DNA of 64,000 nucleotides from Candidatus Collierbacteria bacterium (GTDB taxonomy: Bacteria > Patescibacteriota > Microgenomatia > UBA1400 > JACPES01), in assembly GCA_016183365.1 (NCBI GenBank), contig JACPES010000003.1, forward strand, positions 13,726 through 77,725, given 5' to 3'. This document shows, piece after piece, positions 1 to 64,000 of this stretch. The translations under genes were made by a program, and so were the position numbers. Within the stretch, counting starts at the first letter, position 1, and every line of letters starts with the position of its first letter. The notes below the pieces were generated by a model. It did not search any database, had not been told where the DNA came from, and was given only the letters and a program-made list of their open reading frames with translations.

Positions 1-1149
1 TACCACCAATCCTTGGGCTTTACCAAATTCTTCTGCTTCCCATAACCCTGCAAATTCCCCGGTCTCTCGATTAAGAGCCGTCACCTTTTTATCTTTCCGA
101 CCCAGCACCCAAACTTTTTCTCCCTCCTGGGGAACTGAAAATAATATCGGGTCAGACATAAAACCGGTCAGAACCTGGCGAAAATATATTCTACTCCCGT
201 TTCTAAACCGGCTGATTCTACCGCCTTGATGCAGAACCCAAATATCTCCGTCTACGCCTGTAGCCACAGCATCTGACAGATCAAAATTTAACCCTGGTTT
301 AAACCACTGTCTGCGGCTGCCAAACTCCGGTTTATCGGAATTGTTCTCCCCGCCTTGATATTTTAGGACTTCGGAAACTGATTTATCCAGAACATATAGA
401 TTTCCTCCAAACCAGAACAGTATCGAATCGGCGCCCCACGGCCCGTCTTCTTTGACCGCCTCCGTGGGTTCTCCGCCGTTAAAAGGAAATTCAATAATCC
501 GATTTTCTATTATCCCAAACGCCGAATTGCGGCCCAAAGCCGCACTTTTTATTCCCTCAATTCCCCCGCCGATTACCTGTCCGCTTCTGTCCACGGGCGA
601 CACTGTCGCCAAAATATTATTTTCGTCATCAAAGACCAGCAGACTTTCATTATTGCCGGCCAGAGTTTTCGCCCTTATCTCTTCTGTTAATAAATTTGGG
701 TCTAAAAACTCGCTTAATTTGGCCTGGCGGACAAACCCCAATTCCGATTGGACACTATCTAATTTTTGTTGCAGGCTTTCCAACCGCTTAAGCAATTGTT
801 TATCTCCAATATTTTTCCGGGAATCCTCAACCGACCTTTTCAAATCCAGGCCCAACTCCATGGCCCGAGTTGAATCAACTTTAGCTAAACCGGCGATTTC
901 AGCCAAGACATAATCCGCCTTTTTTTCCAATTTGATTAAGGGCTGCTCTTTGATAAACGCCTGTTTTTTGACAAATCCAAATGTGACAATGAAGCCTAAC
1001 AGAAAAACCAGAACTATCGCCGTTGCCTGATGGGACTTATGCCTCGTTGTTTTTTCTTCTTCGTATACTAGCCTCCCCCCCTGTCCGCCGATTTCAGGCG
1101 GCTTTTTGTTGAGCTTAAATAAATTATCGAATCTAAATCCTTCTCTCAC
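1..1149 (-). CDS. Hypothetical membrane-anchored protein, C-terminus runs off the window start
   Basis: Hand translation of the minus strand gives a continuous frame from a GTG at 1149 (overlapping the TGA of the upstream ORF as GTGA) to position 1. It has a short cytoplasmic N-terminus, one TM helix (TAIVLVFLLGFIVTFGFV) and a long Gly/Asp-rich soluble part. It is not in the ORF track because it lacks a stop in the window; the plus-strand ORF 452..913 is its low-complexity shadow. Confidence 0.5.
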   Translation of the reverse strand, partial: MREGFRFDNLFKLNKKPPEIGGQGGRLVYEEEKTTRHKSHQATAIVLVFLLGFIVTFGFVKKQAFIKEQPLIKLEKKADYVLAEIAGLAKVDSTRAMELGLDLKRSVEDSRKNIGDKQLLKRLESLQQKLDSVQSELGFVRQAKLSEFLDPNLLTEEIRAKTLAGNNESLLVFDDENNILATVSPVDRSGQVIGGGIEGIKSAALGRNSAFGIIENRIIEFPFNGGEPTEAVKEDGPWGADSILFWFGGNLYVLDKSVSEVLKYQGGENNSDKPEFGSRRQWFKPGLNFDLSDAVATGVDGDIWVLHQGGRISRFRNGSRIYFRQVLTGFMSDPILFSVPQEGEKVWVLGRKDKKVTALNRETGEFAGLWEAEEFGKAQGLVV

Positions 1150-1406
1150 AAAACAGCCAGAGAAATTATAAAAATTCCGACCGCAAAAACCAATAACGCT
1201 AAGGCCACCAGCTTTAATCCTCCGGATATAGGCACGGTTAAAACCTGGCTCATCAACTGGACCTGCCTAACCACCACTAAAGAAAAAACTACAAACATTA
1301 AAAGTAGGGCCCATAAAAAAATTCTGACAATTGACAAGAGCCCAAAATCCACTAAATAATTCATATTATTGCTTTTATATCTTTCTAACCATTCTAACCA
1401 TCTCAA
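1146..1406 (-). CDS. Small membrane protein with two TM helices
   Basis: ORF-track protein with two hydrophobic helices. Its N-terminal 14 aa are encoded by a TTAACCA heptamer repeat, so the real start may be the internal Met (MNYLVDFG). Confidence 0.35.
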   Translation of the reverse strand: MRWLEWLERYKSNNMNYLVDFGLLSIVRIFLWALLLMFVVFSLVVVRQVQLMSQVLTVPISGGLKLVALALLVFAVGIFIISLAVL

Positions 1407-1421
1407 CCATTTTAACCATTA

Positions 1422-2021
1422 TTACCTTACCCTTCCCTCTATGGCCTCCTGTTCTTCTTGCGCTATCAACTCCGACAAAACCTTAACCACCTTTTCCGGA
1501 TTGGGAACTTTGTTAAAAACGAATTCCGGAATTTCAGCCGCGGTTTGAATCGAAACATCGCCAAAATTAAAAAACGCCCCCATGATGCCTTTTTGAAAAT
1601 AATTAACATCCTGAATTTTGTTTATTGCAGAAACTCCGACTTTTTTGAACAGCAGTCCATAAAAATCAACGTCTATCACCCGTTCGTCGGTGACAATATT
1701 GACCGAGAAAAACCACATCAAAAACCTCTCGAAAATAAAAGTTAAGATCAGGGCGTACCAAAACAGAGTTAAAATGAACAGGTAATTTTCCGGCAATAAA
1801 GAAATTACCGGTATATACGGCCAAACCAAAGGCGCAAACCCCATCGCCAAGGATATCAATATCCACCAAATGTTGGTCACAAAATGCGGCCGCAACAGTA
1901 ATATTATCCTTTCTTCTTCGTCCTGGGTTTCAAACTTGGTAGCTTTGGGGAAAACCGCCAAGGCGGAAAACAGGCCTCCGGAGCCATGATCTGTTAATAA
2001 CTGCTTAACTGACTCGAGCAT
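1422..2021 (-). CDS. Membrane protein with a bacterial PH (YdbS/YdbT-like, bPH_2) domain
   Basis: Two TM helices followed by a PH-like fold region (VNIVTDERVIDVDFYGLLFKKVGVSAINKIQDV). The architecture matches the YdbS/YdbT family; paralog-like to 22337..22960. Confidence 0.45.
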   Translation of the reverse strand: MLESVKQLLTDHGSGGLFSALAVFPKATKFETQDEEERIILLLRPHFVTNIWWILISLAMGFAPLVWPYIPVISLLPENYLFILTLFWYALILTFIFERFLMWFFSVNIVTDERVIDVDFYGLLFKKVGVSAINKIQDVNYFQKGIMGAFFNFGDVSIQTAAEIPEFVFNKVPNPEKVVKVLSELIAQEEQEAIEGRVR

Positions 2022-2167
2022 GTATTTATCTTATCACTATTTTATTTTTCGGACGAGCCCAGATTTTTCTTGACAGAAAAATCTGCAGGTACGCCCGAAC
2101 CCCGTACCGACGCTCTTCGCGAGCGCTCCCGCTCAGCGGGACGGCGCGAAGCAAGTCTGGTATGGGG

Positions 2168-3961
2168 CTACTTTTTTTCAATATTAAACAATCCGCTCTT
2201 TAAGGCGATTCTGCCCGGGGCCCGTAAATTGAAAGCTTTCTTAAATTCAGATCCGGCAATAGCCACTGATCCTTTATCAGTGTCAAATGTAACACTGGAA
2301 GTTATCCCGTTGTCGGAATAAGTTACCGAAATGCCGTTGACTTTCCCAAATCCCCCGCCGGCGCTTTCCGAGCGCGATTTTAACTCGCCGATAGAATATG
2401 GACTGCCGCCCCAGCAGGGTCCGGCAGGAGTAATCCTGTCGTCACCTTGACCGGATTTCACCAATACCGCCCAAGCGTTTAAAATATCGGCCATTTCCTC
2501 GGAAGTCAACCACGGATGCGACCGGCCGCAGCCATCGCCGGAGCGGCTTCGGTACCAGCCTTTGTAAAACCACGGACTGGCGGCGATTTTTTCATAAGCT
2601 TCTCCGGTCCAACCGCCCCGGCCGGATTTGGTGTCCCAAAACCCGGGGGTCGAATAACCATTGGAGCTATACGATTCCTGATATCCGCCGGAGGTCGAAG
2701 CGTACCAGGCGGAAAACGGCTGGCCGTTGGCAATTAAAACCCAGCCGCTGGTAGCATTGACGGCTTCTTCCCATTTACCGCCTTTATTGGCAGGCTTATA
2801 AACCTGGCACTGCTCGGTAGCGCAAATACTGCCGCTGCCATTGTTGGTATAAGCCAGAGCGTAAGATCGGGCGGCCACCGCCTGGGCTTTCAAAGCCTCC
2901 ATTCCGCCTTCGTCGCCCCAGCTTCCCGGCATTTCATAAATTCTTTTGGCATAGGTCTCTAAATCCACCGATCCGTATCCCCGAACATTAATATTTATGC
3001 CGGTGGAATAATCTTTTTTAATCTCAATTCCCCCGCCGTAATAAGCCTTTAAAATATCTTCGGCCGATTGGCCGTTTTTGGCCCGGCCAAAAGCCCCGTA
3101 CTGGCTCATCCCCTTAAAATGCGGGGCTCCGAATGAAAAAGCGGCGAAAGCCGGAGAAAATCCCGGATTATAATCCGGCCTAGAGGCGGGGTCGTCGGCC
3201 AGGGGCACATCGCCGACAGTAGTCTGAAAAGTTTCCGCTTTTTCGGTTAAAATCGCTTTTTGTCTGGCCGAAAGATCGGCAATTTTACCTGACAATTGGG
3301 CCTGATATTCCTTGGCTCCCTTAATTTCTTTTCTGAAAAAGGCCGCTTCCGTATCCAATTGGGTTTGAAGTTTGGCTAATTGGGTTTTTCTTTCCAGTTG
3401 CTTTTTTTGCTCAATTTCCAATCCTCTTGACTCTTCAGAGATACGGACGATAATTTCCCGGTCTTGGGCGGCGGCGGCCTGGCGGTAGCCCAATTCCCGG
3501 GTTAAATCCGCGGCAGACGAAGACCCCACCAACAATAAAAATGGGCTCATTGATTGTTGGCGTTTATATAAATTTCTGACCCTGATGGATAATAATTGAT
3601 ATTGAACCGCCATTTCAGTTTGTTTGGAATCCAATTCTTTGGCCAGACGTTTATTTTCCGCCACCGCCGCATTAATTCCTTTTTGGGCCGAAACAATTCT
3701 GGCGTCTAATTTTGATACTTCGGCTTCCAACGGGACTGTCGCCGATTCAGACAATTGCCGCAAATGGGATAAATCGTCAATCTGTGCCTGCAAATCGCCT
3801 AGCTCTGTCGCCGAGACGCCGCCATTATTGATAATAGATAAATAGACAAATAGACCCAAAAGTACACTTGCTGCGATTCGTGGTTTACATCCACGTAATC
3901 GTAGGGCGTGACTTCTGGGCGGGCAAATAGACAAATAGACAAATGCCAGAATTTTTCTCAC
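2168..3961 (-). CDS. SpoIID/LytB-domain protein with an N-terminal coiled coil
   Basis: Carries the motifs MSQYGAFGRA, EMPGSWG, EALKAQAVAARSYAL and CATEQCQVY typical of the SpoIID/LytB amidase-enhancer domain. A long Ala/Gln/Leu-rich coiled coil precedes it. The start is uncertain because two AGACAAATAGAC repeat copies and a hairpin lie at 3885-3915. Confidence 0.75.
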   Translation of the reverse strand: MRKILAFVYLSICPPRSHALRLRGCKPRIAASVLLGLFVYLSIINNGGVSATELGDLQAQIDDLSHLRQLSESATVPLEAEVSKLDARIVSAQKGINAAVAENKRLAKELDSKQTEMAVQYQLLSIRVRNLYKRQQSMSPFLLLVGSSSAADLTRELGYRQAAAAQDREIIVRISEESRGLEIEQKKQLERKTQLAKLQTQLDTEAAFFRKEIKGAKEYQAQLSGKIADLSARQKAILTEKAETFQTTVGDVPLADDPASRPDYNPGFSPAFAAFSFGAPHFKGMSQYGAFGRAKNGQSAEDILKAYYGGGIEIKKDYSTGININVRGYGSVDLETYAKRIYEMPGSWGDEGGMEALKAQAVAARSYALAYTNNGSGSICATEQCQVYKPANKGGKWEEAVNATSGWVLIANGQPFSAWYASTSGGYQESYSSNGYSTPGFWDTKSGRGGWTGEAYEKIAASPWFYKGWYRSRSGDGCGRSHPWLTSEEMADILNAWAVLVKSGQGDDRITPAGPCWGGSPYSIGELKSRSESAGGGFGKVNGISVTYSDNGITSSVTFDTDKGSVAIAGSEFKKAFNLRAPGRIALKSGLFNIEKK

Positions 3962-3992
3962 AAATTCAGTATATCAATGATTACAAGATACT

Positions 3993-4277
3993 ATGGTTAT
4001 TATTGAAAGTGGTATCATAAAGCTCATGAAAACTTATTCCTTTAGAACAATTATCGAACCGGATGATCCGTCGGGATATCATGGTTACGTTCCCAAGTTG
4101 AAAGGTGTTCATACCTGCGGAGAAACAATCGATGAAGTTCAACGAAATCTACGCCAGGCCATTAAATGTCATATTGAAGGACTGATGAAAGACGGTGAAC
4201 CAATGCCGACTGAAGAACGTTCAATCGAATCAATTCAAACTTTCTCTCGGCAGGATTTCACTCCAGTTTATGCCTAA
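3993..4277 (+). CDS. hicB: HicB-family antitoxin (UPF0150)
   Basis: The segment YSFRTIIEPDDPSGYHGYVPKLKGVHTCGETIDEVQRNLRQAIKCHIE is a typical HicB RNase-H-like fold signature. Its stop overlaps the ATG of a hicA-like ORF (ATGCCTAA). Confidence 0.8.
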   Translation: MVIIESGIIKLMKTYSFRTIIEPDDPSGYHGYVPKLKGVHTCGETIDEVQRNLRQAIKCHIEGLMKDGEPMPTEERSIESIQTFSRQDFTPVYA

Positions 4278-4496
4278 GTTGCCGGTTGTCAAGGCAAAAG
4301 TTTTGCTGAAAACCCTGCTTAAACTGGGATTTGAGAAGCACCATCAAGCAGGAACCATATCCAGCTGAAACACCCTGATGGGAGAAGGACGACGGTTCCA
4401 TATCATCCGTCCAAAGAAATCAGAAAAGGCACGCTTCGAGGCATTATCAGTGATATCGATTTGACGGTAGAGGAATTCATCCGAGCGCTAAAGTAA
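4270..4496 (+). pseudogene. hicA: HicA toxin disrupted by a frameshift
   Basis: Frame 0 reads MPKLPVVKAKVLLKTLLKLGFEKHHQAG and hits TGA at 4366. The +2 frame continues SRNHIQLKHPDGRRTTVPYHPSKEIRKGTLRGIISDIDLTVEEFIRALK to 4496. Together they form a complete HicA (GSH..HPDG...GTL) split around 4345. Confidence 0.65.
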
Positions 4497-4573
4497 AAAT
4501 CTGCTGGCAAACAAGGTGAAGTGTTAACCCCAAAAAACTTCCCCGGTGAAAGTCTGGTAAAATCGTAGAAGTT

Positions 4574-5371
4574 GTGAAATTTTTTCTGTGTCCCCTTAAT
4601 TTCAAAGTGAAACGCTTATTCAACTTTCAGAGATTAAAACAGTTGTTGGGCATTATGCTTATCTTGTTGGCTATTGTTTTTAGTCAGACTGTTTTAGTAG
4701 AAAAATTTGGTTTCAGTAACGTCGTTTACGCTCAAGTGCAATGCTGTACCTCACCGGCTCAAGTAACATTTGTTGGCGGAAATGTTTATTGTTCACTTCA
4801 TACCGGAACCGGCATTCCGACAAATTGCTCTGGATCAACCCCTAACTGTGATGTTGAAACTAACCAGTGTATTCCTATTCCCGACATTACTAATCCGCAA
4901 TGCTGTACCTCACCGGCTCAAGTAACATTTGTTGGCGGAAATGTTTATTGTTCACTTCATACCGGAACCGGCATTCCGACAAATTGCTCTGGGAACTGCG
5001 ACGTTCTAACTAACCGATGCATCAATTCTCTCCCCGGCGGCGGGCCGACGATCACCGTCTACGATCCGACGTGCAATTCTGGAACTGGATATTACGGTTA
5101 TTCCGGTGTTAAAAGTGCCTTGGGGTGTTTGCCGACTGATCCGCAAACGTTTATTAATACCGCCACCCCTTGGGCGGTGGGGATTGGAGCCGGAATTGCT
5201 TTTCTACTGGGGCTTTATGGAGCGCTGATGATTGTTATTTCCGCCGGCGACCCGGAAAAAATGCAGGCTGGCAAAGAAATTATTACCAGCGCGATTGCCG
5301 GACTATTATTAATAGTTTTTGCGGTTTTTATTTTAAGAATAATTGGGGTTGATGTATTAAAATTGTTTTAG
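4574..5371 (+). CDS. Secreted protein: duplicated Cys-rich module fused to a VirB2/TrbC-like pilin domain
   Basis: The signal peptide probably starts at MLILLAIVF. Two copies of QCCTSPAQVTFVGGNVYCSLHTGTGIPTNCSG are encoded by a 95-nt exact DNA repeat (4739-4833 and 4898-4992). The C-terminal pilin-like segment is TATPWAVGIGAGIAFLLGLYGALMIVISAGDPEKMQAGKEIITSAIAGLLLIVFAVFIL. Confidence 0.55.
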   Translation: MKFFLCPLNFKVKRLFNFQRLKQLLGIMLILLAIVFSQTVLVEKFGFSNVVYAQVQCCTSPAQVTFVGGNVYCSLHTGTGIPTNCSGSTPNCDVETNQCIPIPDITNPQCCTSPAQVTFVGGNVYCSLHTGTGIPTNCSGNCDVLTNRCINSLPGGGPTITVYDPTCNSGTGYYGYSGVKSALGCLPTDPQTFINTATPWAVGIGAGIAFLLGLYGALMIVISAGDPEKMQAGKEIITSAIAGLLLIVFAVFILRIIGVDVLKLF

Positions 5372-5388
5372 TCAAGAGTCATTAAATT

Positions 5389-5721
5389 ATGTTTATATCA
5401 CTAAGCGTGCTAGGTGTAGCTTTACCCGGAGGGGAAAGAGACCTTTTTTGGAGCGATCCGCTAGCGGGAAGGGGGAAGTTTGATGACATTGGAACGACTA
5501 TTACTTCTCTTCTCCCCTACCTTTTCATCATCGGCGGAATCGTGACGGGCGGAATGCTGATAATCGGCGGATTCGACATTTTAACTTCCATGGGCAGCGA
5601 AGAAAAACTAAAAAGCGGAGCGGAGAGAATCAAAAACGCCTTAATAGGGTTTTTATTGTTGTTCGCGGTTTATTGGCTGGCCCAAATCGCTCAAGTCCTT
5701 TTTAAAATACCTATTTTATAG
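5389..5721 (+). CDS. VirB2/TrbC-like pilin paralog 2
   Basis: Two hydrophobic helices separated by a GG..SMGSEEKLKSGAERIKNALIG loop, the same pattern as the other seven paralogs. Confidence 0.5.
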   Translation: MFISLSVLGVALPGGERDLFWSDPLAGRGKFDDIGTTITSLLPYLFIIGGIVTGGMLIIGGFDILTSMGSEEKLKSGAERIKNALIGFLLLFAVYWLAQIAQVLFKIPIL

Positions 5722-5761
5722 GGCCAAGGGACAAAGGCTAAGGGCTAAAGGCAGACAAAAA

Positions 5762-6121
5762 ATGCAAACAAAAAACAACCAGAGAACTGATTTACATGAA
5801 AGAATTTTTCGTTGGATAATTTCAGTTCTTAAACTATTAAAGACTGTCAATAAAGATGTCATCAGCATAGTAATAATTCAACAGTTGGCAAAATCATGTA
5901 CTTCTGTCGGAGCAAATGACCAGGAAGCAGTTACTTCTTCTAGCGACAAAGACTTTGTTTCTAAATATCAAATTGTAAAAAAGGAGCTTTCCGAAAGTAT
6001 TTATTGGCTAAGAATACTTAAAGAGATGTATCCTGACATTGACATTTCAAGCCAGTTAAACGAAAGCATTGAACTTCTTAGAATCATTAGTAAAATCATT
6101 CTCAACGTCAAGAATCGTTAA
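5762..6121 (+). CDS. Four-helix-bundle protein (23S rRNA intervening-sequence protein family)
   Basis: Signature SCTSVGANDQEAV.SSS.KDF..K..IVKKELSESIYWLRIL. The gene is flanked by the inverted repeats GGCTAAGGGCTAAAGG (5739-5754) and CCTTAGCCCTTAGCC (6173-6190). Confidence 0.6.
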   Translation: MQTKNNQRTDLHERIFRWIISVLKLLKTVNKDVISIVIIQQLAKSCTSVGANDQEAVTSSSDKDFVSKYQIVKKELSESIYWLRILKEMYPDIDISSQLNESIELLRIISKIILNVKNR

Positions 6122-6123
6122 GT

Positions 6124-6900
6124 TTGGTAAAATCTTTTCTAGAAATGAAAAAATCGTTTTCCCTTAGCCCTCATCCCTTAGCCCTTAGCCCTTTTCTCCC
6201 CCGGCACATCGCCATCATCATGGACGGCAACCGGAGATGGGCTAAAGCCCGCGGCCTGGCCGCCGTTATGGGCCATGACAAGGCGGCCCGCGACGTCATT
6301 GAGCCGATTGTTGATAGGGCGATCCAATTGGGAATAAAGTTTTTAACCTTTTGGGCTTTTTCCACCGAAAACTGGAAACGGGATAAAGCCGAAATCAGAG
6401 CATTAATGGGGATTTTCCGGGAAGGATTAGATAAATTGGGCGGTAAACTCAACGAAAAAGGCGTTCGTTTGAACGTCATTGGTGAAATGGAAAAATTCCC
6501 TGCAGATATCCAAGAAAAAACCAAGAAGTATATGGAGCTAAGCCGTGACAATATCCAAATCTCCGTCAGCTTCGCCCTGAACTATGGAGGAAGAGACGAA
6601 ATCCTGCGAGCCGTAAGACGGCTCTTCGAAAAAATTCGAAATTCGAAATTCGAAATTCGAAATTTAAACGAAGAAATGTTTGCGAAATTTCTTGACACCG
6701 CGGATATGCCGGACCCGGATTTGATCATTAGAACCGGCGGCGATCTGCGGTTATCCGGCTATTTTCCCTGGCAATCGGTATACTCGGAGTTATATTTCAC
6801 CAAAACCCTGTGGCCGGATTTCACCCCGAAGGAACTGGATAAAGCATTGGAAGATTACGAAAAACGAGAACGGCGATTCGGTGGCGGAGGGAGAAAATAA
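6124..6900 (+). CDS. uppS: Undecaprenyl diphosphate synthase
   Basis: Motif HIAIIMDGNRRWAKARGL and the usual UPP synthase core are present. The likely start is the ATG at 6145. The N-terminal extension is encoded by the CCCTTAGCC repeat, and an in-frame GAAATTC x4 repeat encodes KIRNSKFEIRNL. Confidence 0.85.
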   Translation: MVKSFLEMKKSFSLSPHPLALSPFLPRHIAIIMDGNRRWAKARGLAAVMGHDKAARDVIEPIVDRAIQLGIKFLTFWAFSTENWKRDKAEIRALMGIFREGLDKLGGKLNEKGVRLNVIGEMEKFPADIQEKTKKYMELSRDNIQISVSFALNYGGRDEILRAVRRLFEKIRNSKFEIRNLNEEMFAKFLDTADMPDPDLIIRTGGDLRLSGYFPWQSVYSELYFTKTLWPDFTPKELDKALEDYEKRERRFGGGGRK

Positions 6901-6902
6901 AA

Positions 6903-6985
6903 AAAATTGCTAAATTGTTATATTGTTAAATTGGAATACGCACCAATTAGTCCTGCAAAGCAGGATCTGGCTCTGCCAGACAATC
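6903..6985. repeat. About 80-nt hairpin repeat element, copy 1
   Basis: ATTGCTAAATTGTTATATTGTTAAATTGGAATACGCACCAATTAGTCCTGCAAAGCAGGATCTGGCTCTGCCAGACAATCCAGCAAT, containing a TCCTGC...GCAGGA stem-loop, followed by a CAATCTA heptamer array. Confidence 0.5.
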
Positions 6986-7030
6986 CAGCAATCCAACAAT
7001 CTAGCAATCTAGCAATCTGACAATCTAACA
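6981..7030. repeat. CAATCYA heptamer array running into the start codon of pilin gene 3
   Basis: CAATCCAGCAATCCAACAATCTAGCAATCTAGCAATCTGACAATCTAACAATG. Confidence 0.65.
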
Positions 7031-7360
7031 ATGTATTTATTCACAGTCAACATCGGCCAAGATTTAAAACTCCAGGACGATACTCCAATTGGCGACGTCA
7101 TCCAATTCCAAAGCGTCGGAGCCTTGATTTCCGCCTGGCTGCCAAATATTTATATTTTAGGCGGGATTATCGTCTTGATTCTAATCATTGTTTCCGGGTT
7201 TATGTGGATTACCAATGCCGGAAATATTAAAAAAATTGAAGAGTCTCAAAAGATCCTGACCTTTGCTATAATGGGTTTTATATTTTTGTTCGGGAGTTAT
7301 TGGATTATTCAAATAATTCAAGTCCTGACGGGAATACCGATATTGAATTCAAGTTTATGA
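7031..7360 (+). CDS. VirB2/TrbC-like pilin paralog 3
   Basis: Hydrophobic helix (ISAWLPNIYILGGIIVLILIIVSG), then FMWITNAGNIKKIEESQKILTFAIMGFIFLFGSYW. Confidence 0.5.
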   Translation: MYLFTVNIGQDLKLQDDTPIGDVIQFQSVGALISAWLPNIYILGGIIVLILIIVSGFMWITNAGNIKKIEESQKILTFAIMGFIFLFGSYWIIQIIQVLTGIPILNSSL

Positions 7361-7830
7361 AAATACTGAATGAAAAATACCGAATACTGAATAAAAAAAA
7401 GGGCGCATCTGACTTCCCTTATTCAGTATTCAGTATTCAGAATTCAGCATTCGTTTCTCTTGGCATCTTTGGCACCATTAAAAATCCTCTCGGCGATACT
7501 TTTGATAAAGCCGGAGGATACGCATCGGTTGAGGGCGGATTGGGGTTATTACTCACCAATCTCATCCGCTTAACTACCGTCGGCGCCGGCATTTGGTTTT
7601 TGGTCAATTTGATTACTGCCGGGGTGATGTATATCGGCTCCAACGGCGAAACCGAAAAAATCACTATAGCTTGGGCTAAAATTTGGCAATCGTTGATCGG
7701 CCTTTTGATAATCGTTAGTTCTTTGACCCTGGCAGCTATTATCAGTAAAGTATTTTTCGGTAGCTACTCCACCATTCTTAATCCGGTAATCTATGGTCCG
7801 GGCAATGCCGGAGGAGGAAAAATTCCATGA
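7357..7830 (+). CDS. VirB2/TrbC-like pilin paralog 4
   Basis: Starts at the ATG at 7357 (the ORF-track start at 7300 overlaps the previous gene). Core is GAGIWFLVNLITAGVMYIGSNGETEKITIAWAKIWQSLIGLLIIV. A TATTCAG heptamer repeat sits in the N-terminal region. Confidence 0.45.
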   Translation: MKILNEKYRILNKKKGASDFPYSVFSIQNSAFVSLGIFGTIKNPLGDTFDKAGGYASVEGGLGLLLTNLIRLTTVGAGIWFLVNLITAGVMYIGSNGETEKITIAWAKIWQSLIGLLIIVSSLTLAAIISKVFFGSYSTILNPVIYGPGNAGGGKIP

Positions 7831-8219
7831 CATTGACAGACATTAAGGCCGGCAATATTGGCGGTTTGCCTGACGGCTACCAGGCTATGCCGGCCTCCGA
7901 CGCTCCGGCCACTTTGGAAAAAATAATTTCCAACACAGTCGGATTTTTTACCGTGGTTGGAGGCTTGACATTTATCATTTATATCGTTTTAGCCGGCTTA
8001 ACCTGGATTACTGCCCGGGAAGAAGATGCCAGACTATCAAAAGCCAAACAAATGCTCACCAACGCCCTGATCGGGCTGGCCCTGATAGTTGTTTCTTGGG
8101 CCGTGGCCGGAATAATCGGGACTATTTTTGGATTTGACATTTTAAACCCGGGAAAATATATTGAAATGATATCGCCTGGCGGGAGCGGCGGCGATGAACG
8201 AGAAAAAAGATCATCATGA
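7827..8219 (+). CDS. VirB2/TrbC-like pilin paralog 5
   Basis: FFTVVGGLTFIIYIVLAGLTWITAREEDARLSKAKQMLTNALIGLALIVVSWAVAGII. It overlaps its neighbours by 4 nt, consistent with an operon. Confidence 0.5.
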   Translation: MTLTDIKAGNIGGLPDGYQAMPASDAPATLEKIISNTVGFFTVVGGLTFIIYIVLAGLTWITAREEDARLSKAKQMLTNALIGLALIVVSWAVAGIIGTIFGFDILNPGKYIEMISPGGSGGDEREKRSS

Positions 8220-8617
8220 AACGAATCTTTTATTTATCTATTTGCCTATTTGTCTATTTGTCTATTCTGTCTGCCTCTGCCTATGCCGCCGGCATCACCA
8301 ATCCGGCTCTTGCGGACGATCTGGGGAGGGGGGATCCGGCGAATGTTTTTGGCCGGTTCGTGGGAAGCTGGTGGGGATTGGCGTATGTCATCGGCGGATT
8401 GCTGTTTTTGCTTTACCTGGTGTGGGGCGGAGTGGAATGGATCATGGGCGGTGGCAATAAAGACCGGATCGAAAGCGCCAAAAATAAAATTTCCAACGGT
8501 ATTTTAGGGCTGACCCTGCTGGCTGCGTCGTTCGCGTTGGTAAAGGCAATTGGATTTGTGTTGGGAATTGATTTATTGGAAACTTTGACTTTTGATTTAT
8601 CCAGACTGGCGCCGTAA
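8216..8617 (+). CDS. VirB2/TrbC-like pilin paralog 6
   Basis: Signal peptide MKRIFYLSICLFVYLSILSASAYA. Core is WWGLAYVIGGLLFLLYLVWGGVEWIMGGGNKDRIESAKNKISNGILGLTLLAASFALV. The signal peptide is partly encoded by a TCTATTTG repeat. Confidence 0.5.
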   Translation: MKRIFYLSICLFVYLSILSASAYAAGITNPALADDLGRGDPANVFGRFVGSWWGLAYVIGGLLFLLYLVWGGVEWIMGGGNKDRIESAKNKISNGILGLTLLAASFALVKAIGFVLGIDLLETLTFDLSRLAP

Positions 8618-8669
8618 TCAATGTTTTGGTAAACTAACTGGAATGTGTTTGAAAAGGAGGTGAGAAATT

Positions 8670-9026
8670 ATGTCATTATTATCAACAGTGTTTGCGGCAG
8701 GAAGCGGAGATATTAATATCGGCCCCAAAGCAACGGCGGCCGGAGTGGACAAAGTAGGCACTATCGGTGATTTAATTGGCGCGGCCATTGGCTCGGCATT
8801 CTTAATCGCCTTCCTGCTGGTATTCGTAATGCTGGTTTTTGGCGGCGTCCAATGGATTACTTCCGGCGGAGACAAAGAAAATACCCAAAAAGCCAAAGAC
8901 CGGATAACTTCCGCTTTGGTGGGAATAGCGATCATCGGCGGAGCTTGGGCTTTAATGAGAGTTGTAGAATTTTTCTTCAACATCGATATCTTGGGTGGAT
9001 TCAAATTGCCGTCGGCGGCGCAATAA
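8670..9026 (+). CDS. VirB2/TrbC-like pilin paralog 7
   Basis: Preceded by an AAGGAGGTGAG ribosome-binding site. Core is GAAIGSAFLIAFLLVFVMLVFGGVQWITSGGDKENTQKAKDRITSALVGIAIIGGAWALM. Confidence 0.5.
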   Translation: MSLLSTVFAAGSGDINIGPKATAAGVDKVGTIGDLIGAAIGSAFLIAFLLVFVMLVFGGVQWITSGGDKENTQKAKDRITSALVGIAIIGGAWALMRVVEFFFNIDILGGFKLPSAAQ

Positions 9027-9043
9027 ACGCGATCCGAATAAGA

Positions 9044-9178
9044 TGATGTCTTGAAGGTGGAAGATGGAAGTCCTTGATCTTGAAACCTTGACGAATCACC
9101 ATCGAGGATTCAAGGTAGCAATCACATCAAGTTCAAAAACCTCAAGAGCATCCATCTTCAAAACATCTATTTCGTGGA
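9044..9178 (+). repeat. About 140-nt palindromic intergenic element, copy A (between pilin genes 7 and 8)
   Basis: Starts GATGTCTTGAAG...CTTGATCTTGAA.CCTTGAC and ends ...ATCAAGTTCAA.AA...CAAGAGCATCCATCTTCAAAACATC. The two ends are inverted repeats of each other. Confidence 0.6.
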
Positions 9179-9211
9179 TTAGTATCGCTTTTCTCTGCTA
9201 TACTTTCAGAT

Positions 9212-9547
9212 ATGAGAGTGTGGGCAGTCGGATTAGTCACCAATGATGCTCCGAATTCTTTGGCCGATATTGAAACGGTAATTAAGAATTTATTGGGATC
9301 GGCTGCCAGCCTGATTGGGTTGGCTATTTTTGTGATGCTGGTGGTCGGAGCCTTTCAATACATTACTTCCGGAGCGGACCAAAAAGCTGTGGAAAAATCC
9401 CGACAAGTATTCACTTTTGCCTTGATGGGCGGAGCCGCGATCATAATTTTATGGCTGGTATTTGTTTTCCTGAAAGAATTCACCGGCATTGACTTACTGA
9501 AGTTTAATATTTGTATATTTCAAGATGAATTCTGCAAATTGCCGTGA
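9212..9547 (+). CDS. VirB2/TrbC-like pilin paralog 8
   Basis: ASLIGLAIFVMLVVGAFQYITSGADQKAVEKSRQVFTFALMGGAAIIILWLVFVF. Confidence 0.45.
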   Translation: MRVWAVGLVTNDAPNSLADIETVIKNLLGSAASLIGLAIFVMLVVGAFQYITSGADQKAVEKSRQVFTFALMGGAAIIILWLVFVFLKEFTGIDLLKFNICIFQDEFCKLP

Positions 9548-12408
9548 AAAAATTTACTATTTTGCCAATATTCATGCTTCTGCTCTTGAGTATAAGTTTA
9601 CAACCCACTCCGGCCGACGCTTTGGAAACCTGCGTTCCCCAGCAGATAAATCCCAACGAACCCCATGAATTCCGACCCAATCCCGGGCAAATCTGCACTC
9701 CCGAGATTCCGCAAGCAGCCCGCTTAACCTGCGGCACTGATCTGGTAGCCCAAAAAACCGTCAACGCGGCTCGGGGCGGGACTGGCTGCTCGCCGGCAAA
9801 TCCGACCGTCGGACAAACAGTTACCTGCACTAGGGATCTTAGTGTTGATGTGCCGATTTCCATCGGGCTGGCGGGATTGGAATTACCAATCGCCGGCGTG
9901 GCCAGCAACACCCAAGTCAGCGATACTTTAAACCCCGCCCAAAAAATGAGCCAGTACACCAGTTGGTATCTTCAAGGAGTCAAAGAGGATGGCACCAATG
10001 CCAAAGCCCTGGCCGACTACATGAACGGCATCATCAATAGCACCGGTGGCATCGGTAACCTGAAGCTCCTGTCGCCGGTTTTTAATATCCCCAGCTTCCA
10101 AACGCCCGGTCTGTTTGCCGCCATAGAAGCAGCCGGGGCAAAATTCAGTGAGCTGGATGCTTTCGCCGGCAACACCTACACCTTGGAAGGCCGCAAAGCT
10201 TATGACTGGTACGCCGATTTCCTGAAGGGAAAGGCGGATCAGTACGGCAAAAAAGTGATCTTCACCGAATTCGGTGATTTCGCCACCATCAACACCCAGC
10301 CAGACAACCGCCCGGATGTGGTCGCGACAATGAAGCAAGAGTTTGACCGGACGATGAGTGATGGCAATATTGAATCGGCGTTATATTTCAACGCGCTGGG
10401 AGATAATCCCGGCTTCGGTGGTTTTCGCCTGTCGCCGGATGAGCTGCGGGCGATTACTCAAGGCGCGCCTCGCCGAGCCGGGATTAACTCGGCCTCGCCG
10501 GTAAATGGCGGCGGCGGTTTTGCCACGCGCGTCGCCGACCTTGGTCTGGGTTGGACGCTGGAAATTGCCTACAACCCCAGCGATAAAGACGCTGTCGTCA
10601 GCGCGTTTAACACCGCAATTGCCCGCGGCCTGACACCGATCCTGCGAATCTGCGCCGGCGATGCCTGCGAATTCAGCGATCCGGCCGTCTATGCCCAATT
10701 CCTGCGCGACATTGCTCCCCGGATCAATGGCACCTTTTGGGCGATTGCCGGGCCGAACGAACCGGATATCGAAACTTGGGTAAGTGGAACTTCGAGCGTT
10801 CAGACCGACCAGTTCAGCTTCTTGGGTCCGATCAAAAAACTGGTTTCCGATACCGTCATCGACCAGAAAAAAACCGATCTGATCAATGCCGCAGTCGCCG
10901 GAACCGCGTATAACCAAATTATCGGCTACGTGTACCACAACGCCGTCATTCCTCGGCTGGAAGCAAAGAATTTGCTGCAGCAAAACCCCCGCCAGACTGA
11001 TATCCAGCGGATCCGCCTCACCGATATGGCCAATCATCTTAATCCGGCCTACATCGAAGGGGATCAAGAAGCCCTAAAGTGGTATATCCTCTGGCGCGAC
11101 ATGCCGTTTAGTCAAACCGTGGATCTGCCGGGTGAAATTTTCGCCACCACGTCGCTAGCCGATGCCAACGTCAAAAACGCCAGATTAACAATCACCTCGA
11201 CACTGGCGGACTTCCGGGTGGCCTTCCCCCATTTGGTGGAAGACGACCAAATGAGCCAATTGCTGCAAGCGGTGTTTCGGCCGCTGGGAGTGGCTGAAAC
11301 CAGCGGTTTTTCCGAACCGAATGCGGTGGATTATTCCACCGTCAATCGAGCCACACCGTTTAATACCAACTATTGCGATCTGCGGGAAACTTATAGCAAT
11401 CGCGGCGACAGCCTGGAAACCACCCGAACGATTACCGGCAACTTTAGCTTCACCAAAACCGTTACATATTCTTATACTCATGGAGAAAAAGACGCCAACG
11501 GCAAGCTCCTGACCACGATTGATGTAGATGTGTCGGGGCCGGTGTCGGTTTTCGCCCGCAATCCGCTGTCCATCGACAATATCTACGATCGATTAGTTGG
11601 CGGCCCATCAGCAATTTTTAAAGCCATTTTCCCCAACCCCGATCAAACCCTCGGTGGGATCAAGGACCTGCCGGCGGCAGCGCCGATCTCCATGAATTGC
11701 GGCTCCGGCTGCACGGTGAAACCCGGTAATCAAGAAGGGCGTAAAGCCGAGGTTTTCTTCGCCCACTGGGGCAGCGTGCTGACTTACTTCCACGACAAGC
11801 TCCAAAAAGCCCTTGACCCGCTGGGACGCACTAGCGCAGGTCCGAATCCGCCAGGCGGCGGAGGCTTATCTTGCACTATGCCGATTACTTCCTGCGGCCC
11901 GGTCAATTGGAACCTCGGTCTCTTTGACACTTATTTCAACGCTTACAATTCGGATAACAATAGCTCCTGGAGTCTGATCAAAGAACCATGGGCGCAGCAG
12001 CTGATCGGCCAAACCGCCGGCTGGAGCTGTCCGCAGTTTGTCAGTACCTTGTGGCTTGAGGAATCCGGTGGATCGGCAATCGGGCAGTATGATTTGGGTT
12101 GCATTTATCACCTCGATGGACACAGGGCACTAACCAGTGATCATCGCGGCGGGCCGGCTGATTTTCCCACCTACACCGCCTTTAAAAATCACTATGAACC
12201 CATCCTCAAAGATCAGCTCGCTTGTCTGCGCTCGTATATCGAACCGATCGGTGAAGATTTTCAAACCTTCATGTGTCAGTACAGCGGAGAGACCGATGCC
12301 GATCCGACTAAGCCATTCCGCCAATGCGATACCTTTACTAACAATCCCAATTTCCCCGTCAACATGTGTAAAATCGGCGGCGAAGTGGGAATTGCCACCC
12401 CAAACTAG
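9544..12408 (+). CDS. Large secreted protein (954 aa) with glycoside-hydrolase-like motifs and a Cys-rich C-terminal domain
   Basis: Signal peptide MKKFTILPIFMLLLLSISLQPTPADA. Motifs VIFTEFGDF and WAIAGPNEPD resemble TIM-barrel hydrolase catalytic motifs. Gly/Ala-rich codon use raises local GC. Confidence 0.45.
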   Translation: MKKFTILPIFMLLLLSISLQPTPADALETCVPQQINPNEPHEFRPNPGQICTPEIPQAARLTCGTDLVAQKTVNAARGGTGCSPANPTVGQTVTCTRDLSVDVPISIGLAGLELPIAGVASNTQVSDTLNPAQKMSQYTSWYLQGVKEDGTNAKALADYMNGIINSTGGIGNLKLLSPVFNIPSFQTPGLFAAIEAAGAKFSELDAFAGNTYTLEGRKAYDWYADFLKGKADQYGKKVIFTEFGDFATINTQPDNRPDVVATMKQEFDRTMSDGNIESALYFNALGDNPGFGGFRLSPDELRAITQGAPRRAGINSASPVNGGGGFATRVADLGLGWTLEIAYNPSDKDAVVSAFNTAIARGLTPILRICAGDACEFSDPAVYAQFLRDIAPRINGTFWAIAGPNEPDIETWVSGTSSVQTDQFSFLGPIKKLVSDTVIDQKKTDLINAAVAGTAYNQIIGYVYHNAVIPRLEAKNLLQQNPRQTDIQRIRLTDMANHLNPAYIEGDQEALKWYILWRDMPFSQTVDLPGEIFATTSLADANVKNARLTITSTLADFRVAFPHLVEDDQMSQLLQAVFRPLGVAETSGFSEPNAVDYSTVNRATPFNTNYCDLRETYSNRGDSLETTRTITGNFSFTKTVTYSYTHGEKDANGKLLTTIDVDVSGPVSVFARNPLSIDNIYDRLVGGPSAIFKAIFPNPDQTLGGIKDLPAAAPISMNCGSGCTVKPGNQEGRKAEVFFAHWGSVLTYFHDKLQKALDPLGRTSAGPNPPGGGGLSCTMPITSCGPVNWNLGLFDTYFNAYNSDNNSSWSLIKEPWAQQLIGQTAGWSCPQFVSTLWLEESGGSAIGQYDLGCIYHLDGHRALTSDHRGGPADFPTYTAFKNHYEPILKDQLACLRSYIEPIGEDFQTFMCQYSGETDADPTKPFRQCDTFTNNPNFPVNMCKIGGEVGIATPN

Positions 12409-12411
12409 TAA

Positions 12412-13992
12412 TTGATGGACAAATTTTGTGATATGCTATTTGTAATGAAGCGCGTCTGCCGCCGGCTGACAACTATCTTAACTATCTTAACGATTCTGGC
12501 CCTGCTGCGGCCAGTCTTCGCCCAGGACATCAAGGAAAATCCCTATTGGCGCCAGAGCACCACTTCCCAAGTCCAGGAGGTTGAGGTGGGGCCGGAAAAC
12601 GAAGTCACCGCTCCCCGCTACACCTATTTCCAAACCAATACTACTTTTAACGCCATCAGCGCCGGAATTCTCGATCCCACCGGCCAAAATCAATCGGCAG
12701 CTGTGCCGCTATTGGGCCGGTCCATTGCCTTGCTTACCGGCCGGCCGCCGGTCCAAACCCATGAATATCTGGCGTATATGGCAAGCAAGGCTGGGTTTAT
12801 TGACCAGGCTTACGCCCAGTCAAGAGGCGGGTTTGAGGTCTTACAGCCGATTCAAAAATTATGGATTGCCACCCGAAACATAGCCTACTTGATCACTTCC
12901 CTAACTTTAGTAGTAATTGGATTTATGATCATGCTGCGGAAAAAAATCGACGCCCAGACAATTGTCGGGGTCGAACAGGCTTTGCCGAATTTGGTCATCA
13001 CCCTGCTTTTAATTACCTTTAGCTACGCCATTGCCGGATTTGTGATTGATATGATTTATTTCGTGTCGTTTTTTGGAATTAAATTGCTAGCCCTGAATAA
13101 CATTTTTGCTCCAGGAGACTACGGCAGTGCCGCCATTGAAACCATCAGAACTAAATCCATCTTCTCTATCGGCATCCGGGATCTATTCCGGATTGGCGGC
13201 ACCAGCGCCGGCTCGGCCGAAACCGCCGCGGACGCCGTCGGCAATTTAATCGCGGAATTATTGGGCGAGGGCAAACTGTTCGCGGCTACGCAAATAATTT
13301 CCCAGCCGATCGCTTACGTCATTTTCGCCGTCGCGATTTTGTTCGCGGTTTTTAAGCTGTTCTTTAGCCTTTTGATGGCGTATATCCAAATAATTTTATT
13401 GGCCATATTGGGGCCGCTGCAACTGATGCTCAACGCCTTGCCGGGGAGTGACGCATTTTCTAAATGGTTTAGAAATCTTTTGGCTAACGCCATGGCTTTT
13501 CCGGCTGCCATTATGATGCTGGTCTTCGCCGCCGCTCTGATGGGCCAAACCGGCGAACATTTTAGGATTGCCGACGACATTGGTTTTACCGATAGCGTAA
13601 GCGGGGTTAAATGGATCCCGCCCTTGGTTTTCGGAAGCGGGGCCGGAGCCACCAATCCCGTCGACGCGGTCATCGCCCTGATCGGAATCGGGATCCTGCT
13701 GATGACACCCAAGGTCGTGGATATGGTCAAAGAAGCCATCCAAGCCCCCGAATTCAAGTACGGCTCCGCCATCGGCGAAGCGGTTGGGTTTGGGTGGTCA
13801 CCAATTAAACGTGGTTGGGGAGCGGGAACCGACATAGCAAGACAAGAAAGACAATTCAGAGAACAAGCCAGAATTTGGGGCAAAGAAGATTTATCACCAT
13901 ATCAACCGCCAACAGGACAACAACCTACTCGCTGGACAGATTTGAGGGGTCGCCTCGGTGCATTTGGACGCCGATTTACGGGTTTGCAATAA
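12412..13992 (+). CDS. Polytopic membrane protein, VirB6/TrbL-like
   Basis: Signal peptide followed by at least six TM helices (e.g. LITSLTLVVIGFMIML and LVITLLLITFSYAIAGFVIDMIYFVSFFGI). It sits directly downstream of the pilin array. Confidence 0.4.
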   Translation: MMDKFCDMLFVMKRVCRRLTTILTILTILALLRPVFAQDIKENPYWRQSTTSQVQEVEVGPENEVTAPRYTYFQTNTTFNAISAGILDPTGQNQSAAVPLLGRSIALLTGRPPVQTHEYLAYMASKAGFIDQAYAQSRGGFEVLQPIQKLWIATRNIAYLITSLTLVVIGFMIMLRKKIDAQTIVGVEQALPNLVITLLLITFSYAIAGFVIDMIYFVSFFGIKLLALNNIFAPGDYGSAAIETIRTKSIFSIGIRDLFRIGGTSAGSAETAADAVGNLIAELLGEGKLFAATQIISQPIAYVIFAVAILFAVFKLFFSLLMAYIQIILLAILGPLQLMLNALPGSDAFSKWFRNLLANAMAFPAAIMMLVFAAALMGQTGEHFRIADDIGFTDSVSGVKWIPPLVFGSGAGATNPVDAVIALIGIGILLMTPKVVDMVKEAIQAPEFKYGSAIGEAVGFGWSPIKRGWGAGTDIARQERQFREQARIWGKEDLSPYQPPTGQQPTRWTDLRGRLGAFGRRFTGLQ

Positions 13993-14047
13993 ATTAACTC
14001 ATCCCCCTCCACGACACCAGCAAACGATTTTTTATTCTCGTTTTGTA

Positions 14048-16420
14048 TTAAATAGCTCTCGTAACTTTATGATAGTTTAAACTATTCGGTCCAAAATACT
14101 GCGGCGGGGCCAAACACAAGGAATGATCCGCACCCGCTCCGATTAATCCTTTCTTGGCCAACTTTTCTAGGTTCATTTGCAATACACCTTTTTGGTCACC
14201 ATTGATCAATCCCTCGTTTTCCATAAACTCATACAATTGAGACAAATGGTATAAACCAAATGGAATACGCCCAGCAAGCCAATGCATCGAAAATCTGTTA
14301 TGCCCATTCTGAGTGATAGCCTCATGAGTTTTTACCATCTTATCGACACGATTTCTTTCATCCCCTAATAAATTGGGGTTCTGTTTCATCTCGCTCAATG
14401 ATCGTCCAGCTTCACGGTATAATTCCGCAGTCGTAGCTGTATAAAATAAAGGTCTGCCGCTAGGACCAACTAAAAACCTTTCGGATTCATCTTCAACCCA
14501 CCAACATCCAATTTCTTTTAATGCTTTCTCAAATTCTTGAAGTTCAGCAACTTGTATATTTGCGGAAGCATCTGTAAACCAATCTTTAACCAGACGGTCG
14601 TAAGTAATTCCATCGGGAGCTACCTTTAACCCATTGCTCTTTACGAACTGCTTATAATCAAACATCAGGAAACGGCTTTCTTGATCATCTAATTTCCCAA
14701 CACAGTGCATCCGAGTAAGCCCCTTAAGCCAAAAATAAGTAAATGGAAGCGCCTGCTGATCCTCTGTGAAAGCAAAAAATTTACCTTGGTTATAACTATC
14801 TGCCAGGACCTTGGTTGCGGCTTTGGAAATTTCGATCGCCCTAACTCCCATAAGAAGCACTTGTTCTGGATTACTTTTATAACTCCTTTCACCCTTTGTC
14901 AGTTGTCCACCCCTCGCTTCTATAACTTTATTAACCATCTGTATCACCTCAGCAGTATCCAATACCTTCCCCGCGTAACGAACCCAATTATCAAAATCCC
15001 TTGATCCGATTTTAGACCAGTCAAATATTGCGATTCCTTTCTGGGATGCAAATTTAATCATGTTACGGAATCCTTCCTCGCCATTGTTTTGGCCAACCGG
15101 TAAACCAGAAACATTTCCTAAAATCTTATCCAAGAGGAGGAGGTGATAGATATTCAATTGTTCCTCGAGGGGCAATGTCGCAAAGTTCGCCTTTACGTGC
15201 TGTAATTCATTTGAAATTTGCGCATGCATCTGTACGAAATTAACTCCATTAAAAAGCGTTGAATGACGTTCGGCTCTCGTCTCCCACAGCTCCACCGGCC
15301 TCATATGATCGACTGGAATAAACGCGTATTCCGACACCGTATCCTCCATCTCAGCAGTTGTCATTCGACCGCGTCGCGCCTGTATTGTTGCCGCTAACGC
15401 AATATCAGATTCTCCTTCGCGTGGGCGATAAAGAAAAATATCTTTCAGCGCTTCAATTCGTCTTCTTGCCAAATTTACCTCCGCTGACGGTGCTCCTGGC
15501 GACGCTTCAAATAGACCCCAAAAATAAGATAGGGCATCTTTAGCGTATTTCGACACACCTCCTGGATAAATTGGCGTCAGGTTCGCTTCGGGCGCAATCT
15601 GCGCATCAATCATTCCATACTCTATAAAATAGCGAGCTCCAGGCATTTTCCTGGCATGAAATTCTCGGTGGCTGCCTTTCACTGTTTGCGTGTATTCAAG
15701 GACATCGTTAGTAATATGCAAGAACGCTTCGGCTCCATAAGCAATTGGCGCTAGAAAATCTTCCAACTGTCCTGTCGACTCAATCGGATATCCATTATAT
15801 GTCTGGTACTCTCCCCAACGGACGTTCAAAGACTCACGAGGAATTTCTAATTGATCTTCAACTAACTCATCAATGAGGTGTTTATACTTCGAGGCATGAC
15901 GACCAGGCGTATCGGCTTCTCGAAGCTGACGCGCCATTTCCGGCCTATAAGCCACTCTCCCCATTACATCAGCTAGTGAGAAATCAAGCGGGCGGTTGGC
16001 AAATTCTCCTTCAAGTCGAACCTTCATATCTTTTACGCCGACATAAGGAATAGCCGCAATATTATCGGGAGGAATAGGACTAACCATACCACGAATTTGT
16101 TCAAAATTCGTATATCCTTCAACATCCGAAATCGCCGCGACGTGAGCAACCAATCCGAGAAGAGATCCTATCCCAAGGGTACCAACGTGTTCTCCCCAAT
16201 CAATAGAACCAATGTCATTCGACGTAACCTGCGACCGGAGGAGTTGAAAACTTTGAGGATGTTTAGCAAGTGCTTTCATTAAGTGCCCTCGCATAAACTG
16301 CCCTCGTTCCCGAGGCGAAAGCGTCCTTGCATAATCCATAATTTCAGGAAGTTGATAATATCGGCCAACTCCAAACAACATCTGTTGAAGTAGCCCCATC
16401 ATATCTTCAGGACCTGGCAT
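14048..16420 (-). CDS. Hypothetical cytoplasmic protein (790 aa), last gene of a 4-gene operon
   Basis: Long intact ORF with no signal peptide or TM segment and no domain I can recognise. It lies 4 nt from the upstream gene. Confidence 0.5.
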   Translation of the reverse strand: MPGPEDMMGLLQQMLFGVGRYYQLPEIMDYARTLSPRERGQFMRGHLMKALAKHPQSFQLLRSQVTSNDIGSIDWGEHVGTLGIGSLLGLVAHVAAISDVEGYTNFEQIRGMVSPIPPDNIAAIPYVGVKDMKVRLEGEFANRPLDFSLADVMGRVAYRPEMARQLREADTPGRHASKYKHLIDELVEDQLEIPRESLNVRWGEYQTYNGYPIESTGQLEDFLAPIAYGAEAFLHITNDVLEYTQTVKGSHREFHARKMPGARYFIEYGMIDAQIAPEANLTPIYPGGVSKYAKDALSYFWGLFEASPGAPSAEVNLARRRIEALKDIFLYRPREGESDIALAATIQARRGRMTTAEMEDTVSEYAFIPVDHMRPVELWETRAERHSTLFNGVNFVQMHAQISNELQHVKANFATLPLEEQLNIYHLLLLDKILGNVSGLPVGQNNGEEGFRNMIKFASQKGIAIFDWSKIGSRDFDNWVRYAGKVLDTAEVIQMVNKVIEARGGQLTKGERSYKSNPEQVLLMGVRAIEISKAATKVLADSYNQGKFFAFTEDQQALPFTYFWLKGLTRMHCVGKLDDQESRFLMFDYKQFVKSNGLKVAPDGITYDRLVKDWFTDASANIQVAELQEFEKALKEIGCWWVEDESERFLVGPSGRPLFYTATTAELYREAGRSLSEMKQNPNLLGDERNRVDKMVKTHEAITQNGHNRFSMHWLAGRIPFGLYHLSQLYEFMENEGLINGDQKGVLQMNLEKLAKKGLIGAGADHSLCLAPPQYFGPNSLNYHKVTRAI

Positions 16421-16424
16421 AGCG

Positions 16425-17474
16425 TTATCCTCCGTTCCTTCCCAACATAGACTTTAAAACACGCAAAAGTATGCCAATGTCAGCTCCGGGAGGAATCAAT
16501 CCGATGTCAGGCGAAAAACCCAAAGCGTCATCTCTTCTGAGTCTTTCGTATAGATTGATTAATGATCCGTTCTGTTTTTCTAAATCATTTGGAAATTGAC
16601 CAACTAGTGTCTGTCTCAACTCAACAAGGAAATTAGCAGCAATCTGTTCACCTGTATTCTGTCGATCTGAACTAAGTTTTAGTACATTCTCTATCGCAAA
16701 TTGATGTTGAACCTCTTCACCTAAACGTAGTAATATAACACGCAGCTCGCTCCTATTTCCATTCCATGCCGATAAATTCCCAGAAAGTCGTCTGGGGTTA
16801 GCGTCAATTTCTTTTATCATGCTCTGTAGAGTGAGAAGTGTTCTGTTTTTATCTATTCCAAGATTTCGTTGAAGGCCAGCTAGCCACTGTTGCTGTTCTG
16901 ACGGAAGCCCTATACGCCAATCAGCCGGTTGAATAGCCGCCTGCGGTTCGGGCGGCGACGTCGCCGGACGGCGGGCCTCGCGGATAATTTCCTCAATCGG
17001 CCGCCTGTCGCCCCCGGCTTGAGCCGCCCTAATCGCTTCGTAAATTTTCCGATATTCTTCAAAAGTACAAAGTGGCTTCCCGCCAACCGTTATCTGTTCT
17101 CCGTCACCCAAATCCTTCTGCCGCTGGCTCTCGATATATTGACCTATCTTATCAAGATTTACCTGCCCCGCCATCCCCGCAAAATATTTCTCCACCGGAT
17201 CGACCCCCCCCCCTCCCCCCATCTCCTCCGGATTTGATTCGTCCACCTTTCCCGCCGCCCGCAATTGTTCCAGCGGAGTCGTCGCCGGCCCAAACATTTG
17301 TTCGACATCGGCAGGCCCCAAATCCCTCACTTCGCCAACTCCCGCGTTCGCCTCGTGATTAGTTCCAAGCTGCGGAGCTGTACCTTCCGCCAGTCCGGCC
17401 GGAAACTGTCCTACCGGTAGCCCCTCCGGTCTTTGTCCTGGTGATAATTGTTCTGTGTTCATCTGATCAGGCAT
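16425..17474 (-). CDS. Hypothetical protein (349 aa)
   Basis: Intact ORF with a Gly/Pro-rich N-terminal region; tightly linked to its neighbours. Confidence 0.45.
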   Translation of the reverse strand: MPDQMNTEQLSPGQRPEGLPVGQFPAGLAEGTAPQLGTNHEANAGVGEVRDLGPADVEQMFGPATTPLEQLRAAGKVDESNPEEMGGGGGVDPVEKYFAGMAGQVNLDKIGQYIESQRQKDLGDGEQITVGGKPLCTFEEYRKIYEAIRAAQAGGDRRPIEEIIREARRPATSPPEPQAAIQPADWRIGLPSEQQQWLAGLQRNLGIDKNRTLLTLQSMIKEIDANPRRLSGNLSAWNGNRSELRVILLRLGEEVQHQFAIENVLKLSSDRQNTGEQIAANFLVELRQTLVGQFPNDLEKQNGSLINLYERLRRDDALGFSPDIGLIPPGADIGILLRVLKSMLGRNGG

Positions 17475-17519
17475 TGAGAAGATTATAGCAATGTGAAGAG
17501 ATAGCTACAAACAGAAAAA

Positions 17520-18095
17520 TTACATCCCGTGATCCCTCGGCTCATAAACGGGATTAAAACATCTATGTCTACCCTGCGCAATCTGTTCAGCCAAGCGATT
17601 TTCGATCTTCTCAAGCAATGCCGGATCTTTCACCAAGAACAAATCACTTTTACTATTAACAATCACCGATGCTGCTTCTACCCAAATCTTATTCGGATTA
17701 TCAATTTCTAATTCAACTCCAAGTTTAGTTGTTGTTTCTCCTTCTCCCCTGTCTTTTTCCACAAAAAACCCAACTGTTTCGGCATGATACATTCCACCCT
17801 CTTTATTTTTAAGATCGTAACAATCTACAATCCCCTTTCGTATATGCAATTCGACTGCCGGATCAACCTCCTTAAGAACGCCCAAAACATCTACTAAAAC
17901 TCTTTGGACGCCGGTGGCCTCAAGGGCTTTTTTCCCTTTCTCAAATCTAACCTTTTCCAAGGCCTCTTGTTGTCGTGTTTTTTCTTGATACTCAATGAGC
18001 AATTTGCGCTGCTCCTCCTCCTGCAGCCGTAACTCCGCCGCCTTTTCAGCTTCAGCCCGCTGAATAATTTGTTGGACTTTCTCTTTAATACTCAT
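17520..18095 (-). CDS. Hypothetical protein (191 aa) with an N-terminal coiled coil
   Basis: N-terminus is rich in E, K and Q (AEAEKAAELRLQEEEQRKLLIEYQEKTRQQEALEK). Confidence 0.45.
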   Translation of the reverse strand: MSIKEKVQQIIQRAEAEKAAELRLQEEEQRKLLIEYQEKTRQQEALEKVRFEKGKKALEATGVQRVLVDVLGVLKEVDPAVELHIRKGIVDCYDLKNKEGGMYHAETVGFFVEKDRGEGETTTKLGVELEIDNPNKIWVEAASVIVNSKSDLFLVKDPALLEKIENRLAEQIAQGRHRCFNPVYEPRDHGM

Positions 18096-18129
18096 ATATA
18101 AAATAAAATTTCGGATTGTAAATACCGTC

Positions 18130-19245
18130 TTATCTTTCCATTCCAGCTAAAATGTCCACCATTGCCCTCTTAACATTTGTCTCGTTAGGCTGAGCGATTA
18201 GCTTTCCTCCAAGATTTGCTTCAACCGTTACATAGAGACCTAATTTACCATCAGTTTTCATCGTACTAAAACGAATGGCAAAAGTATCCCGGGAAGACTC
18301 TGGTAGATAAAATTCATCTCCTTCTTTGGCCGGATAAGAAAATCCAAAACATTTCTCTGCTAAATACTTAAAACACCTTTTTTGTGTAATCTCAATTGCG
18401 ATTTCATCTCTAAGACTAATGACGTTTTCAGGTGGGGTGTTGACAATAATATGCTGAGATAGTTCTTTCCCTGTATCTAAGAACGACATCGGCTGGCCAC
18501 AAAACGCCGTAATAGACAAGGTTGGCACCCCCTTGTTAACTCCTATGGCCTTTGCGGCTAAACGGTAAGGTGGCTTACTATCCATATCTTCGATAAAAAA
18601 ACCTTTCCCTGCAAATCTATTCGAACCATCGCTTGTTAGATAATTAGTCGACTCCGATATTAATTGCGGAACGTGTAATCTCTCTAAGGAATCAACTGAT
18701 TCTCTGCACATGGGCGAGTCTGCGCTAATTTTTTTTAATTTATTACTAATTATCTCCGGGCGTAACTGCGCCAAGGCTTCTTCTTGTTCTTTTTTCTTCT
18801 TCGCTTCAGCTTCACCCTCTCGCGTACTTCTCAATGCTTGCACCTCATCTATTAGAGATATTAGAGATGGCTCCGTTCCTATGCCAGCGAGGGGGATGGT
18901 CACCTCAGGTATTACTTGTTGTTTGCGTACGCGGATTTCTTCTAGTCTAGCCCTATAATCAGCAAGTAAAATATCTGCTCCTTGAACTTTCACCGTCTTA
19001 ACGCCGCGTTGTGTTTGCTCATCAGCCCACTGAAGAAATTTATTTGTTTGATCTGCTCCCGCCGTTTCGACTTTACCAAAGTAATCAGCAAATGGATCAT
19101 CTCCGCCGCCCATCGCTTTCGGATTAAAACCAATCTCGACGCCCGCAGCGGTAAGTCTAGCGAGCGCTTCAATTCCGGCAGCAGAACCGGAGCCAAGGTA
19201 GGGAAGATTTTCTTCTAATCTTTTCACTTTATACGAGTATATCAA
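18130..19245 (-). CDS. Hypothetical protein (371 aa), first gene of the operon
   Basis: Starts at a TTG at 19245. Its 5' region (19248-19294) is near-identical to 20716-20762. Confidence 0.45.
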   Translation of the reverse strand: MIYSYKVKRLEENLPYLGSGSAAGIEALARLTAAGVEIGFNPKAMGGGDDPFADYFGKVETAGADQTNKFLQWADEQTQRGVKTVKVQGADILLADYRARLEEIRVRKQQVIPEVTIPLAGIGTEPSLISLIDEVQALRSTREGEAEAKKKKEQEEALAQLRPEIISNKLKKISADSPMCRESVDSLERLHVPQLISESTNYLTSDGSNRFAGKGFFIEDMDSKPPYRLAAKAIGVNKGVPTLSITAFCGQPMSFLDTGKELSQHIIVNTPPENVISLRDEIAIEITQKRCFKYLAEKCFGFSYPAKEGDEFYLPESSRDTFAIRFSTMKTDGKLGLYVTVEANLGGKLIAQPNETNVKRAMVDILAGMER

Positions 19246-19247
19246 AC

Positions 19248-19294
19248 GAAGTCAAGTTTTGAAGTCCAAAAGCATTTTCGCCGTCCCGCCTCCG
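19248..19294. repeat. 47-nt shared 5' leader repeat, copy 1 (start of gene 18130..19245)
   Basis: TATATCAAACGAAGTCAAGTTTTGAAGTCCAAAAGCATTTTCGCCG matches 20716-20762 with 2-3 mismatches. On the coding (minus) strand it reads ...GCTTTTGGACTTCAAAACTTGACTTCGTTTGATATA and includes the TTG start. Confidence 0.6.
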
Positions 19295-19503
19295 ACCGAC
19301 TTCCCAAAAACGGCAATCTCCCCGCCCCGATCTCGGTCGCCTGCCTCCCTTCCGACAGCATCCCCGGTGTTGCTCCTTGTTCTATCTTTGACATATTATC
19401 CATAGGGCAGAAAAATCTTGACAACAATTATATCTTATGGTACATTATCCTTGTTCGTGACCCGCAAGGGTTGTGCGGATAAGACTTAAGCCGCAAGCGA
19501 GTT

Positions 19504-19731
19504 TTATTTCTTCAATCGCAGAAAATCCTCCACCGTCAATCTTGCTCTCTTAATTTGAGATCTAAGCAATCCCGGGGCTAATTCTTTATGATCTGGAATC
19601 GATAAAATCGGAAAACCCGGAGTCGGATGTTCTAAAATGATGTGACTCCCTGCCTGGCGCGCTCGACAATAACCTACTTTCTCAAAACGTTTGACCGCTT
19701 CTCTGCCGGAAATATTGCTTAATTGACCCAT
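19504..19731 (-). CDS. hicA: HicA-family toxin, intact
   Basis: QAGSHIILEHPTPGFPILSIPDHKELAPGLLRSQIKRARLTVEDF matches the HicA/YcfA family. Its start lies 4 nt after the hicB stop. Confidence 0.8.
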   Translation of the reverse strand: MGQLSNISGREAVKRFEKVGYCRARQAGSHIILEHPTPGFPILSIPDHKELAPGLLRSQIKRARLTVEDFLRLKK

Positions 19732-19734
19732 GCA

Positions 19735-19962
19735 TCAAATGGCGACTTGAATTCTGGTAAAACCGAGGTCTCCCACCGGAAACGTTTTTTCTGATTTTTT
19801 CTCCAGAACCTTCATGTAACCGTTAACCGCCTCTTTAATATTCTTAATCGCCTCCCGCTTGGTTTTCCCTTGAGACATGCAGCCGGGAAGACTGGGTATA
19901 TCAATTACGTATCCACCATATTCCAAATCATATTCAATATAAGCCTGAAATGATTTTTTCAT
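19735..19962 (-). CDS. hicB: HicB-family antitoxin
   Basis: YVIDIPSLPGCMSQGKTKREAIKNIKEAVNGYM is a UPF0150/HicB signature. Confidence 0.8.
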   Translation of the reverse strand: MKKSFQAYIEYDLEYGGYVIDIPSLPGCMSQGKTKREAIKNIKEAVNGYMKVLEKKSEKTFPVGDLGFTRIQVAI

Positions 19963-20039
19963 GGTTTAATCATATCATAATTTCAACCTTCATCTTCTGC
20001 CCCCGAATTCTCTTCCGCCCCCAACGCCGCTTGGCTGCC

Positions 20040-20105
20040 TACTGATAAAAGTTCTGATGATTTCATTTCTCCGTCAGGCATTAGGGAGATTATAGCAACG
20101 ATAGT
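20040..20105 (+). repeat. About 65-nt element upstream of a hicB gene, copy 1
   Basis: CTGATAAAAGTTCTGATGATTTCATTTCTCCGTCAGGCATTAGGGAGATTATAGCAACGATAGTC, compared with 21553-21618. The AGATTATAGCAA motif also occurs at 17481. Confidence 0.45.
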
Positions 20106-20274
20106 CTATTCCACGCAAAATCAATTTGAATTATGCTTTCAGGAACCAAATAGTGTCGTTAGCTCCTATAAAGATTACTTAAGTGGATTCTGGTAGTGGT
20201 GCCGTCAGTTCGTTTTCGTCGAGCTAGACGAAGAACTTCACGTCGGCAACGGCAAATTTATTACTTTCGTATTC

Positions 20275-20733
20275 CTATATAGCCGCATCAGTCCATTGGT
20301 TTTCTCTGATTACCTTTAACACTCTTTGGGGTCCACCTCTAGCCTTTACCCACTTTTCGATAGAGCCCTTAGTCCTCTCTGCTCTTTCTATTTCCTCCCA
20401 AGAGAGAGGAAGAGGAGCAACAAATGGTTCGTCGCCTGCGCCCATGTCGATTAATTCCTCTTGCTTGAAGTTACAAGTCGTTGGAATATATTGTTTCCAA
20501 CTAATTTTAACTGGAGGGGAAATTGCCTCGCGTAACCGAGACAACATCCATGTTGCTGTCTCGTCAGATACTCTTCCTGCCTTAACTTCTCCGTCTAAGT
20601 ATAAGAGGAATATTTTTGCAGGTAAACGAGAATTGGAATCAGGTTGCCAAATCTGATTTCCAAAAGAATCTAATGGATTAAATGTTTCACCTAGTGGCAT
20701 AGATATTACTATAACTATATCAAACGAAGTCAA
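20275..20733 (-). CDS. Hypothetical protein (152 aa)
   Basis: Starts at a TTG at 20733. It shares its 47-nt 5' leader and first codons with gene 18130..19245. Confidence 0.4.
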   Translation of the reverse strand: MTSFDIVIVISMPLGETFNPLDSFGNQIWQPDSNSRLPAKIFLLYLDGEVKAGRVSDETATWMLSRLREAISPPVKISWKQYIPTTCNFKQEELIDMGAGDEPFVAPLPLSWEEIERAERTKGSIEKWVKARGGPQRVLKVIRENQWTDAAI

Positions 20734-20762
20734 GTTTTGGGGTCCAAAAGCATTTTCGCCGC
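20716..20762. repeat. 47-nt shared 5' leader repeat, copy 2 (start of gene 20275..20733)
   Basis: TATATCAAACGAAGTCAAGTTTTGGGGTCCAAAAGCATTTTCGCCG. Confidence 0.6.
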
Positions 20763-20926
20763 CTCGCCGGCAACCGACAGCGGTTACAAAATGTTTCCAC
20801 CGCGCCCCTCGCGCCCTGCCCGCTCGCCCGCATTCAGCTCTGCTGATTGAGGCGTCGCCGCCAACGCCGCCATTCCTTGTCCCGGTTGCAGTTCTTTCAT
20901 ATCATTTTCACTCATAGGCAGCTCAT

Positions 20927-20955
20927 TGACAATTTTAACCTCTCGTGTTATATTA
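20927..20955 (+). promoter_or_regulatory. Sigma70-like promoter motif (TTGACA, 17-nt spacer, TATATT)
   Basis: TTGACA at 20927-20932, a 17-nt spacer, then TATATT at 20950-20955. Confidence 0.3.
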
Positions 20956-20966
20956 TATCCAATCAC

Positions 20967-20998
20967 GCCCCGCCGAAAGGCGGGGGCATTTTTTTTAT
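20967..20998 (+). terminator. Rho-independent terminator hairpin
   Basis: GCCCCGCCGAAAGGCGGGGGC followed by ATTTTTTTTAT. It overlaps the 3' end of the NYN gene on the opposite strand. Confidence 0.5.
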
Positions 20999-21540
20999 CC
21001 GGTTAATTTAACTCCTGACTGTTTCTCAAGTTTCTCGATAGAAATCTTATAAATTCCCCTGTTCATTCGATAAATCTCTCGTCCTAAATGTCCGTGCATG
21101 TAAACCACAATTACTTGCTTCTGTTTACCAATCAGCAGTTTATACAACGGCTCAAAGTCCCCATCTCCGGTAAAGAAAATAAATCCCTCAACCCCGTCTG
21201 CTAAATCCTTATGAACGTCAATACACGTCTCCATGTCAAAATCGCACTTGCGAAATTTGAATTTCCTTTTGGTAGTTTCGTCAAAAACCGTAATATATTT
21301 CACCGGTTTCGTCGTCACTTGAAAACTAATATTTTTCGCTTGGCGGATAAACGCTTTTGACTTCGGATGTTTATCTGTGCCAAAATAGAGATTAATTTTC
21401 CCGATTTGGGAATAAGTTTTCAAGTGAGCAAACAGCTTTTCCGGATCAACTTCCCGTTTTAAAGATTTACTCCACCCGTGGATATTCGCCCAATCAAGAT
21501 AGACAACTCAATTCCCTCGAAGTTTTAAAGCTTTAATCAT
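20995..21540 (-). pseudogene. NYN-domain protein with an in-frame TGA after codon 10
   Basis: Translation gives MIKALKLRGN-TGA-VVYLDWANIHGWSKSLKREVDPEKLFAHLKTYSQIGKINLYFG...GDGDFEPL, an NYN/LabA-type domain. The TGA at 21508-21510 is in frame. The ORF-track call begins only at the internal TTG at 21423. Confidence 0.45.
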
Positions 21541-21552
21541 ATCTTAATTCCC

Positions 21553-21618
21553 GCTGATAAAGTTCTGCTGATTTCATTTCTCCGTCGGGCAATTAAACAG
21601 ATTATAGCAATTAGCGTG
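21553..21618 (+). repeat. About 65-nt element upstream of a hicB gene, copy 2
   Basis: CTGATAAAGTTCTGCTGATTTCATTTCTCCGTCGGGCAATTAAACAGATTATAGCAATTAGCGTGC. It ends 14 nt before the hicB ATG at 21632. Confidence 0.45.
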
Positions 21619-21631
21619 CTATAGTAAACAC

Positions 21632-21889
21632 ATGAAGAAAACTGTTAAAGAACTTCAATTCAAGGTCATCATCGAACAAGACGCAGACAGCTGGTATGTG
21701 GCTTCGGTTCCGGAATTGGAGGGTTGCTACACCCAAGGGAAAACCGTCGAACAAGTTAGAGAGAGAATCAAAGAAGTTATCAAGCTGGTTTTAGAAACAG
21801 ATAAAACCGCGGTTAAAGCAAAACTTCAACATCCGATCTCAATACCGAGTTTTCTGGGAATTGAAGACGTCTCCGTTCAATATGCCTAA
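21632..21889 (+). CDS. hicB: HicB-family antitoxin
   Basis: KVIIEQDADSWYVASVPELEGCYTQGKTVEQVRERIKEVIKLVLE. Its stop overlaps the hicA ATG (ATGCCTAA). Confidence 0.75.
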   Translation: MKKTVKELQFKVIIEQDADSWYVASVPELEGCYTQGKTVEQVRERIKEVIKLVLETDKTAVKAKLQHPISIPSFLGIEDVSVQYA

Positions 21890-22105
21890 GCTTAGCCAAT
21901 CAGGGGCAAAGATTTAATTAAAATTTTAGAAAAACAGGGGTTTGTCCAGATTCGCCAACGCGGCAGTCACGCTAGGCTTGTCCATTCAGATGGCAGAAAG
22001 ACTAGCGTACCAATCCATTCTGGAGAAAAAGTCCATCTGGGATTATTGAGGAAAATTCTGCGCGACGCCGGCTTTTCTCCCGAAGAATTCAATCGGCTTC
22101 AATAA
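21882..22105 (+). pseudogene. hicA: HicA toxin disrupted by a frameshift
   Basis: Frame 0 reads MPKLSQSGAKI and stops at 21915. The +2 frame from 21896 reads PIRGKDLIKILEKQGFVQIRQRGSHARLVHSDGRKTSVPIHSGEKVHLGLLRKILRDAGFSPEEFNRLQ, a full HicA. The break is a single-base indel near 21893-21898. Confidence 0.65.
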
Positions 22106-22336
22106 ATAAATTGAATCCTACTGCCCGTCAGATAAAACCACAAACACCCGCCGTCTTCAATTACTTCAATTATTTAAATAATTGAAGTCCCAACCAATTT
22201 ATATAAAACAACTATCATTAACCGGAAATTTCTTAATCCATCAATCATGTAAATTGACTAAGCTATAGCTTAGTCAATTTACAACATAACCTTCAAACCT
22301 GGTAGCCTTTTTAACCTTTAACCTGTTAGCCTGTTC

Positions 22337-22960
22337 TTAATATCTCTTCCCTTTTTTCTTCGGTACGAAGGGCAAAAGAGATTCGATATCTTTGGGCTGT
22401 TTTTTGTAAAGGAACAGAATTTTTTCAATGTAATTCCCCAAATCGCGGTAAAAATAGGCATTTTGGATTTCGACGTCGTCATCGGTAACCAGCCTTTCGG
22501 TCTTTGACACTTCCGGTGTCGCAATCGTAGTTTTGGCATGAACTACCACCGAACCGATCATCAGTTGCTTCCAAATCATGTTCGGAGCGTAGGTTTTGAC
22601 CTTGACCGCTTCCTCCCAATTCAGGCTCCGAATGTTCGTGGCAAACGGAGTTGAAACTTCAAACTTCACTACTCGCCGATCCGTGATATAAGCAATGTTT
22701 TTGAGTCTTGCGTTCCCGACCACCCAAAAGCCAATTGCCGTGATCGCCCCGGCAATGATTCCGCCGCCAACGCCAAATTGGCCCGCGTATTTTTGCATCA
22801 ATCCCTGCCCGCCGATTATCACTGCGATAAAAAACACGATCGCGGCTCCGGCCAGAAATTTTCCGAACAGAATCGTTTGCGACAGCCAATGCGACCGAAC
22901 AACGTACAAAATCCGTTCATCTGTTTGCTGGCCGTAGAAACTCGAATCAGTATTCAACAT
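22337..22960 (-). CDS. Membrane protein with a bacterial PH (YdbS/YdbT-like) domain
   Basis: Two TM helices (FLAGAAIVFFIAVIIGG and GIIAGAITAIGFWVVG) followed by a PH-like segment (YITDRRVVKFEVSTPFATNIRSLNWEEAVKVK). Confidence 0.45.
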   Translation of the reverse strand: MLNTDSSFYGQQTDERILYVVRSHWLSQTILFGKFLAGAAIVFFIAVIIGGQGLMQKYAGQFGVGGGIIAGAITAIGFWVVGNARLKNIAYITDRRVVKFEVSTPFATNIRSLNWEEAVKVKTYAPNMIWKQLMIGSVVVHAKTTIATPEVSKTERLVTDDDVEIQNAYFYRDLGNYIEKILFLYKKQPKDIESLLPFVPKKKGKRY

Positions 22961-22974
22961 AAGTATATGATAAC

Positions 22975-23060
22975 AAAAGGTTAAAAGGCTAACAGGCTAA
23001 AAGGTTAAAAAGGTTAACGGGTTAGAAAGGTTAGAAAAATTAAAAAGTTGAAAAGGCTGA
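22975..23060. repeat. Degenerate AAAGGTT/AAAGGCT tandem array (left flank of the four-helix-bundle gene)
   Basis: GGTTAAAAGGCTAACAGGCTAAAAGGTTAAAAAGGTTAACGGGTTAGAAAGGTTAGAAAAATTAAAAAGTTGAAAAGGCTGAAAA. The reverse complement of this array recurs at 23462-23570, 22290-22335 and 37093-37140. Confidence 0.6.
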
Positions 23061-23458
23061 AAATACAACAAACCATGCAAACCAATAAAGGATATTTTAG
23101 TATTGAGGACACCGGCACGTATAAATTAGCGCATAAAGCTGGAGCAATTGTATGGAACGAAGTCCAAAAATGGTCATGGTTGGCCAAACGAACCTTAGGG
23201 GCTCAATGGATTAATTCAACTGATTCCGTTTCTGCAAATTTAGTAGAAGGTTTCGGAAGATTCCATAAAAAGGATCGCGTTAAGTTCTACTATAACGCCA
23301 AAGGATCAGCATTAGAAAGCCTCGAATGGGCGCGAAAAGCAATAGAAAGAAAGTTAATCGACGAATCAAAGGCAAAAGAAATTATTGCAATCCTAGAACA
23401 GCTTCCTCGAGAGATAAATTTTCAGATAAAATATTCTATGGAGAAATTAAAGAAGTAA
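23048..23458 (+). CDS. Four-helix-bundle protein (23S rRNA intervening-sequence protein family)
   Basis: Signature WINSTDSVSANLVEGFGRFHKKDRVKFYYNAKGSALESLEWARKAIERKLI. Flanked by inverted arrays of AAAGGTT-type repeats (22975-23060 and 23462-23570). Confidence 0.65.
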   Translation: MKRLKIQQTMQTNKGYFSIEDTGTYKLAHKAGAIVWNEVQKWSWLAKRTLGAQWINSTDSVSANLVEGFGRFHKKDRVKFYYNAKGSALESLEWARKAIERKLIDESKAKEIIAILEQLPREINFQIKYSMEKLKK

Positions 23459-23559
23459 TTTTATTTTTTGAGCCTTTTCAACCTTTCTATCCTTCTAACT
23501 TTTCGGTTTTCTTTTTTAACCTTTTTGGCCTTTCCAGCCTTTTTAACCTTCTGACCTTT

Positions 23560-23862
23560 TTATCCTGCCTTCAAATACCCGTCCGCAAAGGCTTCCTGTG
23601 CCCGTTGCACGAGTTGGTCAATTGTCATTCCCGTCCTCTCCGCGAACAGCTCTTCCATCCGCTTTTTGGCCTGCTCCTCATCACCAATCGCTTCCACTTC
23701 TTTCATATCCTCTTCCGTCAAACTCGTCATTAAAGCCGCGTACACGTCCAAGGCCGACAATTTCGCCACCCCGGACAACAACTGCCCGACCTCTTCGTCG
23801 GTCTTTCCCTCGGTTTTAAGTTTGGCAAGCCAATCAGAAAAGACTGTTGTTGGTTGATTCAT
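23560..23862 (-). CDS. Small acidic helical protein (100 aa)
   Basis: Intact ORF, last gene of a 3-gene operon that overlaps the upstream gene by 4 nt. Confidence 0.4.
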   Translation of the reverse strand: MNQPTTVFSDWLAKLKTEGKTDEEVGQLLSGVAKLSALDVYAALMTSLTEEDMKEVEAIGDEEQAKKRMEELFAERTGMTIDQLVQRAQEAFADGYLKAG

Positions 23863-25166
23863 TTTATTACCGGCCCAATGACATTATTAAGCAAATTACT
23901 AGCAGCTTCAAGATCTCCCATATTCGCAGCCCGAATCGCTTGAGCTTCCGGACTATTAAAACCTCTCAAGGCTTCAACCGCTGCTCGTCCACCTTCAGTA
24001 TAAGTCGCTCCGCTGCCAGTCACCACTTTATCAATATTATCGAAAATCGGCCGCAGAGCGTCAGCTGCTGCTTTAATTGCTCCTTGGTTGAGATTATTAA
24101 CCTTATCTCCAATAGCCCTGAAAAGAACATTTGTTACTTCTCCGCGATGCGGGACATTTCCAATCATTTGATAAATCGCTTCTGAAATCGTGTGTTTTGG
24201 CATATTGGCCGCCAATTCCGCCACCGTCGGCCCCTGTTGCAGGGCTGCTATCCTCGCCACCTCGGCGGTTTGGGCAGCAGCTTGAGCCGCAGCTCCCTGG
24301 GCAGCTTCTGCCATTTCTCTCGCCTGTGGAGAAAGAACTACCGGCGACTGTGGCAAATTCGCGTCCGAAACCCTGTGATAATAATCTCCAATTTCGTTAC
24401 CGCCGTGGACAGGCATCGCAGGTGTCGGACCGCCGGGACCCTCTCCCGAACCACCACCTATCACTGCCGGCTGGGCGGCGGCATGTGCCTGAAACAAGCG
24501 GTCTAACCCTTCAGCGCCAACAATCCCAATCCCGGCCGAAGCGGATATTTGGGCAATTAACAATCCCGTTCCCCTTCTGGCCGCTGCTTCACGCGCCAAA
24601 CCGGCAAAGCGGGGATGAATCCTCTCGGCTTGTGATAATACCTCAAGAAATCCTTCTGCCAAAAACCCGCCGATCATTCCGCCGCCAACAAATAATTTCA
24701 GCGCCTGATGCAACTGCGGAACAGTTTCCCACAAGATTCCGGAAAATATCGCTGGTCCGAGCATCAGCGCTCCCTCTTTGGCCGCATTTTTCCAATCCAC
24801 ATCTCTTAACCAACCTACCAATCTATTTTGAATTCTTTCTTCAACTTCCTCTTCTGATTCACCGGCCGGAGAAATTATCACTTCTCCCATCGCCTCTTCC
24901 GCCGTCGGTTCGTCTAAAACCGGTTTTTCCTGAAGTTGCACGGACGGAAAAACTTCTTCTGCTCCGGCCGGCTCAAAAGTTAAACTATTCAAGCTCGCCA
25001 AAACCCCGCTTATATCCCATGCTCTGAAACTGTTCATTTCATCCGCGGACAAATCCGCAACCGACAGCCTTCTCGACTCTGCTGTCGGAACAAAATCCAA
25101 ACCTGCTCTTGCTTCCTGAAGACTTAATCCATCAAGTTGGGCCAACGCTTCCGGAGATAGGCTCAT
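23859..25166 (-). CDS. Ala/Gly-rich hypothetical protein (435 aa)
   Basis: Low-complexity A/G/E-rich protein with no signal peptide. Overlaps both neighbours by 4 nt. Confidence 0.4.
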   Translation of the reverse strand: MSLSPEALAQLDGLSLQEARAGLDFVPTAESRRLSVADLSADEMNSFRAWDISGVLASLNSLTFEPAGAEEVFPSVQLQEKPVLDEPTAEEAMGEVIISPAGESEEEVEERIQNRLVGWLRDVDWKNAAKEGALMLGPAIFSGILWETVPQLHQALKLFVGGGMIGGFLAEGFLEVLSQAERIHPRFAGLAREAAARRGTGLLIAQISASAGIGIVGAEGLDRLFQAHAAAQPAVIGGGSGEGPGGPTPAMPVHGGNEIGDYYHRVSDANLPQSPVVLSPQAREMAEAAQGAAAQAAAQTAEVARIAALQQGPTVAELAANMPKHTISEAIYQMIGNVPHRGEVTNVLFRAIGDKVNNLNQGAIKAAADALRPIFDNIDKVVTGSGATYTEGGRAAVEALRGFNSPEAQAIRAANMGDLEAASNLLNNVIGPVIK

Positions 25167-27043
25167 TTTCCTCCACCAGTGGCAGACTGGACCTCGGTAA
25201 TTACCGCTCCAATCGTCTTATCAGTAAAATTCATCCCCAATTCAAGCAGGAGTTCTAATAACCCCAAAAGTCCCGCCTGTTCCAACTTTTTCTTCTTCTC
25301 TCCCGTCGGCGCTCCGGTCACTCCCGTCTCATCCATTCTGCTTCTCACCGCTATTTCCGTTAATTTCCGCCCGCCCGGAGTTCCCAAGGCTCCGGCAAAA
25401 AATCCTTTGACAACTTCTTTAGCCGCTTCACCCTCTTCCATAAATTCCATCGCCGACCCGATCGCCTGATTGTATGCTTCCGCCAACCTGACTTTTTGTT
25501 CTCCTTCGGTACCACTGGTATCATTTCTCGCTTTATCCAACTCCGCCAGCGCTCCGGCAAATCCTTGTTTTCTTCTTTCAAATTTCTGCTTTGACATCTC
25601 CTCGGCTGCTTTCGGCATCGGTTCGAAGGAGGTATGAACCAACTCTTCACGTAGCACCTCTCCGGGCCTAAGCCCTCCGCCGCCGATGTAAGAGACGCCA
25701 TCAATAACTGCTTGGTTAGCCGGAACAACAGCCCCCTCTTCATCTTCAAAAGCCGGGGACAGAGGCAAATCTGCCGGAAATTCATCGACTGAAGACGGGA
25801 CAGGAGTTTCCGTAGTAACTGGCACAGGTGGCTCTTCAGCCACTTCGATAACAGGCAATTCTGGTGCGGCAATCACTTCCGGAGTTGCTTCCGCTTCAGG
25901 CGGCTCTGACATCTCCGCCGGCGCGCCTTCCTCTGACAGAACCGACGTCTCCGCCACTGTCACCGCTTCTGGGCTAGAGGTTTTAGCTTCATCAGCCAAC
26001 CGAAGTTGCGCTAGCTCCCACTGTGTTAATAATGTTCCCTCCGCTTGTTTCCGTCTAATTTGTGCCACTGGATCTTCCGGCGCCATTGGCGGTTCTCCGA
26101 TTTCCCCTATTTCATCCTGTGGCTTTTCTGGCACTAACGCCGAGAATGTTTCAAGCTCCTGTCTTAATCGCTTTAGTTTGGCGTATTCCTCGTCACCGAT
26201 AGACTCTGCGGTCTTAATCGTCGCTATTTCCACAGCGGTCAACAACAATCCAGACTTCTGTTTTTCCTGCAAGTCACGAACTGCGGTTTTGGAATGTATT
26301 TTTGCCAGTAGGCCGGATATATCTTGTTTCAATTCTTGCAGCCGCGTTTCAACCAAAGTTCTATCTTGACCTTCCATTTGCGCTATTTCCACAGCGGTCA
26401 ACAATTTCCCGGCCGCCTTACGATCAAACACATCTTTAACAGCCGCCATTGATTTCATCTCTGAAACCACTTGCTGAACTGATTCAACGAGATCTGCGGG
26501 TTGTGCGGCGGCTTCGGCAGCTACCGACACCAGTTCAGCTGCTGGTTCAAGACCTGGAGCAGCCGGAGCTTCCCCGACTGCCTCGGGAACTGACTCAACC
26601 GGAACGGAAATTTGCGGTTCGACTTCAGCTCTCGCTTCGGAAGAAGGCGCCGGGGCTTCTGCTACCGTTAACGCTGGCGGAGCTTCTGGAGCTGGAATCG
26701 GCGCTGGCGCCTCCGTTTCTGGCAAAGGCACTTCGAAAGTCGGCGCAACTACCGCTTCTCCCTGTCCGCCCTGCAGCCAATCCGGAAATTCATCGATTAA
26801 GGTCGGGACTGCGGTTGCTACCGCCGGCGCCGGAACTTCTATCACCGCTGGTTCAGGCCTTCGCGCCAAACCAGGCGCATCTGCCGGGATCAGTTCTACT
26901 GCTTCCGGCAGAAGGGACACACCTGCAGGTTGCGGAACGGCCGTTGGAGTTTCTGTCGGCTTTTTCAGTCTCAAATTAAGAGTCCTTTTTAGAGAATCTA
27001 ATAATCCAACTACACTTGGTTTTGCTTCTGGAGAATCGGACAT
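25163..27043 (-). CDS. Pro/Ala/Glu-rich repeat protein (626 aa)
   Basis: Contains internal peptide repeats (LLTAVEIAQM, LLTAVEIATI, LLTQWELAQL) and DNA repeats (GCTATTTCCACAGCGGTCAACAA at about 26220 and 26385). No signal peptide. Confidence 0.4.
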   Translation of the reverse strand: MSDSPEAKPSVVGLLDSLKRTLNLRLKKPTETPTAVPQPAGVSLLPEAVELIPADAPGLARRPEPAVIEVPAPAVATAVPTLIDEFPDWLQGGQGEAVVAPTFEVPLPETEAPAPIPAPEAPPALTVAEAPAPSSEARAEVEPQISVPVESVPEAVGEAPAAPGLEPAAELVSVAAEAAAQPADLVESVQQVVSEMKSMAAVKDVFDRKAAGKLLTAVEIAQMEGQDRTLVETRLQELKQDISGLLAKIHSKTAVRDLQEKQKSGLLLTAVEIATIKTAESIGDEEYAKLKRLRQELETFSALVPEKPQDEIGEIGEPPMAPEDPVAQIRRKQAEGTLLTQWELAQLRLADEAKTSSPEAVTVAETSVLSEEGAPAEMSEPPEAEATPEVIAAPELPVIEVAEEPPVPVTTETPVPSSVDEFPADLPLSPAFEDEEGAVVPANQAVIDGVSYIGGGGLRPGEVLREELVHTSFEPMPKAAEEMSKQKFERRKQGFAGALAELDKARNDTSGTEGEQKVRLAEAYNQAIGSAMEFMEEGEAAKEVVKGFFAGALGTPGGRKLTEIAVRSRMDETGVTGAPTGEKKKKLEQAGLLGLLELLLELGMNFTDKTIGAVITEVQSATGGGK

Positions 27044-27173
27044 TAATTTGAATTAGATCACGCGGACAACTCGTGTGTCAACCCCTGAATAAACCCCAAA
27101 TAGTATATCATAATCTCCTTACGGTACTCGTTGCCTCGGAACGATTTTTATGTCGCCGCCTCTAACCATTTGT

Positions 27174-27537
27174 TCAAACCTCTCTTTTGTTTGTTTTGCT
27201 CGCCTCATCTGGTCCGCCACTATCCTCCGTCAGAACATAGAAAACCTTCGGCGCAGTCCCTACTTTAATTAAAATTCCAGCAGTAACCAATTTCTTTAGC
27301 TGTCGATGAATGGCAATACTCCCTATCCTTAGAAACTCTACCAAGTCGATGACTCTAGCCCGACTGTTCGCTTGGATAAAAATGTATGGCCGTCCCGCCT
27401 TTAAAAACGATTTGGTGATTTTTGGAATATTCATAAAGCCGGCTCAAGAAAAGCAATTGCAGGTATTCGCGGACCACTGTCGCGTCATTGGTCTTATATT
27501 GGCGGGAAAAAGGTGTTAATTGGGCCAGGGAAATCAT
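27174..27537 (-). pseudogene. AbiEii-like nucleotidyltransferase toxin, frameshifted and truncated
   Basis: One frame gives the N-terminus ...LYEYSKNHQIVFKGGTAIHFYPSEQSG then a stop. A second frame continues SRARVIDLVEF... (RxSxDIDL-like). The total is far shorter than a full AbiEii. It is adjacent to the abiEi-like gene. Confidence 0.4.
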
Positions 27538-28100
27538 ATTGCAAGGTTGGGATACATTTTGGCGTAATTTAGCAACTTTTTCTTATCGATTAAGGACCAG
27601 TCCAATTCATCTTTGGAAAAAGATTTTAAGCCTTTGGAGGCCAAATATGCCTGATCAAGAACGGCTTTTTCCGGGTCAGCGATTAAGAAACCCTCCTGTT
27701 TTTTGTCATAGCCCCAGAATAAATCTTTTTTGAGATGAGAATATGAATATATCTGGTTTTTTAGATTGTATTTAGCGGTTTTTAGAGATGTAACGCTGGT
27801 AACTCCAACCGCAAATTGGGATAAAATGCCGTAGTAGGAAAGAGCTGATTCAAAAGAAATATAAGAAGGCCGGTAATAATAATTGGCAATTAAAAATTGA
27901 TGCGCCGGTTTCTGGGCAAGAATGTAACAATTTTTTCCCATCTTCTCTAGGATGCCGTTTTTCAGCAATTTGGAAATGACAGAAAACGCCGACCTTTCTT
28001 TAGATATTTTTAATATATCAGCCAGTGATTCGCTGGAAAAAACGGTAATCGGAGAAATAAACAGGGTTTGGGTGGCTCGGGCTAAATTATACGTTTCCAT
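27534..28100 (-). CDS. AbiEi-family antitoxin / transcriptional regulator
   Basis: Has the conserved PSYISFESALSYYGILSQ...VTSVTSLKTAKY block typical of AbiEi-type antitoxins. A perfect 9-bp inverted repeat lies in its promoter region. Confidence 0.5.
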   Translation of the reverse strand: METYNLARATQTLFISPITVFSSESLADILKISKERSAFSVISKLLKNGILEKMGKNCYILAQKPAHQFLIANYYYRPSYISFESALSYYGILSQFAVGVTSVTSLKTAKYNLKNQIYSYSHLKKDLFWGYDKKQEGFLIADPEKAVLDQAYLASKGLKSFSKDELDWSLIDKKKLLNYAKMYPNLAI

Positions 28101-28126
28101 TTACTGCATATTATGTGCAGTAAAAT
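28098..28126. promoter_or_regulatory. Perfect inverted repeat TTTACTGCA-N7-TGCAGTAAA, candidate AbiEi operator
   Basis: Palindrome seen in the sequence, overlapping the abiEi start codon. AbiEi antitoxins are known autoregulators that bind inverted repeats. Confidence 0.4.
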
Positions 28127-28165
28127 AGAACGTGTCAGCAGTAATTTTAATGCTAAGATAATCGT

Positions 28166-31100
28166 ATGGTAACCACTACCCGCGATCAAATTGCCGTCGC
28201 CGCCATCCAAGACATTCTCCGCCGTGAAGATTATCAGCCCGAACTCTTAAAAGACATGGCCAAAGCCTTGGCCAAGGCCAGGAATGTTCTGCCGCCGCCG
28301 GATGCCATCATCGTCCGGAACAAAGTTTATTCCTTAAAAACCATCGAGGAACGCCTGGTTCAATTTATCCACTATCTGCCGCCGGATAATCGTCCGGAAA
28401 TTACCGATACATCCTTCTATGACGAAAATTTCTTGAATCAATTAATTTCTATTATTGACGAAGTCTCGGGATTCGCTCCATCCCCTAAGGCAAAAGTTTC
28501 CATGGACGCGGTAGTCCCTGCTAATCTCCAAGAATTGCTCGAGGCCCAAGCCAAAGCCACCGCCGAAAAAAAACAAGCCCTCGGCCGGCCGTCGCAACTT
28601 ACGCAACAAATCAAACAAGCCCAGGAAATCGGCATCCGCAGCCAGCTTTTAAGGGTCGCCGTTTCCCGGCGCTTGTACTTGACACTGTTGGAATCTTCAT
28701 ACATCAAAGACTTGCAAGTTATCTATGGCAAAGAAACAGTCAATCAATTTTTAACGCAAAGAATTGACTTAGCCGTCAATCAGTCCATCACTGCCTTGGC
28801 GATGAACCAGCTGGGATTATCCGATCCCGCCAATGCCGCCGCCTATTTCACCTCTCAATTGGAAAAAAATCTCAAAACCGATCGCAACCTGGCAGTGGCT
28901 TTGGCCAAAACCCCCAAAATCAGCCGGAAAAACGCCTTGGTTGACGCTAAAAATTTAGCCGGGGATGCGGTTGCCGAAATCCAACCCGCCGCCGAAGCAT
29001 TTAGGGCCGAACAGGATTCCTCTCCGATTTATCGCGCCACAGCCCAAGAAATTGCCCAAGGCGAGATTGAGGCCGCCCTGGCAAAATCCGGACAACAACT
29101 TTCCAAAAAACAAGCTAGCCGTCTGGCTGATACCTTGGCTAAATACTCCGATCACTCGGACAAACAATTGCTGATTCTAAAACGGATTCTCCCCGGAATT
29201 TCACCGGAAACAGGACAGGAAATGATTGGTCGTCTTCAACCGGCTATTTCGGCTTTAGCCAGAAGCTCCGACCATCCGTCTATCGCCGAGACTATAAATG
29301 AAGCCTCGTTGATTAATTTGGCCCGGACTAATCCGGCCCTTTTCCCTTTTAGATTAATGGCGGCCATCCGCGGCAATCGGCTGTCTGACGGAGAAACCGT
29401 CGCCTTAACTGTCAGACTCTCGCAACAATTAAGGGTTTCTCTTGATTATGTCGCTCTAAGATTATCAGGGATCAATGCCAAAGATTTGCAAGGCCATCTT
29501 GTTTCTTTAACCAAAGGCCTGCCAGTATTAGGACTTTTGCCTACTCGGCCACCCATAAATCCCAATAGTCCCATTTTCAGACGCTTGAATGACGCCTTGC
29601 CCGGAGTTAGTCAGATAGATAGGGCCAAAGAAGAATTTCAATTCAATCCGATTGCTTCCGGCCTTAATCTGCGGAGCAACTGGTACTCAATAACTCACTT
29701 TTTTAATGTCGGTAAAGCTATTCGCTACAACCTGGGCCGCTTGCCATCAATCAATAGAATGGCTTCTTCCGCTCAAACCGTATTCTCCGGGTTAAGGATC
29801 CGGTCAGGAATCGCCAATTCTGCTTTCAGTTTCTTTACCTCGGTTTCCGGAGGCATTGGCAAACTTAGGTCGGCCGCCGCCTACCCTTTCCGGGCCGTAG
29901 GCTCTGTAATCTCCGCCGGCTGGAGTAAGGCCAAATCCTGGGCCGGAATCCAAGTTAAAGCCGGTCTGGCTAAGGCCGGAGCCTGGCTGGCCAAAAAAGG
30001 CGTCACTGCCGCTGCCACTAAATTAGGTCTGATAGCGGTAGGCAAGGGAGCGGCCGCGCTTTTGGCTCAAGCCGTCCCCATCGCCGGCCAGATCTTCGCC
30101 GCCGCCCTAATCGGCGGCGACATCCTCAAATTCCTCTGGAATAACCGCAAAGAAATCGGGGCTGGCTTGGCGGGGATGTTTTTCCTGGGACAAATGATTT
30201 TGGCAAAAATTCTGGGATTCCTTGGCGCTGCCGCGTGGACCTTGGGCGGGGGGATTCTTGGAGGAGTTATCGGATTCGCGATCGGCGGACCGATTGGAGC
30301 CGTCGTCGGAACTCTGGTCGGCGGCACAATCGGCTATTTGATTTCTTCCGGCGCCCTCGGTTCCGCTCTTGCCGGCGTCGCCGGGTGGCTGGGCTCGATC
30401 GCCGTCGGAATTGGCTCATTCATCGCTACGATTACTTCACCCGCCGCTCTTGCCGGCGTCGCCGGCACGGTGGCCACCGTCAGCGTCGTCGGCGCCATCG
30501 GCGGCGGGGCTTTTCTGGCAATCCAAAACCAGCATGCCCAAACCGCCGCCCTCTATGTCCAAACCGCTGCTCCAGACAGTTTCGGCCGCGGCCGGGGGGC
30601 GGATATTCCCGCTTGCTGGCCGACGTCAGGAACCATCGCCCAAGGGCCATATAACGACCGGCCGATTGTTTGCCAAAGCGGTGGCAAGGTGGTAACTTGT
30701 TCTCATGCCGCTTACAATTCCAACGCCGTCGACATTGCCAAGAGCCCTGTCGGCGAGCCGGTTTACGCCAGCCACGACGGTGTCGCCACCGCTTTCGCCT
30801 TCAGCCCGGTGGCCGAATTTGGCAATTACGTGATCGTCCAGTCTTCTCCTAAAGGTTTCCTGACTATCTATGCCCACCTCCTAGAATTCGACTTACCCAC
30901 CGGAGTTCCCACTCAAATCACCGGCGGCACGCGAATCGGCCTCATGGGTACCAGCGGTAACAGCACCGGACCACATCTGCACTATGAGCTAAATAATGAC
31001 GGACACATCGATACAATTGTGCCACAATACAATCTTTACGATACCGTCGCCTACGACCCGGTTTGCATCGGCCAGTCATCATCCTCGATCAGTGGCTGGA

Positions 31101-31768
31101 TTTCTCGGGTGTCCGGCGCCAACAACGTCATCGCCACCACTAACACCGAATACGACGCCACCGGCGGCGAGGGGATAAACGCCTGCACTTGGCTGGAAAA
31201 ACACGGTGAAGCGTCGGTGGCTGTCAACGCCAATTTCTTCGAAGCCCAAAGCACCAAGAAAATTCCTCGCGGTCCGGCGTCATACCGGCTGGATCCGATT
31301 CCCCATTCGCTGGATCCCCGCTACAGTTTTTGGAGCATTTATGCCAGTGGCTCGAACTTCACGCTTGGACCGGCAGACATTGCTACCCGGCCGCATCAGT
31401 TTGCCGTCTCCGGTTCGCCATTACTAATTCGCGGCAACACAGCGATGCCAATCCCCGATACCTCTGATGGTCCGCAGCATTTTGTCTGGCACACCAAAGA
31501 TACCCGACTAGCGATGGGCTTCACTGGCGCGTCAGCCGTGATCGTCGTTCTGGATAATGCTACGGTCAAGGACATGCAAAAATTCCTACTGTCACAGAAT
31601 ATCCAGAACGCCATCAATCTCGACGGCGGCTCGTCGGCGACGCTGTGCGAGCGAACCGGCTCGGGCGTCATATCCATCATCAGCACCGGCCGAAAGTCGG
31701 CCAACAGCATTGGCTTTATCGGCGGGACGATCGAAAAAATTACCGGCGGACTGGCTCCGGGACCCTAG
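28166..31768 (+). CDS. 1200-aa cell-wall hydrolase: cytoplasmic N-domain, glycine-zipper TM cluster, M23 peptidase and phosphodiester-glycosidase domains
   Basis: M23 motifs HDGVATAF...GTSGNSTGPHLHYE. C-terminal NAGPA-like NLDGGSSATL. The central Gly-rich region has multiple predicted TM helices (GAGLAGMFFLGQMILAKILGFLGAAAW...). It sits at the start of the second T4SS block, in the position a PrgK/VirB1 analogue would occupy. Confidence 0.65.
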   Translation: MVTTTRDQIAVAAIQDILRREDYQPELLKDMAKALAKARNVLPPPDAIIVRNKVYSLKTIEERLVQFIHYLPPDNRPEITDTSFYDENFLNQLISIIDEVSGFAPSPKAKVSMDAVVPANLQELLEAQAKATAEKKQALGRPSQLTQQIKQAQEIGIRSQLLRVAVSRRLYLTLLESSYIKDLQVIYGKETVNQFLTQRIDLAVNQSITALAMNQLGLSDPANAAAYFTSQLEKNLKTDRNLAVALAKTPKISRKNALVDAKNLAGDAVAEIQPAAEAFRAEQDSSPIYRATAQEIAQGEIEAALAKSGQQLSKKQASRLADTLAKYSDHSDKQLLILKRILPGISPETGQEMIGRLQPAISALARSSDHPSIAETINEASLINLARTNPALFPFRLMAAIRGNRLSDGETVALTVRLSQQLRVSLDYVALRLSGINAKDLQGHLVSLTKGLPVLGLLPTRPPINPNSPIFRRLNDALPGVSQIDRAKEEFQFNPIASGLNLRSNWYSITHFFNVGKAIRYNLGRLPSINRMASSAQTVFSGLRIRSGIANSAFSFFTSVSGGIGKLRSAAAYPFRAVGSVISAGWSKAKSWAGIQVKAGLAKAGAWLAKKGVTAAATKLGLIAVGKGAAALLAQAVPIAGQIFAAALIGGDILKFLWNNRKEIGAGLAGMFFLGQMILAKILGFLGAAAWTLGGGILGGVIGFAIGGPIGAVVGTLVGGTIGYLISSGALGSALAGVAGWLGSIAVGIGSFIATITSPAALAGVAGTVATVSVVGAIGGGAFLAIQNQHAQTAALYVQTAAPDSFGRGRGADIPACWPTSGTIAQGPYNDRPIVCQSGGKVVTCSHAAYNSNAVDIAKSPVGEPVYASHDGVATAFAFSPVAEFGNYVIVQSSPKGFLTIYAHLLEFDLPTGVPTQITGGTRIGLMGTSGNSTGPHLHYELNNDGHIDTIVPQYNLYDTVAYDPVCIGQSSSSISGWISRVSGANNVIATTNTEYDATGGEGINACTWLEKHGEASVAVNANFFEAQSTKKIPRGPASYRLDPIPHSLDPRYSFWSIYASGSNFTLGPADIATRPHQFAVSGSPLLIRGNTAMPIPDTSDGPQHFVWHTKDTRLAMGFTGASAVIVVLDNATVKDMQKFLLSQNIQNAINLDGGSSATLCERTGSGVISIISTGRKSANSIGFIGGTIEKITGGLAPGP

Positions 31769-31786
31769 TTTTGGAAATTCGTTACA

Positions 31787-32785
31787 ATGACAGCAGTGAA
31801 AAACAAATTAAACCAACTATTACGACTGCTGCAGACCCACTGGCTGCTTACTGTCCTGGGCCTGGTTATCATCTTAATACCCATAATTATTTTGATCCGC
31901 GGGCAAAGACCGCCCCGGGTGACTGTGCCGCCGCCAGAAATTACCGGTCAGGTTCCGAATAAAGCCGTCCGCAGCATCACCTACACTGGCCAACAGTTAA
32001 TCCTGCCAAAGACAATGGTTGTTTACCGTAACACTGCCAGTGAACTATCGCTGATGAACCTAGTCAAACGGATCGCTACCAGCCGAAATTTACCTCCCTC
32101 CCCCAACAGTTCCACCCTGTGGGTGTCTGGCGAAACCGGCGAGTATGTCCATTTGGATCAAGCCCACGGCGTGGTCACTTACGGCCAAAATTTACCACCG
32201 GAAGATGCGCCCGCTCCCCAGACAGACCGCGCTCGCCAGCTGGCCCAGCAGTGGGTAAAAGACACGCTATCGCTGACGGTCCGCCCGGATGAGAAAAATA
32301 TCAAGTATTTTGCCGTTTCCGGCTCACAACTGGTGCCGGTCGATCCCGGCAGCGCAGAGGTGATCGAGATCCCGTTGAATTTAACGATTGGCCAATACCC
32401 GGTGATGATTGGCAATGCGGCTATTCCAGTTGCCACCGTCAGCGTCGGCCGCAATCACACAATCAATCGAGCCATCCTCAAACCATTTGCCCTGACTCCG
32501 ATGTCCGCTAGCGAACTACCAACAATTGATTTATCCACCATCGTCAAAAACCTGACGGATAAAGCCGAGATTATTAGCATTATGCCGGAAGCGCCAATTG
32601 ATACCAACGCTCATCCGCCCACGGAAATTACCCTAACCGAAGTCCAAATCCAATATCGTCTCGATCCCAATACCAATCTCATCTACCCTTATGTCGCTTT
32701 TACCGGCACCGCCAAACTCCAGGGTGAATCTGTCACGGCCGACGTAAACGTGATTTCTCCCGTCGTTAACACCGCTGCCCCCTAA
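31787..32785 (+). CDS. Bitopic membrane protein, possible VirB8/TcpC/PrgL analogue
   Basis: N-terminal TM helix (LLTVLGLVIILIPIIILI) followed by a ~300-aa extracytoplasmic domain. The size and position match a VirB8-like component, but no motif confirms it. Confidence 0.3.
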   Translation: MTAVKNKLNQLLRLLQTHWLLTVLGLVIILIPIIILIRGQRPPRVTVPPPEITGQVPNKAVRSITYTGQQLILPKTMVVYRNTASELSLMNLVKRIATSRNLPPSPNSSTLWVSGETGEYVHLDQAHGVVTYGQNLPPEDAPAPQTDRARQLAQQWVKDTLSLTVRPDEKNIKYFAVSGSQLVPVDPGSAEVIEIPLNLTIGQYPVMIGNAAIPVATVSVGRNHTINRAILKPFALTPMSASELPTIDLSTIVKNLTDKAEIISIMPEAPIDTNAHPPTEITLTEVQIQYRLDPNTNLIYPYVAFTGTAKLQGESVTADVNVISPVVNTAAP

Positions 32786-32844
32786 CAACCGCGCGACCGA
32801 CAACATGATCCTCAAACAATTCCTCGAACTGGCAGACGGAATTT

Positions 32845-34035
32845 TTGGGAAGTTTCGCAAGCTTCCGTCTCTCCTTGTTACCCCTCTTCCACCAGTATAA
32901 AATTAACCCTATGATTGAACACCCTATTCCTCAAAATGTCACCAGCTACCAGTTCCGCCTCATCGGCGATATGACTTTAAAACAATTCATCGAATTGGCC
33001 GGAGGAGTAGTGGCCGGCTGGCTGATTTGGAGCCTTGATCTGCCAGCAATTATCCGGTGGCCCATGGTAATCATGGCGGTAATTTTGGGGTTTGGATTGG
33101 CGTTTATGCCCCTGGAAGATCGGCCGCTGGATCAATGGTTTATCGCCTTTTTCCGGGCCATTTACCGGCCAACCATTTTTGTCTGGAAAAAAGCTGTCCG
33201 CGATGATATTTTAAGCTTTCAGGCTAGCCCGGCAGAATCAAAATCCGTTTTAGAATCTGCGGTTAAAATGCCCACGGCCAAGCTTGAGTCTTTGTTGGCC
33301 GGCTATAAGATAAATGAGGCAGTAGAAGCCGATCCATTACTGGATGCTTGGGAAAAACGCTTGGCAGCCGTTCCGCAATTATTTTCCGAAGTCACGGTGC
33401 CTAAAAAACTAGCCGACGTAACCGTCTTTCCTCAAGTCAGGGCGGTAGATTTAAGCTATCACGTTTCGGATTTAACCCCAGTCCTCCATCCATTAACTCC
33501 ACCAGAGGATCCGGATGCCATTCTGCGGGGGGAAATTACTTTACCGGCCCACCGTCTCCGAGTCCCGCAGAATTTACCGATAGCCATTGGCGATGCCCCG
33601 GCTAAACCTGCACTTCTCGTCAAACGCGGAGATTCTTTAAGTCAAATAGGGACATCTGAAATCAAACTCCCGTCTTTTAATACGGCCGTTGTCAAGTCCA
33701 GAACCGGAGCCGTTTCGGCAACAGTAATGCAATCCTTAATCTTGCCATCCAGCCCATCTATTCCTAATGTCCTGACCGGAATTGTGGTAACTTCAGACGG
33801 ACAAATCGCTGACAATGCCATTGTTGAAATCCGGCGCCTGACCGATCATCTACCGGTTAGAGCCGTTAAATCCAATAAACTCGGACATTTTGCCATTGCC
33901 ACTCCTTTAGAAAATGGAAGTTATGAAATCCTGACGGACAAAGACGGTCTGGCCTTTGGTATACTCAAAATTGACGTCGGGGGCTTGATTATGCCGCCGA
34001 TTGAAATTAGAGCAAAAAAAGAAAAGATGTCTTGA
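32845..34035 (+). CDS. PrgI/VirB3-like membrane protein with a C-terminal beta-sandwich extension
   Basis: N-terminus YQFRLIGDMTLKQFIELAGGVVAGWLIW...PMVIMAVILGFGLAFMPLEDRPLDQWFIAFFRAIYRP matches the PrgI-family layout. It lies upstream of VirB4, as prgI does before prgJ. Confidence 0.5.
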   Translation: MGSFASFRLSLLPLFHQYKINPMIEHPIPQNVTSYQFRLIGDMTLKQFIELAGGVVAGWLIWSLDLPAIIRWPMVIMAVILGFGLAFMPLEDRPLDQWFIAFFRAIYRPTIFVWKKAVRDDILSFQASPAESKSVLESAVKMPTAKLESLLAGYKINEAVEADPLLDAWEKRLAAVPQLFSEVTVPKKLADVTVFPQVRAVDLSYHVSDLTPVLHPLTPPEDPDAILRGEITLPAHRLRVPQNLPIAIGDAPAKPALLVKRGDSLSQIGTSEIKLPSFNTAVVKSRTGAVSATVMQSLILPSSPSIPNVLTGIVVTSDGQIADNAIVEIRRLTDHLPVRAVKSNKLGHFAIATPLENGSYEILTDKDGLAFGILKIDVGGLIMPPIEIRAKKEKMS

Positions 34036-34168
34036 AGATAGAAAATAGATATTCTTGATCTTGAATTCTTGACAGCTTGACTATCTGATCAAGGAATCAA
34101 AAAATCAATCCGCCAGCCGGCGGATCAAGTTCAAGAATTTCAAGAATATCCATCTTCAAAATATCTTA
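34026..34168 (+). repeat. About 140-nt palindromic intergenic element, copy B (between the prgI-like gene and ORF 34178)
   Basis: Shares the GATGTCTTGAAG start, the CTTGATCTTGAA(TT)CTTGAC block and the ATCAAGTTCAAGAA...TATCCATCTTCAAAATATC end with copy A. Its centre is CCGCCAGCCGGCGG. Confidence 0.6.
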
Positions 34169-34177
34169 AATTAACAA

Positions 34178-34870
34178 TTGCCTATGCCTGTCCAACCTAT
34201 AATTTCTACCACCCAGGATCATTTACCCGTCCACGACATCCAGGAAAATCTGGTAGTTTTAAAAAACGGCTCGGCGGCCATGGTAATCGAAACCTCGGCG
34301 GTTAATTTCGGCTTGTTATCTCAAGGAGAACAAGACGCGATTATTTACGCTTACGCCGCTCTATTAAATTCTCTCAATTTCCCGATTCAAATTTTAATCC
34401 GCTCCGAAAGAAAAGATATCAGCGCCTATCTAGGATTATTGGCCGCGGCGGCAAAAAAACAAATGTCTCCCACTAAACGGGCTTGGATTGAATCTTACCG
34501 CCATTTTGTGGCCGAAACCGTCCAGCGCCGCAACGTCTTAGACAAAAAATTTTATATTATTTTACCCTTTTTGTCATTAGAACTGGGCTCTGCCAAATCT
34601 TTGGGGCTAGCCGTAACCAGCCAAAATCGGCTGCCGGCGCCGTTGACAGAAATTGTCAAAAAGGCTTTGGTGGCCCTGGGGCCGAAGCGCGACCACGTTA
34701 TCAGGCAATTGGAAAGAATCGGTTTAACCGCCAGGCAATTAATCAATAAAGAACTTTTGTCTCTTTTATACCGCACTTATAACCCCGGATACGCCGCCCC
34801 GGAAATCGATGCCGTCAACTTAACCGCTCCCCTGGTGGAGCCGATTATCAAAGATAACAAAATATTATGA
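34178..34870 (+). CDS. Hypothetical protein resembling a VirB4 N-terminal domain
   Basis: TTQDHLPVHDIQENLVVLKNGSAAMVIETSAVNFGLLSQGEQDAIIYAYAALLNSLNFPIQILI parallels the N-terminus of the adjacent VirB4 (TTIQDILAPDAIEVDFTHLKIGNRLVRTLFVAGYP). It overlaps the virB4 start by 4 nt. Confidence 0.35.
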   Translation: MPMPVQPIISTTQDHLPVHDIQENLVVLKNGSAAMVIETSAVNFGLLSQGEQDAIIYAYAALLNSLNFPIQILIRSERKDISAYLGLLAAAAKKQMSPTKRAWIESYRHFVAETVQRRNVLDKKFYIILPFLSLELGSAKSLGLAVTSQNRLPAPLTEIVKKALVALGPKRDHVIRQLERIGLTARQLINKELLSLLYRTYNPGYAAPEIDAVNLTAPLVEPIIKDNKIL

Positions 34871-37092
34871 AGATTCCTTTAATCACCAATATTTTTAAGA
34901 CTAAAAAACCGGAGAATCCAAAAAATCAAGATATTTCGCCGGCAATGCAGTTTGCCCAGGGAATTACCACTATTCAGGATATCTTGGCCCCGGATGCAAT
35001 TGAGGTTGACTTTACCCACCTTAAAATCGGCAACCGGCTGGTCCGAACCCTATTTGTGGCCGGTTATCCGCGTTTTGTGGCCGCCAACTGGCTGTCTCCT
35101 TTGATAAACTTTGACCACTCTTTGGACGTTTCCATGTTTGTTTATCCGGTTGAAGGCAAGGGCGTTTTGGAAAATCTGCGGCGGAAAATCACCGAAATGG
35201 AAGCCGAGATTAATTCCGACCTGCAGCGCGGCCGGCTGGCCAATATTGATACTCAAGTCAAGCTGGAAGACGCCAAAGGGCTGCAGGAACAGTTGGCCAA
35301 GGGGTCTGAACGTTTTTATCAATTTAGCCTGTACGTGACCATCGGATCAGACACCGAAGAAGAACTGAATCAGATCTCCAAACAAATTCAATCCACATTA
35401 GGGTCTCTTTTGATCATTGCCAAACCGGCGTCTTTCGTCATGGAACAAGCCTTTAAAACCACTCAACCGCTGGGTCAGGATTTTTTAAATATTACCCGGA
35501 ATATGGATACCACTTCTCTGGCAACCACTTTTCCGTTTACTTCCAGCGAACTCTCGGCCAATGAGGGAATTTTATACGGAATCAACGAGCATAATGATAG
35601 TTTGGTGGTATTTGACCGCTTTTCCAGAGAGAACGCGAATATGGTCGTATTTGCAAAATCGGGCGCGGGAAAGTCGTTTTTCGTCAAACTTGAAGCCCTG
35701 CGGTCGTTAATGTTTGACACCGAAGTTATCGTCATCGATCCGGAGGACGAATATCACCGGATGGCCGACGCCGTCAACGGCCAATATATTGATTTTAGTT
35801 TTTCATCCAAGGTTAAAATAAATCCTTTTGACCTTCCCTCTTACGCCCGCGGAGAATCCGGACAGGCAGGAGAAAACGAACTATCGCAAAAATTGCTTTC
35901 GCTTCACGCCCTAATGAAAATAATGCTTGGGAGCATGGACGCCACCCAAGAGGCCATCTTAGATCGAGCCTTAATCGCCGCCTATAAAGCCAAAGGCATC
36001 AGCCCCAATCCGGAATCGTTTAATAACGAACCCCCTCTTTTGGAGGATTTATATAAATCTTTGATTGGAATGGAGGCCCCGGGAGCCGAGAACTTGGCCG
36101 CCAGATTGGAAAAATTTGTCAAAGGCAGTTTCCGCGGACTGGTGGACCAAAAAACCAATGTCAACTTGACCAGCGACTTTATCGTCTTTGGAATCAAGAA
36201 TCTGGAAGACGCGCTCCGGCCGGTGGCCATGTTTATGATTCTGGATTTTATTTGGACCAAAGTAAAATCCCAACTTAAGCGCCGGCTATTAATAGTAGAC
36301 GAGGCTTGGTATTTGATGAAAAACCAGGATTCAGCCCTGTTTTTATACTCTATGGCCAAACGAGCCCGTAAATATTATTTGGGGTTGACTACCATTACTC
36401 AAGACGTCGAGGACTTCTTGCATTCTGACTACGGTAAGGCTATCGTCACCAATTCCAGCATTCAAGTCCTGATGAAGCAGTCGGCGGCGGCGGTTGACTC
36501 TCTCCAAGAAGCCTTTTATCTATCCGCCGGGGAGAAACAACTCTTAATGGCTTCAGAAATTGGCGAAGGGTTGTTTTTTGCCGGCCAAAACCATGTGGCC
36601 ATTAAGGTTGTCGCCAGCCCGGAAGAACACAAATTAATCACCAGCAAGCCGCAGGAAATATTAGAAATGGCAAAGCAACGGGGACAACCCGAGGAGAGCG
36701 CCAACCCCGTAATTGCGACACCACAACGTCCCGATTTGATCGGGGGGAGTGGCGAGCATACTACTGGGGTTCCGGAGAGCAATTACTGGAAACCTCCAAA
36801 ACCGGCCGGACAGGAGTCTTTGGCTCTAAATGAAATCGAAGTGGACGTAATTAAAGATCAGAATACTCTAAAAACTCAGATTGCCGGAGAATCGGAAAAT
36901 AAGAGAGTCGGGCTATCGGATAATCGAATTTCCAGGAAGCCGGCAACTCCCGAGCCTCCGAATCTCCGGCAATCTGGCCATCCGAGTGTTCCGAGTATTC
37001 AGAAAACTCCGCTAGCCCCAAATGCCGCCGTCCAACCATCCATCGAATTTACTTCGATATTTGAAACTCAGCCGAAAAAAACAACAGAATAG
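34867..37092 (+). CDS. virB4: VirB4/TrbE/PrgJ-family T4SS ATPase
   Basis: Walker A VFAKSGAGKSFFV, Walker B RRLLIVDEAWYLM, and the TTITQDVEDF motif. The N-terminal domain pattern is typical of Gram-positive VirB4. It has a C-terminal Pro-rich tail. Confidence 0.8.
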   Translation: MKIPLITNIFKTKKPENPKNQDISPAMQFAQGITTIQDILAPDAIEVDFTHLKIGNRLVRTLFVAGYPRFVAANWLSPLINFDHSLDVSMFVYPVEGKGVLENLRRKITEMEAEINSDLQRGRLANIDTQVKLEDAKGLQEQLAKGSERFYQFSLYVTIGSDTEEELNQISKQIQSTLGSLLIIAKPASFVMEQAFKTTQPLGQDFLNITRNMDTTSLATTFPFTSSELSANEGILYGINEHNDSLVVFDRFSRENANMVVFAKSGAGKSFFVKLEALRSLMFDTEVIVIDPEDEYHRMADAVNGQYIDFSFSSKVKINPFDLPSYARGESGQAGENELSQKLLSLHALMKIMLGSMDATQEAILDRALIAAYKAKGISPNPESFNNEPPLLEDLYKSLIGMEAPGAENLAARLEKFVKGSFRGLVDQKTNVNLTSDFIVFGIKNLEDALRPVAMFMILDFIWTKVKSQLKRRLLIVDEAWYLMKNQDSALFLYSMAKRARKYYLGLTTITQDVEDFLHSDYGKAIVTNSSIQVLMKQSAAAVDSLQEAFYLSAGEKQLLMASEIGEGLFFAGQNHVAIKVVASPEEHKLITSKPQEILEMAKQRGQPEESANPVIATPQRPDLIGGSGEHTTGVPESNYWKPPKPAGQESLALNEIEVDVIKDQNTLKTQIAGESENKRVGLSDNRISRKPATPEPPNLRQSGHPSVPSIQKTPLAPNAAVQPSIEFTSIFETQPKKTTE

Positions 37093-37188
37093 AAGGTTAA
37101 AAGGATTAAAAAGGTTGAAAGGTTACAAGGCTGGAAGGTGAGTTTTTTTCAACCTGCCAACTTTTAGCCTGCCGACCTGGATTTCTCG

Positions 37189-38271
37189 TTATTTCTGGAC
37201 GCGGACCGGCATAATCACATGAAGATAATTTTTCGACTTAAATACTCCCGGCTTTAGAGAATCCACCATACTAAAATTTATGGTTTCTTCATCCGTCGAC
37301 CCTAAATAATCTAATAAATAGCGGCCGTTAAAAGCCATTTCCCCCTCGCCCTTTCCTTCGACCTCCAAGATTGTCTCGTTCTCGCCTATTTGAGGAGAAT
37401 TGGCCGACACTTTTAATTTACCATTTTTAATCTTCCACTTAATTATATTGGCCGCGCTTCTGGCGAAAATAGCCGCCACTTTAACCGCCCGCTCCAATTC
37501 TGATCGATTAACGGAGATTGATAAATCAAATGTTTGGGGAACAATTTTTTCCGTCGGCGGAAAATCTCCAGCTATTGTCCGTCCGGACAGCCACCCTTTA
37601 TCTCCGATAATCCCGACTTCCCCGGATTGGCCAAGATTCAAACTAATCTTTTCGACATCCGAAAATTTATCGGCCTCTGACAAAAACCGGGCCGGGATAA
37701 TTATTGTTTTTTCTACCCGGCCGCGGGCCGGGACAGTGGCGAGGCTAAGCCTATAACCATCTGTAGCCATCATTTTCATTTCCTCGCTTTCCGCTGTCGT
37801 CAATTTTATTCCGGTCAAAACCGGCCGGGAATCGTCTTTGGCTGTGGCGAAAACCGTTCTTTTTAAAAGAAATGATAACTCTTCAGGCTTCATCTCCAGA
37901 TCTGATCCGACAGGCGGCTCGATTTTAGGAAATTCTTCTCCGGAAATCCCCACCAATCGGGCTTTAAATGAACCGGATTTGATTAATAACGAATCCTTTT
38001 CAGATGATAGATCGACTTTCCCGGCTATCAATTGGGAAATCAAAGCCGAGAACTCTTTAGCCGGAATTGAAATTTCTCCTTCTTCCTCAATTTTTCCTCC
38101 TACTGTTAATCCCATTGAAATTGACAGGTCTGTGGCTAAAAAAACTATTTTTCCTTTTTCTGCTTTTAATAAAATATTAGACAGAATCGGCAACTGCGGT
38201 TTTGACGACACAATTTTAGAGATAGTCAAGGCCGCTTTAGTTAAATTTTCCTGCAAAATTGATATTTTCAT
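37189..38271 (-). CDS. dnaN: DNA polymerase III beta sliding clamp
   Basis: MKISILQENLTKAALTISKIVSSKPQLPILSNILLKAEKGKIVFLATDLSIS is a typical DnaN N-terminus. It lies directly downstream of dnaA. Confidence 0.9.
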   Translation of the reverse strand: MKISILQENLTKAALTISKIVSSKPQLPILSNILLKAEKGKIVFLATDLSISMGLTVGGKIEEEGEISIPAKEFSALISQLIAGKVDLSSEKDSLLIKSGSFKARLVGISGEEFPKIEPPVGSDLEMKPEELSFLLKRTVFATAKDDSRPVLTGIKLTTAESEEMKMMATDGYRLSLATVPARGRVEKTIIIPARFLSEADKFSDVEKISLNLGQSGEVGIIGDKGWLSGRTIAGDFPPTEKIVPQTFDLSISVNRSELERAVKVAAIFARSAANIIKWKIKNGKLKVSANSPQIGENETILEVEGKGEGEMAFNGRYLLDYLGSTDEETINFSMVDSLKPGVFKSKNYLHVIMPVRVQK

Positions 38272-38503
38272 TGTTTCGTTTTGTCTCTATATTAATTAGT
38301 CCTAGTATATAGGAATGTGGATTTGTCGAGAACTATTAAAAAACCCCTTTTCTCTGGCATTTTTTCTTATAAACCTTTGTTTATAAGAAAAGTGGACAAA
38401 TTGTTAACTCTCCAATTGCCCTGGGAATTATCAACAACCCTAAAAAGTTTTTCGCGACTAATTCACCAGTTATCCACAGAGTTATCCACGGATTGTGGAC
38501 AAC
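38272..38503. promoter_or_regulatory. Candidate oriC: DnaA-box cluster and AT-rich region between dnaA and dnaN
   Basis: TTATCCACA (38471), TTATCCACG (38484), TTGTGGACA (38493), AGTGGACAA (38390), TGTGGATTT (38305). There is also the palindrome CTTATAAACCTTTGTTTATAAG and A/T tracts. Confidence 0.6.
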
Positions 38504-39931
38504 CTAGGCTATTCTCTTTCTGACTTCAGCTAAAGCCCCCCTCAAATGGGCGTTGGTGGCTAGCTCGGCTGTTATTTTATCCGTGGCGTGAATAACAGTG
38601 GAATGGTCTCTGCCTCCAAAAATCCGGCCAATGGAGACCAATGGTAACTGGGCTTCGGTTTTTAAAATATACATGGCTAAATGGCGCGGAATAACCAAAT
38701 CTTTTTGACGACGGCCCCCCTTTATCTCTGCGGACCTGATCCCGAAAACCTCGCAAACAGCGGAGATAACACTGTTGGGAGAAATTTTAGTCAACGGCTG
38801 ATTTTGATTACTGCTTTCAGATGTATTTGCCTTGAACGATTTAATTACTTTCTCGGCAACCTCAATTGTAATTTTATTCCCATGGATTTGGGTTTCCGCC
38901 AATAGTCGTTTTAAGACACCTTCCAAAAAGCGGGTGCTTTCGATATTTCCGGCGATTAATTGAGCCACGTCCATGGGGATGTCTATCCCCCAAGCTTTAG
39001 CCTTAATTAAGACGATGGCAGCGCGTAATTCAAAACTAGGCTGTTGGATATCAATGGTTAAGCCACCCTCAAAACGGCTTTTTAATCTGGCTTCCAACCC
39101 CAAGATTTCGCTGGGGAACTGGTCGCTGGTTAGGACAATTTGTCCGCCCTCCTGATGGATGGCGTTGAAAGTATGGAAAAATTCTTCCTGGACCTTGTCT
39201 TTGCCCCCGATAAATTGGATGTCATCAAGCATCAGGGCTTTGACGGATCGGTATCTTTTACGGAATTCGGCCGTGGTTTTATATTGAATGGCCTCGATAA
39301 TTTCATTGGTAAATTGTTCAGCGCTGCGGTAAATGACTTTGGTTTGAGGGTCGGCTTCCAAAATCCGATGGCCGATCCCCTGCATCAAATGGGTTTTGCC
39401 CACTCCCACTCCGCCAAACAAAAATAACAGGTGGTAGGCTTGACCCGGATTGCGGCTAACGGCTTGAGCGGCGGCATAGGCCATTTCGTTGGTGGAACTA
39501 ACGGCGAATTGTTCAAACGTAAAATCCGGCCTTAAATGGGCGGCTTGAGTACTGCGGTGATAGGCGGCCCGGGAATCATCGGCCGCCGAAAAAAGCGGCC
39601 CGTATGAAGATAACGGTAAAGTCTGTTTGGAGTCCGGGGCGGCCAAAGTAAACTGCAGCTCGCAGCTTTTATGAGTAACTCTTTCAAAAGCATCTTTAAT
39701 CTGTTGGCTGCAGTTGGTTTTAATCCATTGTTGGTGGAAAGATGACGAGGCTGCTAGCAGGGCGGAAATTTTTTCTTCGTCTTCTTCTACTTTTTCTAAT
39801 TTGGTCTGGGAAATAAAGGAGCTGAAGGTTCCGGCAGACAGCTCCACCCTTAAATCTTCCTGAACAGTTTTCCACAGCTCAATCGTATTCATATCTAGGG
39901 CAAATTTATAAAGTTTTCCACACTTAGTCAA
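38504..39931 (-). CDS. dnaA: Chromosomal replication initiator DnaA
   Basis: AAA+ Walker A LFLFGGVGVGKTHL, Walker B ALMLDDIQF, and a C-terminal DNA-binding domain (VIPRHLAMYIL). Confidence 0.92.
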   Translation of the reverse strand: MTKCGKLYKFALDMNTIELWKTVQEDLRVELSAGTFSSFISQTKLEKVEEDEEKISALLAASSSFHQQWIKTNCSQQIKDAFERVTHKSCELQFTLAAPDSKQTLPLSSYGPLFSAADDSRAAYHRSTQAAHLRPDFTFEQFAVSSTNEMAYAAAQAVSRNPGQAYHLLFLFGGVGVGKTHLMQGIGHRILEADPQTKVIYRSAEQFTNEIIEAIQYKTTAEFRKRYRSVKALMLDDIQFIGGKDKVQEEFFHTFNAIHQEGGQIVLTSDQFPSEILGLEARLKSRFEGGLTIDIQQPSFELRAAIVLIKAKAWGIDIPMDVAQLIAGNIESTRFLEGVLKRLLAETQIHGNKITIEVAEKVIKSFKANTSESSNQNQPLTKISPNSVISAVCEVFGIRSAEIKGGRRQKDLVIPRHLAMYILKTEAQLPLVSIGRIFGGRDHSTVIHATDKITAELATNAHLRGALAEVRKRIA

Positions 39932-39948
39932 GAAGAAAAAAAGACGAA

Positions 39949-39977
39949 GGGCTTGTTAAGTCAATAAAGACCAAGTA
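39949..39977 (+). promoter_or_regulatory. Sigma70-like promoter for rpmH (TTGTTA, 17-nt spacer, TAGAAT); mRNA probably leaderless
   Basis: The -10 element ends 4-10 nt before the rpmH ATGs at 39981 and 39987. Confidence 0.4.
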
Positions 39978-39980
39978 GAA

Positions 39981-40151
39981 TATGTTCATGGCGAAAACGA
40001 AAAGAACTTATCAGCCTTCCAAAGTCCACCGGGCCCGGACGCACGGATTCAGAAAAAGAAGCTCGACTAAAAGCGGAAAGAACATTTTACGCGACCGTCG
40101 CCGAAAAGGCCGGAAAAAAATGGCGGTAAAAGTGTGGAAAAAGGCTCATTG
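39981..40151 (+). CDS. rpmH: 50S ribosomal protein L34
   Basis: Hand translation: (MF)[54 protein letters not shown]. It is missing from the ORF track because it is under 60 aa. Confidence 0.85.
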
Positions 40152-40160
40152 AAAGAAGGA

Positions 40161-40240
40161 ATGGCTACAATGGCTACAATGACTACAATGGTTTGATACT
40201 TTTAACCATTTTAACCATTTAACCATTTTAACCATTTAGT
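40161..40240. repeat. Heptamer tandem-repeat arrays (GGCTACAAT x3, then TTTTAACCA x4)
   Basis: Direct tandem repeats seen in the sequence between rpmH and rnpA. The same TTAACCATT motif recurs at 1383-1425 and 48858-48900. Confidence 0.7.
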
Positions 40241-40243
40241 CGT

Positions 40244-40575
40244 TTGCTCCCTAAACGTTTCAGACTCTCCAAACAAGAATTTAAACAGGTAATGGACGAT
40301 GGCCAAATGGCGTCGGGAAGGCTGATGGGGATAATAATAGGGACAAGGGACAAGGGACAAGGGAATTGCCAAAAGCGGGAATTATTGTCAGCAAGAAATT
40401 GTCGAATAAAGCCGTGGTCAGAAATAAATTAAAACGGCGGTTGCGGGCGGCGCTGCAGGCTGTTTTGCCGGAAATTCATTCAGAACCGCACTTGGTAGTA
40501 CTGCCCAATCGTCGCGCCCTCAACACTTCTGTCGGGGAATTGGAATCCGAGCTTCGTTCTATCCTAACAATTTAA
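40244..40575 (+). pseudogene. rnpA: RNase P protein component, reading frame broken at a GGGACAA heptamer repeat
   Basis: Frame 0 reads MLPKRFRLSKQEFKQVM...IIIGTRDKGQGN and stops at 40432. The +2 frame from the TTG at 40366 reads LPKAGIIVSKKLSNKAVVRNKLKRRLRAALQ..., the RnpA core. The junction is the GGGACAA x3.6 repeat at 40340-40365, and removing two units restores one ORF. Confidence 0.6.
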
Positions 40576-40601
40576 CAATTCAGCAATGTACCAATGAAAT
40601 A

Positions 40602-40817
40602 ATGAAACGCTTATTTATTTTCGCCATTAACTTTTATCAACGCCTGAAGCGTTTTTTAGGCCTGTCTTCAGTTTGCCGTTTTACACCGTCTTGTTCCGAA
40701 TACGCTAAACAAGCCATAGACCGCCATGGTATCATCAGGGGATCGTCGCTGGGGTTTAAACGAATCTTTCGTTGTCATCCGTGGTCAAAAGGAGGATTAG
40801 ACTCAGTGCCGAAATAA
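40602..40817 (+). CDS. yidD: Membrane protein insertion efficiency factor YidD
   Basis: FYQRLKRFLGLSSVCRFTPSCSEYAKQAIDRHGIIRGSSLGFKRIFRCHPWSKGGLD. Confidence 0.85.
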   Translation: MKRLFIFAINFYQRLKRFLGLSSVCRFTPSCSEYAKQAIDRHGIIRGSSLGFKRIFRCHPWSKGGLDSVPK

Positions 40818-40819
40818 AA

Positions 40820-40955
40820 AAATTTCCAATTTACAATTTACAATTTTCAATCAAATCTCAATTAACCAATTTTCAATTTTTAATTAAATGCTTGTGTCAT
40901 TTAAAATTCATTCTTTGAAAATTCATTGTAAATTGAAAATTGAGAATTGAAAATT
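40820..40955. repeat. AT-rich tandem-repeat array (CAATTT/CAATTTA/GAAAATT units) upstream of yidC
   Basis: TCCAATTTACAATTTACAATTTTCAATC...AATTGAAAATTGAGAATTGAAAATTAG. The left and right halves are inverted copies. Confidence 0.6.
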
Positions 40956-41744
40956 AGTCAAGCCATGTTCAACACTTATCTCTATCAACCAATCTTGCAG
41001 TCTTTGATCTTTTTCTATCACCTGTTGGGAGATTCCTTCGGGTGGGCGATTATCGGAATGACTTTTGTGATCCGGTTGCTTTCGGCCCCATTAACAATTC
41101 CGGCCATGCGGGTCCAACAGAAACTGCAGAAACTCCACCCCGAATTGGAAAAACTTAAAAAGACACATACTGATAAGAAGGAACTGCAAAAAGCCCAACT
41201 GGAACTTTACCGCCAACATGGAGTTAATCCCGGCGCCGGGTGTCTGCCGCAAATCGTTCAGATAGTTATTTTGATCGCCCTTTATCAAGTATTTATGAAA
41301 TTTTTAAATGGCGGAATGGTTGATGGTCAGGCCGTAAATATGAACTTTTGGTGGCTAGATTTATCCAAACCGGATAAATATTATATTTTGCCCTTCTTGG
41401 CCGGAACCACCCAGCTGGTTTTTTCCATGATGCTAAAGCCGGGAACGGAACACCATGAAGAAAGCAGAAAGATTGTTGAAAGAAAAGAAGAGTCCCGCGG
41501 AACGGGATCCGGCTCCGCCGGAAAAACAGAAATGGATATGGCCACTGAAATCCAAAACCAAATGTTGTTTATGATGCCGCTGATGACAACCATAATCTCG
41601 TTAAAATTCCCCTCCGGCCTGGCCCTATATTGGGTAATGACCACTGTTTTTTCCATAATCCAGCAATGGATAATGACCGGTCCCGGAGGCTTAAGATATT
41701 TTTTCAAAAAAGCCCTTGATATAATTGGCATATGGAAGAAATAA
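40947..41744 (+). CDS. yidC: YidC/Oxa1-family membrane protein insertase
   Basis: Core segments IRLLSAPLTIPAMRVQQKLQKLHPELEKLKK and GCLPQIVQIVILIALYQVF, in the conserved rnpA-yidD-yidC-jag order. Confidence 0.85.
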   Translation: MKISQAMFNTYLYQPILQSLIFFYHLLGDSFGWAIIGMTFVIRLLSAPLTIPAMRVQQKLQKLHPELEKLKKTHTDKKELQKAQLELYRQHGVNPGAGCLPQIVQIVILIALYQVFMKFLNGGMVDGQAVNMNFWWLDLSKPDKYYILPFLAGTTQLVFSMMLKPGTEHHEESRKIVERKEESRGTGSGSAGKTEMDMATEIQNQMLFMMPLMTTIISLKFPSGLALYWVMTTVFSIIQQWIMTGPGGLRYFFKKALDIIGIWKK

Positions 41745-42211
41745 ATAAAAAAATAAAAAAAGTTTTGGAAGAATTGTTGAAACTGATGGGAATTGCAGAT
41801 TTTTCGGTGGAAGTCAGTCAACTAGATGAAAACGTAATGGCTGCGGTAACGGTTCCCCAGGAAGAATCCGGAATTCTAATCGGCTATCACGGCGAGACGC
41901 AAGCGGCCTTACAGTATTTAACCGGTCAAATTGTTAATAAGGGTCAGGAAAAATGGGATAGGATTATAGTTAATATAAACGGTTATCGCGATCAGCGCGA
42001 GGCCCAATTGAAACAAATGGCCAACAATGCGGCGGACAGGGCCCTATCTTCAGGCAATGAAATTGAGATGCCCTTTTTAACTCCGGCCGAGAGAAGAATT
42101 ATTCACCTGGAATTATCTACCCGCCCCGATATTTCTTCTTATTCCGAAGGCGAGGGCCGAGATAGAAGATTGGTTATCGCTCCTAAAACCGCCGATCAGG
42201 ACAAAGCCTAA
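41732..42211 (+). CDS. jag: Jag/KhpB-like RNA-binding protein (KH plus R3H)
   Basis: GYHGETQAALQYL and ERRIIHLELS (R3H) motifs. Located downstream of yidC. Confidence 0.7.
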   Translation: MEEINKKIKKVLEELLKLMGIADFSVEVSQLDENVMAAVTVPQEESGILIGYHGETQAALQYLTGQIVNKGQEKWDRIIVNINGYRDQREAQLKQMANNAADRALSSGNEIEMPFLTPAERRIIHLELSTRPDISSYSEGEGRDRRLVIAPKTADQDKA

Positions 42212-43285
42212 ATAAATTCCCAAGATTATTCTATTCTGTTGTGATGTTACCCAATAGTGGTCAAGAAGTGAGGTGGAGAAAACCGTTATTAGTCCGGGAA
42301 GAAGTGTCGGGGTTCTTTTCAAGACAGGATAAATTTTCAGCAATCCGATAAGTAAAATTGCGAATCCGAATATTCCGGTTTCGGCTAGAATAAGGAGAAA
42401 AACATTATGTGGAGGTTGGATGCTCCAAAAGCCCGGCGGAAAATAATTTGGAAGTTCTGTTAGTAATTTCCCCGGCCCGATTCCAAAAATCGGGAAATCG
42501 GAAAAAACCTTTAATGCGACCCGATTAAGAATGACGCGTCCGCTGGAACCCGATTCGGAAAAGGATATTATAGACTGGATGTAGGGTTTGTTAGCTAAAA
42601 CAAAATAAGACATAGACCCAATGAAAATTGCCAAAAGAGCGTTTCTGGAAAAGGTAAGCAAAATTCCTCCAATTGCCATCAGTCGCTGGGGCTTATTTTT
42701 CCATAGAATAAACGCCGCCAGTAACAGCCAGCCAGCCAAAGCATTTGGATGGGAAAAGGTTGCATAGGGTCGCAAAAATCTCTGACCAAAAAGATCAATC
42801 GTGGCGATATTAGGGGTAGCCAGAGAAAAAGTTCTTTCGCCGAATATCCACCACCAGCCGGTAGATTTTTTAATTGAGAATTGGACAACTTCTAATATCA
42901 GAGAAAATATCAAAGGGAAAAATAAACATTTTTTTATGCCTCGAATGATGCCAAAATTCCTGCCGTTGATATAAATAATCCAAGCCAGCGCCGGTATTTG
43001 AAGATATCTTAAAGACCAATAGACGGAGGGAATATTTCCTTTTCCTGAAAAAAGTGATAATCCCAAAAAAATCGTAATTAATATTTTTGGGAATAAAGCT
43101 TGACGGAATTTAATGAAAGAAATAATTAGTACCCCTATAAATATTAAGTCGGTTAAATAAATAGTAGGAGACAGATAGTCAACTTTTATTCCATTAACCA
43201 AACTCCACGCCGGCCAAAAATGAAATCCCAGCTGGGCGGGAGACAACAGTACCAAAAGTATTATCAGCCAGTAGTTGATTTTCAT
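42113..43285 (-). CDS. Polytopic membrane protein, O-antigen ligase (Wzy_C/WaaL)-like
   Basis: At least 10 TM helices and the motif QPPHNVFLLILAETGIFGF (H-N...E-G signature). Confidence 0.45.
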   Translation of the reverse strand: MKINYWLIILLVLLSPAQLGFHFWPAWSLVNGIKVDYLSPTIYLTDLIFIGVLIISFIKFRQALFPKILITIFLGLSLFSGKGNIPSVYWSLRYLQIPALAWIIYINGRNFGIIRGIKKCLFFPLIFSLILEVVQFSIKKSTGWWWIFGERTFSLATPNIATIDLFGQRFLRPYATFSHPNALAGWLLLAAFILWKNKPQRLMAIGGILLTFSRNALLAIFIGSMSYFVLANKPYIQSIISFSESGSSGRVILNRVALKVFSDFPIFGIGPGKLLTELPNYFPPGFWSIQPPHNVFLLILAETGIFGFAILLIGLLKIYPVLKRTPTLLPGLITVFSTSLLDHYWVTSQQNRIILGIYLGFVLIGGFRSDNQSSISALAFGIRRNIGAGR

Positions 43286-43308
43286 AAGTAAATGTACAAT
43301 ATCACCAA

Positions 43309-43752
43309 ATGAAATTAGTTATTCATGCCGACGGAGGCTCCAGGGGAAATCCGGGCCCGGCCGCCTATGGCGTCATCATCGTCGATGAAACCGGGAAACA
43401 AATAGCCATATTAGGGAAATCCATTGGGGTTAGCACCAACAATCAGGCCGAGTATAAGGGAGTAATTGTCGCGTTGGAACTAGTTAAACAATTGATATTG
43501 GCAGGGAAAAAATTTTCCTCGCTGGAATTTTATTTGGATTCTGATTTAATCGTCAATCAACTGTCCGGGAAATATAAAATCAAGTCGCCCGTGTTGGCGA
43601 TGCTGGCGATAAAAGCCAAAAACTTAGAAAAAGAAATTTCTGTCTCCACGGTTTATAATTATATTCCCCGAGAGCAAAATAAATTGGCAGATAAAATTGT
43701 TAATCAGGTTCTTGACTTAAAAATGCCGGTATATGAAATAGATTTAGCCTGA
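43309..43752 (+). CDS. rnhA: Ribonuclease H-family protein
   Basis: IHADGGSRGNPGPAAYGVII...TNNQAEYKGVIVALE are RNase HI catalytic motifs. Confidence 0.7.
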   Translation: MKLVIHADGGSRGNPGPAAYGVIIVDETGKQIAILGKSIGVSTNNQAEYKGVIVALELVKQLILAGKKFSSLEFYLDSDLIVNQLSGKYKIKSPVLAMLAIKAKNLEKEISVSTVYNYIPREQNKLADKIVNQVLDLKMPVYEIDLA

Positions 43753-43906
43753 TCCCAGTCAATCTATTGAAATTTCAATTGACCAAAATATGACCGAATG
43801 GGTACTTTCGCCAGCGAAAGTACCTACTTTCGTTCCCCAAGTTGACCTGAATAACCAAAAATAACTTGGCACTAATGACATCGCAGTATTTTTTTGGTAA
43901 AGTAAT

Positions 43907-44755
43907 ATGAAAGACATGAAAAATTATTTGGTAGAAGTCGAAACAGTTAATAGCGAGATTAGGTCTGTGCTGATCGGAGGTGGATATATCGCTCAAAAGT
44001 TAGCATTTATTTTGCATAACAGAGGGTTGTCATGCGCGATTATTTCCAGCCCGAAAGACTTAGACTTATCAGCCTCGCCGGAATTTATTTTTTTATTTAT
44101 GGATGGATTGGAATTGGTGCCGGAAATGATTTTAAATTTTGTGGAGTCAGTCAGGACAAAATTAATTATAGTTACCGCTGACGGTGCTCCCGCGGAAGAT
44201 GTGGTTCGACAATGTTTGTCCAAAGATATTGATTTTTGTTCAGCCTCAATTTACAACCTCTATGGAGGCGGAGAATTTGGCGGAATTTTGGACGCTATTT
44301 TTTCTGAAGTTAAAGATGGCAAACTTTATACTTTTAAAAATGATCAAATTATTGTAACCCCACTTTATATTGACGACGCCGTGGAAGGTCTTTGCCGGAT
44401 AGCGTTTTCTACCCAAACTTTTAAAAAAAACTTTTTGTTAACCGGAATAGAAGAAGTTCCGTTGGTGGGCTTTGTAAACAGAATCGCGGCAGAAGCAGGC
44501 AGAATCTTTGGATTTATATTAAAGTCTGAAGAACACCGTCAAGCATATCCGGACATCGTTGTCCGCCATGAAAAAATCTTACAAAGAGATGAATCATGTT
44601 TATTGCTTAACTGGCAGCCGGAAGTCGGTTTATCTGAGGGGATTAAGACGGCCTTAGAATTATTAAAGTCCATAAATAATAACTTGAGAGGCCAGATTGC
44701 AGAGGTTGCAAAGGAGCAACCGGAAGTTAAAAAAAAAACGACTTTAAGCCTATAA
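43907..44755 (+). CDS. NAD-dependent epimerase/dehydratase-like protein (divergent)
   Basis: Weak Rossmann-like segments and TPLYIDDAVEGL. Confidence 0.3.
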   Translation: MKDMKNYLVEVETVNSEIRSVLIGGGYIAQKLAFILHNRGLSCAIISSPKDLDLSASPEFIFLFMDGLELVPEMILNFVESVRTKLIIVTADGAPAEDVVRQCLSKDIDFCSASIYNLYGGGEFGGILDAIFSEVKDGKLYTFKNDQIIVTPLYIDDAVEGLCRIAFSTQTFKKNFLLTGIEEVPLVGFVNRIAAEAGRIFGFILKSEEHRQAYPDIVVRHEKILQRDESCLLLNWQPEVGLSEGIKTALELLKSINNNLRGQIAEVAKEQPEVKKKTTLSL

Positions 44756-44799
44756 AATCTTCATCTAAGCCGCGACTTAAATTTACAAAAAAAATTCTT

Positions 44800-46458
44800 G
44801 TGTTAATAATTCTATTGCCAAGCGTTGTCTTTTTGCCATTGTTGGCATTATTTAGCTTAAAGGTTTTGGCGAATAAAATAATGGAATCAAAGCCTTCAGA
44901 TTCTGGGTTAGGAATGATGGCAGAATTATCACAGGCAGGAATAACTTTAACCAGGGTTTATTCTTCAATTTTGCCGGAAGACATGGGAACATTTTTCAGA
45001 ACGGCTGAAAAAAAATACTCATCCCGACTTTTAATTTATGGTCTAAAAAATCAAACCGAAATGGCTATTAGTCAGGTCATAAACGGGGGATCTGGAACGC
45101 CTGAAGCATTTTCATCAATGGAACAAAAGGCAAATGATTTATTAAAGCAACTAGACCCCGGGGATAGTTCCAGAAAACCAATCGCTTTCGGAAGAGAATT
45201 GTTACCTTTGGCCAAATGGGCAATGGGCTTTGACCGAAAAAAAACATTTTTATTAGTTTTACAAAATTCTATGGAACAAAGGCCAACCGGAGGGTTAATC
45301 GAAGGATTGGGAGTGGCGGTTTTGGAAAAAGGCCGACTGCTGGATTTGACATGGTCTAGACCGGACGATGTTGAGGTAGCTTTAACCGGGACGGAGGACT
45401 CACCCCAGCCGATCAAAACCATGTTGGCAGAATCCAGGTTATTATTCCGCGATGCCAATTGGTCAATCGACGGCCCGAGCGCCGCGGTTCAATTAAAAAA
45501 AATGTATGAAAGGGCTACCGGCCGCGGAGCGGATGGAGTAATATTCTTTTCCACCAAAGGATTTGAAGATATTATTTCTGAAGTTGGAAAAGTGCCAATC
45601 GGGCCTAATCTAGAAATAACCGCCGAAAACTTAAAAGAAAAATCTGCCTTCGCCGGACCGGAATTTACTCTCCAAATCGCCGGAGCGATGTTTGAAACCT
45701 TTAAAGCCGTGCCTTTTCCGGTAATCCAAGGGATTATCAAGGCTTTACAAAACGAGAATATTCTGGTTGTTCCTTTCGCAGCGGATTCGGCCAGACTGGC
45801 GGCCCAACAGGGAATTGACGGCGGGGTAAGAAAACTTTTATGCCCGGCTCAATTATATTCGTCAAAATGTTCCCAAAATTTTATTTATTTAGTTGACGCG
45901 AATTTGGGAGCCAAGAGATCAGATTATTTTCTTAAAAAAGGCCGTCGGGCCTTGGTGACTTTAGCCCCTGATTCTCCGCCGGCTGTAACTTTGGAATTAG
46001 CTTATGCCAATACCTCGACAGTCGGCGGTTCGTCTACGGCTTATCGCGGATATACCCGGGCAGTTATTCCGCTAGAGAGCGTGATTCAGTCTGTTATTGA
46101 GGTGAAAAACGGTCAGGCGGTCCAAATCATGCCAGATAATTATATCGAATTTGGCCAACATATCATTGGTTTTCCTGTTGAAATAATGCCGGGAGAGGCC
46201 TTGTTGATAAAAATAAATTATATTTCGACGAATAAAATTCCAATCGAAAGAGGAATCGGAGCGTACGTCTTGAACCTTAAAAAACAGGCGGGGGATTCCG
46301 TGGAAACCGAAGTCCAGATTAAATTGGGGAATGGCATGACTCCTTTATCGGTTTATCCCCGGGCCGGAATTTCGGATAGCAGCCTGATTTTTAGGCTGAC
46401 TATGGAAAAGTCCGATTCGGCGGCAGTCGAGTTCGCCCTAAACGATTTATTTCGCTAG
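44800..46458 (+). CDS. Secreted/membrane-anchored protein, DUF4012-like
   Basis: N-terminal hydrophobic anchor and an MEQRPTGGLIEGLGVAVLEKG motif resembling E.RxTGG of DUF4012 proteins. Confidence 0.35.
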   Translation: MLIILLPSVVFLPLLALFSLKVLANKIMESKPSDSGLGMMAELSQAGITLTRVYSSILPEDMGTFFRTAEKKYSSRLLIYGLKNQTEMAISQVINGGSGTPEAFSSMEQKANDLLKQLDPGDSSRKPIAFGRELLPLAKWAMGFDRKKTFLLVLQNSMEQRPTGGLIEGLGVAVLEKGRLLDLTWSRPDDVEVALTGTEDSPQPIKTMLAESRLLFRDANWSIDGPSAAVQLKKMYERATGRGADGVIFFSTKGFEDIISEVGKVPIGPNLEITAENLKEKSAFAGPEFTLQIAGAMFETFKAVPFPVIQGIIKALQNENILVVPFAADSARLAAQQGIDGGVRKLLCPAQLYSSKCSQNFIYLVDANLGAKRSDYFLKKGRRALVTLAPDSPPAVTLELAYANTSTVGGSSTAYRGYTRAVIPLESVIQSVIEVKNGQAVQIMPDNYIEFGQHIIGFPVEIMPGEALLIKINYISTNKIPIERGIGAYVLNLKKQAGDSVETEVQIKLGNGMTPLSVYPRAGISDSSLIFRLTMEKSDSAAVEFALNDLFR

Positions 46459-46467
46459 ATCAAGGCG

Positions 46468-46476
46468 TGTTATAAT
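46468..46476 (+). promoter_or_regulatory. Extended -10 element TGTTATAAT upstream of rplY
   Basis: TGnTATAAT motif located 13 nt before the rplY GTG start. Confidence 0.35.
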
Positions 46477-46488
46477 CTTAATCTATTT

Positions 46489-47214
46489 GTGAGTTCTCAA
46501 AAGTTATTATTAACCAGCGCTAAAAGAAAGATAGTCGGCCGCAAAGTAAAGTCTTTAAGAAAGGAAGGTCAGGTTCCCGCTAACGTTTTTGGGAAAAAGA
46601 TTAAATCATTGGCTGTTTCAGTTAAATCTATTGACTTCCGGAAAATTTTCTCAAAGGCGGGAGCCACAGGGATAATTTATTTAGAAGTAACCGGCGAAAA
46701 AGAACTAAGGCCGGTTTTAGTATCAACCATTCAAAAACACCCTCTGAACGGGAGTTTATTGCATATTGATTTCAGGCAGGTGGATTTAGCCGAAAAAGTG
46801 AAGGCCGAAGTTCCGATTAGAATAATCGGGGAGTCTTTGGCCGTTAAAGACAAAAACGGAGTTTTGGTTTTAGTTTTATCGCAGGTAATGGTGGAGGCTT
46901 TGCCGGCCGATTTGCCGGAAAGCTTAGACATTAGTATTCAAAGCTTGGTTGAGATCGGTCAAAGCGTTCATATCAAAGACATTAAGGTCGACAAAGCAAA
47001 GGTTAAAATTGAAGCCGGAGAAGATGAAACAGTGGTTATTATTCAAGAACCCAGAGCGGAAGAAGTTGAAGTGAAACCGGTAGTCGAGGTTGCCGCAATT
47101 GAAGGGGAGGAAGCTGCTAAGACCGAAGGAGAGAAGTTGCCGGCAGATGAAAAAAATCTTCAGCCGGGGACCTCCGCCAAGTCAACCGCCAAGCCTGCCG
47201 ATAAACAAAAATAA
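46489..47214 (+). CDS. rplY: 50S ribosomal protein L25 / general stress protein Ctc
   Basis: KRKIVGRKVKSLRKEGQVPANVFGKKIKSLAVSV is an L25 N-domain, followed by a Ctc-type acidic C-terminal extension. GTG start. Confidence 0.8.
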   Translation: MSSQKLLLTSAKRKIVGRKVKSLRKEGQVPANVFGKKIKSLAVSVKSIDFRKIFSKAGATGIIYLEVTGEKELRPVLVSTIQKHPLNGSLLHIDFRQVDLAEKVKAEVPIRIIGESLAVKDKNGVLVLVLSQVMVEALPADLPESLDISIQSLVEIGQSVHIKDIKVDKAKVKIEAGEDETVVIIQEPRAEEVEVKPVVEVAAIEGEEAAKTEGEKLPADEKNLQPGTSAKSTAKPADKQK

Positions 47215-47657
47215 TGTCCGACTGTATATTTTGTCTGATCGTTTCCGGCCAGATTCCATGCCACAAGGTTTTCGAAAATGAACATTTTTTGGGGTTTCTG
47301 GATATTTCGCCGGTGGTTGAAGGTCATGCTTTGGTCATTCCAAAAAAACACTTCAGGTGGGTTCATGAAGTTGAGGAATTCGGAGAGTTTTGGGAGGCAG
47401 CTCAAAAAGTAGGCCAAGCTCAAATTAATGGATTAAAAGCGGCCACTGTAGTATTTGCCACTGCCGGTTTCCAGGTTCCCCACGCTCATATTCACGTTAT
47501 GCCTTGTCTCGCAGTGGCCCGTAAGGGCGAAGGCGGACCCATGCCGCTGAAACAAAAAGGCGAGTACCTTCCGGGCGTCGAGTCAGCCAAGAGAATTAAT
47601 ATGTCTCCGTCCCAACTTCAAGAAGTGGCCGCCAAACTTCGGAATTCGGTAAAATAA
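47214..47657 (+). CDS. HIT-family (histidine triad) protein
   Basis: CIFCLIVSGQIPCHKVFENEHFLGFLDISPVVEGHALVIPKKH and the HAHIHVMP triad. Confidence 0.8.
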   Translation: MSDCIFCLIVSGQIPCHKVFENEHFLGFLDISPVVEGHALVIPKKHFRWVHEVEEFGEFWEAAQKVGQAQINGLKAATVVFATAGFQVPHAHIHVMPCLAVARKGEGGPMPLKQKGEYLPGVESAKRINMSPSQLQEVAAKLRNSVK

Positions 47658-47675
47658 TCTCCGGAAGATTGCTAA

Positions 47676-47756
47676 ATTGTCCTGCGGAGCAAGATCCTGC
47701 TTTGCAGGACTAAATGCCTCCACAATTTAACAATCTAACAATTTAACAATCTAACA
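47676..47756. repeat. Partial third copy of the hairpin element plus a CAATCTA/CAATTTA heptamer array
   Basis: GATTGCTAAATTGTCCTGCGGAGCAAGATCCTGCTTTGCAGGACTAAATG then CAATTTAACAATCTAACAATTTAACAATCTAACAATG, which runs into the tsaC-tsaE start codon. Confidence 0.4.
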
Positions 47757-48857
47757 ATGAAAATCCTTAACCTGAAAGAAACCTCTAAACATGACGCTAC
47801 CGCTCAATCAGTTAAAATTCTCCGAGCTGAGGGCCTTGTCATCTACCCCACCGAAACCGTTTACGGCGCCGGAGTTGATGCTACCAATCCGGCGGCGGTA
47901 AAAAAACTGGGCGAATATAAATCTAGGCCATTCGGCAAACCTTTTTCAATTGCCGTAGCCGATTGGAAAATGGCGGAAAAATATGTGGTTTTGAATGAAA
48001 CCGCCAAAAAACTTTACCGGCAATTTTTGCCCGGTCCGTTAACAATAATATCTAAACTAAAAACACTTAATTCTTCTAACCCTTCTAACCATTTTCTTTC
48101 TCCCGGCGTCGCCTCTGAAGCCGGAACACTGGGGATTAGGATTTCATCGTATCCGCTGGTTGCGAAAATTGTCAGGTCGTTGGGCAGGCCAATTACCGCC
48201 ACATCCGCCAACGAGGCTTACAAAAAAAGGCCATATCAGATATCAGATATTTTATTTAATATTTCAGACAGGAAGAAACAGCTGATAGATTTAATTATTG
48301 ATGCCGGAGAATTGCCGAGAAATGAACCGTCAACAGTTATAGACACCACTTTGGACGATCAGACAGTTCTGCGTCAGGGAGATATTCAATTAAAAGATAA
48401 AATCCACATTTTGTCCAGGACTCCGGAAAATACTCAAAATCTGGCCAAAGAACTATGGCAAAAATATGAGGGGTTCGTTGGAAAACGAGCGATTATTTTT
48501 GCTCTCGAAGGCCAACTCGGAGCAGGCAAAACCGAATTTACCAAAGGCCTGGCCCGGGCAATGGGGATAAAAAAGGAAATTACCTCGCCAACATTCAATT
48601 TGGTGAATCATTATTCTTTACTCTTTACTCCCTACTCCTTACTCCATATTGACGCTTGGCGTCTTGAATCATCATCAGAACTTGGATCATTGGACTTTTC
48701 TAAAACAATATCCGATAAGTCGGTGATAGCGGTAGAATGGGCCGATCGGGTAACAAACGTCATTCGCCGCTATCAGGAAGAAGCTGTCATCATCTGGGTC
48801 AAAATTAAATACGGAAAGTCCAAAAACGACCGTTTAATCAGCTGGGGAATTTTTTAG
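47757..48857 (+). CDS. Fusion of threonylcarbamoyl-AMP synthase (TsaC/YrdC domain) with the tRNA t6A ATPase TsaE
   Basis: N-half: LVIYPTETVYGAGVDA, SANEAYKKRP, PSTVIDTT (YrdC). C-half: EGQLGAGKTEFTKGLARAMGI, SPTFNLVNHY, HIDAWRL (TsaE). Two heptamer repeats are embedded in frame (LNSSNPSNHF and SLLFTPYSLLH). Confidence 0.7.
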   Translation: MKILNLKETSKHDATAQSVKILRAEGLVIYPTETVYGAGVDATNPAAVKKLGEYKSRPFGKPFSIAVADWKMAEKYVVLNETAKKLYRQFLPGPLTIISKLKTLNSSNPSNHFLSPGVASEAGTLGIRISSYPLVAKIVRSLGRPITATSANEAYKKRPYQISDILFNISDRKKQLIDLIIDAGELPRNEPSTVIDTTLDDQTVLRQGDIQLKDKIHILSRTPENTQNLAKELWQKYEGFVGKRAIIFALEGQLGAGKTEFTKGLARAMGIKKEITSPTFNLVNHYSLLFTPYSLLHIDAWRLESSSELGSLDFSKTISDKSVIAVEWADRVTNVIRRYQEEAVIIWVKIKYGKSKNDRLISWGIF

Positions 48858-48903
48858 CCCTTTAACCATTCTAACCATTTAAATAATTTTAACCATTTAT
48901 CTT

Positions 48904-50004
48904 ATGACAATTCTTTCTATCGACACCAGTTGCGACGAAACAGCTGTCGCGGTTACAGACGGAAACAGGGTTTTAAGCAATATTATCTGGTCCCAGGCCT
49001 TGCTCCATTCTAAATGGGGTGGCGTTGTTCCGTCTCTTGCCAAGCGCGCCCACCAAGAACGTCTTCCTTGGGTTGTCTCCAAAGCGGTTCACGATTCACG
49101 GTTAACGATTAACGAAATTGATGCCATTGCGGCAACGATTGGGCCGGGATTGGCGATTGCGCTGGAGGTGGGAATTGCCAAGGCAAAAGAATTGGCCCTG
49201 AAGTGGCATAAGCCATTAATTCCGGTGAATCACCTCGAGGGCCATATCTTAAGCCCGTTAGCCTGGTCAACAATCAGCAATCAGCAATTAACAATTAACA
49301 ATTTAAACTTTCCCTTCGCGGCCCTCGTAGTTTCCGGCGGTCACACAGAGCTTGTTTTAGTTAAAAAGATAGGCGAATATCAAATTTTAGTCCGAACAAT
49401 AGATGATGCTTTGGGAGAGGCTTTGGATAAAGCCGCCAGGATGTTAGGATTGGGGTATCCGGGAGGCGCGGTGTTGGAAAAATTGGCCAAAACCGGAAAT
49501 CCTTCAACCTATAAACTGCCATTGCCATTATTAGGCCGGGAAAACCAAGGTAAATTCAGTTATTCAGGATTAAAAACCGCTTTTTATCGGTTAACAAACG
49601 AAAAAAGTTTAACGAAGCAAGAAATTTACGATCTAGCCGCCAGTTTTCAAAACACTTCTTTTGAGCATTTGATAAGAATTGTTAAAAAGTCGGTTTTGTC
49701 ATTGCGAGCCACGCTACAGACGGGACGTGGCAATCCAGAAATTACTGATTTTCTAGTCGGCGGCGGCGTCGCCTCCAACATCGAACTTCGCAAAAGGCTG
49801 CGGAATCTTGGAAAAAAATTCGGACTGAAAATTCATTTTCCCTATTCCAAAAAACTCTGTACCGACAATGCCGCCATGATTGGTCTGGCAGGGCAATGGG
49901 CCTTTGCGAGAGGCGAACTGAAACGAACAAAAGAAGAAATAGAATCAATTGACAGAATTCCCGGACTGGATTTTTCTTTAGGCCTACCTCTTTCTCGCGC
50001 ATAA
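48904..50004 (+). CDS. tsaD: tRNA N6-adenosine threonylcarbamoyltransferase TsaD (Kae1/Gcp)
   Basis: ILSIDTSCDETAVAV, HLEGHIL and VSGGHTELV motifs. An in-frame CAATTAA-type repeat encodes STISNQQLTINNLNF. Confidence 0.85.
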   Translation: MTILSIDTSCDETAVAVTDGNRVLSNIIWSQALLHSKWGGVVPSLAKRAHQERLPWVVSKAVHDSRLTINEIDAIAATIGPGLAIALEVGIAKAKELALKWHKPLIPVNHLEGHILSPLAWSTISNQQLTINNLNFPFAALVVSGGHTELVLVKKIGEYQILVRTIDDALGEALDKAARMLGLGYPGGAVLEKLAKTGNPSTYKLPLPLLGRENQGKFSYSGLKTAFYRLTNEKSLTKQEIYDLAASFQNTSFEHLIRIVKKSVLSLRATLQTGRGNPEITDFLVGGGVASNIELRKRLRNLGKKFGLKIHFPYSKKLCTDNAAMIGLAGQWAFARGELKRTKEEIESIDRIPGLDFSLGLPLSRA

Positions 50005-50032
50005 CTCAAGCAAAGTTGACAAGCATGGTATA

Positions 50033-50536
50033 GTGGACGAGAAAATGGATCAACGACAGCGCGAGCAACTTCTTGCCCAAATCCCAACCACAAGTCTCCG
50101 ATCAGAGGCTTTCGAAAAACTTGGAGACGACGCGTCAGTCGCGTTGATGTTTGAGTACCAGTACCAGCTGGAACAGATCCGAGCAAATGCAGAGACGCAA
50201 GTTCCCGTGAGGCGCATCTATGCCCGCGCAGCATTGATCGGCGCGCTTGCTGGGGCAGGTCTTGGGGGCTTGGCATTCCTTTCAGGCAGGGAAGACGTTG
50301 CCAACTCTTCGTTTGAGGCGATCCAAGGCGGAATTGTGTTTCTTGCTGGAGGTGCAGCTTTTGGAGGGATCATGGGTCTAGCTCTTGGTGGTTGCACATC
50401 TGTTGAGCAAGCCAAAAGAATATTTATCCGGCAAGGGGAAAAGTCGGTCCTAGCGGAACACCGGACGTTTCTTGAAAAACGACTTACTGATGATCAGGTA
50501 ACAGATCTGTTTCTCCAAAGTGCCGCAGAAGAATAA
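50033..50536 (+). CDS. Hypothetical membrane protein (167 aa)
   Basis: Two Gly/Ala-rich TM helices (ALIGALAGAGLGGLAFL and GGIVFLAGGAAFGGIMGLALGG). Confidence 0.35.
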   Translation: MDEKMDQRQREQLLAQIPTTSLRSEAFEKLGDDASVALMFEYQYQLEQIRANAETQVPVRRIYARAALIGALAGAGLGGLAFLSGREDVANSSFEAIQGGIVFLAGGAAFGGIMGLALGGCTSVEQAKRIFIRQGEKSVLAEHRTFLEKRLTDDQVTDLFLQSAAEE

Positions 50537-50622
50537 AAATTTTTCCCCTTGACAACATACAACATATAATAAGCGCATGATCAGAACCCAAGGTTTATAT
50601 TCAGGAGGACTTACATAGGGAT

Positions 50623-50832
50623 ATGGCTCTTTTGATGAGACGAGAGAAGATGAATTTTTCTCAACTAATTAGAGAAGGAGTGGAAACGGTAATAAGAAAG
50701 AAAAAGATAAAGAAGAACAAAAAATGGGGAGAGGGATTTATTGGGGCGGTAAAAGGCGGACCCAAGAATTTGTCTTCTAGGATTGATTATTACTTATATG
50801 GAAAGGGTAACCCCAAATGGGCAGGAAAATAG
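50623..50832 (+). CDS. Small basic protein, possible RHH-type antitoxin
   Basis: MNFSQLIREGVETVI resembles RHH antitoxin helices. An AGGAGG ribosome-binding site lies upstream. A PIN-toxin N-terminal fragment follows. Confidence 0.25.
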   Translation: MALLMRREKMNFSQLIREGVETVIRKKKIKKNKKWGEGFIGAVKGGPKNLSSRIDYYLYGKGNPKWAGK

Positions 50833-50900
50833 CCTTGGATTCAAATGTGTTGGTAGCGTTGTATAAGTTTGACGACTCAACCCAATTCTTAATTAGATAA
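50817..50900 (+). pseudogene. Remnant of a PIN-domain (VapC-like) toxin, N-terminal 27 aa only
   Basis: MGRKIALDSNVLVALYKFDDSTQFLIR then a stop. The IALDSNVL block is the canonical start of the first PIN strand. Its ATG overlaps the upstream stop. Confidence 0.35.
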
Positions 50901-51245
50901 GGAAATACCCAGGCTGCCGGCAATTTTTATCAAGATCTCATTGTTGGGATCCAGGTATCTAGCCCGATTTAAAGCTTCTTTGGCGGCGTCATCGTTTCCC
51001 AGCTCTGATTGAGAAATAGCCAGGCGATACAAAAGATCGCGATAATCCGGATATTGGATGGATAATTCCACTAATTTTTCCAATTTGGCTTCTTTATCGC
51101 GGCGGATTTCCCATAATTTGTTAACCCTTTTTTCTTCCAGAACAGTAATTGCGGAAGCCAGCCAAACGACAATTAACAAAACCGAAATGACAACTTCCAG
51201 CCTCCTGACTTTCACAGAATAAATTAAATTTCCCCATCGTTTCAT
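50889..51245 (-). CDS. Membrane-anchored TPR-like protein
   Basis: N-terminal TM helix (VVISVLLIVVWLASAITVL) and a C-terminal TPR-like segment (AKEALNRARYLDPNN). Confidence 0.3.
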   Translation of the reverse strand: MKRWGNLIYSVKVRRLEVVISVLLIVVWLASAITVLEEKRVNKLWEIRRDKEAKLEKLVELSIQYPDYRDLLYRLAISQSELGNDDAAKEALNRARYLDPNNEILIKIAGSLGISLSN

Positions 51246-51300
51246 ATTTACTCCTTCCGTTTGAAATATGTTAAATGATTTGAATCATTTAACCTTTGTT

Positions 51301-53520
51301 TTATTTCGGCCATTTGGATGCAATTAGCATCTGCTTCGGATATTTTCTGAAATCTTTTATCTCTTCCCAAATCGCTTCGGTCACGAAGGGGACAAACGGA
51401 TGTAGTAATTTTAAAAAAGTGATTAATCCATGAAAAATTGCCTTATCGCTAAGTTTACCGGTCTTATTTTTCTCTATTGCTTCATCGCAAAACCAATGCC
51501 AAAATTCGTTATACACCGTCTCCGCCGCCAGTCCCAGTCGGTAATTTTCTAAATTTTTGGTAACGCTGCCAATTACGGCATTAAGTTTATCGAGAAATTC
51601 CTGATCTCTGCTCTCTGATCTCTGTTCTCTGCTCATCACATATCGCGCAGCATTCCAAATTTTATTCGAGAAATTTCTCATCCCTCGCACCTTATCTTCC
51701 GAGAGGGGAATGGCGCTCCCCGGCGCTACGCCGTAGAGCAATGTCATTCGCAACGCATCCGCGCCGTATTTATCCACCAGCTCAATCGGATTAATTACGT
51801 TCCCTTTTGACTTGCTCATCTTTACCCCCTTAGCATCGGTCACCATTGACCACAGATAAACATCCCTAAACGGCACCTCTTTCTTCAAATAAAGCGAAAA
51901 TATGATCATCCGGGAAATCCAAAATGGCAGAATATCTGACAGCGTGCCGATCACGTCAGTGGGGAAGCGAGTTTTAAATTCATTTTGTTTAAGCGTCACC
52001 AACGGCCATTGTCCTGAAGAAAACCAAGTGTCAAAAGTGTCGGTTTCTTGAAGATAGTCCTCGCCCGGGGCGGAAACCGAAACAGTATATTTTATTCCAA
52101 CAGCTGCCCGCAACTCCTGTAAGCCGTTTTTAACTTCAACCAACGAATAATCTTTCAGCAATTCGCCAATTTTCCCCCTGATTAACTTTTTATTCTTATC
52201 AATGAATTTTACTTCAATATCGCCATTTTGTTTTTTGTTTTTTGTTTTTTGTTTTTTACCGATCTGGTACCACACCGGAATCCTGATTCCCCAGCAAATC
52301 TGCCGGCTAATTGGCCAGTCGTGCATCATCGTCAGCCAGGTCAGTATCTGCTTTTTAAATCTCGTCGGGTAAAACTTGATTTTATTTTCCCGCACTGCTT
52401 CCACCACCGGTTTTTTCAGCGACTCGACTTTGATAAACCAATTGGGAATTACCGTTGGCTCCAGAACCCGCTTGCACTTGTAACACAATCCGACCGAGTG
52501 TTTATAATTTTCATCTATTTTGACCATCAGCCCAGCCGCTTGAAGATCATCAGCTACCTTTTTTCTGGCTTCGGCGACTCGCAAACCTTGATAAATGCCG
52601 CATTTTTCATTGAGTTTCCCGTCCGGCCCAATCACTTGTTTGATTTCCAGCCCGTGACGCAGCCCCATTTGAAAATCATTTGGGTCATGAGCCGGCGTCA
52701 CCTTAACCACGCCGGTGCCGAATCTTGGATCTACCGTTTCATCGGCAATTACTTTTACTTTGAATTTTCCGATTAAGCCCTCAACTGTAATTTCCTGCCC
52801 AATATATTTTTTATATCGTTTATCTCTTGGATGAACCGCGACAGCCGTATCCCCAAATTTAGTCTCCGGTCTCACCGTCGCCAGGATAAATGGGCCGTAT
52901 TTAATGTAATAGAGCGGATCAACTCTTTCTTCGTGTACTACTTCCAATTCTGCCAGCGAAGTTCCGCAACGAGTACAGAAATTAACGATATAACTGTCTT
53001 TATAAATTAATCTTTCTTTCTCCATCCGGATAAAAGTTTCCCAAACCTGTTTCAAAACATGGTCATCTAAAGTAAAAACGCTCCGGCTCCAATCGGCGGA
53101 AAATCCCAGACGCTTAAATTGCTCATAGATCATCCCTGAATTGTCTTTAACGAATTGAAAAATATTTTGGTAAAGCGTTTGCCGGTCAAAATCCAGCCGC
53201 GACTTTCCTTGTTTTGCCAAATTTTTCTCGTACACAAATTGGGTCTCAAATCCGGCGTGGTCCATCCCCGGCAGCCAGACGGTCGAGTACCCCTGCATTC
53301 TTTTCCAGCGGATTAACACGTCGTCAACCGTATACATGGCGTGTCCGGCGTGAAGCGAGGCATTTGCGTTTGGCGGCGGCATCAAAATCGTAAAATTGCC
53401 CCTCTTGTCCTTCTGATCCTTCTCTCCGAATTCCGCCTTAAACGCCCCGCTCTCCTCCCATTTGCGGTAAATTTCTTTCTCAAACTTCTCCGGCTGATAA
53501 ACTTTATCCATAGCCATCAA
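51301..53520 (-). CDS. valS: Valine--tRNA ligase (compact, no C-terminal coiled coil)
   Basis: PPPNANASLHAGHAM (HIGH region), WLPGMDHAGFETQ and KMSKSKGNVI. The overall collinearity is with ValRS. An in-frame GTTTTTT repeat encodes KQKTKNKKQNG. Confidence 0.7.
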   Translation of the reverse strand: MMAMDKVYQPEKFEKEIYRKWEESGAFKAEFGEKDQKDKRGNFTILMPPPNANASLHAGHAMYTVDDVLIRWKRMQGYSTVWLPGMDHAGFETQFVYEKNLAKQGKSRLDFDRQTLYQNIFQFVKDNSGMIYEQFKRLGFSADWSRSVFTLDDHVLKQVWETFIRMEKERLIYKDSYIVNFCTRCGTSLAELEVVHEERVDPLYYIKYGPFILATVRPETKFGDTAVAVHPRDKRYKKYIGQEITVEGLIGKFKVKVIADETVDPRFGTGVVKVTPAHDPNDFQMGLRHGLEIKQVIGPDGKLNEKCGIYQGLRVAEARKKVADDLQAAGLMVKIDENYKHSVGLCYKCKRVLEPTVIPNWFIKVESLKKPVVEAVRENKIKFYPTRFKKQILTWLTMMHDWPISRQICWGIRIPVWYQIGKKQKTKNKKQNGDIEVKFIDKNKKLIRGKIGELLKDYSLVEVKNGLQELRAAVGIKYTVSVSAPGEDYLQETDTFDTWFSSGQWPLVTLKQNEFKTRFPTDVIGTLSDILPFWISRMIIFSLYLKKEVPFRDVYLWSMVTDAKGVKMSKSKGNVINPIELVDKYGADALRMTLLYGVAPGSAIPLSEDKVRGMRNFSNKIWNAARYVMSREQRSESRDQEFLDKLNAVIGSVTKNLENYRLGLAAETVYNEFWHWFCDEAIEKNKTGKLSDKAIFHGLITFLKLLHPFVPFVTEAIWEEIKDFRKYPKQMLIASKWPK

Positions 53521-53525
53521 TTGTA

Positions 53526-53912
53526 TCAGAGCTTTCCCGCGGAGTGTTTCTTCAGCCAGGCGGCAATTTCGTCGACTGAAAGATTTTCATTGGCGACCTT
53601 AAGCATCCATTTAACGGCTTGATTTGTATTTGCAGAGATAAACACTCCATTTGCCAAAAGAAATGCTATTGTTCCGGAAAAAGCCGTTCTTTTATTTCCA
53701 TCGACAAAAGGATGATTTTTAACGATAGATTGAATAAAAGCTCCTGCCTTCATGAGAGTATCAGGATAAAGATCTTCTCCGCCAAACGTCGCGAACGGCC
53801 TCCCCACCGCCGACTCCAACATCCCCATATCGCGAGCACCGGAAGAGCCGCCGTATTTTTGAATCATCCGTTCATGGAGAATTAAAACCTGACGTACAGT
53901 AAAGACTTTCAC
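53526..53912 (-). CDS. doc: Doc (death-on-curing) Fic-family toxin
   Basis: Fic motif HPFVDGNKRTAF, about 128 aa. Overlaps the upstream antitoxin by 4 nt. Confidence 0.8.
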   Translation of the reverse strand: MKVFTVRQVLILHERMIQKYGGSSGARDMGMLESAVGRPFATFGGEDLYPDTLMKAGAFIQSIVKNHPFVDGNKRTAFSGTIAFLLANGVFISANTNQAVKWMLKVANENLSVDEIAAWLKKHSAGKL

Positions 53913-54172
53913 GGAAGCTTAGCCAATTTCTCTAGGGTTTCTCCATAGATTGACTCAATGCGGATAATCAGCCTAGAAAATTCTTCATCGGATATTCTCT
54001 GGTAATCAGTTGTATTTCCCTTCGACGTAGCATATTTTATTTCCCCGTTTACTGACTGAGAAAACGCTACCCCGCCGGCTTTGAGACGATGGCGCTTCAC
54101 AAAATCTTTTGGCAGCGTTACTGCCAAAGAATTTCCCACTTGAATAATTTTATGAGCAACTGGCGTAATCAT
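53909..54172 (-). CDS. AbrB/MazE/SpoVT-type antitoxin paired with Doc
   Basis: IQVGNSLAVTLPKDFVKRHRLKAG is a swapped-hairpin AbrB-type DNA-binding domain. Confidence 0.65.
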   Translation of the reverse strand: MITPVAHKIIQVGNSLAVTLPKDFVKRHRLKAGGVAFSQSVNGEIKYATSKGNTTDYQRISDEEFSRLIIRIESIYGETLEKLAKLP

Positions 54173-54202
54173 GATTTAATTATAACCCGTTATAACATCC
54201 TG

Positions 54203-55517
54203 TCAAGAACCGCCGGTACCGCGCAAGTATACCGCTTGCCAGGGGCGGTAATTTGAAGAAAATGTTTGATGAATCAAAGTTTCTCCATTGCGTTCGACGT
54301 GATAATCGAATTTTACTTTTGCTCCCCAGGCTTTCCAATCGACTTGTTTTACTGTTCCGGCCGGGAGAGTCGGGTCATCCTGATATATATCTTCCGGCGG
54401 CGGGATCTGATCGATAATTATTGGTTTAGTAGTTTTAGCTATCCGGCCGTCGTTGGTTCCCCAAAGTTCAATAATCAAAGTAGAGGCCTGATTATCCGCT
54501 TTAGCCTGGATCAAAATATAGGCAGGAGTGTCGTTTTTAAACTTAAAATCTACCGTCGGGGAAAACACTGTGGCGTCAAACCCCGGGGGAGAATTCTGTT
54601 CGTAGTATCCCACCCGGTAGCTATGAGCCCGTCTTTCCACTATCGGCAATCCGGCCGCTAAAACTGCCCGGAATAGAGTGGTGGAATCCTGGCAAACTCC
54701 GCCGCCGTCTCCCAAGACTGTACGGCCTTCCTTAATTACATATGCCTCCAGAAAACCGGTTTCGCGGCTGATGTCGCCGACGGTATCATTAAATGAAAAA
54801 ATAGCCCCAGGCGGGATCAAGGTGCCGTCAATTTTAGTAGCTGTTAGGGCGACGTTGTGTTGTCTGCCCGGAATTGAGCCTTTATAAGTTGAAATTCCCC
54901 GGCCCAATAAAGAGTTTATCCCCAAATTGTCGGCGGTCATTTTGCCGCTAGGAATAGAGGGTTCGATTATAGAAACCGGAATTTCCACGGTCTGATAATC
55001 TTCTCCGCCGAAAACCGCGGTCAGGATTCTTCCTTTCAGCAATTCTTCATCCACTTGTTTGCCGGGTGATCCGGTCTGAAATTCAACCACTTTGTCTCCC
55101 GCGAGTTTAAATTTTGGTTCGACTACCGGAATATTTATTTTGGTAGCTGTGGAAGCAATAAAATCTTGAAGCAGAGCAGTATCATAATTAATTACAGGAT
55201 CAACAGAAATAGTATGATTGTAGGCGGCATATTTAATCATTAAATCATTGATAAAATTCCCGCTTCGACCGACGAACAAAAGTTTTTTTCTGCTTTCCGG
55301 CCAGTCTATATTCACATTGATGTTTTCGGGGGAAAATGTCAATTCGCCGACGGCAATCTGTTTGTTGCGGATTGTGGAAAAGGCCGGAGATAACTTAACC
55401 CCGGGATATGGCCTGTTCTTAAATGCTGTTTCAAAAGCGATAAAGATAGTTGGCGGCAACAGAATTATAAATGTCACCGCGAAACCGACAATTATTTTCC
55501 AATAAGGTTTCAACATG
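54203..55517 (-). CDS. VanW-family protein
   Basis: VanW core GGGVCQDSTTLFRAVLAAGLPIVERRAHSYRVGYY. The likely start is MLKPYWKII (the ORF-track N-terminus overlaps the divergent gene). Confidence 0.75.
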
Positions 55518-56918
55518 GTATATTTTACCTGTATGCCAAAACTACCGGATCCAACCTTAGGGATTAACCCTGTGGCCAGTGTACCAGTGGTTAGTGTTTC
55601 AGATGCCAAAAAGCCCAGCTTAGGGATTTTAGTTGCAATCGCAGCGGCAATAATTTTGGGGCTGGCAGGATTTTTACTTCCCAAGCTTTTTATTTTACCG
55701 CGTTTATCAAAACAAGCCGTAACTTTAACCTATTGGGGTTTATGGGAACCGGCCGAAGTTATGGCCCCGGTTATCGCCAAATATGAATCTGCTCATTTAG
55801 GTGTAAAAATTAACTATCAGATGCAGTCTAAAACCGACTATCGGGAAAGGCTTCAGTCGGTTTTGGCCAGAAAAGAAGGTCCGGACATTATGAGAATTCA
55901 TCAGTCATGGATGCCGATGTTTGCTTCCGAACTGGAGCCGGCTCCGGCGGACATCTTGTCATTAGATGAATTTGATAAGTCATTTTATAAAGACGCGCTG
56001 GCCGATATTACCCCCGGCGGCAAAGTTCTGGCGGTGCCGCTGATGACGGAAAGTTTGGGATTGTTTGTCAACAACGAAATTTTGGCGGCCACCGACTCCG
56101 GCGTGCCGGCCACTTGGGACGATCTGCGGAAAACGGCTTTTGCTTTAACCAAATGGGATGAACAGGGCAGGATTGTTCGGTCTGGAATGGCCATGGGAAC
56201 GACCAATAACATTTCCAGTTGGCCGGATATTTTGGCTCTGCTGATGCTGCAAAACAGCGTTGATTTGGTTAAACCGAACGCCACAATTGACGCTCGGGGC
56301 CGGAATTTAGGGGCTGACGCTTTGAAGTTTTATACCATTTTTGCTACTAAAGATAGAATTTGGGATAAAACTTTGCCCCCTGACATAGTGGCTTTTGCGA
56401 CCGGAAAAGTAGCCATGATGATTGGTCCTTCCTGGCAAGTTCACCAAATTGTGACTCTTAACCCCAAATTGGATTTTTCGATTCATCCGGTGCCGCAGTT
56501 AACCAGCCAGCGCCGGATATCCTGGTCATCGGCTTGGGTGGAGGGGGTATCTAAAAACTCAAAATATAAAAAGCAATCTTGGGAGTTTTTAAAATATTTA
56601 TCCTCTCAAGAATCTTTGCAGATGATGTATACCGAAGCGGCTAAGATCCGGCCTTTCGGAGAAATTTATCCCCGCCGCGATATGGCTCAATCATTATCCG
56701 GCGCTAAGTACGTCGAACCATTTGTTAAACAGGCGGAGTTTGGAAAATCTTGGTATATGGCTTCTCAAACCCAAGATAATGGGATCAATGACGAAATAAT
56801 TGCCTATTATGAAGACGCCATTAACGGAATAGTGGAAAAACAAATGACGCCGGAAATAGTGATTGAAACCGTGGCCCAAGGAGTAAAGCAGGTGTTGACA
56901 AAGTTCGGAGTGAAATAA
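55516..56918 (+). CDS. ABC transporter extracellular solute-binding protein (family 1)
   Basis: Signal/anchor followed by a type-1 SBP fold (TLTYWGLWEPAE..., ALPFTY-type pattern). Its start overlaps the VanW start as CATG. Confidence 0.65.
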
Positions 56919-56930
56919 ATAGCGATCCGA

Positions 56931-57878
56931 ATGACACGAATCGGAAGAAAAATCTTCTCTACCCTGCTATATCATTCTATTTTTGACTATCCTTTAACTA
57001 TTGATGAAATACACCACTATTTAATTTCCGAGAAAATTGTGCCGTTGTCAACGTTAAAAGAGGAAATTGGTGTTTTGCTAAAAGTTGGGAAAATTTTGTC
57101 AGGCGGCGAATTCTTTATTTCATCATCTATCATCCATTATCCATTATCCATCATTGTCCTCCGCCGCCACCGGAAGGATATAAGCCAAAAGAAACTGATG
57201 ATTGCGAAACGGGCATCAAGGGTCATTTCAATAATTCCGTGGGTCAAAATGATAGCCATTACCGGAGCTTTGGCGATGGAAAACGTCGACGAGAAAGACG
57301 ATATTGACCTTATGATTATTACCTCAAAAAATCGCCTATGGATTGTCCGCCCATTGGTTCTCTTGTTTGTCTCTCTTTTCTTCAAACGCCGTCATCCTTT
57401 GTCCAACGCTACAACTAACCACCAATCCGGCGGAGCCGGATCCCGCTCCGCGGGACAACTAATAACCCATAACAATGAAATTTGTGTAAATTTGTGGCTT
57501 GATGAATCTGCTCTGGTTATTCCCGAAGGCCAACGAAATCTTTACACTGCCCATGAATTGGCCCAAATGAAGCCGATTGTCAACAAAGAAAAAACATATG
57601 AAAAAATGCTTATTCGGAATAAATGGGGAGAAAAATTCTTAGCAAATTTTTGGTCAACAATTCAGCAATTTAACAATTTAACAATTAACAATCAGCAATT
57701 TGCTACTAACAACCCGTTGAACTTACTGAATCTATTTCTCTTTTGCCTCCAATTTACTTATATGAAAGCAAAGATGACCAACGAACGCGTCTCGCTTCAT
57801 GCCGCTTTCTTTCATCCGGGGAACAGGGCTGATACAATTCTTACCGCATATGACCGTCTTCGTCACCGGGATTTTTGA
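56931..57878 (+). CDS. Nucleotidyltransferase-fold (Pol-beta superfamily) protein
   Basis: ITGALAMENVDEKDDIDLMIIT is a GS...D.D-type NTase motif. Two heptamer repeats are in frame (SSSIIHYPLSII and QQFNNLTINNQQF). Confidence 0.4.
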   Translation: MTRIGRKIFSTLLYHSIFDYPLTIDEIHHYLISEKIVPLSTLKEEIGVLLKVGKILSGGEFFISSSIIHYPLSIIVLRRHRKDISQKKLMIAKRASRVISIIPWVKMIAITGALAMENVDEKDDIDLMIITSKNRLWIVRPLVLLFVSLFFKRRHPLSNATTNHQSGGAGSRSAGQLITHNNEICVNLWLDESALVIPEGQRNLYTAHELAQMKPIVNKEKTYEKMLIRNKWGEKFLANFWSTIQQFNNLTINNQQFATNNPLNLLNLFLFCLQFTYMKAKMTNERVSLHAAFFHPGNRADTILTAYDRLRHRDF

Positions 57879-58269
57879 TTTGTTGCACATCGAGCATCTG
57901 AATTTTTTGCGCGCCGCTAAGAAATTGGGAGGCAAACTGGTGGTGGGGATTGAATCTGATGCCAGAACAAAACAGTTGAAGGGGTCAAATCGGCCAATCA
58001 TGAATCAGGCTGAAAGAAAACAAATGCTGGAAGCCTTGGATTGCGTCGACGAAGTCATAGTTTTGCCCGATAAATTTAACTCCGATCAAGAATATGAGAA
58101 AATACTTTTGTCGGTTGGGGCGGATACTTACGCAGTATCGGAAAACAGTCCCTTTATGGAAAATAAAAAAAGAATTTGTCAGAGAGCCGGAGTTACGATT
58201 AAGGTTGTTAATCGGTATAATCCTGAATATTCGACTACTAAATTGATTGAAAAATTGTCATATTGTTAA
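57846..58269 (+). CDS. Cytidylyltransferase-like (HxGH) nucleotidyltransferase
   Basis: VFVTGIFDLLHIEHLNFL is an HxGH motif, as in RibL/TagD-like enzymes. The likely start is MTVFVTG; the ORF-track start at 57799 overlaps the previous gene. Confidence 0.55.
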
Positions 58270-58340
58270 ATTGTTAATTGAAATACACGCCAATTAGTCC
58301 TGCGAAGCATGATCTGGCCCCGCCAGACAATCTAGCAAAT
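58258..58340. repeat. About 80-nt hairpin repeat element, copy 2
   Basis: TATTGTTAAATTGTTAATTGAAATACACGCCAATTAGTCCTGCGAAGCATGATCTGGCCCCGCCAGACAATCTAGCAAAT, about 85% identical to copy 1. It lies immediately before the start of the YidC-like gene. Confidence 0.5.
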
Positions 58341-59106
58341 GATTATGAATTTATTCACCCAGATTTTCTACCAGCCATTTATAAATCTTTTGGTCGTGAT
58401 TTATTACGGCCTGCGGTTTATTTTGGGCTCAAATGCCGATATGGGCATGGCGGTAATATTGTTTACAGTGGCTATCAGAATAATCTTATTGCCGTTGACT
58501 ATTTCCGGAGATCGGACAGAAGCCGAAAGGTATAAATTGTCCGGAGAGGTTGACGAGCTTAAAAAAAGGTTTTCCGCCGATCCGGTGGCCCGCGATGCTC
58601 ACGTCAAGAATTTATTGAGATCAAACCGGAAAATTGTATTTTTATCTGGTCTTAATCTTGTCATCCAAACCATTGTAGCTTTAATGCTATGGCGGATATT
58701 TGCCAAAGGTTTATTGGGGGCCGACTTTCACTTTTTATATGATTTTGTCCCCCAGCCAAAAGAAACGCTTAATTTAACCTTTATGGGTCAGTATGATTTA
58801 ACCAAGCCAAATCCTACTCTCAACGTCTTGCAGTCAATCCTGATTTTTATTTTTGAAATTGAGGCTAGCTTATTTTCATTGTTTCCTATCACCAGGAAAG
58901 AAATAATCCTGGCCCAGCTTACCCTGCCGATAGGCTCATATATTATTTTTTCCCAACTTCCGGCCGGGAAAAAGTTGTTCATTATTACCACCTTGATTTT
59001 TAGCATTGGCTACACTACTTTTAGCCAGATAAAATATTGGTGGTATAGGTTGGAAAAAACAATGAACAGAAAACCTGCCTCGCCGGCAGGCGGGCAAGAA
59101 GCATGA
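58339..59106 (+). CDS. YidC/Oxa1-like membrane insertase paralog
   Basis: MAVILFTVAIRIILLPLTISGDRTEAERYKLSGEVDELKKRF...SNRKIVFLSGLNLVIQTIVALMLWRIF parallels the YidC core. Confidence 0.5.
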   Translation: MIMNLFTQIFYQPFINLLVVIYYGLRFILGSNADMGMAVILFTVAIRIILLPLTISGDRTEAERYKLSGEVDELKKRFSADPVARDAHVKNLLRSNRKIVFLSGLNLVIQTIVALMLWRIFAKGLLGADFHFLYDFVPQPKETLNLTFMGQYDLTKPNPTLNVLQSILIFIFEIEASLFSLFPITRKEIILAQLTLPIGSYIIFSQLPAGKKLFIITTLIFSIGYTTFSQIKYWWYRLEKTMNRKPASPAGGQEA

Positions 59107-59201
59107 AACAATGACAAGTTAGGAAACAATGAGGCTCCCGACTTGTAATTTGCCCTGGTTGTTAATTAGAGAGTACAATATACAACAATATTTCTTAATT
59201 T

Positions 59202-59759
59202 ATGTTTGATAGATTAGTGGTTTCATTCTTTGTCGACGAAGTGGTCGGCGGTTTTTTTATTTCTGTCCCCCCCGGCCATATTGCCTGCGTTTATGACCGT
59301 GGCCGTGGAGTTTTGCCGCACATTTGGGGTCCGGGACTCCATTTAAAAATTCCTTTTTGGCAGGTGGCCAAACTGTTTAACGCCCAGATTTTGGAATATA
59401 CGATTATTGATAATGCGGATTTATCGAATAAAGAAGCCCTAGGAGATAGGCCGATTCACGCCACTACCAAAGATGGAATCAGCTTAATAATTACCGGCTC
59501 GATCCTGTTTAAGATTGACAAAAATAATGCCCCGGAATTATGGGAAAGCATCGGCGAAAATTTTGTTTCCAAAGTTGTCAGACCGGTTAGCCGCAGTAAA
59601 ATCGCCTCGGTTGTCAGCACTTTATCCTTAGAGCGGTTGCAAAATGATCGGCCTTTGATCGAAAAACAGTTGAAAGAAGAGTTTAATACCGAGTTTCAGA
59701 ACAAGGGGTTGATTTGCGAAGGGGTGCTGTTGTCCGAAATCCAAAAATCCTCCTCTTGA
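59202..59759 (+). CDS. SPFH/band-7-domain protein
   Basis: HIACVYDRGRGVLPHIWGPGLHLKIPFWQVAKLFNAQILEYTI is an SPFH N-terminal pattern. Confidence 0.55.
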   Translation: MFDRLVVSFFVDEVVGGFFISVPPGHIACVYDRGRGVLPHIWGPGLHLKIPFWQVAKLFNAQILEYTIIDNADLSNKEALGDRPIHATTKDGISLIITGSILFKIDKNNAPELWESIGENFVSKVVRPVSRSKIASVVSTLSLERLQNDRPLIEKQLKEEFNTEFQNKGLICEGVLLSEIQKSSS

Positions 59760-59830
59760 CAGATTTTCCAATCTGTTTTATATTACCCCTCTAGTACTTT
59801 GGTTAAAAGAATGATAAGATATACATATCT

Positions 59831-60142
59831 ATGGCAATGGCAAAATTAATTGACCCCAAATCCCTTAAACCCCTACCGGGATATATTCTAGTTGAACCGG
59901 TAAAGGCCGACAAGAAAACCATTTCCGGAATTTATTTACCCGACTCTCACGACGAAAAACCCCAACAGGGGGTGGTTTTGGCTGTAGGCGGAGATTGGGA
60001 GACCGAGCATGGCGCCAAAATAGCCTGTCCGGTTAAAAAGGGAGACCACGTGATATATAAAAAATGGGGCGGAAATGACGTTAAGATCGGTGAAGTAGAA
60101 TACCAGTTCCTTAAATTTGAGGATGTGTTAGCAATAATTTAA
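59831..60142 (+). CDS. groES: Co-chaperonin GroES
   Basis: IKPLPGYILVEPVKADKKTISGIYLPDS, about 100 aa, immediately upstream of groEL. Confidence 0.9.
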   Translation: MAMAKLIDPKSLKPLPGYILVEPVKADKKTISGIYLPDSHDEKPQQGVVLAVGGDWETEHGAKIACPVKKGDHVIYKKWGGNDVKIGEVEYQFLKFEDVLAII

Positions 60143-60215
60143 AATTTCAGATTTCAGAATTCATATTTTCTGAAAAAATCTGCAATCTGAAATATAAAAT
60201 CTGAAATAATTCAAT

Positions 60216-61835
60216 ATGGCAAAACAATTACTTTTTTCTGATCAGGCTCGGAATAAACTCATTTCTGGAGTTAATCAGCTGGCCAAAGCGGTTATCACTA
60301 CTTTGGGACCTCGGGGCCGTAATGTCGCTTTGGATAAAAAATGGGGGGCTCCGGCCGTGGTCCACGACGGAGTTTCAGTTGCCAAAGAAATAGAACTGAA
60401 AGATCCTTTTGAAAATATGGGAGCCCAGTTGGTGAAGGAAGCAGCCAGCAAAACCAATGACGTGGCCGGCGACGGAACCACCACGGCTACGGTTTTGGCT
60501 CAAACTATCGTTTCCGCCGGTATGAAAAATATTACCGCCGGGGCTAACCCTATGCTGATTAAACACGGCATTGACAAGTCGGTTGAGGCGTTAGTAACCG
60601 AATTAAAACGGATAGCCAAAGACGTTAAGCCCGAAGATTGGGAATCGGTGGCGACTATTTCTGCCGGCGACCAGAAAATCGGGAAAAAGATTGCCGAGGC
60701 CCTGAAATTGGTCGGACGTGATGGGTTGGTAGAAGTGGAAGAGGGCAAAGGTTTTGAAATCGAGATTGACCATAAAGAGGGGATGGCCTTTGATAAAGGC
60801 TACGCTTCTCCATATTTTTCCACTAACGCCGACACCATGGAATCGGAAATCAGCGATGCCTATATTTTAATTACAGATCAAAAAGTCAGCTCTATCTCCG
60901 ACCTTTTACCATTCTTGGAGAAATTCGTCAAAGTTAGCAAGAATTTGGTAATCGTAGCCGACGAAGTCGAAGGCGAAGCCTTGGCGACCTTGGTGGTCAA
61001 CAAAATGCGCGGTTCATTTAATGTTTTGGCAGTTAAAGCTCCGGGATTTGGCGACAGGCGCAAGGCCATGCTGGAAGATATCGCGATTTTAACCGGCGGG
61101 TCGTTTATTTCTGAAGATGCTGGCCGGAAATTGGATTCGGTAACCGTGGAAGATTTGGGCCGGGCCGATAGGGTGATAGCCGATAAGGATAATACCAGAA
61201 TTATCGGCGGCGGTGGAGCAAAGGCCGCAATTCAAGCCCGAATTCAATCGATTAGATCAGAGATGGACAGGACTACCAGCGACTTTGATAAAGAGAAATT
61301 GCAGGAGAGATTGGCCAAGCTGTCCGGCGGAGTGGCGGTAATCAGTGTCGGGGCGGCAACGGAAGTTGAGCTTAAAGAGCTCCAGGAAAGAGTCAAAGAC
61401 GCGGTAGAAGCGACAAAAGCGGCGATAGAAGAGGGAATTGTGCCGGGCGGAGGGGTAGCCTTGCTAAGATCGGCCAAAGTTTTGGATAAATTGACCGTCA
61501 GCGGGAATGACGAAAAAGTCGGAGTCGACATTATGCGCGACGTTTGCCAGCAACCCTTAAGATGGTTGGCAACGAACTCTGGCATGGACGCAGGTTGGGT
61601 GGTGCGGAAAGTTGCCGACTCGGCTGTCGCGGATTACGGTTTTGACGCCCTGACTCTTGATTTCGGTTCGATGCTCAAGAAAGGGATTATCGATCCGGTC
61701 AAAGTTACCAGAACCGCTTTGCAAAACGCGGCTTCGGTGGGATCGATGATTTTGACCACGGAGGCCTTGGTTACAGATATTGAGAAAAAAGACGATAAAT
61801 CATCTACTCCGGACATGTCCGGGATGGACATGTAA
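60216..61835 (+). CDS. groEL: Chaperonin GroEL
   Basis: [15 protein letters not shown] and [10 protein letters not shown], 539 aa, with a C-terminal GM-rich tail (MSGMDM). Confidence 0.95.
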
Positions 61836-61861
61836 TTTAAATCTTAACCCCGGCTTTAAGC

Positions 61862-62330
61862 TTGGCCGATTTATTCCGCAGGGCAAAAGTAATAGAACGC
61901 AGGCCGTTTGCTAAAGAAGCCGACGGGCGAAAGATTACGGTTCTCATGGACGGCAAAGATATTTCCTGGGCGATCCGGACTCATGAAATCGATGATTTAG
62001 TGGCTAAATTTGGCGAACACAAAGAGATTATCCAGGCGGTACACGAAAAAGAACGGAAACTGGCCAGCAGGCAGGATGTGGTGATTGAAGACCGGGAGAT
62101 TGGGACGGCGGTTTCAAGAGTATGAAGCGCGGGGGAATAACGTGCCGCATAGCGAAATTGTCAGGGCGTTGAAGGAGCGGGATGAGCTGAATATGCGGCG
62201 GGCGTACGCGCCGCTAAGGAAGGCGGAAGATGCGATGGTGATTGATACTAGTAATAGAACTATCGAAGAGGTAGTGGAGATGATCATTAAGATGGTACCA
62301 AAAGAATTTCCATCTTCAAGAAATCTGTAG
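61862..62330 (+). pseudogene. cmk: Cytidylate kinase remnant: P-loop missing, internal deletion and frameshift
   Basis: ORF1 covers only the middle of Cmk (ITVLMDGKDISWAIRTHEI...VIEDREIGTAV). ORF2 in another frame covers the C-terminus (YEARGNNVPHSEIVRALKERDELNMRRAYAPLRKAEDAMVIDTS). There is no N-terminal GxxGxGKS and about 20 aa are missing at the junction. Confidence 0.5.
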
Positions 62331-62343
62331 ACAAATAGATTAA

Positions 62344-62910
62344 TTACAGCTCTGGCAGAATCTGTTTTGGATTAAGGTATCCGGAATCATTTCTAACCTC
62401 AAAATGTAGATGCGGGCCGGTGGTCCAACCGGTCATACCGACGGTTCCCAAAACAGTTTCTTTGGTGACTGAATCGCCGACATTAACGTTAATCGTGTCC
62501 AGGTGGGCGTAAAGCGTCTGTAATTGGCCGGCATGTTCCACTACTACTTTGTTGCCATACCCAAACCTTTTGCGTTCGATTTCGACCACTTTACCTGTCG
62601 CTGCCGCTAAAATCGAAGTGCCGCGTTTGGCCCTGATATCTACTCCGGGGTGTTGATTACGGAATCCTTGGGAAAATCCGTTATCTTCAGCCACAGGAAT
62701 CCTAAAGGTGGTTTCAGTAATAACCTTGATCGCATTCGGGGTTAATGTGGCTATGTCGACGGTTTCGACCGGAACCTGTCCGCCGACTGGCCCCATTAAA
62801 TTGACCAGAATTATCGATAAAGCTAGATTCCCTCCGACTATTAACTTAATCTTTCGATTTTCAAAGATAGGTCGTAGCCGACGGGATAAAAAGTGACTTT
62901 TCCATAACAT
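62344..62910 (-). CDS. M23-family metallopeptidase, membrane-anchored
   Basis: HPGVDIRAKRGTSILAAATGKVV and GMTGWTTGPHLHFEV. Confidence 0.8.
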   Translation of the reverse strand: MLWKSHFLSRRLRPIFENRKIKLIVGGNLALSIILVNLMGPVGGQVPVETVDIATLTPNAIKVITETTFRIPVAEDNGFSQGFRNQHPGVDIRAKRGTSILAAATGKVVEIERKRFGYGNKVVVEHAGQLQTLYAHLDTINVNVGDSVTKETVLGTVGMTGWTTGPHLHFEVRNDSGYLNPKQILPEL

Positions 62911-63000
62911 AATTAGGCTTAATTTAGGCCCTATTAATAATTAACCTACGCTTGGTGGCGTAGGCTAATAGATACGTGTATGATATACCAAAAGGCCGAA

Positions 63001-64000
63001 AATGTCAAGAAAACCCGAAGGAGCTGGTTGGTTGAGAATGATAAGAGAGGTGGATGTCATGCATAAAAATGTGCTGGTCCGGTTGGATTTGGATGTGCCG
63101 TTAGAAAAACCAAAAATCAAAAATCAAAAATCAAAAATAACGGATGAGTCAAGACTAATAAATTCTTTGCAAACGATTCAGTATTTGGTTGATAGACAGG
63201 CAAAAATAACCATAATTGGACATTTGGGAAGGCCTCATGGCAAGAGGGTAGAAAGGTTAAGCTTACAGCCGGTAACTGACTGGTTTGAGATTAAGTTCCC
63301 CGGAGCGGGGATTAAGGTGGAAGAGAATTTGCGGTTTGATCCGAGAGAAGAAGCAAACTCCCCTACTTTTGCCCAAAATATTGTGCGACGTTTATCTCCG
63401 GACGTTTATGTCTTTGATGCTTTCGGATCTTACCGGCCCCACGCTTCGGTGATTTCAGTGCCTAAATTGGTGCCTACAGTGGCAATTGGATTTAGATTCG
63501 CGGCCGAAATATCGCATTTATCTAAAGTCCTGGAAAATCCGAAGAAACCGGTAATATTTATCATAGGCGGAGTCAAAGCTGATACTAAGATAAGCCTAAT
63601 TCCGAAGCTGGCGGAACGGGCCGATGAGGTGTTGGCAGGAGGGTTACTGGTAAGAAGAGTACAAGAAAGTATAAAAAAGTACAAGAAAGCCCAAGAAGGC
63701 TACGATTCTAAATTGCAAATTGCCGAATTGAGACCGGATGGGCTGGATATTACGGAAGAATCGGCCAGAATGTTTGCCGATAAAATTTTGTCAGCCGGAA
63801 CTGTGGTCTGGAATGGGCCGATGGGCAAGTTCGAGGACGGCAAACATTCAGTTGGGACAGAGATTATTGCTAGGGCGGTGAATGAAACCAAAGCTTATAC
63901 CGTGGTTGGCGGCGGAGACACAGAGACAGCCTTGACGGAGCTTGGATTGGAAAACGGGATCGATTGGATCTCCAGTGGCGGCGGGGCGATGCTTTATTAT
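63001..64000 (+). CDS. pgk: Phosphoglycerate kinase, 3' end beyond the window
   Basis: VLVRLDLDVPL, RFDPREEAN and the C-terminal AYTVVGGGDTETALTELG...ISSGGGAMLYY segment. An in-frame AAAAATC x4 repeat encodes KIKNQKSKI. The likely start is the internal MIREVD. Confidence 0.85.

Follow-up and report, generated by a model that had tools for sequence, protein, structure and literature searches.

Are the long palindromes that separate genes within the T4SS operons of a patescibacterium part of the regulatory design of these operons, or are they DNA insertions that have settled there? The question is raised by two similar palindromic sequences, copies A and B, in a 64-kb stretch of Candidatus Collierbacteria DNA (Microgenomates group, Patescibacteria), referred to below as the window. 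A sequence-only reading of this DNA had offered both answers, namely an intercistronic RNA structure co-regulating two T4SS blocks and a MITE-like mobile repeat. The comparative evidence presented here favours the latter: with a probability of roughly 0.7, the repeats are a small, AT-rich, non-coding palindromic insertion element of Microgenomates-group Patescibacteria, MITE/RPE-like and bounded by 12-nt terminal inverted repeats (TIRs) GATRTYTTGAAG.

Two copies of a palindromic element in the T4SS operons

Both palindromes were present where they had been described. From terminus to terminus, the core of copy A spans 9045-9167 on the plus strand (123 nt) and lies, as had been proposed, between gene 7 (8670-9026) and gene 8 (9212-9547) in a PF18895 'T4SS pilin' gene cluster. 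It is enclosed by an extended imperfect palindrome at approximately 9031-9183 of the same strand, in which the outer arms gatccg...cgtggatt also pair. Copy B spans 34026-34165 on the plus strand (140 nt), downstream of a PrgI-family gene (32845-34035), in agreement with the earlier assignment of this neighbour, and upstream of a TraC-like gene with its ATG at 34184 (the mechanical ORF start being a TTG at 34178), after which comes a gene encoding a VirB4/TraG-type ATPase. Copy B is thus between genes, as had been stated, but is not purely intergenic, its left terminus overlapping the end of the PrgI-like gene and supplying the last three codons (residues ..MS) and the TGA stop (34033-34035) of that gene. 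The two copies have the same orientation, as claimed, both being located in T4SS operons and sense to transcription. The window also carries dnaA, dnaN and yidC and shows a cumulative GC skew minimum at approximately 38-40 kb; the chromosomal origin therefore adjoins the second T4SS block.

Copies A and B share 80% identity over aligned columns. The common ends reported for them, GATGTCTTGAAG and CTTCAAAA[CT]ATC, were recovered and are inverted repeats of each other, the 12-nt inverted termini common to both copies being GATGTCTTGAAG...CTTCAAAAYATC. In copy A these correspond to a left TIR at 9045-9056 (GATGTCTTGAAG) and a right TIR at 9156-9167 (CTTCAAAACATC), and in copy B to a left TIR at 34026-34037, where the overlap with the PrgI-like gene occurs, and a right TIR at 34154-34165 (CTTCAAAATATC), all on the plus strand. 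With regard to the internal blocks said to be common to the two copies, CTTGATCTTGAA is found in both, whereas the second block differs, reading ATCAAGTTCAAAAA in copy A and ATCAAGTTCAAGAA in copy B. A GC clamp, CCGCCAGCCGGCGG, occupies the centre of copy B (34110-34123), as described, and is absent from copy A; an analogous central clamp, CCGTCAGCTGACGG, is found in a related copy outside the window (L066, see below).

The proposal that each copy can fold into a long hairpin was borne out, since the RNA folds of copy A (-41.6 kcal/mol, z = -3.2) and copy B (-50.7 kcal/mol, z = -6.9) were more stable than those of shuffled sequence; a value of -52.9 kcal/mol refers to the fold of the entire 185-nt spacer holding copy A. 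The two-arm pattern did not occur in any of 100 shuffles of the window, and a profile of the family scored the window copies at E = 1e-27 to 1e-29 (nhmmer). The sequence of copy A was identical across six independent Logan assemblies of the same organism, and the element is therefore not an assembly artefact. Logan contigs of 3-7 kb reached via the genes at the window edges contained no further copies. An arm-like fragment at 62297-62326 on the plus strand, at the C-terminal tail encoded by a split cytidylate-kinase gene, is 77-83% identical to the right arms, but this arm-only match falls short of significance (nhmmer E = 0.75) and was rejected as a third copy; the fragment may be a remnant.

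Filled and empty orthologous junctions

Syntenic loci of relatives were fetched via homologues of the PrgI-like protein and of a 954-aa protein encoded downstream of copy A. At the junction of the PrgI and TraC-like genes (site B), a 142-nt spacer in the window contrasts with spacers of 4, 2 and 1 nt in the relatives L078, L079 and L081, the PrgI proteins of which are 83%, 82% and 76% identical to that of the window. In these three relatives the compact junction reads ...IEIRAK(E)*, followed by 1-4 nt and then by ATGCCTGTCCAACC. The window PrgI-like protein ends in ...IEIRAKKEKMS*, the MS* being derived from the terminus of the element. Among twelve PrgI homologues, the KKEKMS tail following the conserved ...PPIEIRA was confined to the window's own cluster, and even the homologues that are 86-87% identical lack it, having KQ or RLANNQ as their C-terminal residues. 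Two other relatives, L077 and L080, carry a different, weakly palindromic insert exactly at the site-B junction.

At the junction of pilin genes 7 and 8 (site A), L082 and L083 have kept the gene order of the window in full; the 185-nt spacer of the window corresponds to one of 153 nt in L082 and one of 17 nt in L083. The L082 spacer holds a homologous copy which is 82% identical to copy A over aligned columns, as compared with 72-78% nucleotide identity between the flanking genes and those of the window. The relationship of the three genomes is (window,(L082,L083)), with L082 and L083 sharing approximately 88% amino-acid identity and each sharing approximately 75% with the window. For site A, this tree leaves two possible histories: an old insertion that was later lost precisely from L083, or insertion into the same junction on two independent occasions.

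At a third junction, between the TraC-like and VirB4 genes (site C), a copy was detected in L077 only (nhmmer profile, E = 5e-23), where it supplies the gene tail DVSKVEDRSP*. The same site in all five other genomes, the window included, is a 4-nt ATGA stop/start overlap, and L080 shows an in-frame expansion of CAATGA units at this junction. Short tandem duplications, TGCCTA/TGCCTG and AACCTATG/AACCTACC, flank the start codons beside filled sites. The presence of filled and empty orthologous sites at A, B and C shows that whole elements are gained and lost, and that this happens where the stop of one gene meets the start of a co-oriented neighbour. The copies at these three junctions, in different genomes, have 12-nt termini in common and are 77-85% identical over their full length, and such full-length homology at different junctions requires some copy-and-insert step.

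Copies outside T4SS loci

Scans with the two-arm pattern extended the family beyond T4SS operons. The scan of GTDB species-representative genomes gave 51 matches, 50 of which were discarded as chance occurrences in unrelated taxa lacking palindromy. The remaining one (L002), from a Candidatus Gottesmanbacteria MAG, is a palindrome of 122 nt located between DHH-family and HIT genes. The scan of metagenome contigs gave 19 matches, from which L066, L070 and L076 were kept. The L066 copy lies 4 nt 3' of a sortase gene, that of L070 occupies the junction between a small ORF and a LytR_C gene, and that of L076 is found between a gene encoding a 268-aa protein, the stop codon of which overlaps the terminus, and a sortase gene. 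The other contig matches included L067, the same sequence as L002, as well as termite-gut repeats (L060, L061, L065 and L072-L074) and perfect fold-backs (L063, L064 and L068), which were unrelated and discarded. No match was obtained in the scan of viral contigs.

Since these out-of-window relatives were found by their termini, the conservation of the termini in them is partly imposed by the search pattern; the TIR GATRTYTTGAAG, present in all copies, is independent of the pattern in copies A and B, L082 (left end) and L077. For a second test of homology, the termini were masked and the profile was derived solely from the interior sequences of the four copies of the Collierbacteria clade. L070 (E = 1e-8) and L066 (E = 7e-8) proved to be true homologues, the L076 interior gave a borderline score (E = 8e-4, the best negative control reaching 5e-3), and the L002 interior showed no detectable homology (E = 1.2), having the termini and the architecture alone in common with the family.

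T4SS genes are found near none of the four pattern-scan copies. Within the Collierbacteria-like clade, however, the four known copies are all in T4SS operons, two of them (L082 and L077) being known because T4SS loci were fetched, which constitutes an ascertainment bias. The chance that both window copies would fall in T4SS clusters is about 0.08, since approximately 28% of the window junctions are located there. Together, the element occupies at least three junctions in Collierbacteria-like genomes and unrelated junctions elsewhere. Its apparent copy number is low, with two copies in 64 kb and a match to the exact termini in one GTDB species-representative genome only, and the copies are 15-25% divergent, with no sign of a recent burst.

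Anatomy of the element

The element is non-coding, 112-140 nt long across copies and AT-rich, with a GC content of 27-41% as compared with 39-49% in the flanks. No target-site duplication (TSD) above chance, taking random site pairs as the baseline, was found in any of the eight copies, the best candidates being 2-4 nt long even when the boundaries were allowed to shift by +/-4 nt. Each arm is a 50-60-nt series of units of 7-8 nt, which read nnnTTGA on the 5' side and TCAAnnn on the 3' side, with an autocorrelation of z ~7 at 7-8 nt and harmonics at 14-16, 22-24 and 30 nt; the 5' arm contains one extra 7-nt unit.

This periodicity bears on two other explanations. Arrays of guide RNAs such as TIGR (tandem interspaced guide RNA) consist of tandem units of approximately 36 nt, each with two spacers and with edge and loop repeats in alternation; TIGR-Tas loci have been reported in CPR and some variants form arrays of palindromic stem-loops (PMC12045711). 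The element, however, is a single long palindrome rather than an array of tandem units, its period is 7-8 nt, with z = -1.3 at 18 nt and 0.2 at 36 nt, and box C/D motifs are absent. Its neighbours encode pilin, PrgI-family and TraC-like proteins, with no Nop-domain Tas gene among the large ORFs of the window, and a guide-RNA array is extremely improbable.

The second explanation is that the palindromes arose in place, through replication slippage (giving 7-8-nt tandem duplications) and template switching, with the similarity among copies due to ectopic copying or gene conversion. Several more junction palindromes built from 7-9-nt units of differing sequence are indeed present in the window, at 6906-7041 (with related copies at 47658-47756 and 58246-58340), 7362-7452, 40818-40961 and, between groES and groEL, 60128-60223, and many such junction arrays with 7-9-nt periods and differing units occur in the window and in relatives, which also supports a slippage and template-switching view. 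The same view would account for the periodicity of the element itself and its extra unit, the different insert exactly at site B in L077 and L080, the CAATGA expansion in L080, the tandem duplications beside filled sites and the absence of a TSD. Independent events of this kind cannot, however, have produced the common 12-nt termini and full-length similarity at three junctions in different genomes, or the homology of the L070 and L066 interiors when the termini are masked, and we regard an origin in place as unlikely. The junctions corresponding to 6906-7041 and 7362-7452 measure 0-2 nt in both L082 and L083, and these two palindromes are therefore also insertions. The 7362-7452 palindrome appears to be translated into 34 extra residues at the N-terminus, the gene call at 7357-7830 being 157 aa long as compared with 123 aa in its orthologues. 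The family of copies A and B is thus one of several families of junction palindromes in the window.

Since a TTGA unit recurs every 7-8 nt in the TGA-rich 5' arm, TGA stops fall in all three frames, and in the sense orientation all three frames are closed within 10-16 codons in 8/8 copies. In the opposite orientation, one frame remains open for at least 16 codons and, in four copies, through the whole element. Because the stops are in all three frames, only short tails of 5-10 residues are added where the native stop is replaced, namely five residues in copy B (KEKMS*) and ten in L077 (DVSKVEDRSP*). Every copy that could be oriented has the same direction with respect to transcription (A, B, L082, L077, L070, L066 and, weakly, L076), corresponding to p ~0.03-0.06 for 5-6 independent insertions. 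This bias may reflect selection against the orientation that is more stable or has the long open frame, strand-specific insertion, or a role of the sense strand; a uniform sense orientation is also predicted by a sense-strand RNA role.

Tests for a structure acting in mRNA

According to the regulatory explanation, the repeats are cis-acting intercistronic RNA hairpins (processing or stability sites, attenuators or protein-binding structures) co-regulating the pilin and PrgI/VirB4 blocks of the T4SS. The location of the window, L082 and L077 copies in T4SS operons in the sense orientation, the sense orientation of every orientable copy and the significant folding of copies A and B are in line with such a function, as is the finding that the L082 copy is as well conserved as the neighbouring coding DNA. 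The structural tests were less favourable. The check for compensatory changes was negative, with an RNAalifold covariation term of +0.53 kcal/mol across the eight copies and a consensus fold comprising no more than the 20 outermost pairs. In 7/8 copies the antisense strand gives a more stable fold than the mRNA strand, and mismatches between the arms of the sense strand comprise 28 A·C as opposed to 18 G·U, an absence of G·U enrichment which is opposite to the expectation under selection for an mRNA hairpin.

No credible Rfam match was obtained, either for the window at gathering thresholds or for copy A with the cut-off relaxed to E = 10 (best E-values 3-10), and a terminator scan found no sense-strand terminator or U-tract at either window copy. 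The clamp of copy B alone scores as terminator-like on the minus strand, where it is followed by a T-run. Promoter and terminator scan counts were no higher than in shuffles.

The synteny data also argue against a regulatory function, in that the element is missing at the same junctions in the syntenic T4SS operons of close relatives and is therefore not part of a conserved operon design, whereas homologous copies adjoin sortase, LytR_C and HIT genes; moreover, the T4SS location of the L082 and L077 copies is subject to the ascertainment bias noted above. Two outcomes had been named in advance as telling against a T4SS co-regulator RNA, dispersal to intergenic sites without T4SS association and no conserved secondary structure by covariation; both were found, and this explanation is not supported and is quite unlikely. 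The palindromy belongs to the DNA element, the mRNA hairpin being a consequence of it, and there is no evidence of selection for the hairpin itself.

A further possibility is that the palindrome serves the T4SS machinery as a site in the DNA, such as an oriT-like hairpin recognised by a relaxase. The window copies lie in T4SS operons and are imperfect inverted repeats, and the minus strand, which is the lagging-strand template, folds slightly better as DNA than its complement. This difference amounts to 0.8-1.9 kcal/mol, and the replication-strand argument was dropped because the gap is too small to use. The locus has two copies, located inside operons and not beside a relaxase; no relaxase gene was found in the window, and the element is missing from T4SS loci of relatives and present at non-T4SS sites, all of which renders a role of this type very improbable.

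Comparison with known small palindromic repeats

MITEs have been defined as sequences of <500 bp without transposase coding capacity, with TIRs of approximately 4-30 bp and a TSD at least in young copies; further attributes are AT-richness, an intergenic location, a stem-loop transcript, evidence of mobility and a cognate IS sharing the TIRs (PMC10969869). The element agrees with this definition in its size and non-coding nature, its TIRs, its AT-rich, intergenic, stem-loop character and its insertion polymorphism, but not with respect to the TSD. The filled and empty orthologous sites, together with the dispersal to unrelated junctions, support the MITE-like alternative put forward by the sequence-only reading. 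Counting against it are the lack of a TSD in eight copies, whereas young classical MITEs have one, and the low apparent copy number without a burst. No transposase, integrase, relaxase or Nop-domain protein is encoded among the large ORFs of the 64-kb window, and tblastn with a Y1 transposase gave no match in it. An autonomous partner with the same termini was not found in the window, which also counts against the MITE-like reading.

Correia elements (CREE) of Neisseria and ERIC sequences of enterobacteria are likewise non-coding, AT-rich imperfect palindromes of approximately 100-150 nt with conserved TIRs, found in transcribed intergenic or intercistronic DNA and present or absent at orthologous sites. 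Hairpin transcripts of Correia elements are RNase III substrates (PMC2649163) and ERIC hairpins alter mRNA decay (PMC2649163, PMC10969869); transcripts of the present element must likewise form long hairpins and, by analogy, a side-effect of RNase III on the operon mRNA is plausible here. The present element differs from these repeats in that no related IS or transposase was identified and its apparent copy number is low, in the 7-8-nt TTGA/TCAA periodicity of its arms, and in its tight location at stop/start junctions, where it sometimes replaces the stop codon; in addition, Correia elements duplicate TA at the target, whereas this element is without a TSD.

RPEs are palindromic repeats of approximately 100-150 bp which occur in a reduced genome and overlap and change proteins (PMC10969869, PMC1458961). 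The element resembles them as a palindrome that touches coding sequence in the reduced genome of a host-dependent bacterium, but RPEs lie in frame inside genes and are translated through, whereas this element lies at gene ends and truncates read-through within 16 codons. It shares with REPINs a hairpin of approximately 100 nt, the absence of a TSD, an extragenic location near gene ends and a long persistence at orthologous sites (PMC3116915, PMC3337134). Unlike REPINs, it does not consist of a short self-palindromic REP present twice in inverted orientation, its 12-nt terminus forming no REP-like hairpin, and its copy number is apparently far below that of typical REPIN populations. L002 carries, in addition to a copy with the termini described here, a RAYT-like Y1 gene flanked by palindromes of its own, TTTGCAAGAGGNCCTCTTGCAAA. 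A RAYT/REPIN link was rejected, as these palindromes have no sequence relationship to the element and do not occur in the window, which has no Y1 gene.

Integron attC sites are also variable imperfect palindromes with conserved ends that directly follow the stop codon of co-oriented ORFs, and the slightly better folding of one DNA strand is a further likeness. An attC identity was rejected since inspection of the termini revealed no R''/R' core motifs (RYYYAAC / GTTRRRY), the neighbouring genes are chromosomal and syntenic rather than cassettes, and the window contains no integrase.

Proposed mode of spread and persistence

The insertion element is probably selfish, and its copying may depend on an enzyme acting in trans from another part of the genome. 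Because of the lack of a TSD and the hairpin dependence, a mechanism based on single-stranded DNA (HUH/Y1-type) or templated by the hairpin would fit better than classical DDE cut-and-paste. Gene junctions might retain insertions as the only non-lethal targets in a compact genome. On landing at a gene end, the element replaces the native stop and adds no more than a short tail. Co-transcribed with the operon, it could then form an mRNA hairpin that breaks the translational coupling between stop and start and might serve as an RNase III substrate. Effects on T4SS expression, if any, would be a by-product, with no conserved regulatory design.

The absence of a TSD, the targeting of junctions, the stop-trap arm and the orientation bias are unusual traits of the element, and they keep alive a broader and more tentative proposal. 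It is possible, although doubtful at present, that the copies represent an undescribed class of TSD-less, junction-invading palindromic elements in Microgenomates (CPR), with several families per genome, arms of 7-8-nt units, precise insertion where stop and start meet in operons, one preferred orientation and a three-frame stop trap, which rewrite gene termini, uncouple translation and, unlike classical MITEs, would be mobilised as single-stranded DNA hairpins by a RAYT-like Y1 or other activity. If true, they would contribute heavily to the intergenic DNA of these ultra-compact genomes and to variation in protein ends, including those of surface and T4SS genes.

Implications for CPR genomes

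Few known genomes are as compact as those of CPR/Patescibacteria, and next to nothing has been charted of their small mobile repeats; no MITE-like or palindromic junction repeats were found for Patescibacteria/Microgenomates in the full-text literature searched. On the best reading, the copies belong to the small non-autonomous palindromic repeats, in a lineage for which none had been described in that literature. They suggest that compact genomes tolerate selfish palindromes at a few permissive places, the operon junctions, where overlapping stop/start pairs become structured spacers of 100-190 nt and protein C-termini are rewritten. Gene callers mis-set starts and stops near such inserts, as exemplified by 7357-7830, and the inserts are useful markers of strain and species history. 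In the T4SS and pilus operons of CPR, hairpins of this kind should not be taken as conserved regulatory signals.

Junction palindromes

Palindromes of a second family are dispersed over gene junctions of the window, at 6906-7041, 47658-47756 and 58246-58340. The copies share 87-89% identity and are bounded by arms of the form ATTGnnnn / nnnnCAAT, which surround a conserved core containing small GC hairpins (TCCTGCAAAGCAGGA and CTGGCTCTGCCAG). In L082 and L083, two related loci syntenic with the pilin cluster of the window, the junction between UppS and the 109-aa protein, which is the site of the 6906-7041 copy, measures only 0-1 nt.

Further palindromes are present at other junctions. The one at 7362-7452 (region 7357-7459) is built from AATACTGA / TCAGTATT units and lies in a junction that is 2 nt long in the relatives. 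Its reading frame is open and in frame with the gene, and gene callers therefore predict a protein with a 34-residue N-terminal extension, giving 157 aa as called in the window versus 123 aa in L082 and L083. Palindromes composed of 8-nt units were found at 60128-60223 in the groES-groEL spacer (ATTTCAGA / TCTGAAAT; z = -3.9) and at 40818-40961 in the region upstream of yidC (AATTTACA / TGTAAATT). On L002, a Candidatus Gottesmanbacteria MAG contig, an IS200-like Y1 transposase gene (PF01797; L002:1711-2531) with visible HUH and YxxxNP motifs is flanked on either side by the palindrome TTTGCAAGAGGNCCTCTTGCAAA, which together form a classic RAYT/REP arrangement.

Start-proximal arrays and other repeats

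Tandem arrays that are one-sided and built from 8-9-nt units (ACAATCTA, TAACCATTT) occur at 6972-7041, 40559-40612, 47714-47767, 48850-48906, 1364-1429, 37091-37136 and 40190-40245, and on the minus strand at 22974-23053. These arrays abut start codons on the coding strand, as exemplified by an array ending in ...ACAATCTAACAATG. In L080, a relative's locus around the PrgI-like gene, CAATGA units are expanded in frame and terminate in the ATG of the following gene, which suggests slippage of start-proximal sequence.

Two direct repeats were also found in the window. A 63-nt repeat with 89% identity (19238-19300 and 20716-20778) is shared by two minus-strand ORFs 1.5 kb apart, each copy being placed at the 5' end or in the upstream region of its ORF. 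The other, a perfect repeat of 96 nt at 159-nt spacing (4738-4833 and 4897-4992), lies within the first pilin-domain gene (4574-5371) and represents an internal, in-frame duplication of 53 codons.

Inserted, split and structured regions

In the window, the interval separating uppS from the second pilin gene encodes a member of the four-helix-bundle family PF05635 ('23S rRNA-intervening sequence protein') at 5762-6121. In L082 and L083 the distance between uppS and that pilin gene is only 28-60 nt, and the PF05635 gene therefore represents a further insertion in the lineage of the window. In L078, a relative's locus around the PrgI-like gene, the VirB4/TraG-type ATPase contains an intein with a LAGLIDADG endonuclease (PF14890, PF14528; L078:5792-9107), the window orthologue being free of the intein. 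Some relatives have a probable toxin-antitoxin pair, consisting of an 82-aa ORF and a PIN-domain gene, inserted directly upstream of the PrgI-like gene (L077:3269-3929 and L079:3287-3959); both are missing from this position in the window and in L078.

The cytidylate kinase gene of the window (61862-62330) is divided between two ORFs, of 87 aa and 81 aa, which lie in different frames and each match PF02224; the same division was called in one independent Logan assembly. The arm-like fragment at 62297-62326 forms the tail of the second ORF. Elsewhere, a 146-nt minus-strand spacer (2022-2167) separating two minus-strand genes is GC-rich and strongly structured, with two tandem hairpins (-67.3 kcal/mol, z = -7.2); it had no match in Rfam at the gathering threshold and may represent either a pair of terminators or a small RNA missing from the annotation.

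Replication origin and T4SS orientation

At 38504-40601, dnaN and dnaA are encoded on the minus strand and yidC is on the plus strand, and the cumulative GC skew reaches its minimum at ~38-40 kb of the window. Based on this arrangement and the skew, the replication origin adjoins the second T4SS block, and both T4SS operons are therefore transcribed head-on to replication.

Follow-up and report, generated by a model that had tools for sequence, protein, structure and literature searches.

A tentative hypervariable cassette array with portable promoters attached to the type IV secretion locus of a Candidatus Collierbacteria genome

We analysed a window of 64,000 nucleotides from a Candidatus Collierbacteria bacterium (contig JACPES010000003.1; all positions are those of the window). 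The segment at ~14.0-22.2 kb is read here as a hypervariable cassette array attached to a type IV secretion system (T4SS) locus; taken as a whole, effector role included, this reading is tentative and is held with slightly less than even confidence. Five copies of a promoter plus 5' gene fragment lie head-to-tail between 21610 and 17474, and a different cassette is found behind each: an NYN gene, a 141-aa gene, hicBA, the 365/191-aa genes and an intact 349/790-aa gene pair. The layout looks like serial cassette capture. The T4SS setting proposed in the preliminary description is real, with T4SS_pilin genes (4574-5371, 7827-8219 and 8216-8617), an M23/NAGPA hydrolase gene (28166-31768), a PrgI-like gene (32845-34035) and a VirB4-type ATPase gene (34867-37092). 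The ORFs scanned in the window gave no recognisable homologue of the coupling protein, VirB8 or VirB6. The genes under study are the following:
12412..13992, plus strand: 526-aa polytopic membrane protein (p526), the fixed neighbour on which the 790-aa gene converges and a VirB6-position candidate
14048..16420, minus strand: 790-aa protein HYU89_01405, a large fast-evolving orphan, distal gene of a conserved pair
16425..17474, minus strand: 349-aa protein HYU89_01410; its N-terminus is disordered and rich in Gly/Pro/Ala/Glu, followed by a shared N-domain (residues ~31-150) and a variable C-terminus
17482..17490, minus strand: extended -10 promoter TGCTATAAT, of leaderless type, with the 349-aa gene starting (ATG) 7 nt downstream
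17520..18095, minus strand: 191-aa protein HYU89_01415, product of a cassette gene without known relatives, coiled-coil at the N-terminus and alpha/beta at the C-terminus
18130..19227, minus strand: 365-aa protein HYU89_01420, start GTG 19227; the N-domain (residues 1-105) is conserved and the C-terminal part divergent
20275..20700, minus strand: 141-aa protein HYU89_01440, start ATG 20700, an orphan cassette gene

Four minus-strand ORFs, first called at 371, 191, 349 and 790 aa, had been described as one operon. They are present at 18130-19245, 17520-18095, 16425-17474 and 14048-16420 with gaps of 34, 45 and 4 nt, and are probably not a single transcription unit because a second extended -10 promoter, TGCTATAAT, precedes the start of the 349-aa gene; in other contigs, the 365-aa and 191-aa genes also change neighbours. 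Tight coupling is limited to the 349-aa and 790-aa genes, which form a translationally coupled pair: the gap between them is 4 nt and GGAGG lies 8 nt upstream of the 790 ATG. The TGCTATAAT promoter and the start of the 349-aa gene recur at 20097 and 21609.

The four proteins have no match in Pfam, PHROGs, PADLOC or NCBIfam, and the orphan proteins matched no HMM library, PDB entry or known fold. This agrees with the earlier view that they lack recognisable domains, signal peptides and transmembrane helices, as no N-terminal signal-like segment and no confirmed transmembrane segment were found. The sole hydrophobic stretch belongs to the 790-aa protein (residues 79-100, Kyte-Doolittle 1.89) and is modelled inside a globular protein, with residues 84-98 forming a helix (AF2, pLDDT 71); a fold search with this model returned no match. 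The 790-aa protein has only 11 relatives (25-33% identity) among 1.84 billion representative proteins, and a search of GTDB representative genomes yielded no member of the 349/790 family.

The 349-aa and 790-aa genes lie tail-to-tail with a p526-like membrane gene in five other contigs (L011-13, L014 and L015). The membrane protein, which has at least six hydrophobic segments and no match in Pfam or PDB searches, shows 70-76% identity in L011-13, 56% in L014, 44% in L007 and 35% in L015, while the 790 and 349 genes reach 27% and 43%, respectively, in L011-13. The pair is thus the stable conserved core of the array and diverges far faster than the adjoining membrane gene. No orthologue in a housekeeping context away from a T4SS was found: wherever a contig extends far enough to reveal what lies downstream of a 790-family gene, the neighbour is the same membrane gene (contig L010 is too short for this). 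In L007 and L009, the 790 position is taken by non-homologous orphan proteins of 958 and 779 aa.

The N-terminal part of the 365-aa protein is conserved (N-domain HMM, E = 4e-60). In the alignment of its family, the N-domain has many invariant positions and the C-termini of P0010 and P0011 beyond it are unrelated; hhalign relates the family to that of the 349-aa protein (95% probability, E = 3.7e-8). Both families therefore share an N-terminal domain of ~100 aa joined to variable C-terminal parts; the similarity of the 141-aa protein to this domain is not significant. The 191-aa gene is absent beside the 365-aa homologues in L007, L008 and L016. As cassettes, the 365-aa and 191-aa genes are exchangeable, and their neighbours differ from contig to contig.

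On circumstantial evidence, the best reading of the orphan proteins is that they are probably T4SS substrates, effectors or host-interaction factors, and the array genes are plausible candidates for T4SS cargo. The proteins are soluble and acidic (pI 5.0-6.0), with neither a Sec signal nor a confirmed membrane segment, and in L008 one of the cassettes codes for an LPD3 domain (E = 1.2e-5, narrowly below the Pfam cut-off). LPD3 is found in the polyvalent proteins that conjugative elements and phages carry. A further hint is the 790 position itself, taken in L007 and L009 by the non-homologous orphans named above. The shared N-domain may act as a common recognition or docking module and, in the DIVERSIFYING-pressure step, the variable parts would be under diversifying pressure from the host. 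Function is the weakest step of the explanation, and we infer it from these features.

Alternatively, the 349-aa and 790-aa proteins, and perhaps the 365-aa family, could be lineage-specific cytoplasmic parts of the T4SS machine rather than secreted cargo, in the form of a substrate-recruitment platform or an assembly factor replacing components not detected in Microgenomates. Several T4SS components are reported to be extremely divergent or absent in Microgenomatia (PMC12102498). The lack of a recognised coupling protein, VirB8 or VirB6 among the window ORFs and the synteny and translational coupling kept by the pair beside the membrane gene would fit such a role. Machine parts, however, normally evolve in step with their partners, and the 27% identity in contigs where the membrane gene keeps 70%, the non-homologous large proteins occupying the same position in L007 and L009, the failure to find the family in GTDB representative genomes and the lack of an ATPase or other machine-like motif make this explanation unlikely.

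Further cassettes and a palindrome complete the segment:
19504..19962, minus strand: hicBA toxin-antitoxin cassette (hicB 19735-19962, hicA 19504-19731; Pfam HicA_toxin E = 9e-15, HicB_lk_antitox E = 1.7e-8)
20995..21423, minus strand: NYN-domain (LabA-like nuclease) cassette gene (Pfam NYN E = 4e-9)
22164..22187, no strand: CTTCAATTATTTAAATAATTGAAG, a perfect palindrome of 24 nt that lies at the array's distal edge

The palindrome CTTCAATTATTTAAATAATTGAAG is unique in the window (0 expected by chance). The same sequence occurs in L017, ~50 nt upstream of the promoter of a 365-aa homologue, and a variant is present upstream of the L018 homologue. Because the palindrome lies directly upstream of the 365-aa homologue in L017 and L018, the toxin-antitoxin and NYN genes look like later insertions between it and the 365-aa gene. 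This bears on a defence function, raised in the preliminary description, under which the segment would be a defence or toxin-antitoxin island that lies between the T4SS blocks by chance and the orphans would be new modules for anti-phage defence or addiction with no relation to secretion. Within 14-28 kb lie two hicBA modules, of which one is decayed, the NYN nuclease and an AbiEi-like gene, and cassette turnover with promoter reuse is typical of defence islands. That function has nonetheless gained no positive support and appears rather improbable: none of the five orphan proteins matches PADLOC, the 349/790 pair in L011-L015 lies beside the membrane gene with no toxin-antitoxin genes in the few kb assembled, and the toxin-antitoxin and NYN genes themselves have the appearance of late arrivals.

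The cassettes are preceded by short segments, which are remnants of gene starts except for one conserved intergenic segment:
19242..19432, minus strand: 5' remnant A, TATAAT (19432-19427), then a small ORF from ATG 19403 (MDNMSKIEQG..EIGAGRLPFLGS..)
19418..19501, minus strand: conserved intergenic segment of 84 nt, which precedes remnant A and also precedes a remnant in L008 (80% identity to L008 1910-1993)
19983..20099, minus strand: 5' remnant M2, TGCTATAAT (20097-20089), then ATG 20081 encoding MPDGEMKSSELLS.. (32 aa)
20784..20957, minus strand: 5' remnant B, TATAAT (20957-20952), then a small ORF from ATG 20915 (MSENDMKELQPGQGMAAL..)
21540..21610, minus strand: 5' remnant R0, TGCTATAAT (21609-21601), then a decayed start (ATG to TTG) encoding ..PDGEMKSAEL..

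The small upstream ORFs noted previously do exist, and their loosely similar peptides proved to be real homologues. In a shuffle test against full-length N-termini, z was 10.1 for remnant A (P0015; HMM E = 0.003), 9.4 for M2, 5.8 for remnant B (P0013) and 10.1 for R0. At the DNA level, the match to the full-length gene of L009 has 90-93% identity and ends at breakpoints: remnant A is 93% identical at 19331-19303 to L009 98-126, M2 93% over 58 nt to the start of the gene and R0 90% over 62 nt. The ORFs are truncated 5' ends of 349-family genes, each keeping its own TGCTATAAT or TATAAT promoter, and remnant-plus-cassette units of a similar kind are present in L008 and L016. Were they instead functional small proteins or leader peptides, acting for example in translational coupling, one could account for the promoter-like TATAAT and ATG at each ORF, the retained N-terminal motif M-x-D-x-M-K-x-E-L and the stop of the L008 small ORF overlapping the ATG of the next gene. 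However, lengths and C-terminal ends are wholly different, the likeness to full-length genes breaks off sharply at the breakpoints, one copy has lost its start codon and no such ORF lies upstream of the same promoter element in L007, L017 and L018; small functional proteins are thus very improbable.

Two of the cassettes are preceded by copies of a longer repeat:
19238..19300, minus strand: 63-nt repeat copy A, TTGACTT and extended -10 TGATATACT (19244-19236), 8 nt before GTG 19227
20716..20778, minus strand: 63-nt repeat copy B, extended -10 TGATATAGT (20722-20714), 13 nt before ATG 20700

The near-identical sequences of 47 nt reported upstream of the two genes are not due to chance, but copy A, given as 19248-19294, was placed ~10 nt off and the full length is 63 nt (89% identity; 2 mismatches between the 45-nt cores, with 0 such matches expected from 100 shuffles). 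The TTG starts assigned at 19245 and 20733 sit within the promoter sequence and are replaced by GTG 19227 and ATG 20700: homologues of the 365-aa protein all start MKRLEEN..., matching GTG 19227, and the NCBI annotation gives 365 aa, not 371, for this gene and 141 aa from ATG 20700 for the second. With these starts, both coding regions begin downstream of the whole repeat, whose 3' end forms an extended -10 element, TGaTATACT, 8-13 nt before the start codons. The seven homologous upstream elements have an invariant core TTGACTT-N5-TGnTATACT at a fixed 8-nt distance to the GTG. By its sequence, the repeat is a portable promoter, that is, DNA upstream of the transcript start. The position of the core 8 nt (13 nt in copy B) before the start therefore predicts leaderless or near-leaderless mRNAs. 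This layout is the usual promoter arrangement in this genome, where a genome-wide scan for TGnTAYAnT returned 17 sites; at no fewer than 9 of them, a long ORF begins 6-13 nt further downstream.

A structured 5' leader co-regulating both genes post-transcriptionally, suggested by the near-identical sequence directly upstream of two genes and by an inverted repeat TTTTGG..CCAAAA in 4 of the 7 copies, is the least probable of the alternatives: the proposed TTTTGGAC..CAAAA hairpin folds no better than shuffled sequences (z = -0.26 and +0.07), is missing from three of the seven homologous copies (L007, L017 and L018) while TTGACTT-TGnTATACT never varies, is placed upstream of the -10 and hence outside any transcript begun there, and an Rfam search returned nothing. 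The earlier proposal of a shared regulatory leader or a recombination-derived duplication was essentially right on both counts, except that the shared element is a promoter, at recombination junctions that follow truncated gene starts, and not an RNA leader.

Under serial capture, repeated recombination in the conserved promoter and 5' coding region would have brought in new cassettes. Each insertion would have duplicated this region and left an orphaned gene start, which may now provide the promoter for the captured gene. The duplicated promoter and gene start before every cassette points to homologous rather than site-specific recombination. This differs from integron gene-cassette arrays; the likeness to integrons lies in the head-to-tail arrangement of unrelated promoter-less cargo (toxin-antitoxin modules, a nuclease, orphans) at one fixed site, and neither an integrase nor attC-type sites were found at 14-28 kb among the ORFs scanned. 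The promoters resemble extended -10 (TGnTATAAT) leaderless promoters in having TG-n-TATA(C/A)T with no properly spaced -35 and a start codon 6-13 nt downstream with no Shine-Dalgarno sequence, but the invariant TTGACTT is merely 5 nt upstream of the TG, which is not the sigma-70 -35 position.

Polymorphic toxin/effector loci (Rhs, CDI and related), said to have been described by Zhang, Aravind et al. in 2012, reportedly carry displaced 'orphan' modules. Like the array, they join one conserved domain to unrelated variable parts, replace cassettes repeatedly by recombination in the conserved part, leaving tandem orphaned fragments, diverge fast and lie beside a secretion apparatus. In contrast, the conserved part and orphan fragments are here 5' (N-terminal) and include the promoter, whereas the displaced pieces of Rhs/CDI loci are toxin-immunity modules from the 3' end. 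The array has no known domain for toxicity, immunity or trafficking, and some captured cassettes (hicBA, NYN) are outside the family altogether. The T4SS bacterial-killing effectors of Xanthomonadales (X-Tfe, with an XVIPCD domain) and their immunity proteins, reportedly the work of Souza et al. in 2015, are likewise T4SS-linked soluble proteins in which a single conserved recognition domain is joined to varied effector parts, and a small gene frequently lies next to theirs; the array proteins are putative counterparts. XVIPCD is C-terminal and recognised by VirD4, whereas the domain in the array is N-terminal and of unrelated sequence (no Pfam match), and no VirD4 was found among the ORFs scanned in the window.

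A further related setting is that of the chromosomal MPF-FATA T4SS near dnaA in Patescibacteria (CPR), described without relaxases (PMC12102498). The window holds the same components (VirB2-like pilin arrays, PrgI/VirB3-like, VirB4, peptidoglycan hydrolases), likewise with dnaA and dnaN close by and no relaxase. The 349, 790 and 365 families match no profile used here and fall outside the components described there; the sections of that survey covered here catalogue machine components and list no substrates. The role of the CPR T4SS has been called 'completely unknown', effector delivery being merely speculated (PMC11665869), and the array offers candidates for its cargo.

The window is chromosomal and lies near the replication origin, with dnaA at 38504-39931 and dnaN at 37189-38271; housekeeping genes come next (YidC, TsaC/TsaE, TsaD, a class I tRNA synthetase and GroEL). 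Among them, one 366-aa gene at 47757-48857 (+) encodes both the Sua5/TsaC and the TsaE domain as a fusion, with tsaD after it, a compact arrangement for t6A synthesis. Six Logan contigs (L001-L006) are 100% identical to the window DNA, with no strain variation among them, and the 790-aa protein is identical to HYU89_01405 (Candidatus Collierbacteria bacterium; CPR, Microgenomates). The T4SS context reported in the preliminary description was borne out, and the locus is organized as follows:

4574-8617: three T4SS_pilin genes
12412-13992 (+): 526-aa polytopic membrane protein
14048-16420 (-): 790-aa orphan protein
16425-17474 (-): 349-aa orphan protein
17520-18095 (-): 191-aa orphan protein
18130-19227 (-): 365-aa orphan protein
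20275-20700 (-): 141-aa orphan protein
28166-37092: PrgI/VirB3-like gene, VirB4-type ATPase and 1200-aa M23/NAGPA hydrolase

This arrangement matches the layout given for Patescibacteria T4SS loci in PMC12102498: MPF-FATA-like, close to dnaA, with pilin arrays and without a relaxase. The 526-aa neighbour has at least six hydrophobic segments, directly follows the pilin genes and a 954-aa secreted protein and, like VirB6/TrbL, is a polytopic inner-membrane protein encoded inside the T4SS gene block. Against the VirB6/TrbL/PrgH profiles it gave no Pfam match even at E <= 1, and it has no PDB sequence match; the same source describes VirB6 as seldom detectable in Microgenomatia (PMC12102498). Several other features were observed around the T4SS blocks. 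The 265-aa T4SS_pilin-domain gene at 4574-5371 contains a 96-nt perfect direct repeat (4738-4833 and 4897-4992, 159 nt start to start), which is a recent internal duplication. Two intergenic sequences of ~120 nt (9045-9168 and 34026-34166; repeats D8 and D10), 81-86% identical, precede the 954-aa gene and the 230-aa/VirB4 genes, lie upstream of genes in both T4SS blocks, and may be a shared regulatory region coordinating them. Two more orphan proteins of 435 and 626 aa, rich in Ala/Pro/Glu and without a match in any library, are encoded by overlapping genes at 23859-27043 (-), in the interval from the array to the second T4SS block; they too may be T4SS-associated proteins specific to the lineage. 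An AbiEi-type antitoxin gene (27534-28100, -; PADLOC E = 1.6e-33) separates the T4SS hydrolase block from the 626-aa gene, and a solitary gene of the 23S rRNA intervening-sequence protein family (PF05635, E = 4e-16) is present at 23048-23458 (+) with no rRNA nearby.

The open reading frames of the four packed orphan genes and the gaps of 34, 45 and 4 nt between them are as first described. Their designation as a four-gene operon was not supported. The 349 and 790 genes are predicted to be translationally coupled (GGAGG 8 nt upstream of the 790 ATG, gap of 4 nt), and the 191-aa gene was not found beside 365-aa homologues elsewhere; the group is therefore better seen as one conserved pair accompanied by exchangeable cassettes and served by two or more promoters. 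In contigs L011-13 (Rifle groundwater), L014 and L015, a 790-family gene also converges on a homologue of the 526-aa membrane gene, and a 349-family gene precedes it recognisably in L011-13, probably in L014 and not recognisably in L015. Identity of L011-13 to the window is 70-76% for the membrane protein compared to 43% for the 349 protein and only 27% for the 790 protein, which indicates that the pair is kept in position while evolving very fast. In L007 and L009 the 790 position is occupied by proteins of 958 and 779 aa; homology of the 790-aa protein to them was not significant (z = 1.0-2.2). Despite high divergence, the 790-aa family has four nearly invariant motifs, EHAR(K), GE(S/A)D, SSGRPL and GHNRFS (residues 254-258, 336-339, 653-658 and 706-711), in which no known catalytic signature was recognised.

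The five orphan proteins have no match in Pfam, PHROGs, PADLOC or NCBIfam, and PDB sequence-profile searches with three family alignments gave none. Relatives were absent from the GTDB representative genomes and JGI metagenomes scanned, and tblastn found none in plasmids, queried with the 790-aa and 191-aa proteins, or in phages, queried with the 365-aa and 191-aa proteins. The 365-aa family comprises seven relatives at 40-55% identity. Its N-terminal domain of ~105 residues is strongly conserved (LPYLGSGS.AG.EAL.RL...GVEIGF....MGGG.DP...YF...W...G..V.QG..L..Y..RLEEIR); beyond residue 105 the aligned sequences are divergent or wholly unrelated, the C-termini of P0010 and P0011 being unrelated to the rest. 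Profile comparison shows the same domain in the 349 family (hhalign probability 95%, E = 3.7e-8), so that the two families share it at the level of sequence. Similarity of the 141-aa protein to the N-domain, which would make it a truncated member, was not significant (z <= 2.6), and the structure model of the 365-aa protein was too poor for use (pLDDT 52.7).

The orphan proteins could serve the T4SS as substrates or effectors, or be host-interaction factors of it, in which case the shared N-domain would be a docking module common to them. They are soluble and acidic and have no Sec signal; a known secretion signal or domain (e.g. XVIPCD, BID or a C-terminal charged tail motif) was not matched in Pfam-A at E <= 0.1 for any of the five. 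What ties their genes to the T4SS is genomic adjacency. That adjacency, with the conserved position of the 349/790 pair, would also suit lineage-specific parts of the T4SS machine, which we consider unlikely, given the non-homologous proteins at the 790 position. Still less probable is that the genes are unrelated defence or toxin-antitoxin (TA) island cargo. The array does contain adjacent genes matching HicA_toxin (E = 9e-15) and HicB_lk_antitox (E = 1.7e-8); PADLOC matched none of the five orphan proteins, its only nearby matches being NYN (weak) and AbiEi. No toxin domain with a cognate immunity gene was found for them in Pfam, NCBIfam, PHROGs or PADLOC, and the 191-aa neighbour is not kept beside homologues.

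Relatives of the 349-aa protein are few (P0013-P0015 and contig L012), and their N-termini, MPDGEMKSSELLS.GRGPAEIGAGGLPFLGSG..., match short stretches of the array, which is closed at its distal edge by a palindrome:

19403-19242 (-): remnant, small ORF; matches P0015 (z = 10.1)
20081-19983 (-): remnant, small ORF before hicBA; matches P0015 (z = 9.4)
20915-20784 (-): remnant, small ORF; matches P0013 (z = 5.8)
~21593: remnant, decayed copy before the NYN gene, ATG changed to TTG; matches P0015 (z = 10.1)
22164-22187: perfect 24-nt palindrome CTTCAATTATTTAAATAATTGAAG, unique in the window

Window positions 20099-20042 are 93% identical at the DNA level to L009 where its full-length gene has its promoter and initial codons, and positions 19331-19303 are 93% identical to L009 98-126; similarity ends thereafter in both cases. 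Every 5' fragment retains TGCTATAAT or a TATAAT element. As the small ORFs match 349-family starts and keep promoters, five head-to-tail copies of a promoter plus 349-family gene start can be traced from 21610 to 17474. Only the fifth belongs to an intact gene, that for the 349-aa protein; the other four are truncated and precede NYN, the 141-aa gene, hicBA and the 365/191-aa genes. Units of the same kind occur in L008 (small ORF, then an LPD3-like gene, then another fragment) and in L016. These alignments identify the small ORFs as remnants and establish a tandem array. That the small ORFs are functional genes is very unlikely; three copies still present a reading frame, and the fourth has lost its ATG.

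The array would have arisen most simply if recombination took place again and again in the conserved stretch of promoter and 5' sequence, and if each such event left a copy of that stretch on either side of an incoming cassette. Neither an integrase nor attC-like sites were seen among the ORFs scanned, and no recombinase among those scanned at 12-28 kb; the IntI tyrosine recombinase with attI/attC that marks an integron was not found, and the repeats present are promoter and 5'-coding duplications. The palindrome recurs directly upstream of the 365-aa homologue in L017 (1-24), with a variant in L018 (~37-100), which points to later insertion of the TA, NYN and 141-aa cassettes in the present genome. 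The palindrome could act as a terminator, or be a boundary or a landmark for recombination. Next to it, what looks like a decaying TA module occupies 21632-22100 (+) at the array edge: behind another hicB-like gene (21632-21889) stands a hicA in which a 1-nt shift interrupts the reading frame close to the start (MPKLSQSG|AKDLIKILEKQGF...). The LPD3-like small gene of L008 (1453-1884) is a cassette behind a 5' remnant and matches Pfam LPD3 at E = 1.2e-5, just below the cut-off; a fragment just upstream of the 349-family gene in L012 (3-248) resembles it by eye only.

The near-identical leader reported before the first gene and the 141-aa gene is genuine (45-nt core with 2 mismatches, compared to 0 expected by chance); its coordinates before the first gene were ~10 nt off, and the repeat is longer than claimed, 63 nt at 89% identity (19238-19300, copy A, and 20716-20778, copy B; repeat D5). 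The TTG start codons attributed to it were artefacts of taking the longest ORF. The true start of the first gene is GTG 19227, as all homologues begin MKRLEEN... and the NCBI annotation gives 365 aa; the second gene is annotated at NCBI as 141 aa from ATG 20700. Both coding regions thus begin downstream of the entire repeat. Upstream sequences of five further 365-aa-gene homologues (L007, L008, L016, L017 and L018) were aligned with it, and all seven copies share an invariant core of TTGACTT, 5 nt, TG-n-TATACT, 8 nt and GTG. The motif TG-n-TATA(C/A)T is an extended -10 promoter motif, found here at:

19244-19236 (-): TGATATACT
20722-20714 (-): TGATATAGT
17490, 20097 and 21609: TGCTATAAT

In six copies the -10 stands 8 nt before a GTG start; in copy B the distance is 13 nt, to an ATG, and at the 349 gene it is 7 nt. 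The whole window contains 17 extended -10 motifs, and at least 9 have a long-ORF start codon 6-13 nt downstream, without a Shine-Dalgarno (for instance hicB at 21632, a SpoIID-domain gene at 3961 and ORFs at 41732 and 46489); this spacing suggests that genes of this genome are as a rule transcribed from such promoters, leaderless or nearly so. In its 3' half the 63-nt repeat is, by its motif and spacing, one of these promoters. Pairing TTGACT as -35 with TATAAA as -10 was rejected because it would place the transcript start inside conserved coding sequence; TTGACTT, which lies just 5 nt from the TG of the extended -10, may be a binding site for a regulator. An RNA leader, suggested by the conserved repeat and a small hairpin noted in it, is hardly credible, as the hairpin folds no better than shuffled sequence (z = -0.26 and +0.07) and is missing from 3 of 7 homologous copies. 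Rfam and tRNA scans of the window were empty.

Other intergenic repeats were seen in the window. Units of 8-9 nt (ACAATCTA-like and TAACCATT-like) form short tandem runs directly upstream of genes in many intergenic regions and may be a genome-wide upstream element. Dispersed 50-63-nt copies contain the palindrome CCTGCAAAGCAGG and GGCTCTGCCAGA. Together with a second inverted pair, of 31 nt, they resemble intergenic repeats of the MITE or REP type; in L018 an insert related to them splits the 24-nt palindrome.

6972-7041, 40559-40612, 47714-47767 and 57657-57712; also 1364-1429, 23504-23560, 40190-40245 and 48850-48906: 8-9-nt-unit runs
6929-6993, 47667-47716 and 58276-58338: dispersed 50-63-nt copies
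41492-41522 and 57426-57456: 31-nt inverted pair

In conclusion, the locus is real and unusual. The initial intuition of a recombination-derived duplication carrying regulatory sequence stood, in the form of promoters with truncated gene starts; T4SS cargo is possible only. We tentatively propose, as a doubtful reading, that the ~100-aa N-domain is a previously unrecognised CPR T4SS recognition/translocation module and that the locus is a dedicated cassette-exchange site for polymorphic effectors injected by the episymbiont into its host, among them the 790-aa family and the non-homologous proteins that replace it. The case for substrates, effectors or host-interaction factors of the T4SS is circumstantial, since it draws on position, evolutionary rate, polymorphic architecture and the LPD3-like cassette; it also leans on the absence of any known cargo for CPR T4SSs (PMC11665869). 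T4SSs are widespread in CPR/Patescibacteria and essential in the sole species tested, a Saccharibacterium; their function is described as 'completely unknown', with effector delivery only a matter of speculation (PMC11665869, PMC12102498). If the cargo reading is true, the orphan proteins would be the first candidate cargo of the CPR secretion system. A fast-evolving gene set restricted to this lineage and fixed beside a T4SS membrane gene, in which an N-terminal module is shared and past cassette exchange can still be read, provides concrete candidates, and the N-domain with the promoter/5' fragment offers a sequence handle for finding T4SS cargo in uncultivated episymbionts. Duplicated promoter-plus-gene-start fragments, each driving a captured gene, would be an unusual, integrase-free mode of gene capture and expression.

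Among known systems the array comes closest to the X-Tfe effectors of Xanthomonas and to polymorphic toxin loci that carry orphan modules. As in polymorphic toxin/effector systems, a conserved domain is joined to variable, unrelated C-termini within one family (the 365-aa family, the domain being also present in the 349 family), and displaced orphan fragments are found, here four truncated 5' starts and one intact gene start in tandem. In contrast, the orphan fragments are 5' here and 3' in classical polymorphic toxin loci, the array has no toxin or immunity domains, and, unlike X-Tfe effectors, its proteins have no XVIPCD domain. By analogy, the array may work like polymorphic toxin loci or X-Tfe, while being a member of neither family.

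Follow-up and report, generated by a model that had tools for sequence, protein, structure and literature searches.

A probable T4SS-associated, membrane-anchored cell-wall hydrolase with M23 and NAGPA-like modules from a Candidatus Collierbacteria bacterium

The closest described counterparts of the protein treated here are the wall hydrolases encoded inside T4SS operons, namely PrgK of pCF10 as well as TraG of pIP501, TcpG of pCW3 and CwlT of ICEBs1. In PrgK, which binds PrgL, a TM helix joins a cytoplasmic N-terminal part to LytM, SLT and CHAP domains outside the cell, the LytM domain being degenerate and inactive (PMC11323569). The T4SSs of Patescibacteria, described by Quinonero-Coronel et al. 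2025 (PMC12102498) and Wang et al. 2023 (PMC10633639), are MPF_FATA-like and located near dnaA; a recognisable VirB1 rarely adjoins virB4 in these bacteria, and other hydrolases may take over its role (PMC12102498). The Saccharibacteria system, which has neither a relaxase nor a coupling protein, is indispensable for epibiotic growth (PMC10633639, PMC12102498). The T4SSs of candidate-phyla-radiation bacteria have been found essential for that way of life in the one species tested; the list of their parts is still incomplete.

The window, i.e. the whole stretch of DNA that was analysed, 64,000 nucleotides in length, agrees with these published T4SSs in possessing MPF_FATA-type VirB4, TrsD and PrgI genes beside dnaA/dnaN, an array of VirB2-like pilin genes and no relaxase nearby. 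The features concerned are as follows:

28166..31768, plus strand: whole ORF of the T4SS-associated membrane-anchored hydrolase, 1200 aa, ATG start
28166..29677, plus strand: aa 1-504, conserved N-terminal domain, predicted cytoplasmic, with no hydrophobic segment and no Cys
29678..30022, plus strand: aa 505-619, juxtamembrane region, highly basic and free of acidic residues, carrying the conserved motifs PFRAVG and GLAKAGAWLAKKG
30023..30535, plus strand: aa 620-790, Gly/Ala-rich multi-helix membrane cluster
30608..31015, plus strand: aa 815-950, M23 metallopeptidase module, the first motif deviating from the canonical one
31211..31717, plus strand: aa 1016-1184, NAGPA-like phosphodiester glycosidase domain, loop motif D1153-GGSS
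31787..32785, plus strand: 332-aa bitopic membrane protein with an N-terminal TM, a Pro-rich linker and an extracellular domain
32845..34035, plus strand: C-terminally extended PrgI (VirB3-like) protein (PrgI 7.7e-08)
34178..34870, plus strand: TrsD/TraD-family (TraC-like) protein (NF041427 6.8e-08, profile positions 14-200 of 201, below the curated cut-off)
34867..37092, plus strand: VirB4 ATPase of the CD1110 family, MPF_FATA-like (379 bits against a cut-off of 325)
4574..9547, plus strand: second T4SS locus with seven VirB2-like T4SS_pilin genes, the array being interrupted by a UPP synthase gene
12412..13992, plus strand: protein of 526 aa for which 8 TM helices are predicted, encoded downstream of the pilin genes, no HMM match

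The best explanation, to which we assign a probability of about 0.68, is that the 1200-aa protein represents the cell-envelope hydrolase of a chromosomal Gram-positive-type (MPF_FATA-like) T4SS, a functional analogue of VirB1, PrgK, TraG(pIP501), TcpG and CwlT. It is a lineage-specific version of a known secretion-system helper built on a new scaffold and not a new kind of system. An earlier note on this DNA had likewise seen in it a T4SS-associated, membrane-anchored cell-wall-remodelling protein working like PrgK, TcpG or VirB1, and this view is supported by the conservation of the locus, by the CHAP and SLT_3 modules of the relatives and by the topology signals. The same note had delimited the ORF, found no signal peptide and placed the gene first in the VirB4 block, all of which holds: the product, at exactly these coordinates and on this strand, is identical to the NCBI entry 'peptidoglycan DD-metalloendopeptidase family protein [Candidatus Collierbacteria bacterium]', located on a 588-kb contig; the ATG start is backed by the conserved N-termini of 9 homologues; and the maximum 19-residue Kyte-Doolittle mean within the first 60 aa is 0.52.

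Downstream of the hydrolase gene follow those for the bitopic protein, the PrgI/VirB3-like protein, the TrsD-like protein and VirB4, with dnaN and dnaA adjoining. This order is kept in six other loci (L001, L003, L004, L008, L009 and L012), some of whose members show only 22-38% identity, and a bitopic protein succeeds the hydrolase in 6 of the 7 loci examined. The TrsD/TraD-family protein exhibits 92% identity to the TraC-like protein of L003, and homologues of the PrgI-like protein combine PrgI with CarboxypepD_reg. The bitopic protein, possibly with a VirB8/PrgL-like role, is a candidate docking partner of the hydrolase. It should be pointed out, as an argument against the best explanation, that the hydrolase and this downstream neighbour evolve faster than DnaN, VirB4 or TrsD, and much faster than the ATPase parts, which is not obviously explained by pure remodelling of the bacterium's own wall.

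Concerning the N-terminal part, no hydrophobic segment occurs before aa ~620, the maximum 19-residue Kyte-Doolittle mean in aa 1-600 being 0.97. The domain covering aa 1-504 had zero matches in Pfam, NCBIfam, PHROGs, the PDB, plasmids and phages; a low-confidence model suggests that it is mostly helical, the pLDDT values of the AlphaFold models (43.7 and 32.2) being both too low for use. In the 100 residues lying 150 to 50 positions upstream of the charge-free block there are 15 K/R and 0 D/E. The membrane cluster itself (aa 620-790) is rich in Gly (38 residues) and Ala (32) but nearly devoid of charge (7 charged residues), and comprises a hairpin-like segment with the conserved Pro638, a conserved loop GD-x2-KF-x-W-x-NR, a glycine zipper GG-x3-G-x3-GGP-x-GA-x2-G-x3-GG and two more hydrophobic helices. 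The pattern GxxxGxxxG was observed 6 times against 1.7 +/- 1.4 in shuffled sequences, 1.1% of which reach 6. The Gly/Ala-rich run and the excess of the pattern speak for the glycine-zipper character claimed previously. The Gly-zipper_Omp match scores 17.6 bits against a cut-off of 25; similar sub-threshold matches were seen in five relatives. The recurring zipper and these weak matches resemble the glycine-zipper membrane hairpins (PF13488 / PF13441; Gly-zipper_Omp / Gly-zipper_YMGG), from which the present case differs in that all matches stay below the curated cut-offs and that the zipper forms part of a larger cluster, in a bacterium presumed to be monoderm.

The helices in the cluster number 6 or 7, judged by eye; six, which would count against the best explanation, would leave the two ends of the protein on one side of the membrane. 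The flank preceding the cluster carries 10-18 K/R versus 0-6 D/E in 18 of the 19 scaffold members, and the one following it is net acidic or neutral in 15 of the 19. Cys, with a baseline of 0.48% in the window, is found once in the 15,039 residues of the scaffolds versus 140 times in the 4,985 residues of the C-terminal modules. Both the charge bias and the Cys distribution support a predicted N-in/C-out topology, from which we infer the parity of the crossings, and speak for the extracytoplasmic position of the catalytic part that had been proposed from the window alone.

Both enzymatic modules named in the earlier note were recovered above the Pfam thresholds. Peptidase_M23 (PF01551 / MEROPS M23) matches aa 852-946 with an E of 1.5e-16 and 60.8 bits against 28.7, and is accompanied by equivalog-type M23 matches in NCBIfam and by matches to solved M23 enzymes (best E 4e-13). 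The module follows the pattern WP..G.I.QGPY...S846-H847-x8-D856, then H904 (YAHL) and H937-L-H939. Of the motifs claimed for it, HLH (H937, H939) is present, together with YAH904L, but HxxxD is absent, its position reading S852-x3-D856: the HNGID of 9gy1 aligns to S852-N-A-V-D856, so that Ser852 stands at the canonical first zinc ligand. The nearest His to D856 is the conserved upstream H847, giving a variant H-x8-D, and [ST]H precedes the Asp in all 4 close M23-bearing members, although with variable spacing. D856, H904, H937 and H939 are retained as catalytic residues, with H904 and H937-L-H939 invariant across six aligned modules. With Ser852 at the place of the first ligand, and with an inactive LytM domain as the precedent in PrgK (PMC11323569), the M23 module could be regulatory, a point that counts against the best explanation.

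The NAGPA profile (PF09992) matches aa 1016-1184 over positions 3-168 of 169, with an E of 5.4e-12 and 46.7 bits against a cut-off of 25. Profile comparison with solved structures yielded weak matches, to NAGPA 6pku/6pky (E 0.002, 27 residues round the loop) and to DUF2233 3ohg (E 0.018, 89 residues). The catalytic loop DGGGS, holding the catalytic Asp, is reported as invariant in NAGPA enzymes, which cleave GlcNAc-1-phosphodiesters and not glycan strands (PMC13474241). Here it reads D1153-G-G-S-S, the Asp and two Gly being kept and the third Gly replaced by Ser, and DGGSK in relatives; the deviating loop counts against the best explanation. The domain shares with the uncovering enzyme and bacterial DUF2233 proteins a full-length Pfam match and a predicted catalytic Asp in a Gly-rich loop (D1153), but differs from them in the loop sequence and in being combined with an M23 peptidase on a membrane scaffold within a T4SS operon. 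A search of the plasmid collection for NAGPA-like domains close to conjugation genes gave no match, and none was found in known conjugation systems.

The N-terminal part and the membrane cluster together form a conserved but rare scaffold, with 22 matches among 1.84 billion representatives. On the same scaffold the relatives carry CHAP, SLT_3, M23, M23-like plus NAGPA, or HExxH modules; SLT_3 in P0007 reaches 29.3 bits against a threshold of 27, whereas the CHAP matches in P0131, P0134 and P0146 stay below theirs (21.7-23.7 bits against 26). CHAP and SLT_3 are the classical hydrolase domains of Gram-positive T4SSs; in the Collierbacteria protein itself the Pfam search revealed no SLT, lysozyme, lytic transglycosylase, muramidase, CHAP or NlpC-P60 domain, and the want of a muramidase or lytic transglycosylase counts against the best explanation. 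As judged from the sequences compared here, which exhibit the exchange of modules, the scaffold is lineage-specific and the lytic cassette exchangeable.

In its position inside a T4SS operon, its predicted arrangement of a cytoplasmic N-terminal part, an anchor in the membrane and more than one wall-hydrolase domain outside the cell, its M23/LytM domain with a non-canonical active site, and its bitopic neighbour as a possible docking partner—cf. PrgL for PrgK (PMC11323569)—the protein resembles PrgK. It is distinguished by a cytoplasmic part of ~620 aa unrelated in sequence, by a glycine-zipper cluster of 170 residues as the anchor, where PrgK has a single helix, by the absence of SLT and CHAP domains, by an additional NAGPA-like phosphodiester glycosidase, and by a lytic cassette that is swapped between close relatives. 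The notion of a different enzymatic toolkit, put forward in the earlier note, holds only in part: PrgK also has a LytM/M23 domain, although a degenerate one (PMC11323569), and NAGPA enzymes do not act on glycan strands (PMC13474241).

If the best explanation is right, the first ~620 residues, i.e. the conserved helical domain and the very basic juxtamembrane segment, would reside in the cytoplasm, the glycine-zipper-rich helices (aa ~620-790) would span the membrane an odd number of times, and the Cys-containing C-terminal 400 residues would lie outside. The N-terminal part and the membrane cluster may dock the enzyme to the machine. The M23 module would cleave peptide cross-links of peptidoglycan and the NAGPA-like module, if active, would strip material linked by GlcNAc-1-phosphodiester, its likeliest target being the GlcNAc-1-P linkage unit tying wall glycopolymers to MurNAc. 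Acting on the wall of either the bacterium itself or its host, the two modules together might breach it locally, so that the T4SS and its VirB2-like pilus can assemble there or reach the partner cell. The change of cassette between near relatives, including the phosphodiester glycosidase, makes the question of own wall versus host wall testable, and the cassette type could mark host wall chemistry in metagenomes. The scaffold family is not mentioned in the survey of Patescibacteria T4SSs (PMC12102498); the gene and its relatives would supply the VirB4-linked hydrolase for Collierbacteria-type loci, and the scaffold could be used to find more of them.

An unlikely, although not negligible, alternative is that the membrane cluster constitutes the VirB6/PrgH-type translocon subunit that Microgenomatia are missing, in permanent fusion with a VirB1-like enzyme. 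In pCF10-type operons prgH precedes prgI and prgJ, and the present gene occupies the corresponding place. Its product is moreover the sole multi-pass protein in the 28-37 kb block. VirB6 homologues are reported as scarce in Microgenomatia (PMC12102498). The region aa 501-810, however, gave no TrbL/VirB6/PrgH-type Pfam match even at E<=10, and tblastn of the hydrolase against plasmid records found none. The 526-aa protein with 8 predicted TM helices, encoded beside the T4SS_pilin array, is probably the better and more conventional VirB6 candidate; the hydrolase, polytopic and inside the locus as it is, is the less likely VirB6/TrbL/PrgH channel subunit. Its weakly hydrophobic Gly/Ala-rich helices also presumably differ from what is usual in VirB6-type proteins.

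It is slightly more doubtful still that the protein is a tape-measure-like device exported by the T4SS, the Gly-rich segment of which would enter the host membrane and the lytic cassette digest the host wall, so that the epibiont taps its host. Phage tape-measure proteins combine a long helical region, a Gly-rich hydrophobic segment and a C-terminal lysin (M23, lysozyme or CHAP), the lysin cassette being exchangeable, and the order of parts is the same here. The missing signal peptide would fit such export, as would the different cassettes of close relatives, the rapid evolution of the protein and its neighbour—behaviour shown by host-range determinants—and the role of the relaxase-less, coupling protein-less Saccharibacteria system mentioned above. 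If true, the cassette would be matched to the host wall, with M23 for cross-links and the NAGPA-like module for GlcNAc-1-P-linked wall polymers, which would explain its fast turnover as well as the importance of T4SSs without relaxases for epibiotic life. Against this, neither a PHROGs search nor tblastn against 50,697 phage records gave any match, and the neighbours are T4SS and replication genes with no phage context, so that a phage tape-measure protein proper was rejected. Furthermore, the strong positive-inside signal, together with a C-terminal flank that is acidic and rich in Cys, fits a resident N-in/C-out membrane protein; a gene that always comes first in the structural operon typically encodes a component of the machine; and a hydrophobic cluster of 170 residues would need chaperoning, with no chaperone candidate seen.

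Finally, a housekeeping wall hydrolase or LytM-type division factor adjoining the T4SS genes near the replication origin by chance is very improbable: although the NCBI name says only DD-metalloendopeptidase family protein, division often involves M23 proteins and genes lie densely packed round ori, such an enzyme would hardly be so rare or swap its catalytic domain for CHAP, SLT_3 or HExxH, and the linkage to PrgI, TrsD and VirB4 is found in 7 of the 7 loci examined, down to ~22% identity.

The hydrolase gene and the T4SS genes downstream of it lie on the same strand, and the block is followed, on the opposite strand, by dnaN and dnaA:

28166-31768 (+): hydrolase, ATG start, 1200 codons
31787-32785 (+): 332-aa bitopic membrane protein, directly downstream of the hydrolase gene
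32845-34035 (+): PrgI (VirB3-like) protein
downstream of the hydrolase gene (+): TrsD/TraD-family protein, 230 aa
downstream of the hydrolase gene (+): intein-free VirB4 ATPase of the CD1110 family, 741 aa

These surroundings agree with what has been published on the T4SS of Patescibacteria: an MPF_FATA-like system, commonly with TrsD and PrgI, located beside the origin and lacking a relaxase (PMC12102498). The hydrolase is identical to the NCBI protein 'peptidoglycan DD-metalloendopeptidase family protein [Candidatus Collierbacteria bacterium]' from a 588-kb contig, and its start codon is fixed by the N-terminus M-x-T-T-T-R-[DE]-Q, common to nine homologues.

Both enzymatic domains claimed in the earlier note were recovered above their Pfam cut-offs, i.e. 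Peptidase_M23 at aa 852-946 (E 1.5e-16, 60.8 bits vs 28.7) and NAGPA at aa 1016-1184 (E 5.4e-12, 46.7 bits vs 25, nearly the whole profile being covered), while NCBIfam added M23-type peptidoglycan endopeptidase models only. The same note's description of the remaining parts also held: there is no signal peptide (top 19-residue hydropathy 0.52 in the first 60 residues), and the dense Gly/Ala-rich central segment, covering aa 620-790, contains 38 Gly, 32 Ala and seven charged residues, with the GxxxGxxxG pattern found six times against 1.7 ± 1.4 in shuffled sequences. The Pfam glycine-zipper match in this region is sub-threshold. No hydrophobic segment precedes aa ~620 (top 19-residue hydropathy 0.97 in aa 1-600), and the membrane cluster itself can be read by eye as six or seven helices.

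Concerning the topology, three independent observations favour an N-in/C-out orientation, as judged from sequence features. First, the 100 residues preceding the cluster contain 10-18 K/R vs 0-6 D/E in 18 of 19 members (15 vs 0 in the hydrolase studied here), and in 15 of 19 the 50 residues following it have a negative or zero net charge. Second, the scaffold (aa ~1-800), made up of the N-terminal domain, the membrane cluster and the basic juxtamembrane region between them, has a single Cys in 15,039 residues vs 140 in the 4,985 residues of the C-terminal modules (2.8%), where they are mostly even in number; the mean for the window's proteins is 0.48%. Third, all the identifiable C-terminal modules are of the wall-lytic or zinc-peptidase type. 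It should be noted that the Cys-free N-terminus was rejected as a sign of export, the VirB4 and DnaN of the window being Cys-free as well.

The hydrolase family is rare and narrow. A word-indexed homologue search yielded ten proteins, 48-100% identical, and the same ten were obtained again with divergent alignment; an exhaustive profile search by HMMER, with aa 1-800 as the query, gave 22 matches at E<=0.001 in a set of 1.84 billion representatives. The GTDB genomes added one more species representative, likewise a Collierbacteria MAG, and the JGI metagenomes five further loci. Even the most distant members keep the loop GD-x2-KF-x-W-x-NR, the zipper GG-x3-G-x3-GGP-x-GA and the invariant Pro574 of the PFRAVG motif. 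The scaffold is conserved in the alignment up to '...N-S-A-x-F-V-P', beyond which the homology ends and the following lytic cassettes are found:

C-terminal modules on the common scaffold (P numbers, homologous proteins; L004, a related locus)
M23 + NAGPA: the hydrolase of the window
divergent M23-like module + NAGPA: P0002-P0005
M23 alone: P0009, P0141, P0149, L004
SLT_3: P0007
CHAP, every match below the curated cut-off: P0131, P0134, P0146; weakly P0132
modules with the HExxH motif: P0010, P0133, P0150

The GC content of the gene is 0.47-0.49 in the N-terminal part, 0.59-0.64 in the membrane cluster, as a consequence of the Gly/Ala codons, and 0.52-0.58 in the lytic part; the slightly higher value of the latter is not decisive for its recent acquisition. 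The AlphaFold2 models of both aa 1-800 (nine sequences; pLDDT 43.7, with 60-80 at aa ~150-450 only, all helical) and aa 786-1200 (five sequences; pLDDT 32.2) were unusable because of the shallow alignments.

In every related locus with enough flank (L001, L003, L004, L008, L009 and L012), a family member is positioned directly upstream of the T4SS genes, even where it is as distant as the 22% identical P0146 of L008 (the L009 member is P0134). The order bitopic protein, PrgI-like, TraC-like/TrsD and VirB4 is retained in five of the six, the bitopic gene of L008 being replaced by two small opposite-strand ORFs. Of the seven family loci examined, only L008 has no bitopic protein after the hydrolase; such a protein also takes this place in L006, a locus of another CPR lineage. 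In L006, the same type of block is headed by a protein of 1469 aa (C-terminal fragment at L006 1-749) that has another, classical hydrophobic TM anchor and whose M23 module carries the same subtype signature, WP...I-[AS]-QGPY...SH, reading WP..ISQGPY..SH-x6-D; in CPR T4SS loci, the lytic module is thus not confined to a single anchor. In the L006 genome, dnaA/dnaN separate virB4 from this block. Upstream of the Beckwithbacteria block (L005) there is a 1490-aa protein that was treated as unrelated, as none of its segments exceeds the TM threshold and it does not look similar by eye.

Based on the above results, the hydrolase is probably (at about 0.68) a resident, membrane-anchored wall hydrolase dedicated to the T4SS, i.e. 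a functional analogue of VirB1/PrgK with a Collierbacteria-type scaffold and an exchangeable lytic cassette. The likeness to the PrgK-type enzymes concerns function and not sequence membership, since the hydrolase lacks an SLT or CHAP domain and no relatives of its anchor and cytoplasmic part were found in Pfam, NCBIfam, PHROGs, PDB, plasmids or phages. Wall hydrolases of T4SSs that combine several lytic domains with a membrane anchor and a cytoplasmic N-terminus are already established, and M23 domains have been noted among the VirB1-like proteins of Patescibacteria (PMC12102498). No description was found of a NAGPA-type domain in a T4SS hydrolase, nor of the conserved scaffold with its exchange of cassettes and its strict virB4 linkage in genomes of the Collierbacteria type; the NAGPA part had three weak matches only in the plasmid collection, each covering <=56% of the query. 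The family fills a gap in the parts list of the CPR T4SS and provides a way to test whether the host wall is a target of these systems.

The least unlikely alternative, although an unlikely one, is a VirB6-VirB1 fusion. It depends on the membrane region, which has no VirB6/TrbL match in Pfam at E<=10, and is weakened by an ORF with eight predicted TM helices in the second T4SS locus of the window:

4574-9547 (+): seven small VirB2-like T4SS_pilin genes (PF18895, Pfam; 2-TM) at 4574-5371, 5389-5721, 7031-7360 (weak), 7827-8219, 8216-8617, 8670-9026 and 9212-9547
6124-6900: UPP synthase gene, interrupting the pilin array
9544-12408 (+): 954-aa Cys-rich protein (18 Cys) directly after the pilin array, no family match
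12412-13992 (+): 526-aa protein with eight predicted TM helices, no family match
14048-27043 (-): run of ORFs of 790, 349, 191, 371, 435 and 626 aa, between both T4SS loci

Pilin arrays of this VirB2-like type have been reported for Microgenomatia and Saccharimonadia. The 526-aa protein is plausibly a highly diverged VirB6 and a more conventional candidate than the hydrolase, which therefore need not be a channel subunit; the argument that the hydrolase must be VirB6 as the only polytopic T4SS protein was rejected, since the 8-TM ORF adjoins the pilin array. None of the six scanned minus-strand ORFs has a Pfam match and none of the three scanned an NCBIfam match; those of 435 and 626 aa lack Cys, are rich in Ala, Glu and Pro and could be T4SS-related cargo or surface proteins.

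It is likewise improbable that the hydrolase is itself delivered, as a tape-measure-like protein piercing the host envelope. Such a role would suit a protein that lacks a signal peptide and whose cassette turns over, but homology lends it no support and it conflicts with the positive-inside signature. The N-terminal scaffold found nothing in PHROGs or by tblastn against plasmids and phages, and its best PDB profile match, HtpG (E 0.017), was judged to be due to chance. An unrelated housekeeping hydrolase, contradicted by the conserved linkage, is highly improbable.

As to the catalytic competence of the hydrolase, the HxxxD motif claimed for M23 is literally absent: in the alignment to solved M23 enzymes, its canonical position reads S852-N-A-V-D856, with H847 as the only histidine near D856. 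The first zinc ligand is thus absent from its usual site. The module keeps D856, H904, H937 and H939, the three histidines being invariant in six aligned M23 modules, and [ST]H at variable spacing upstream of the Asp is seen in all four close M23-bearing relatives. We read the first zinc motif as a putative split motif; by analogy, the domain could also be degenerate and regulatory, as in PrgK, the LytM domain of which is without metal and without activity (PMC11323569). The NAGPA-like domain retains the catalytic Asp (D1153), its loop being DGGSS; the DGGGS loop of NAGPA enzymes has been reported as invariant (PMC13474241). The family profile weakly reaches the structures of vertebrate NAGPA and bacterial DUF2233. 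NAGPA enzymes cleave GlcNAc-alpha-1-phosphodiesters. Judged by chemistry alone, a plausible bacterial target would be the GlcNAc-1-P linkage unit joining wall glycopolymers to MurNAc.

The individual parts of the block differ in their rates of change:

Identity between the window and the relative L003
TrsD: 92%
DnaA: 90%
VirB4: 84%
PrgI-like: 80%
DnaN: 75%
hydrolase scaffold (aa 1-800): 61%
NAGPA part: 43%
M23 part: not alignable
downstream bitopic gene: not alignable

The bitopic neighbours fall into three or more types with little or no relationship between them (about 170 aa, some Big_5-like; 195 aa; 330-350 aa), and their type appears to change together with the lytic cassette. With their lower or no alignable identity and this variety of bitopic types, the envelope-exposed parts thus change fastest within the block.

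The PrgI/VirB3-like proteins are long, 313-396 aa (window 32845-34035 (+); L006 2820-3944; L007, a further locus compared, 2862-3803), and those of relatives carry a CarboxypepD_reg-like C-terminal domain, unusual for the VirB3-type. The VirB4 of several close Collierbacteria relatives (L001 16120-20013; P0012, P0013 and P0014; 1272-1297 aa) contains an intein (Intein_splicing + LAGLIDADG_3). Immediately ahead of the hydrolase gene there is a divergent gene for an AbiEi-family antitoxin (27534-28100 (-)); in relatives, the corresponding upstream region contains AbiEii toxin-type genes (L001 6221-8868; L009 1260-1892), and a RelB/YafQ pair is inserted within the T4SS block of L001.
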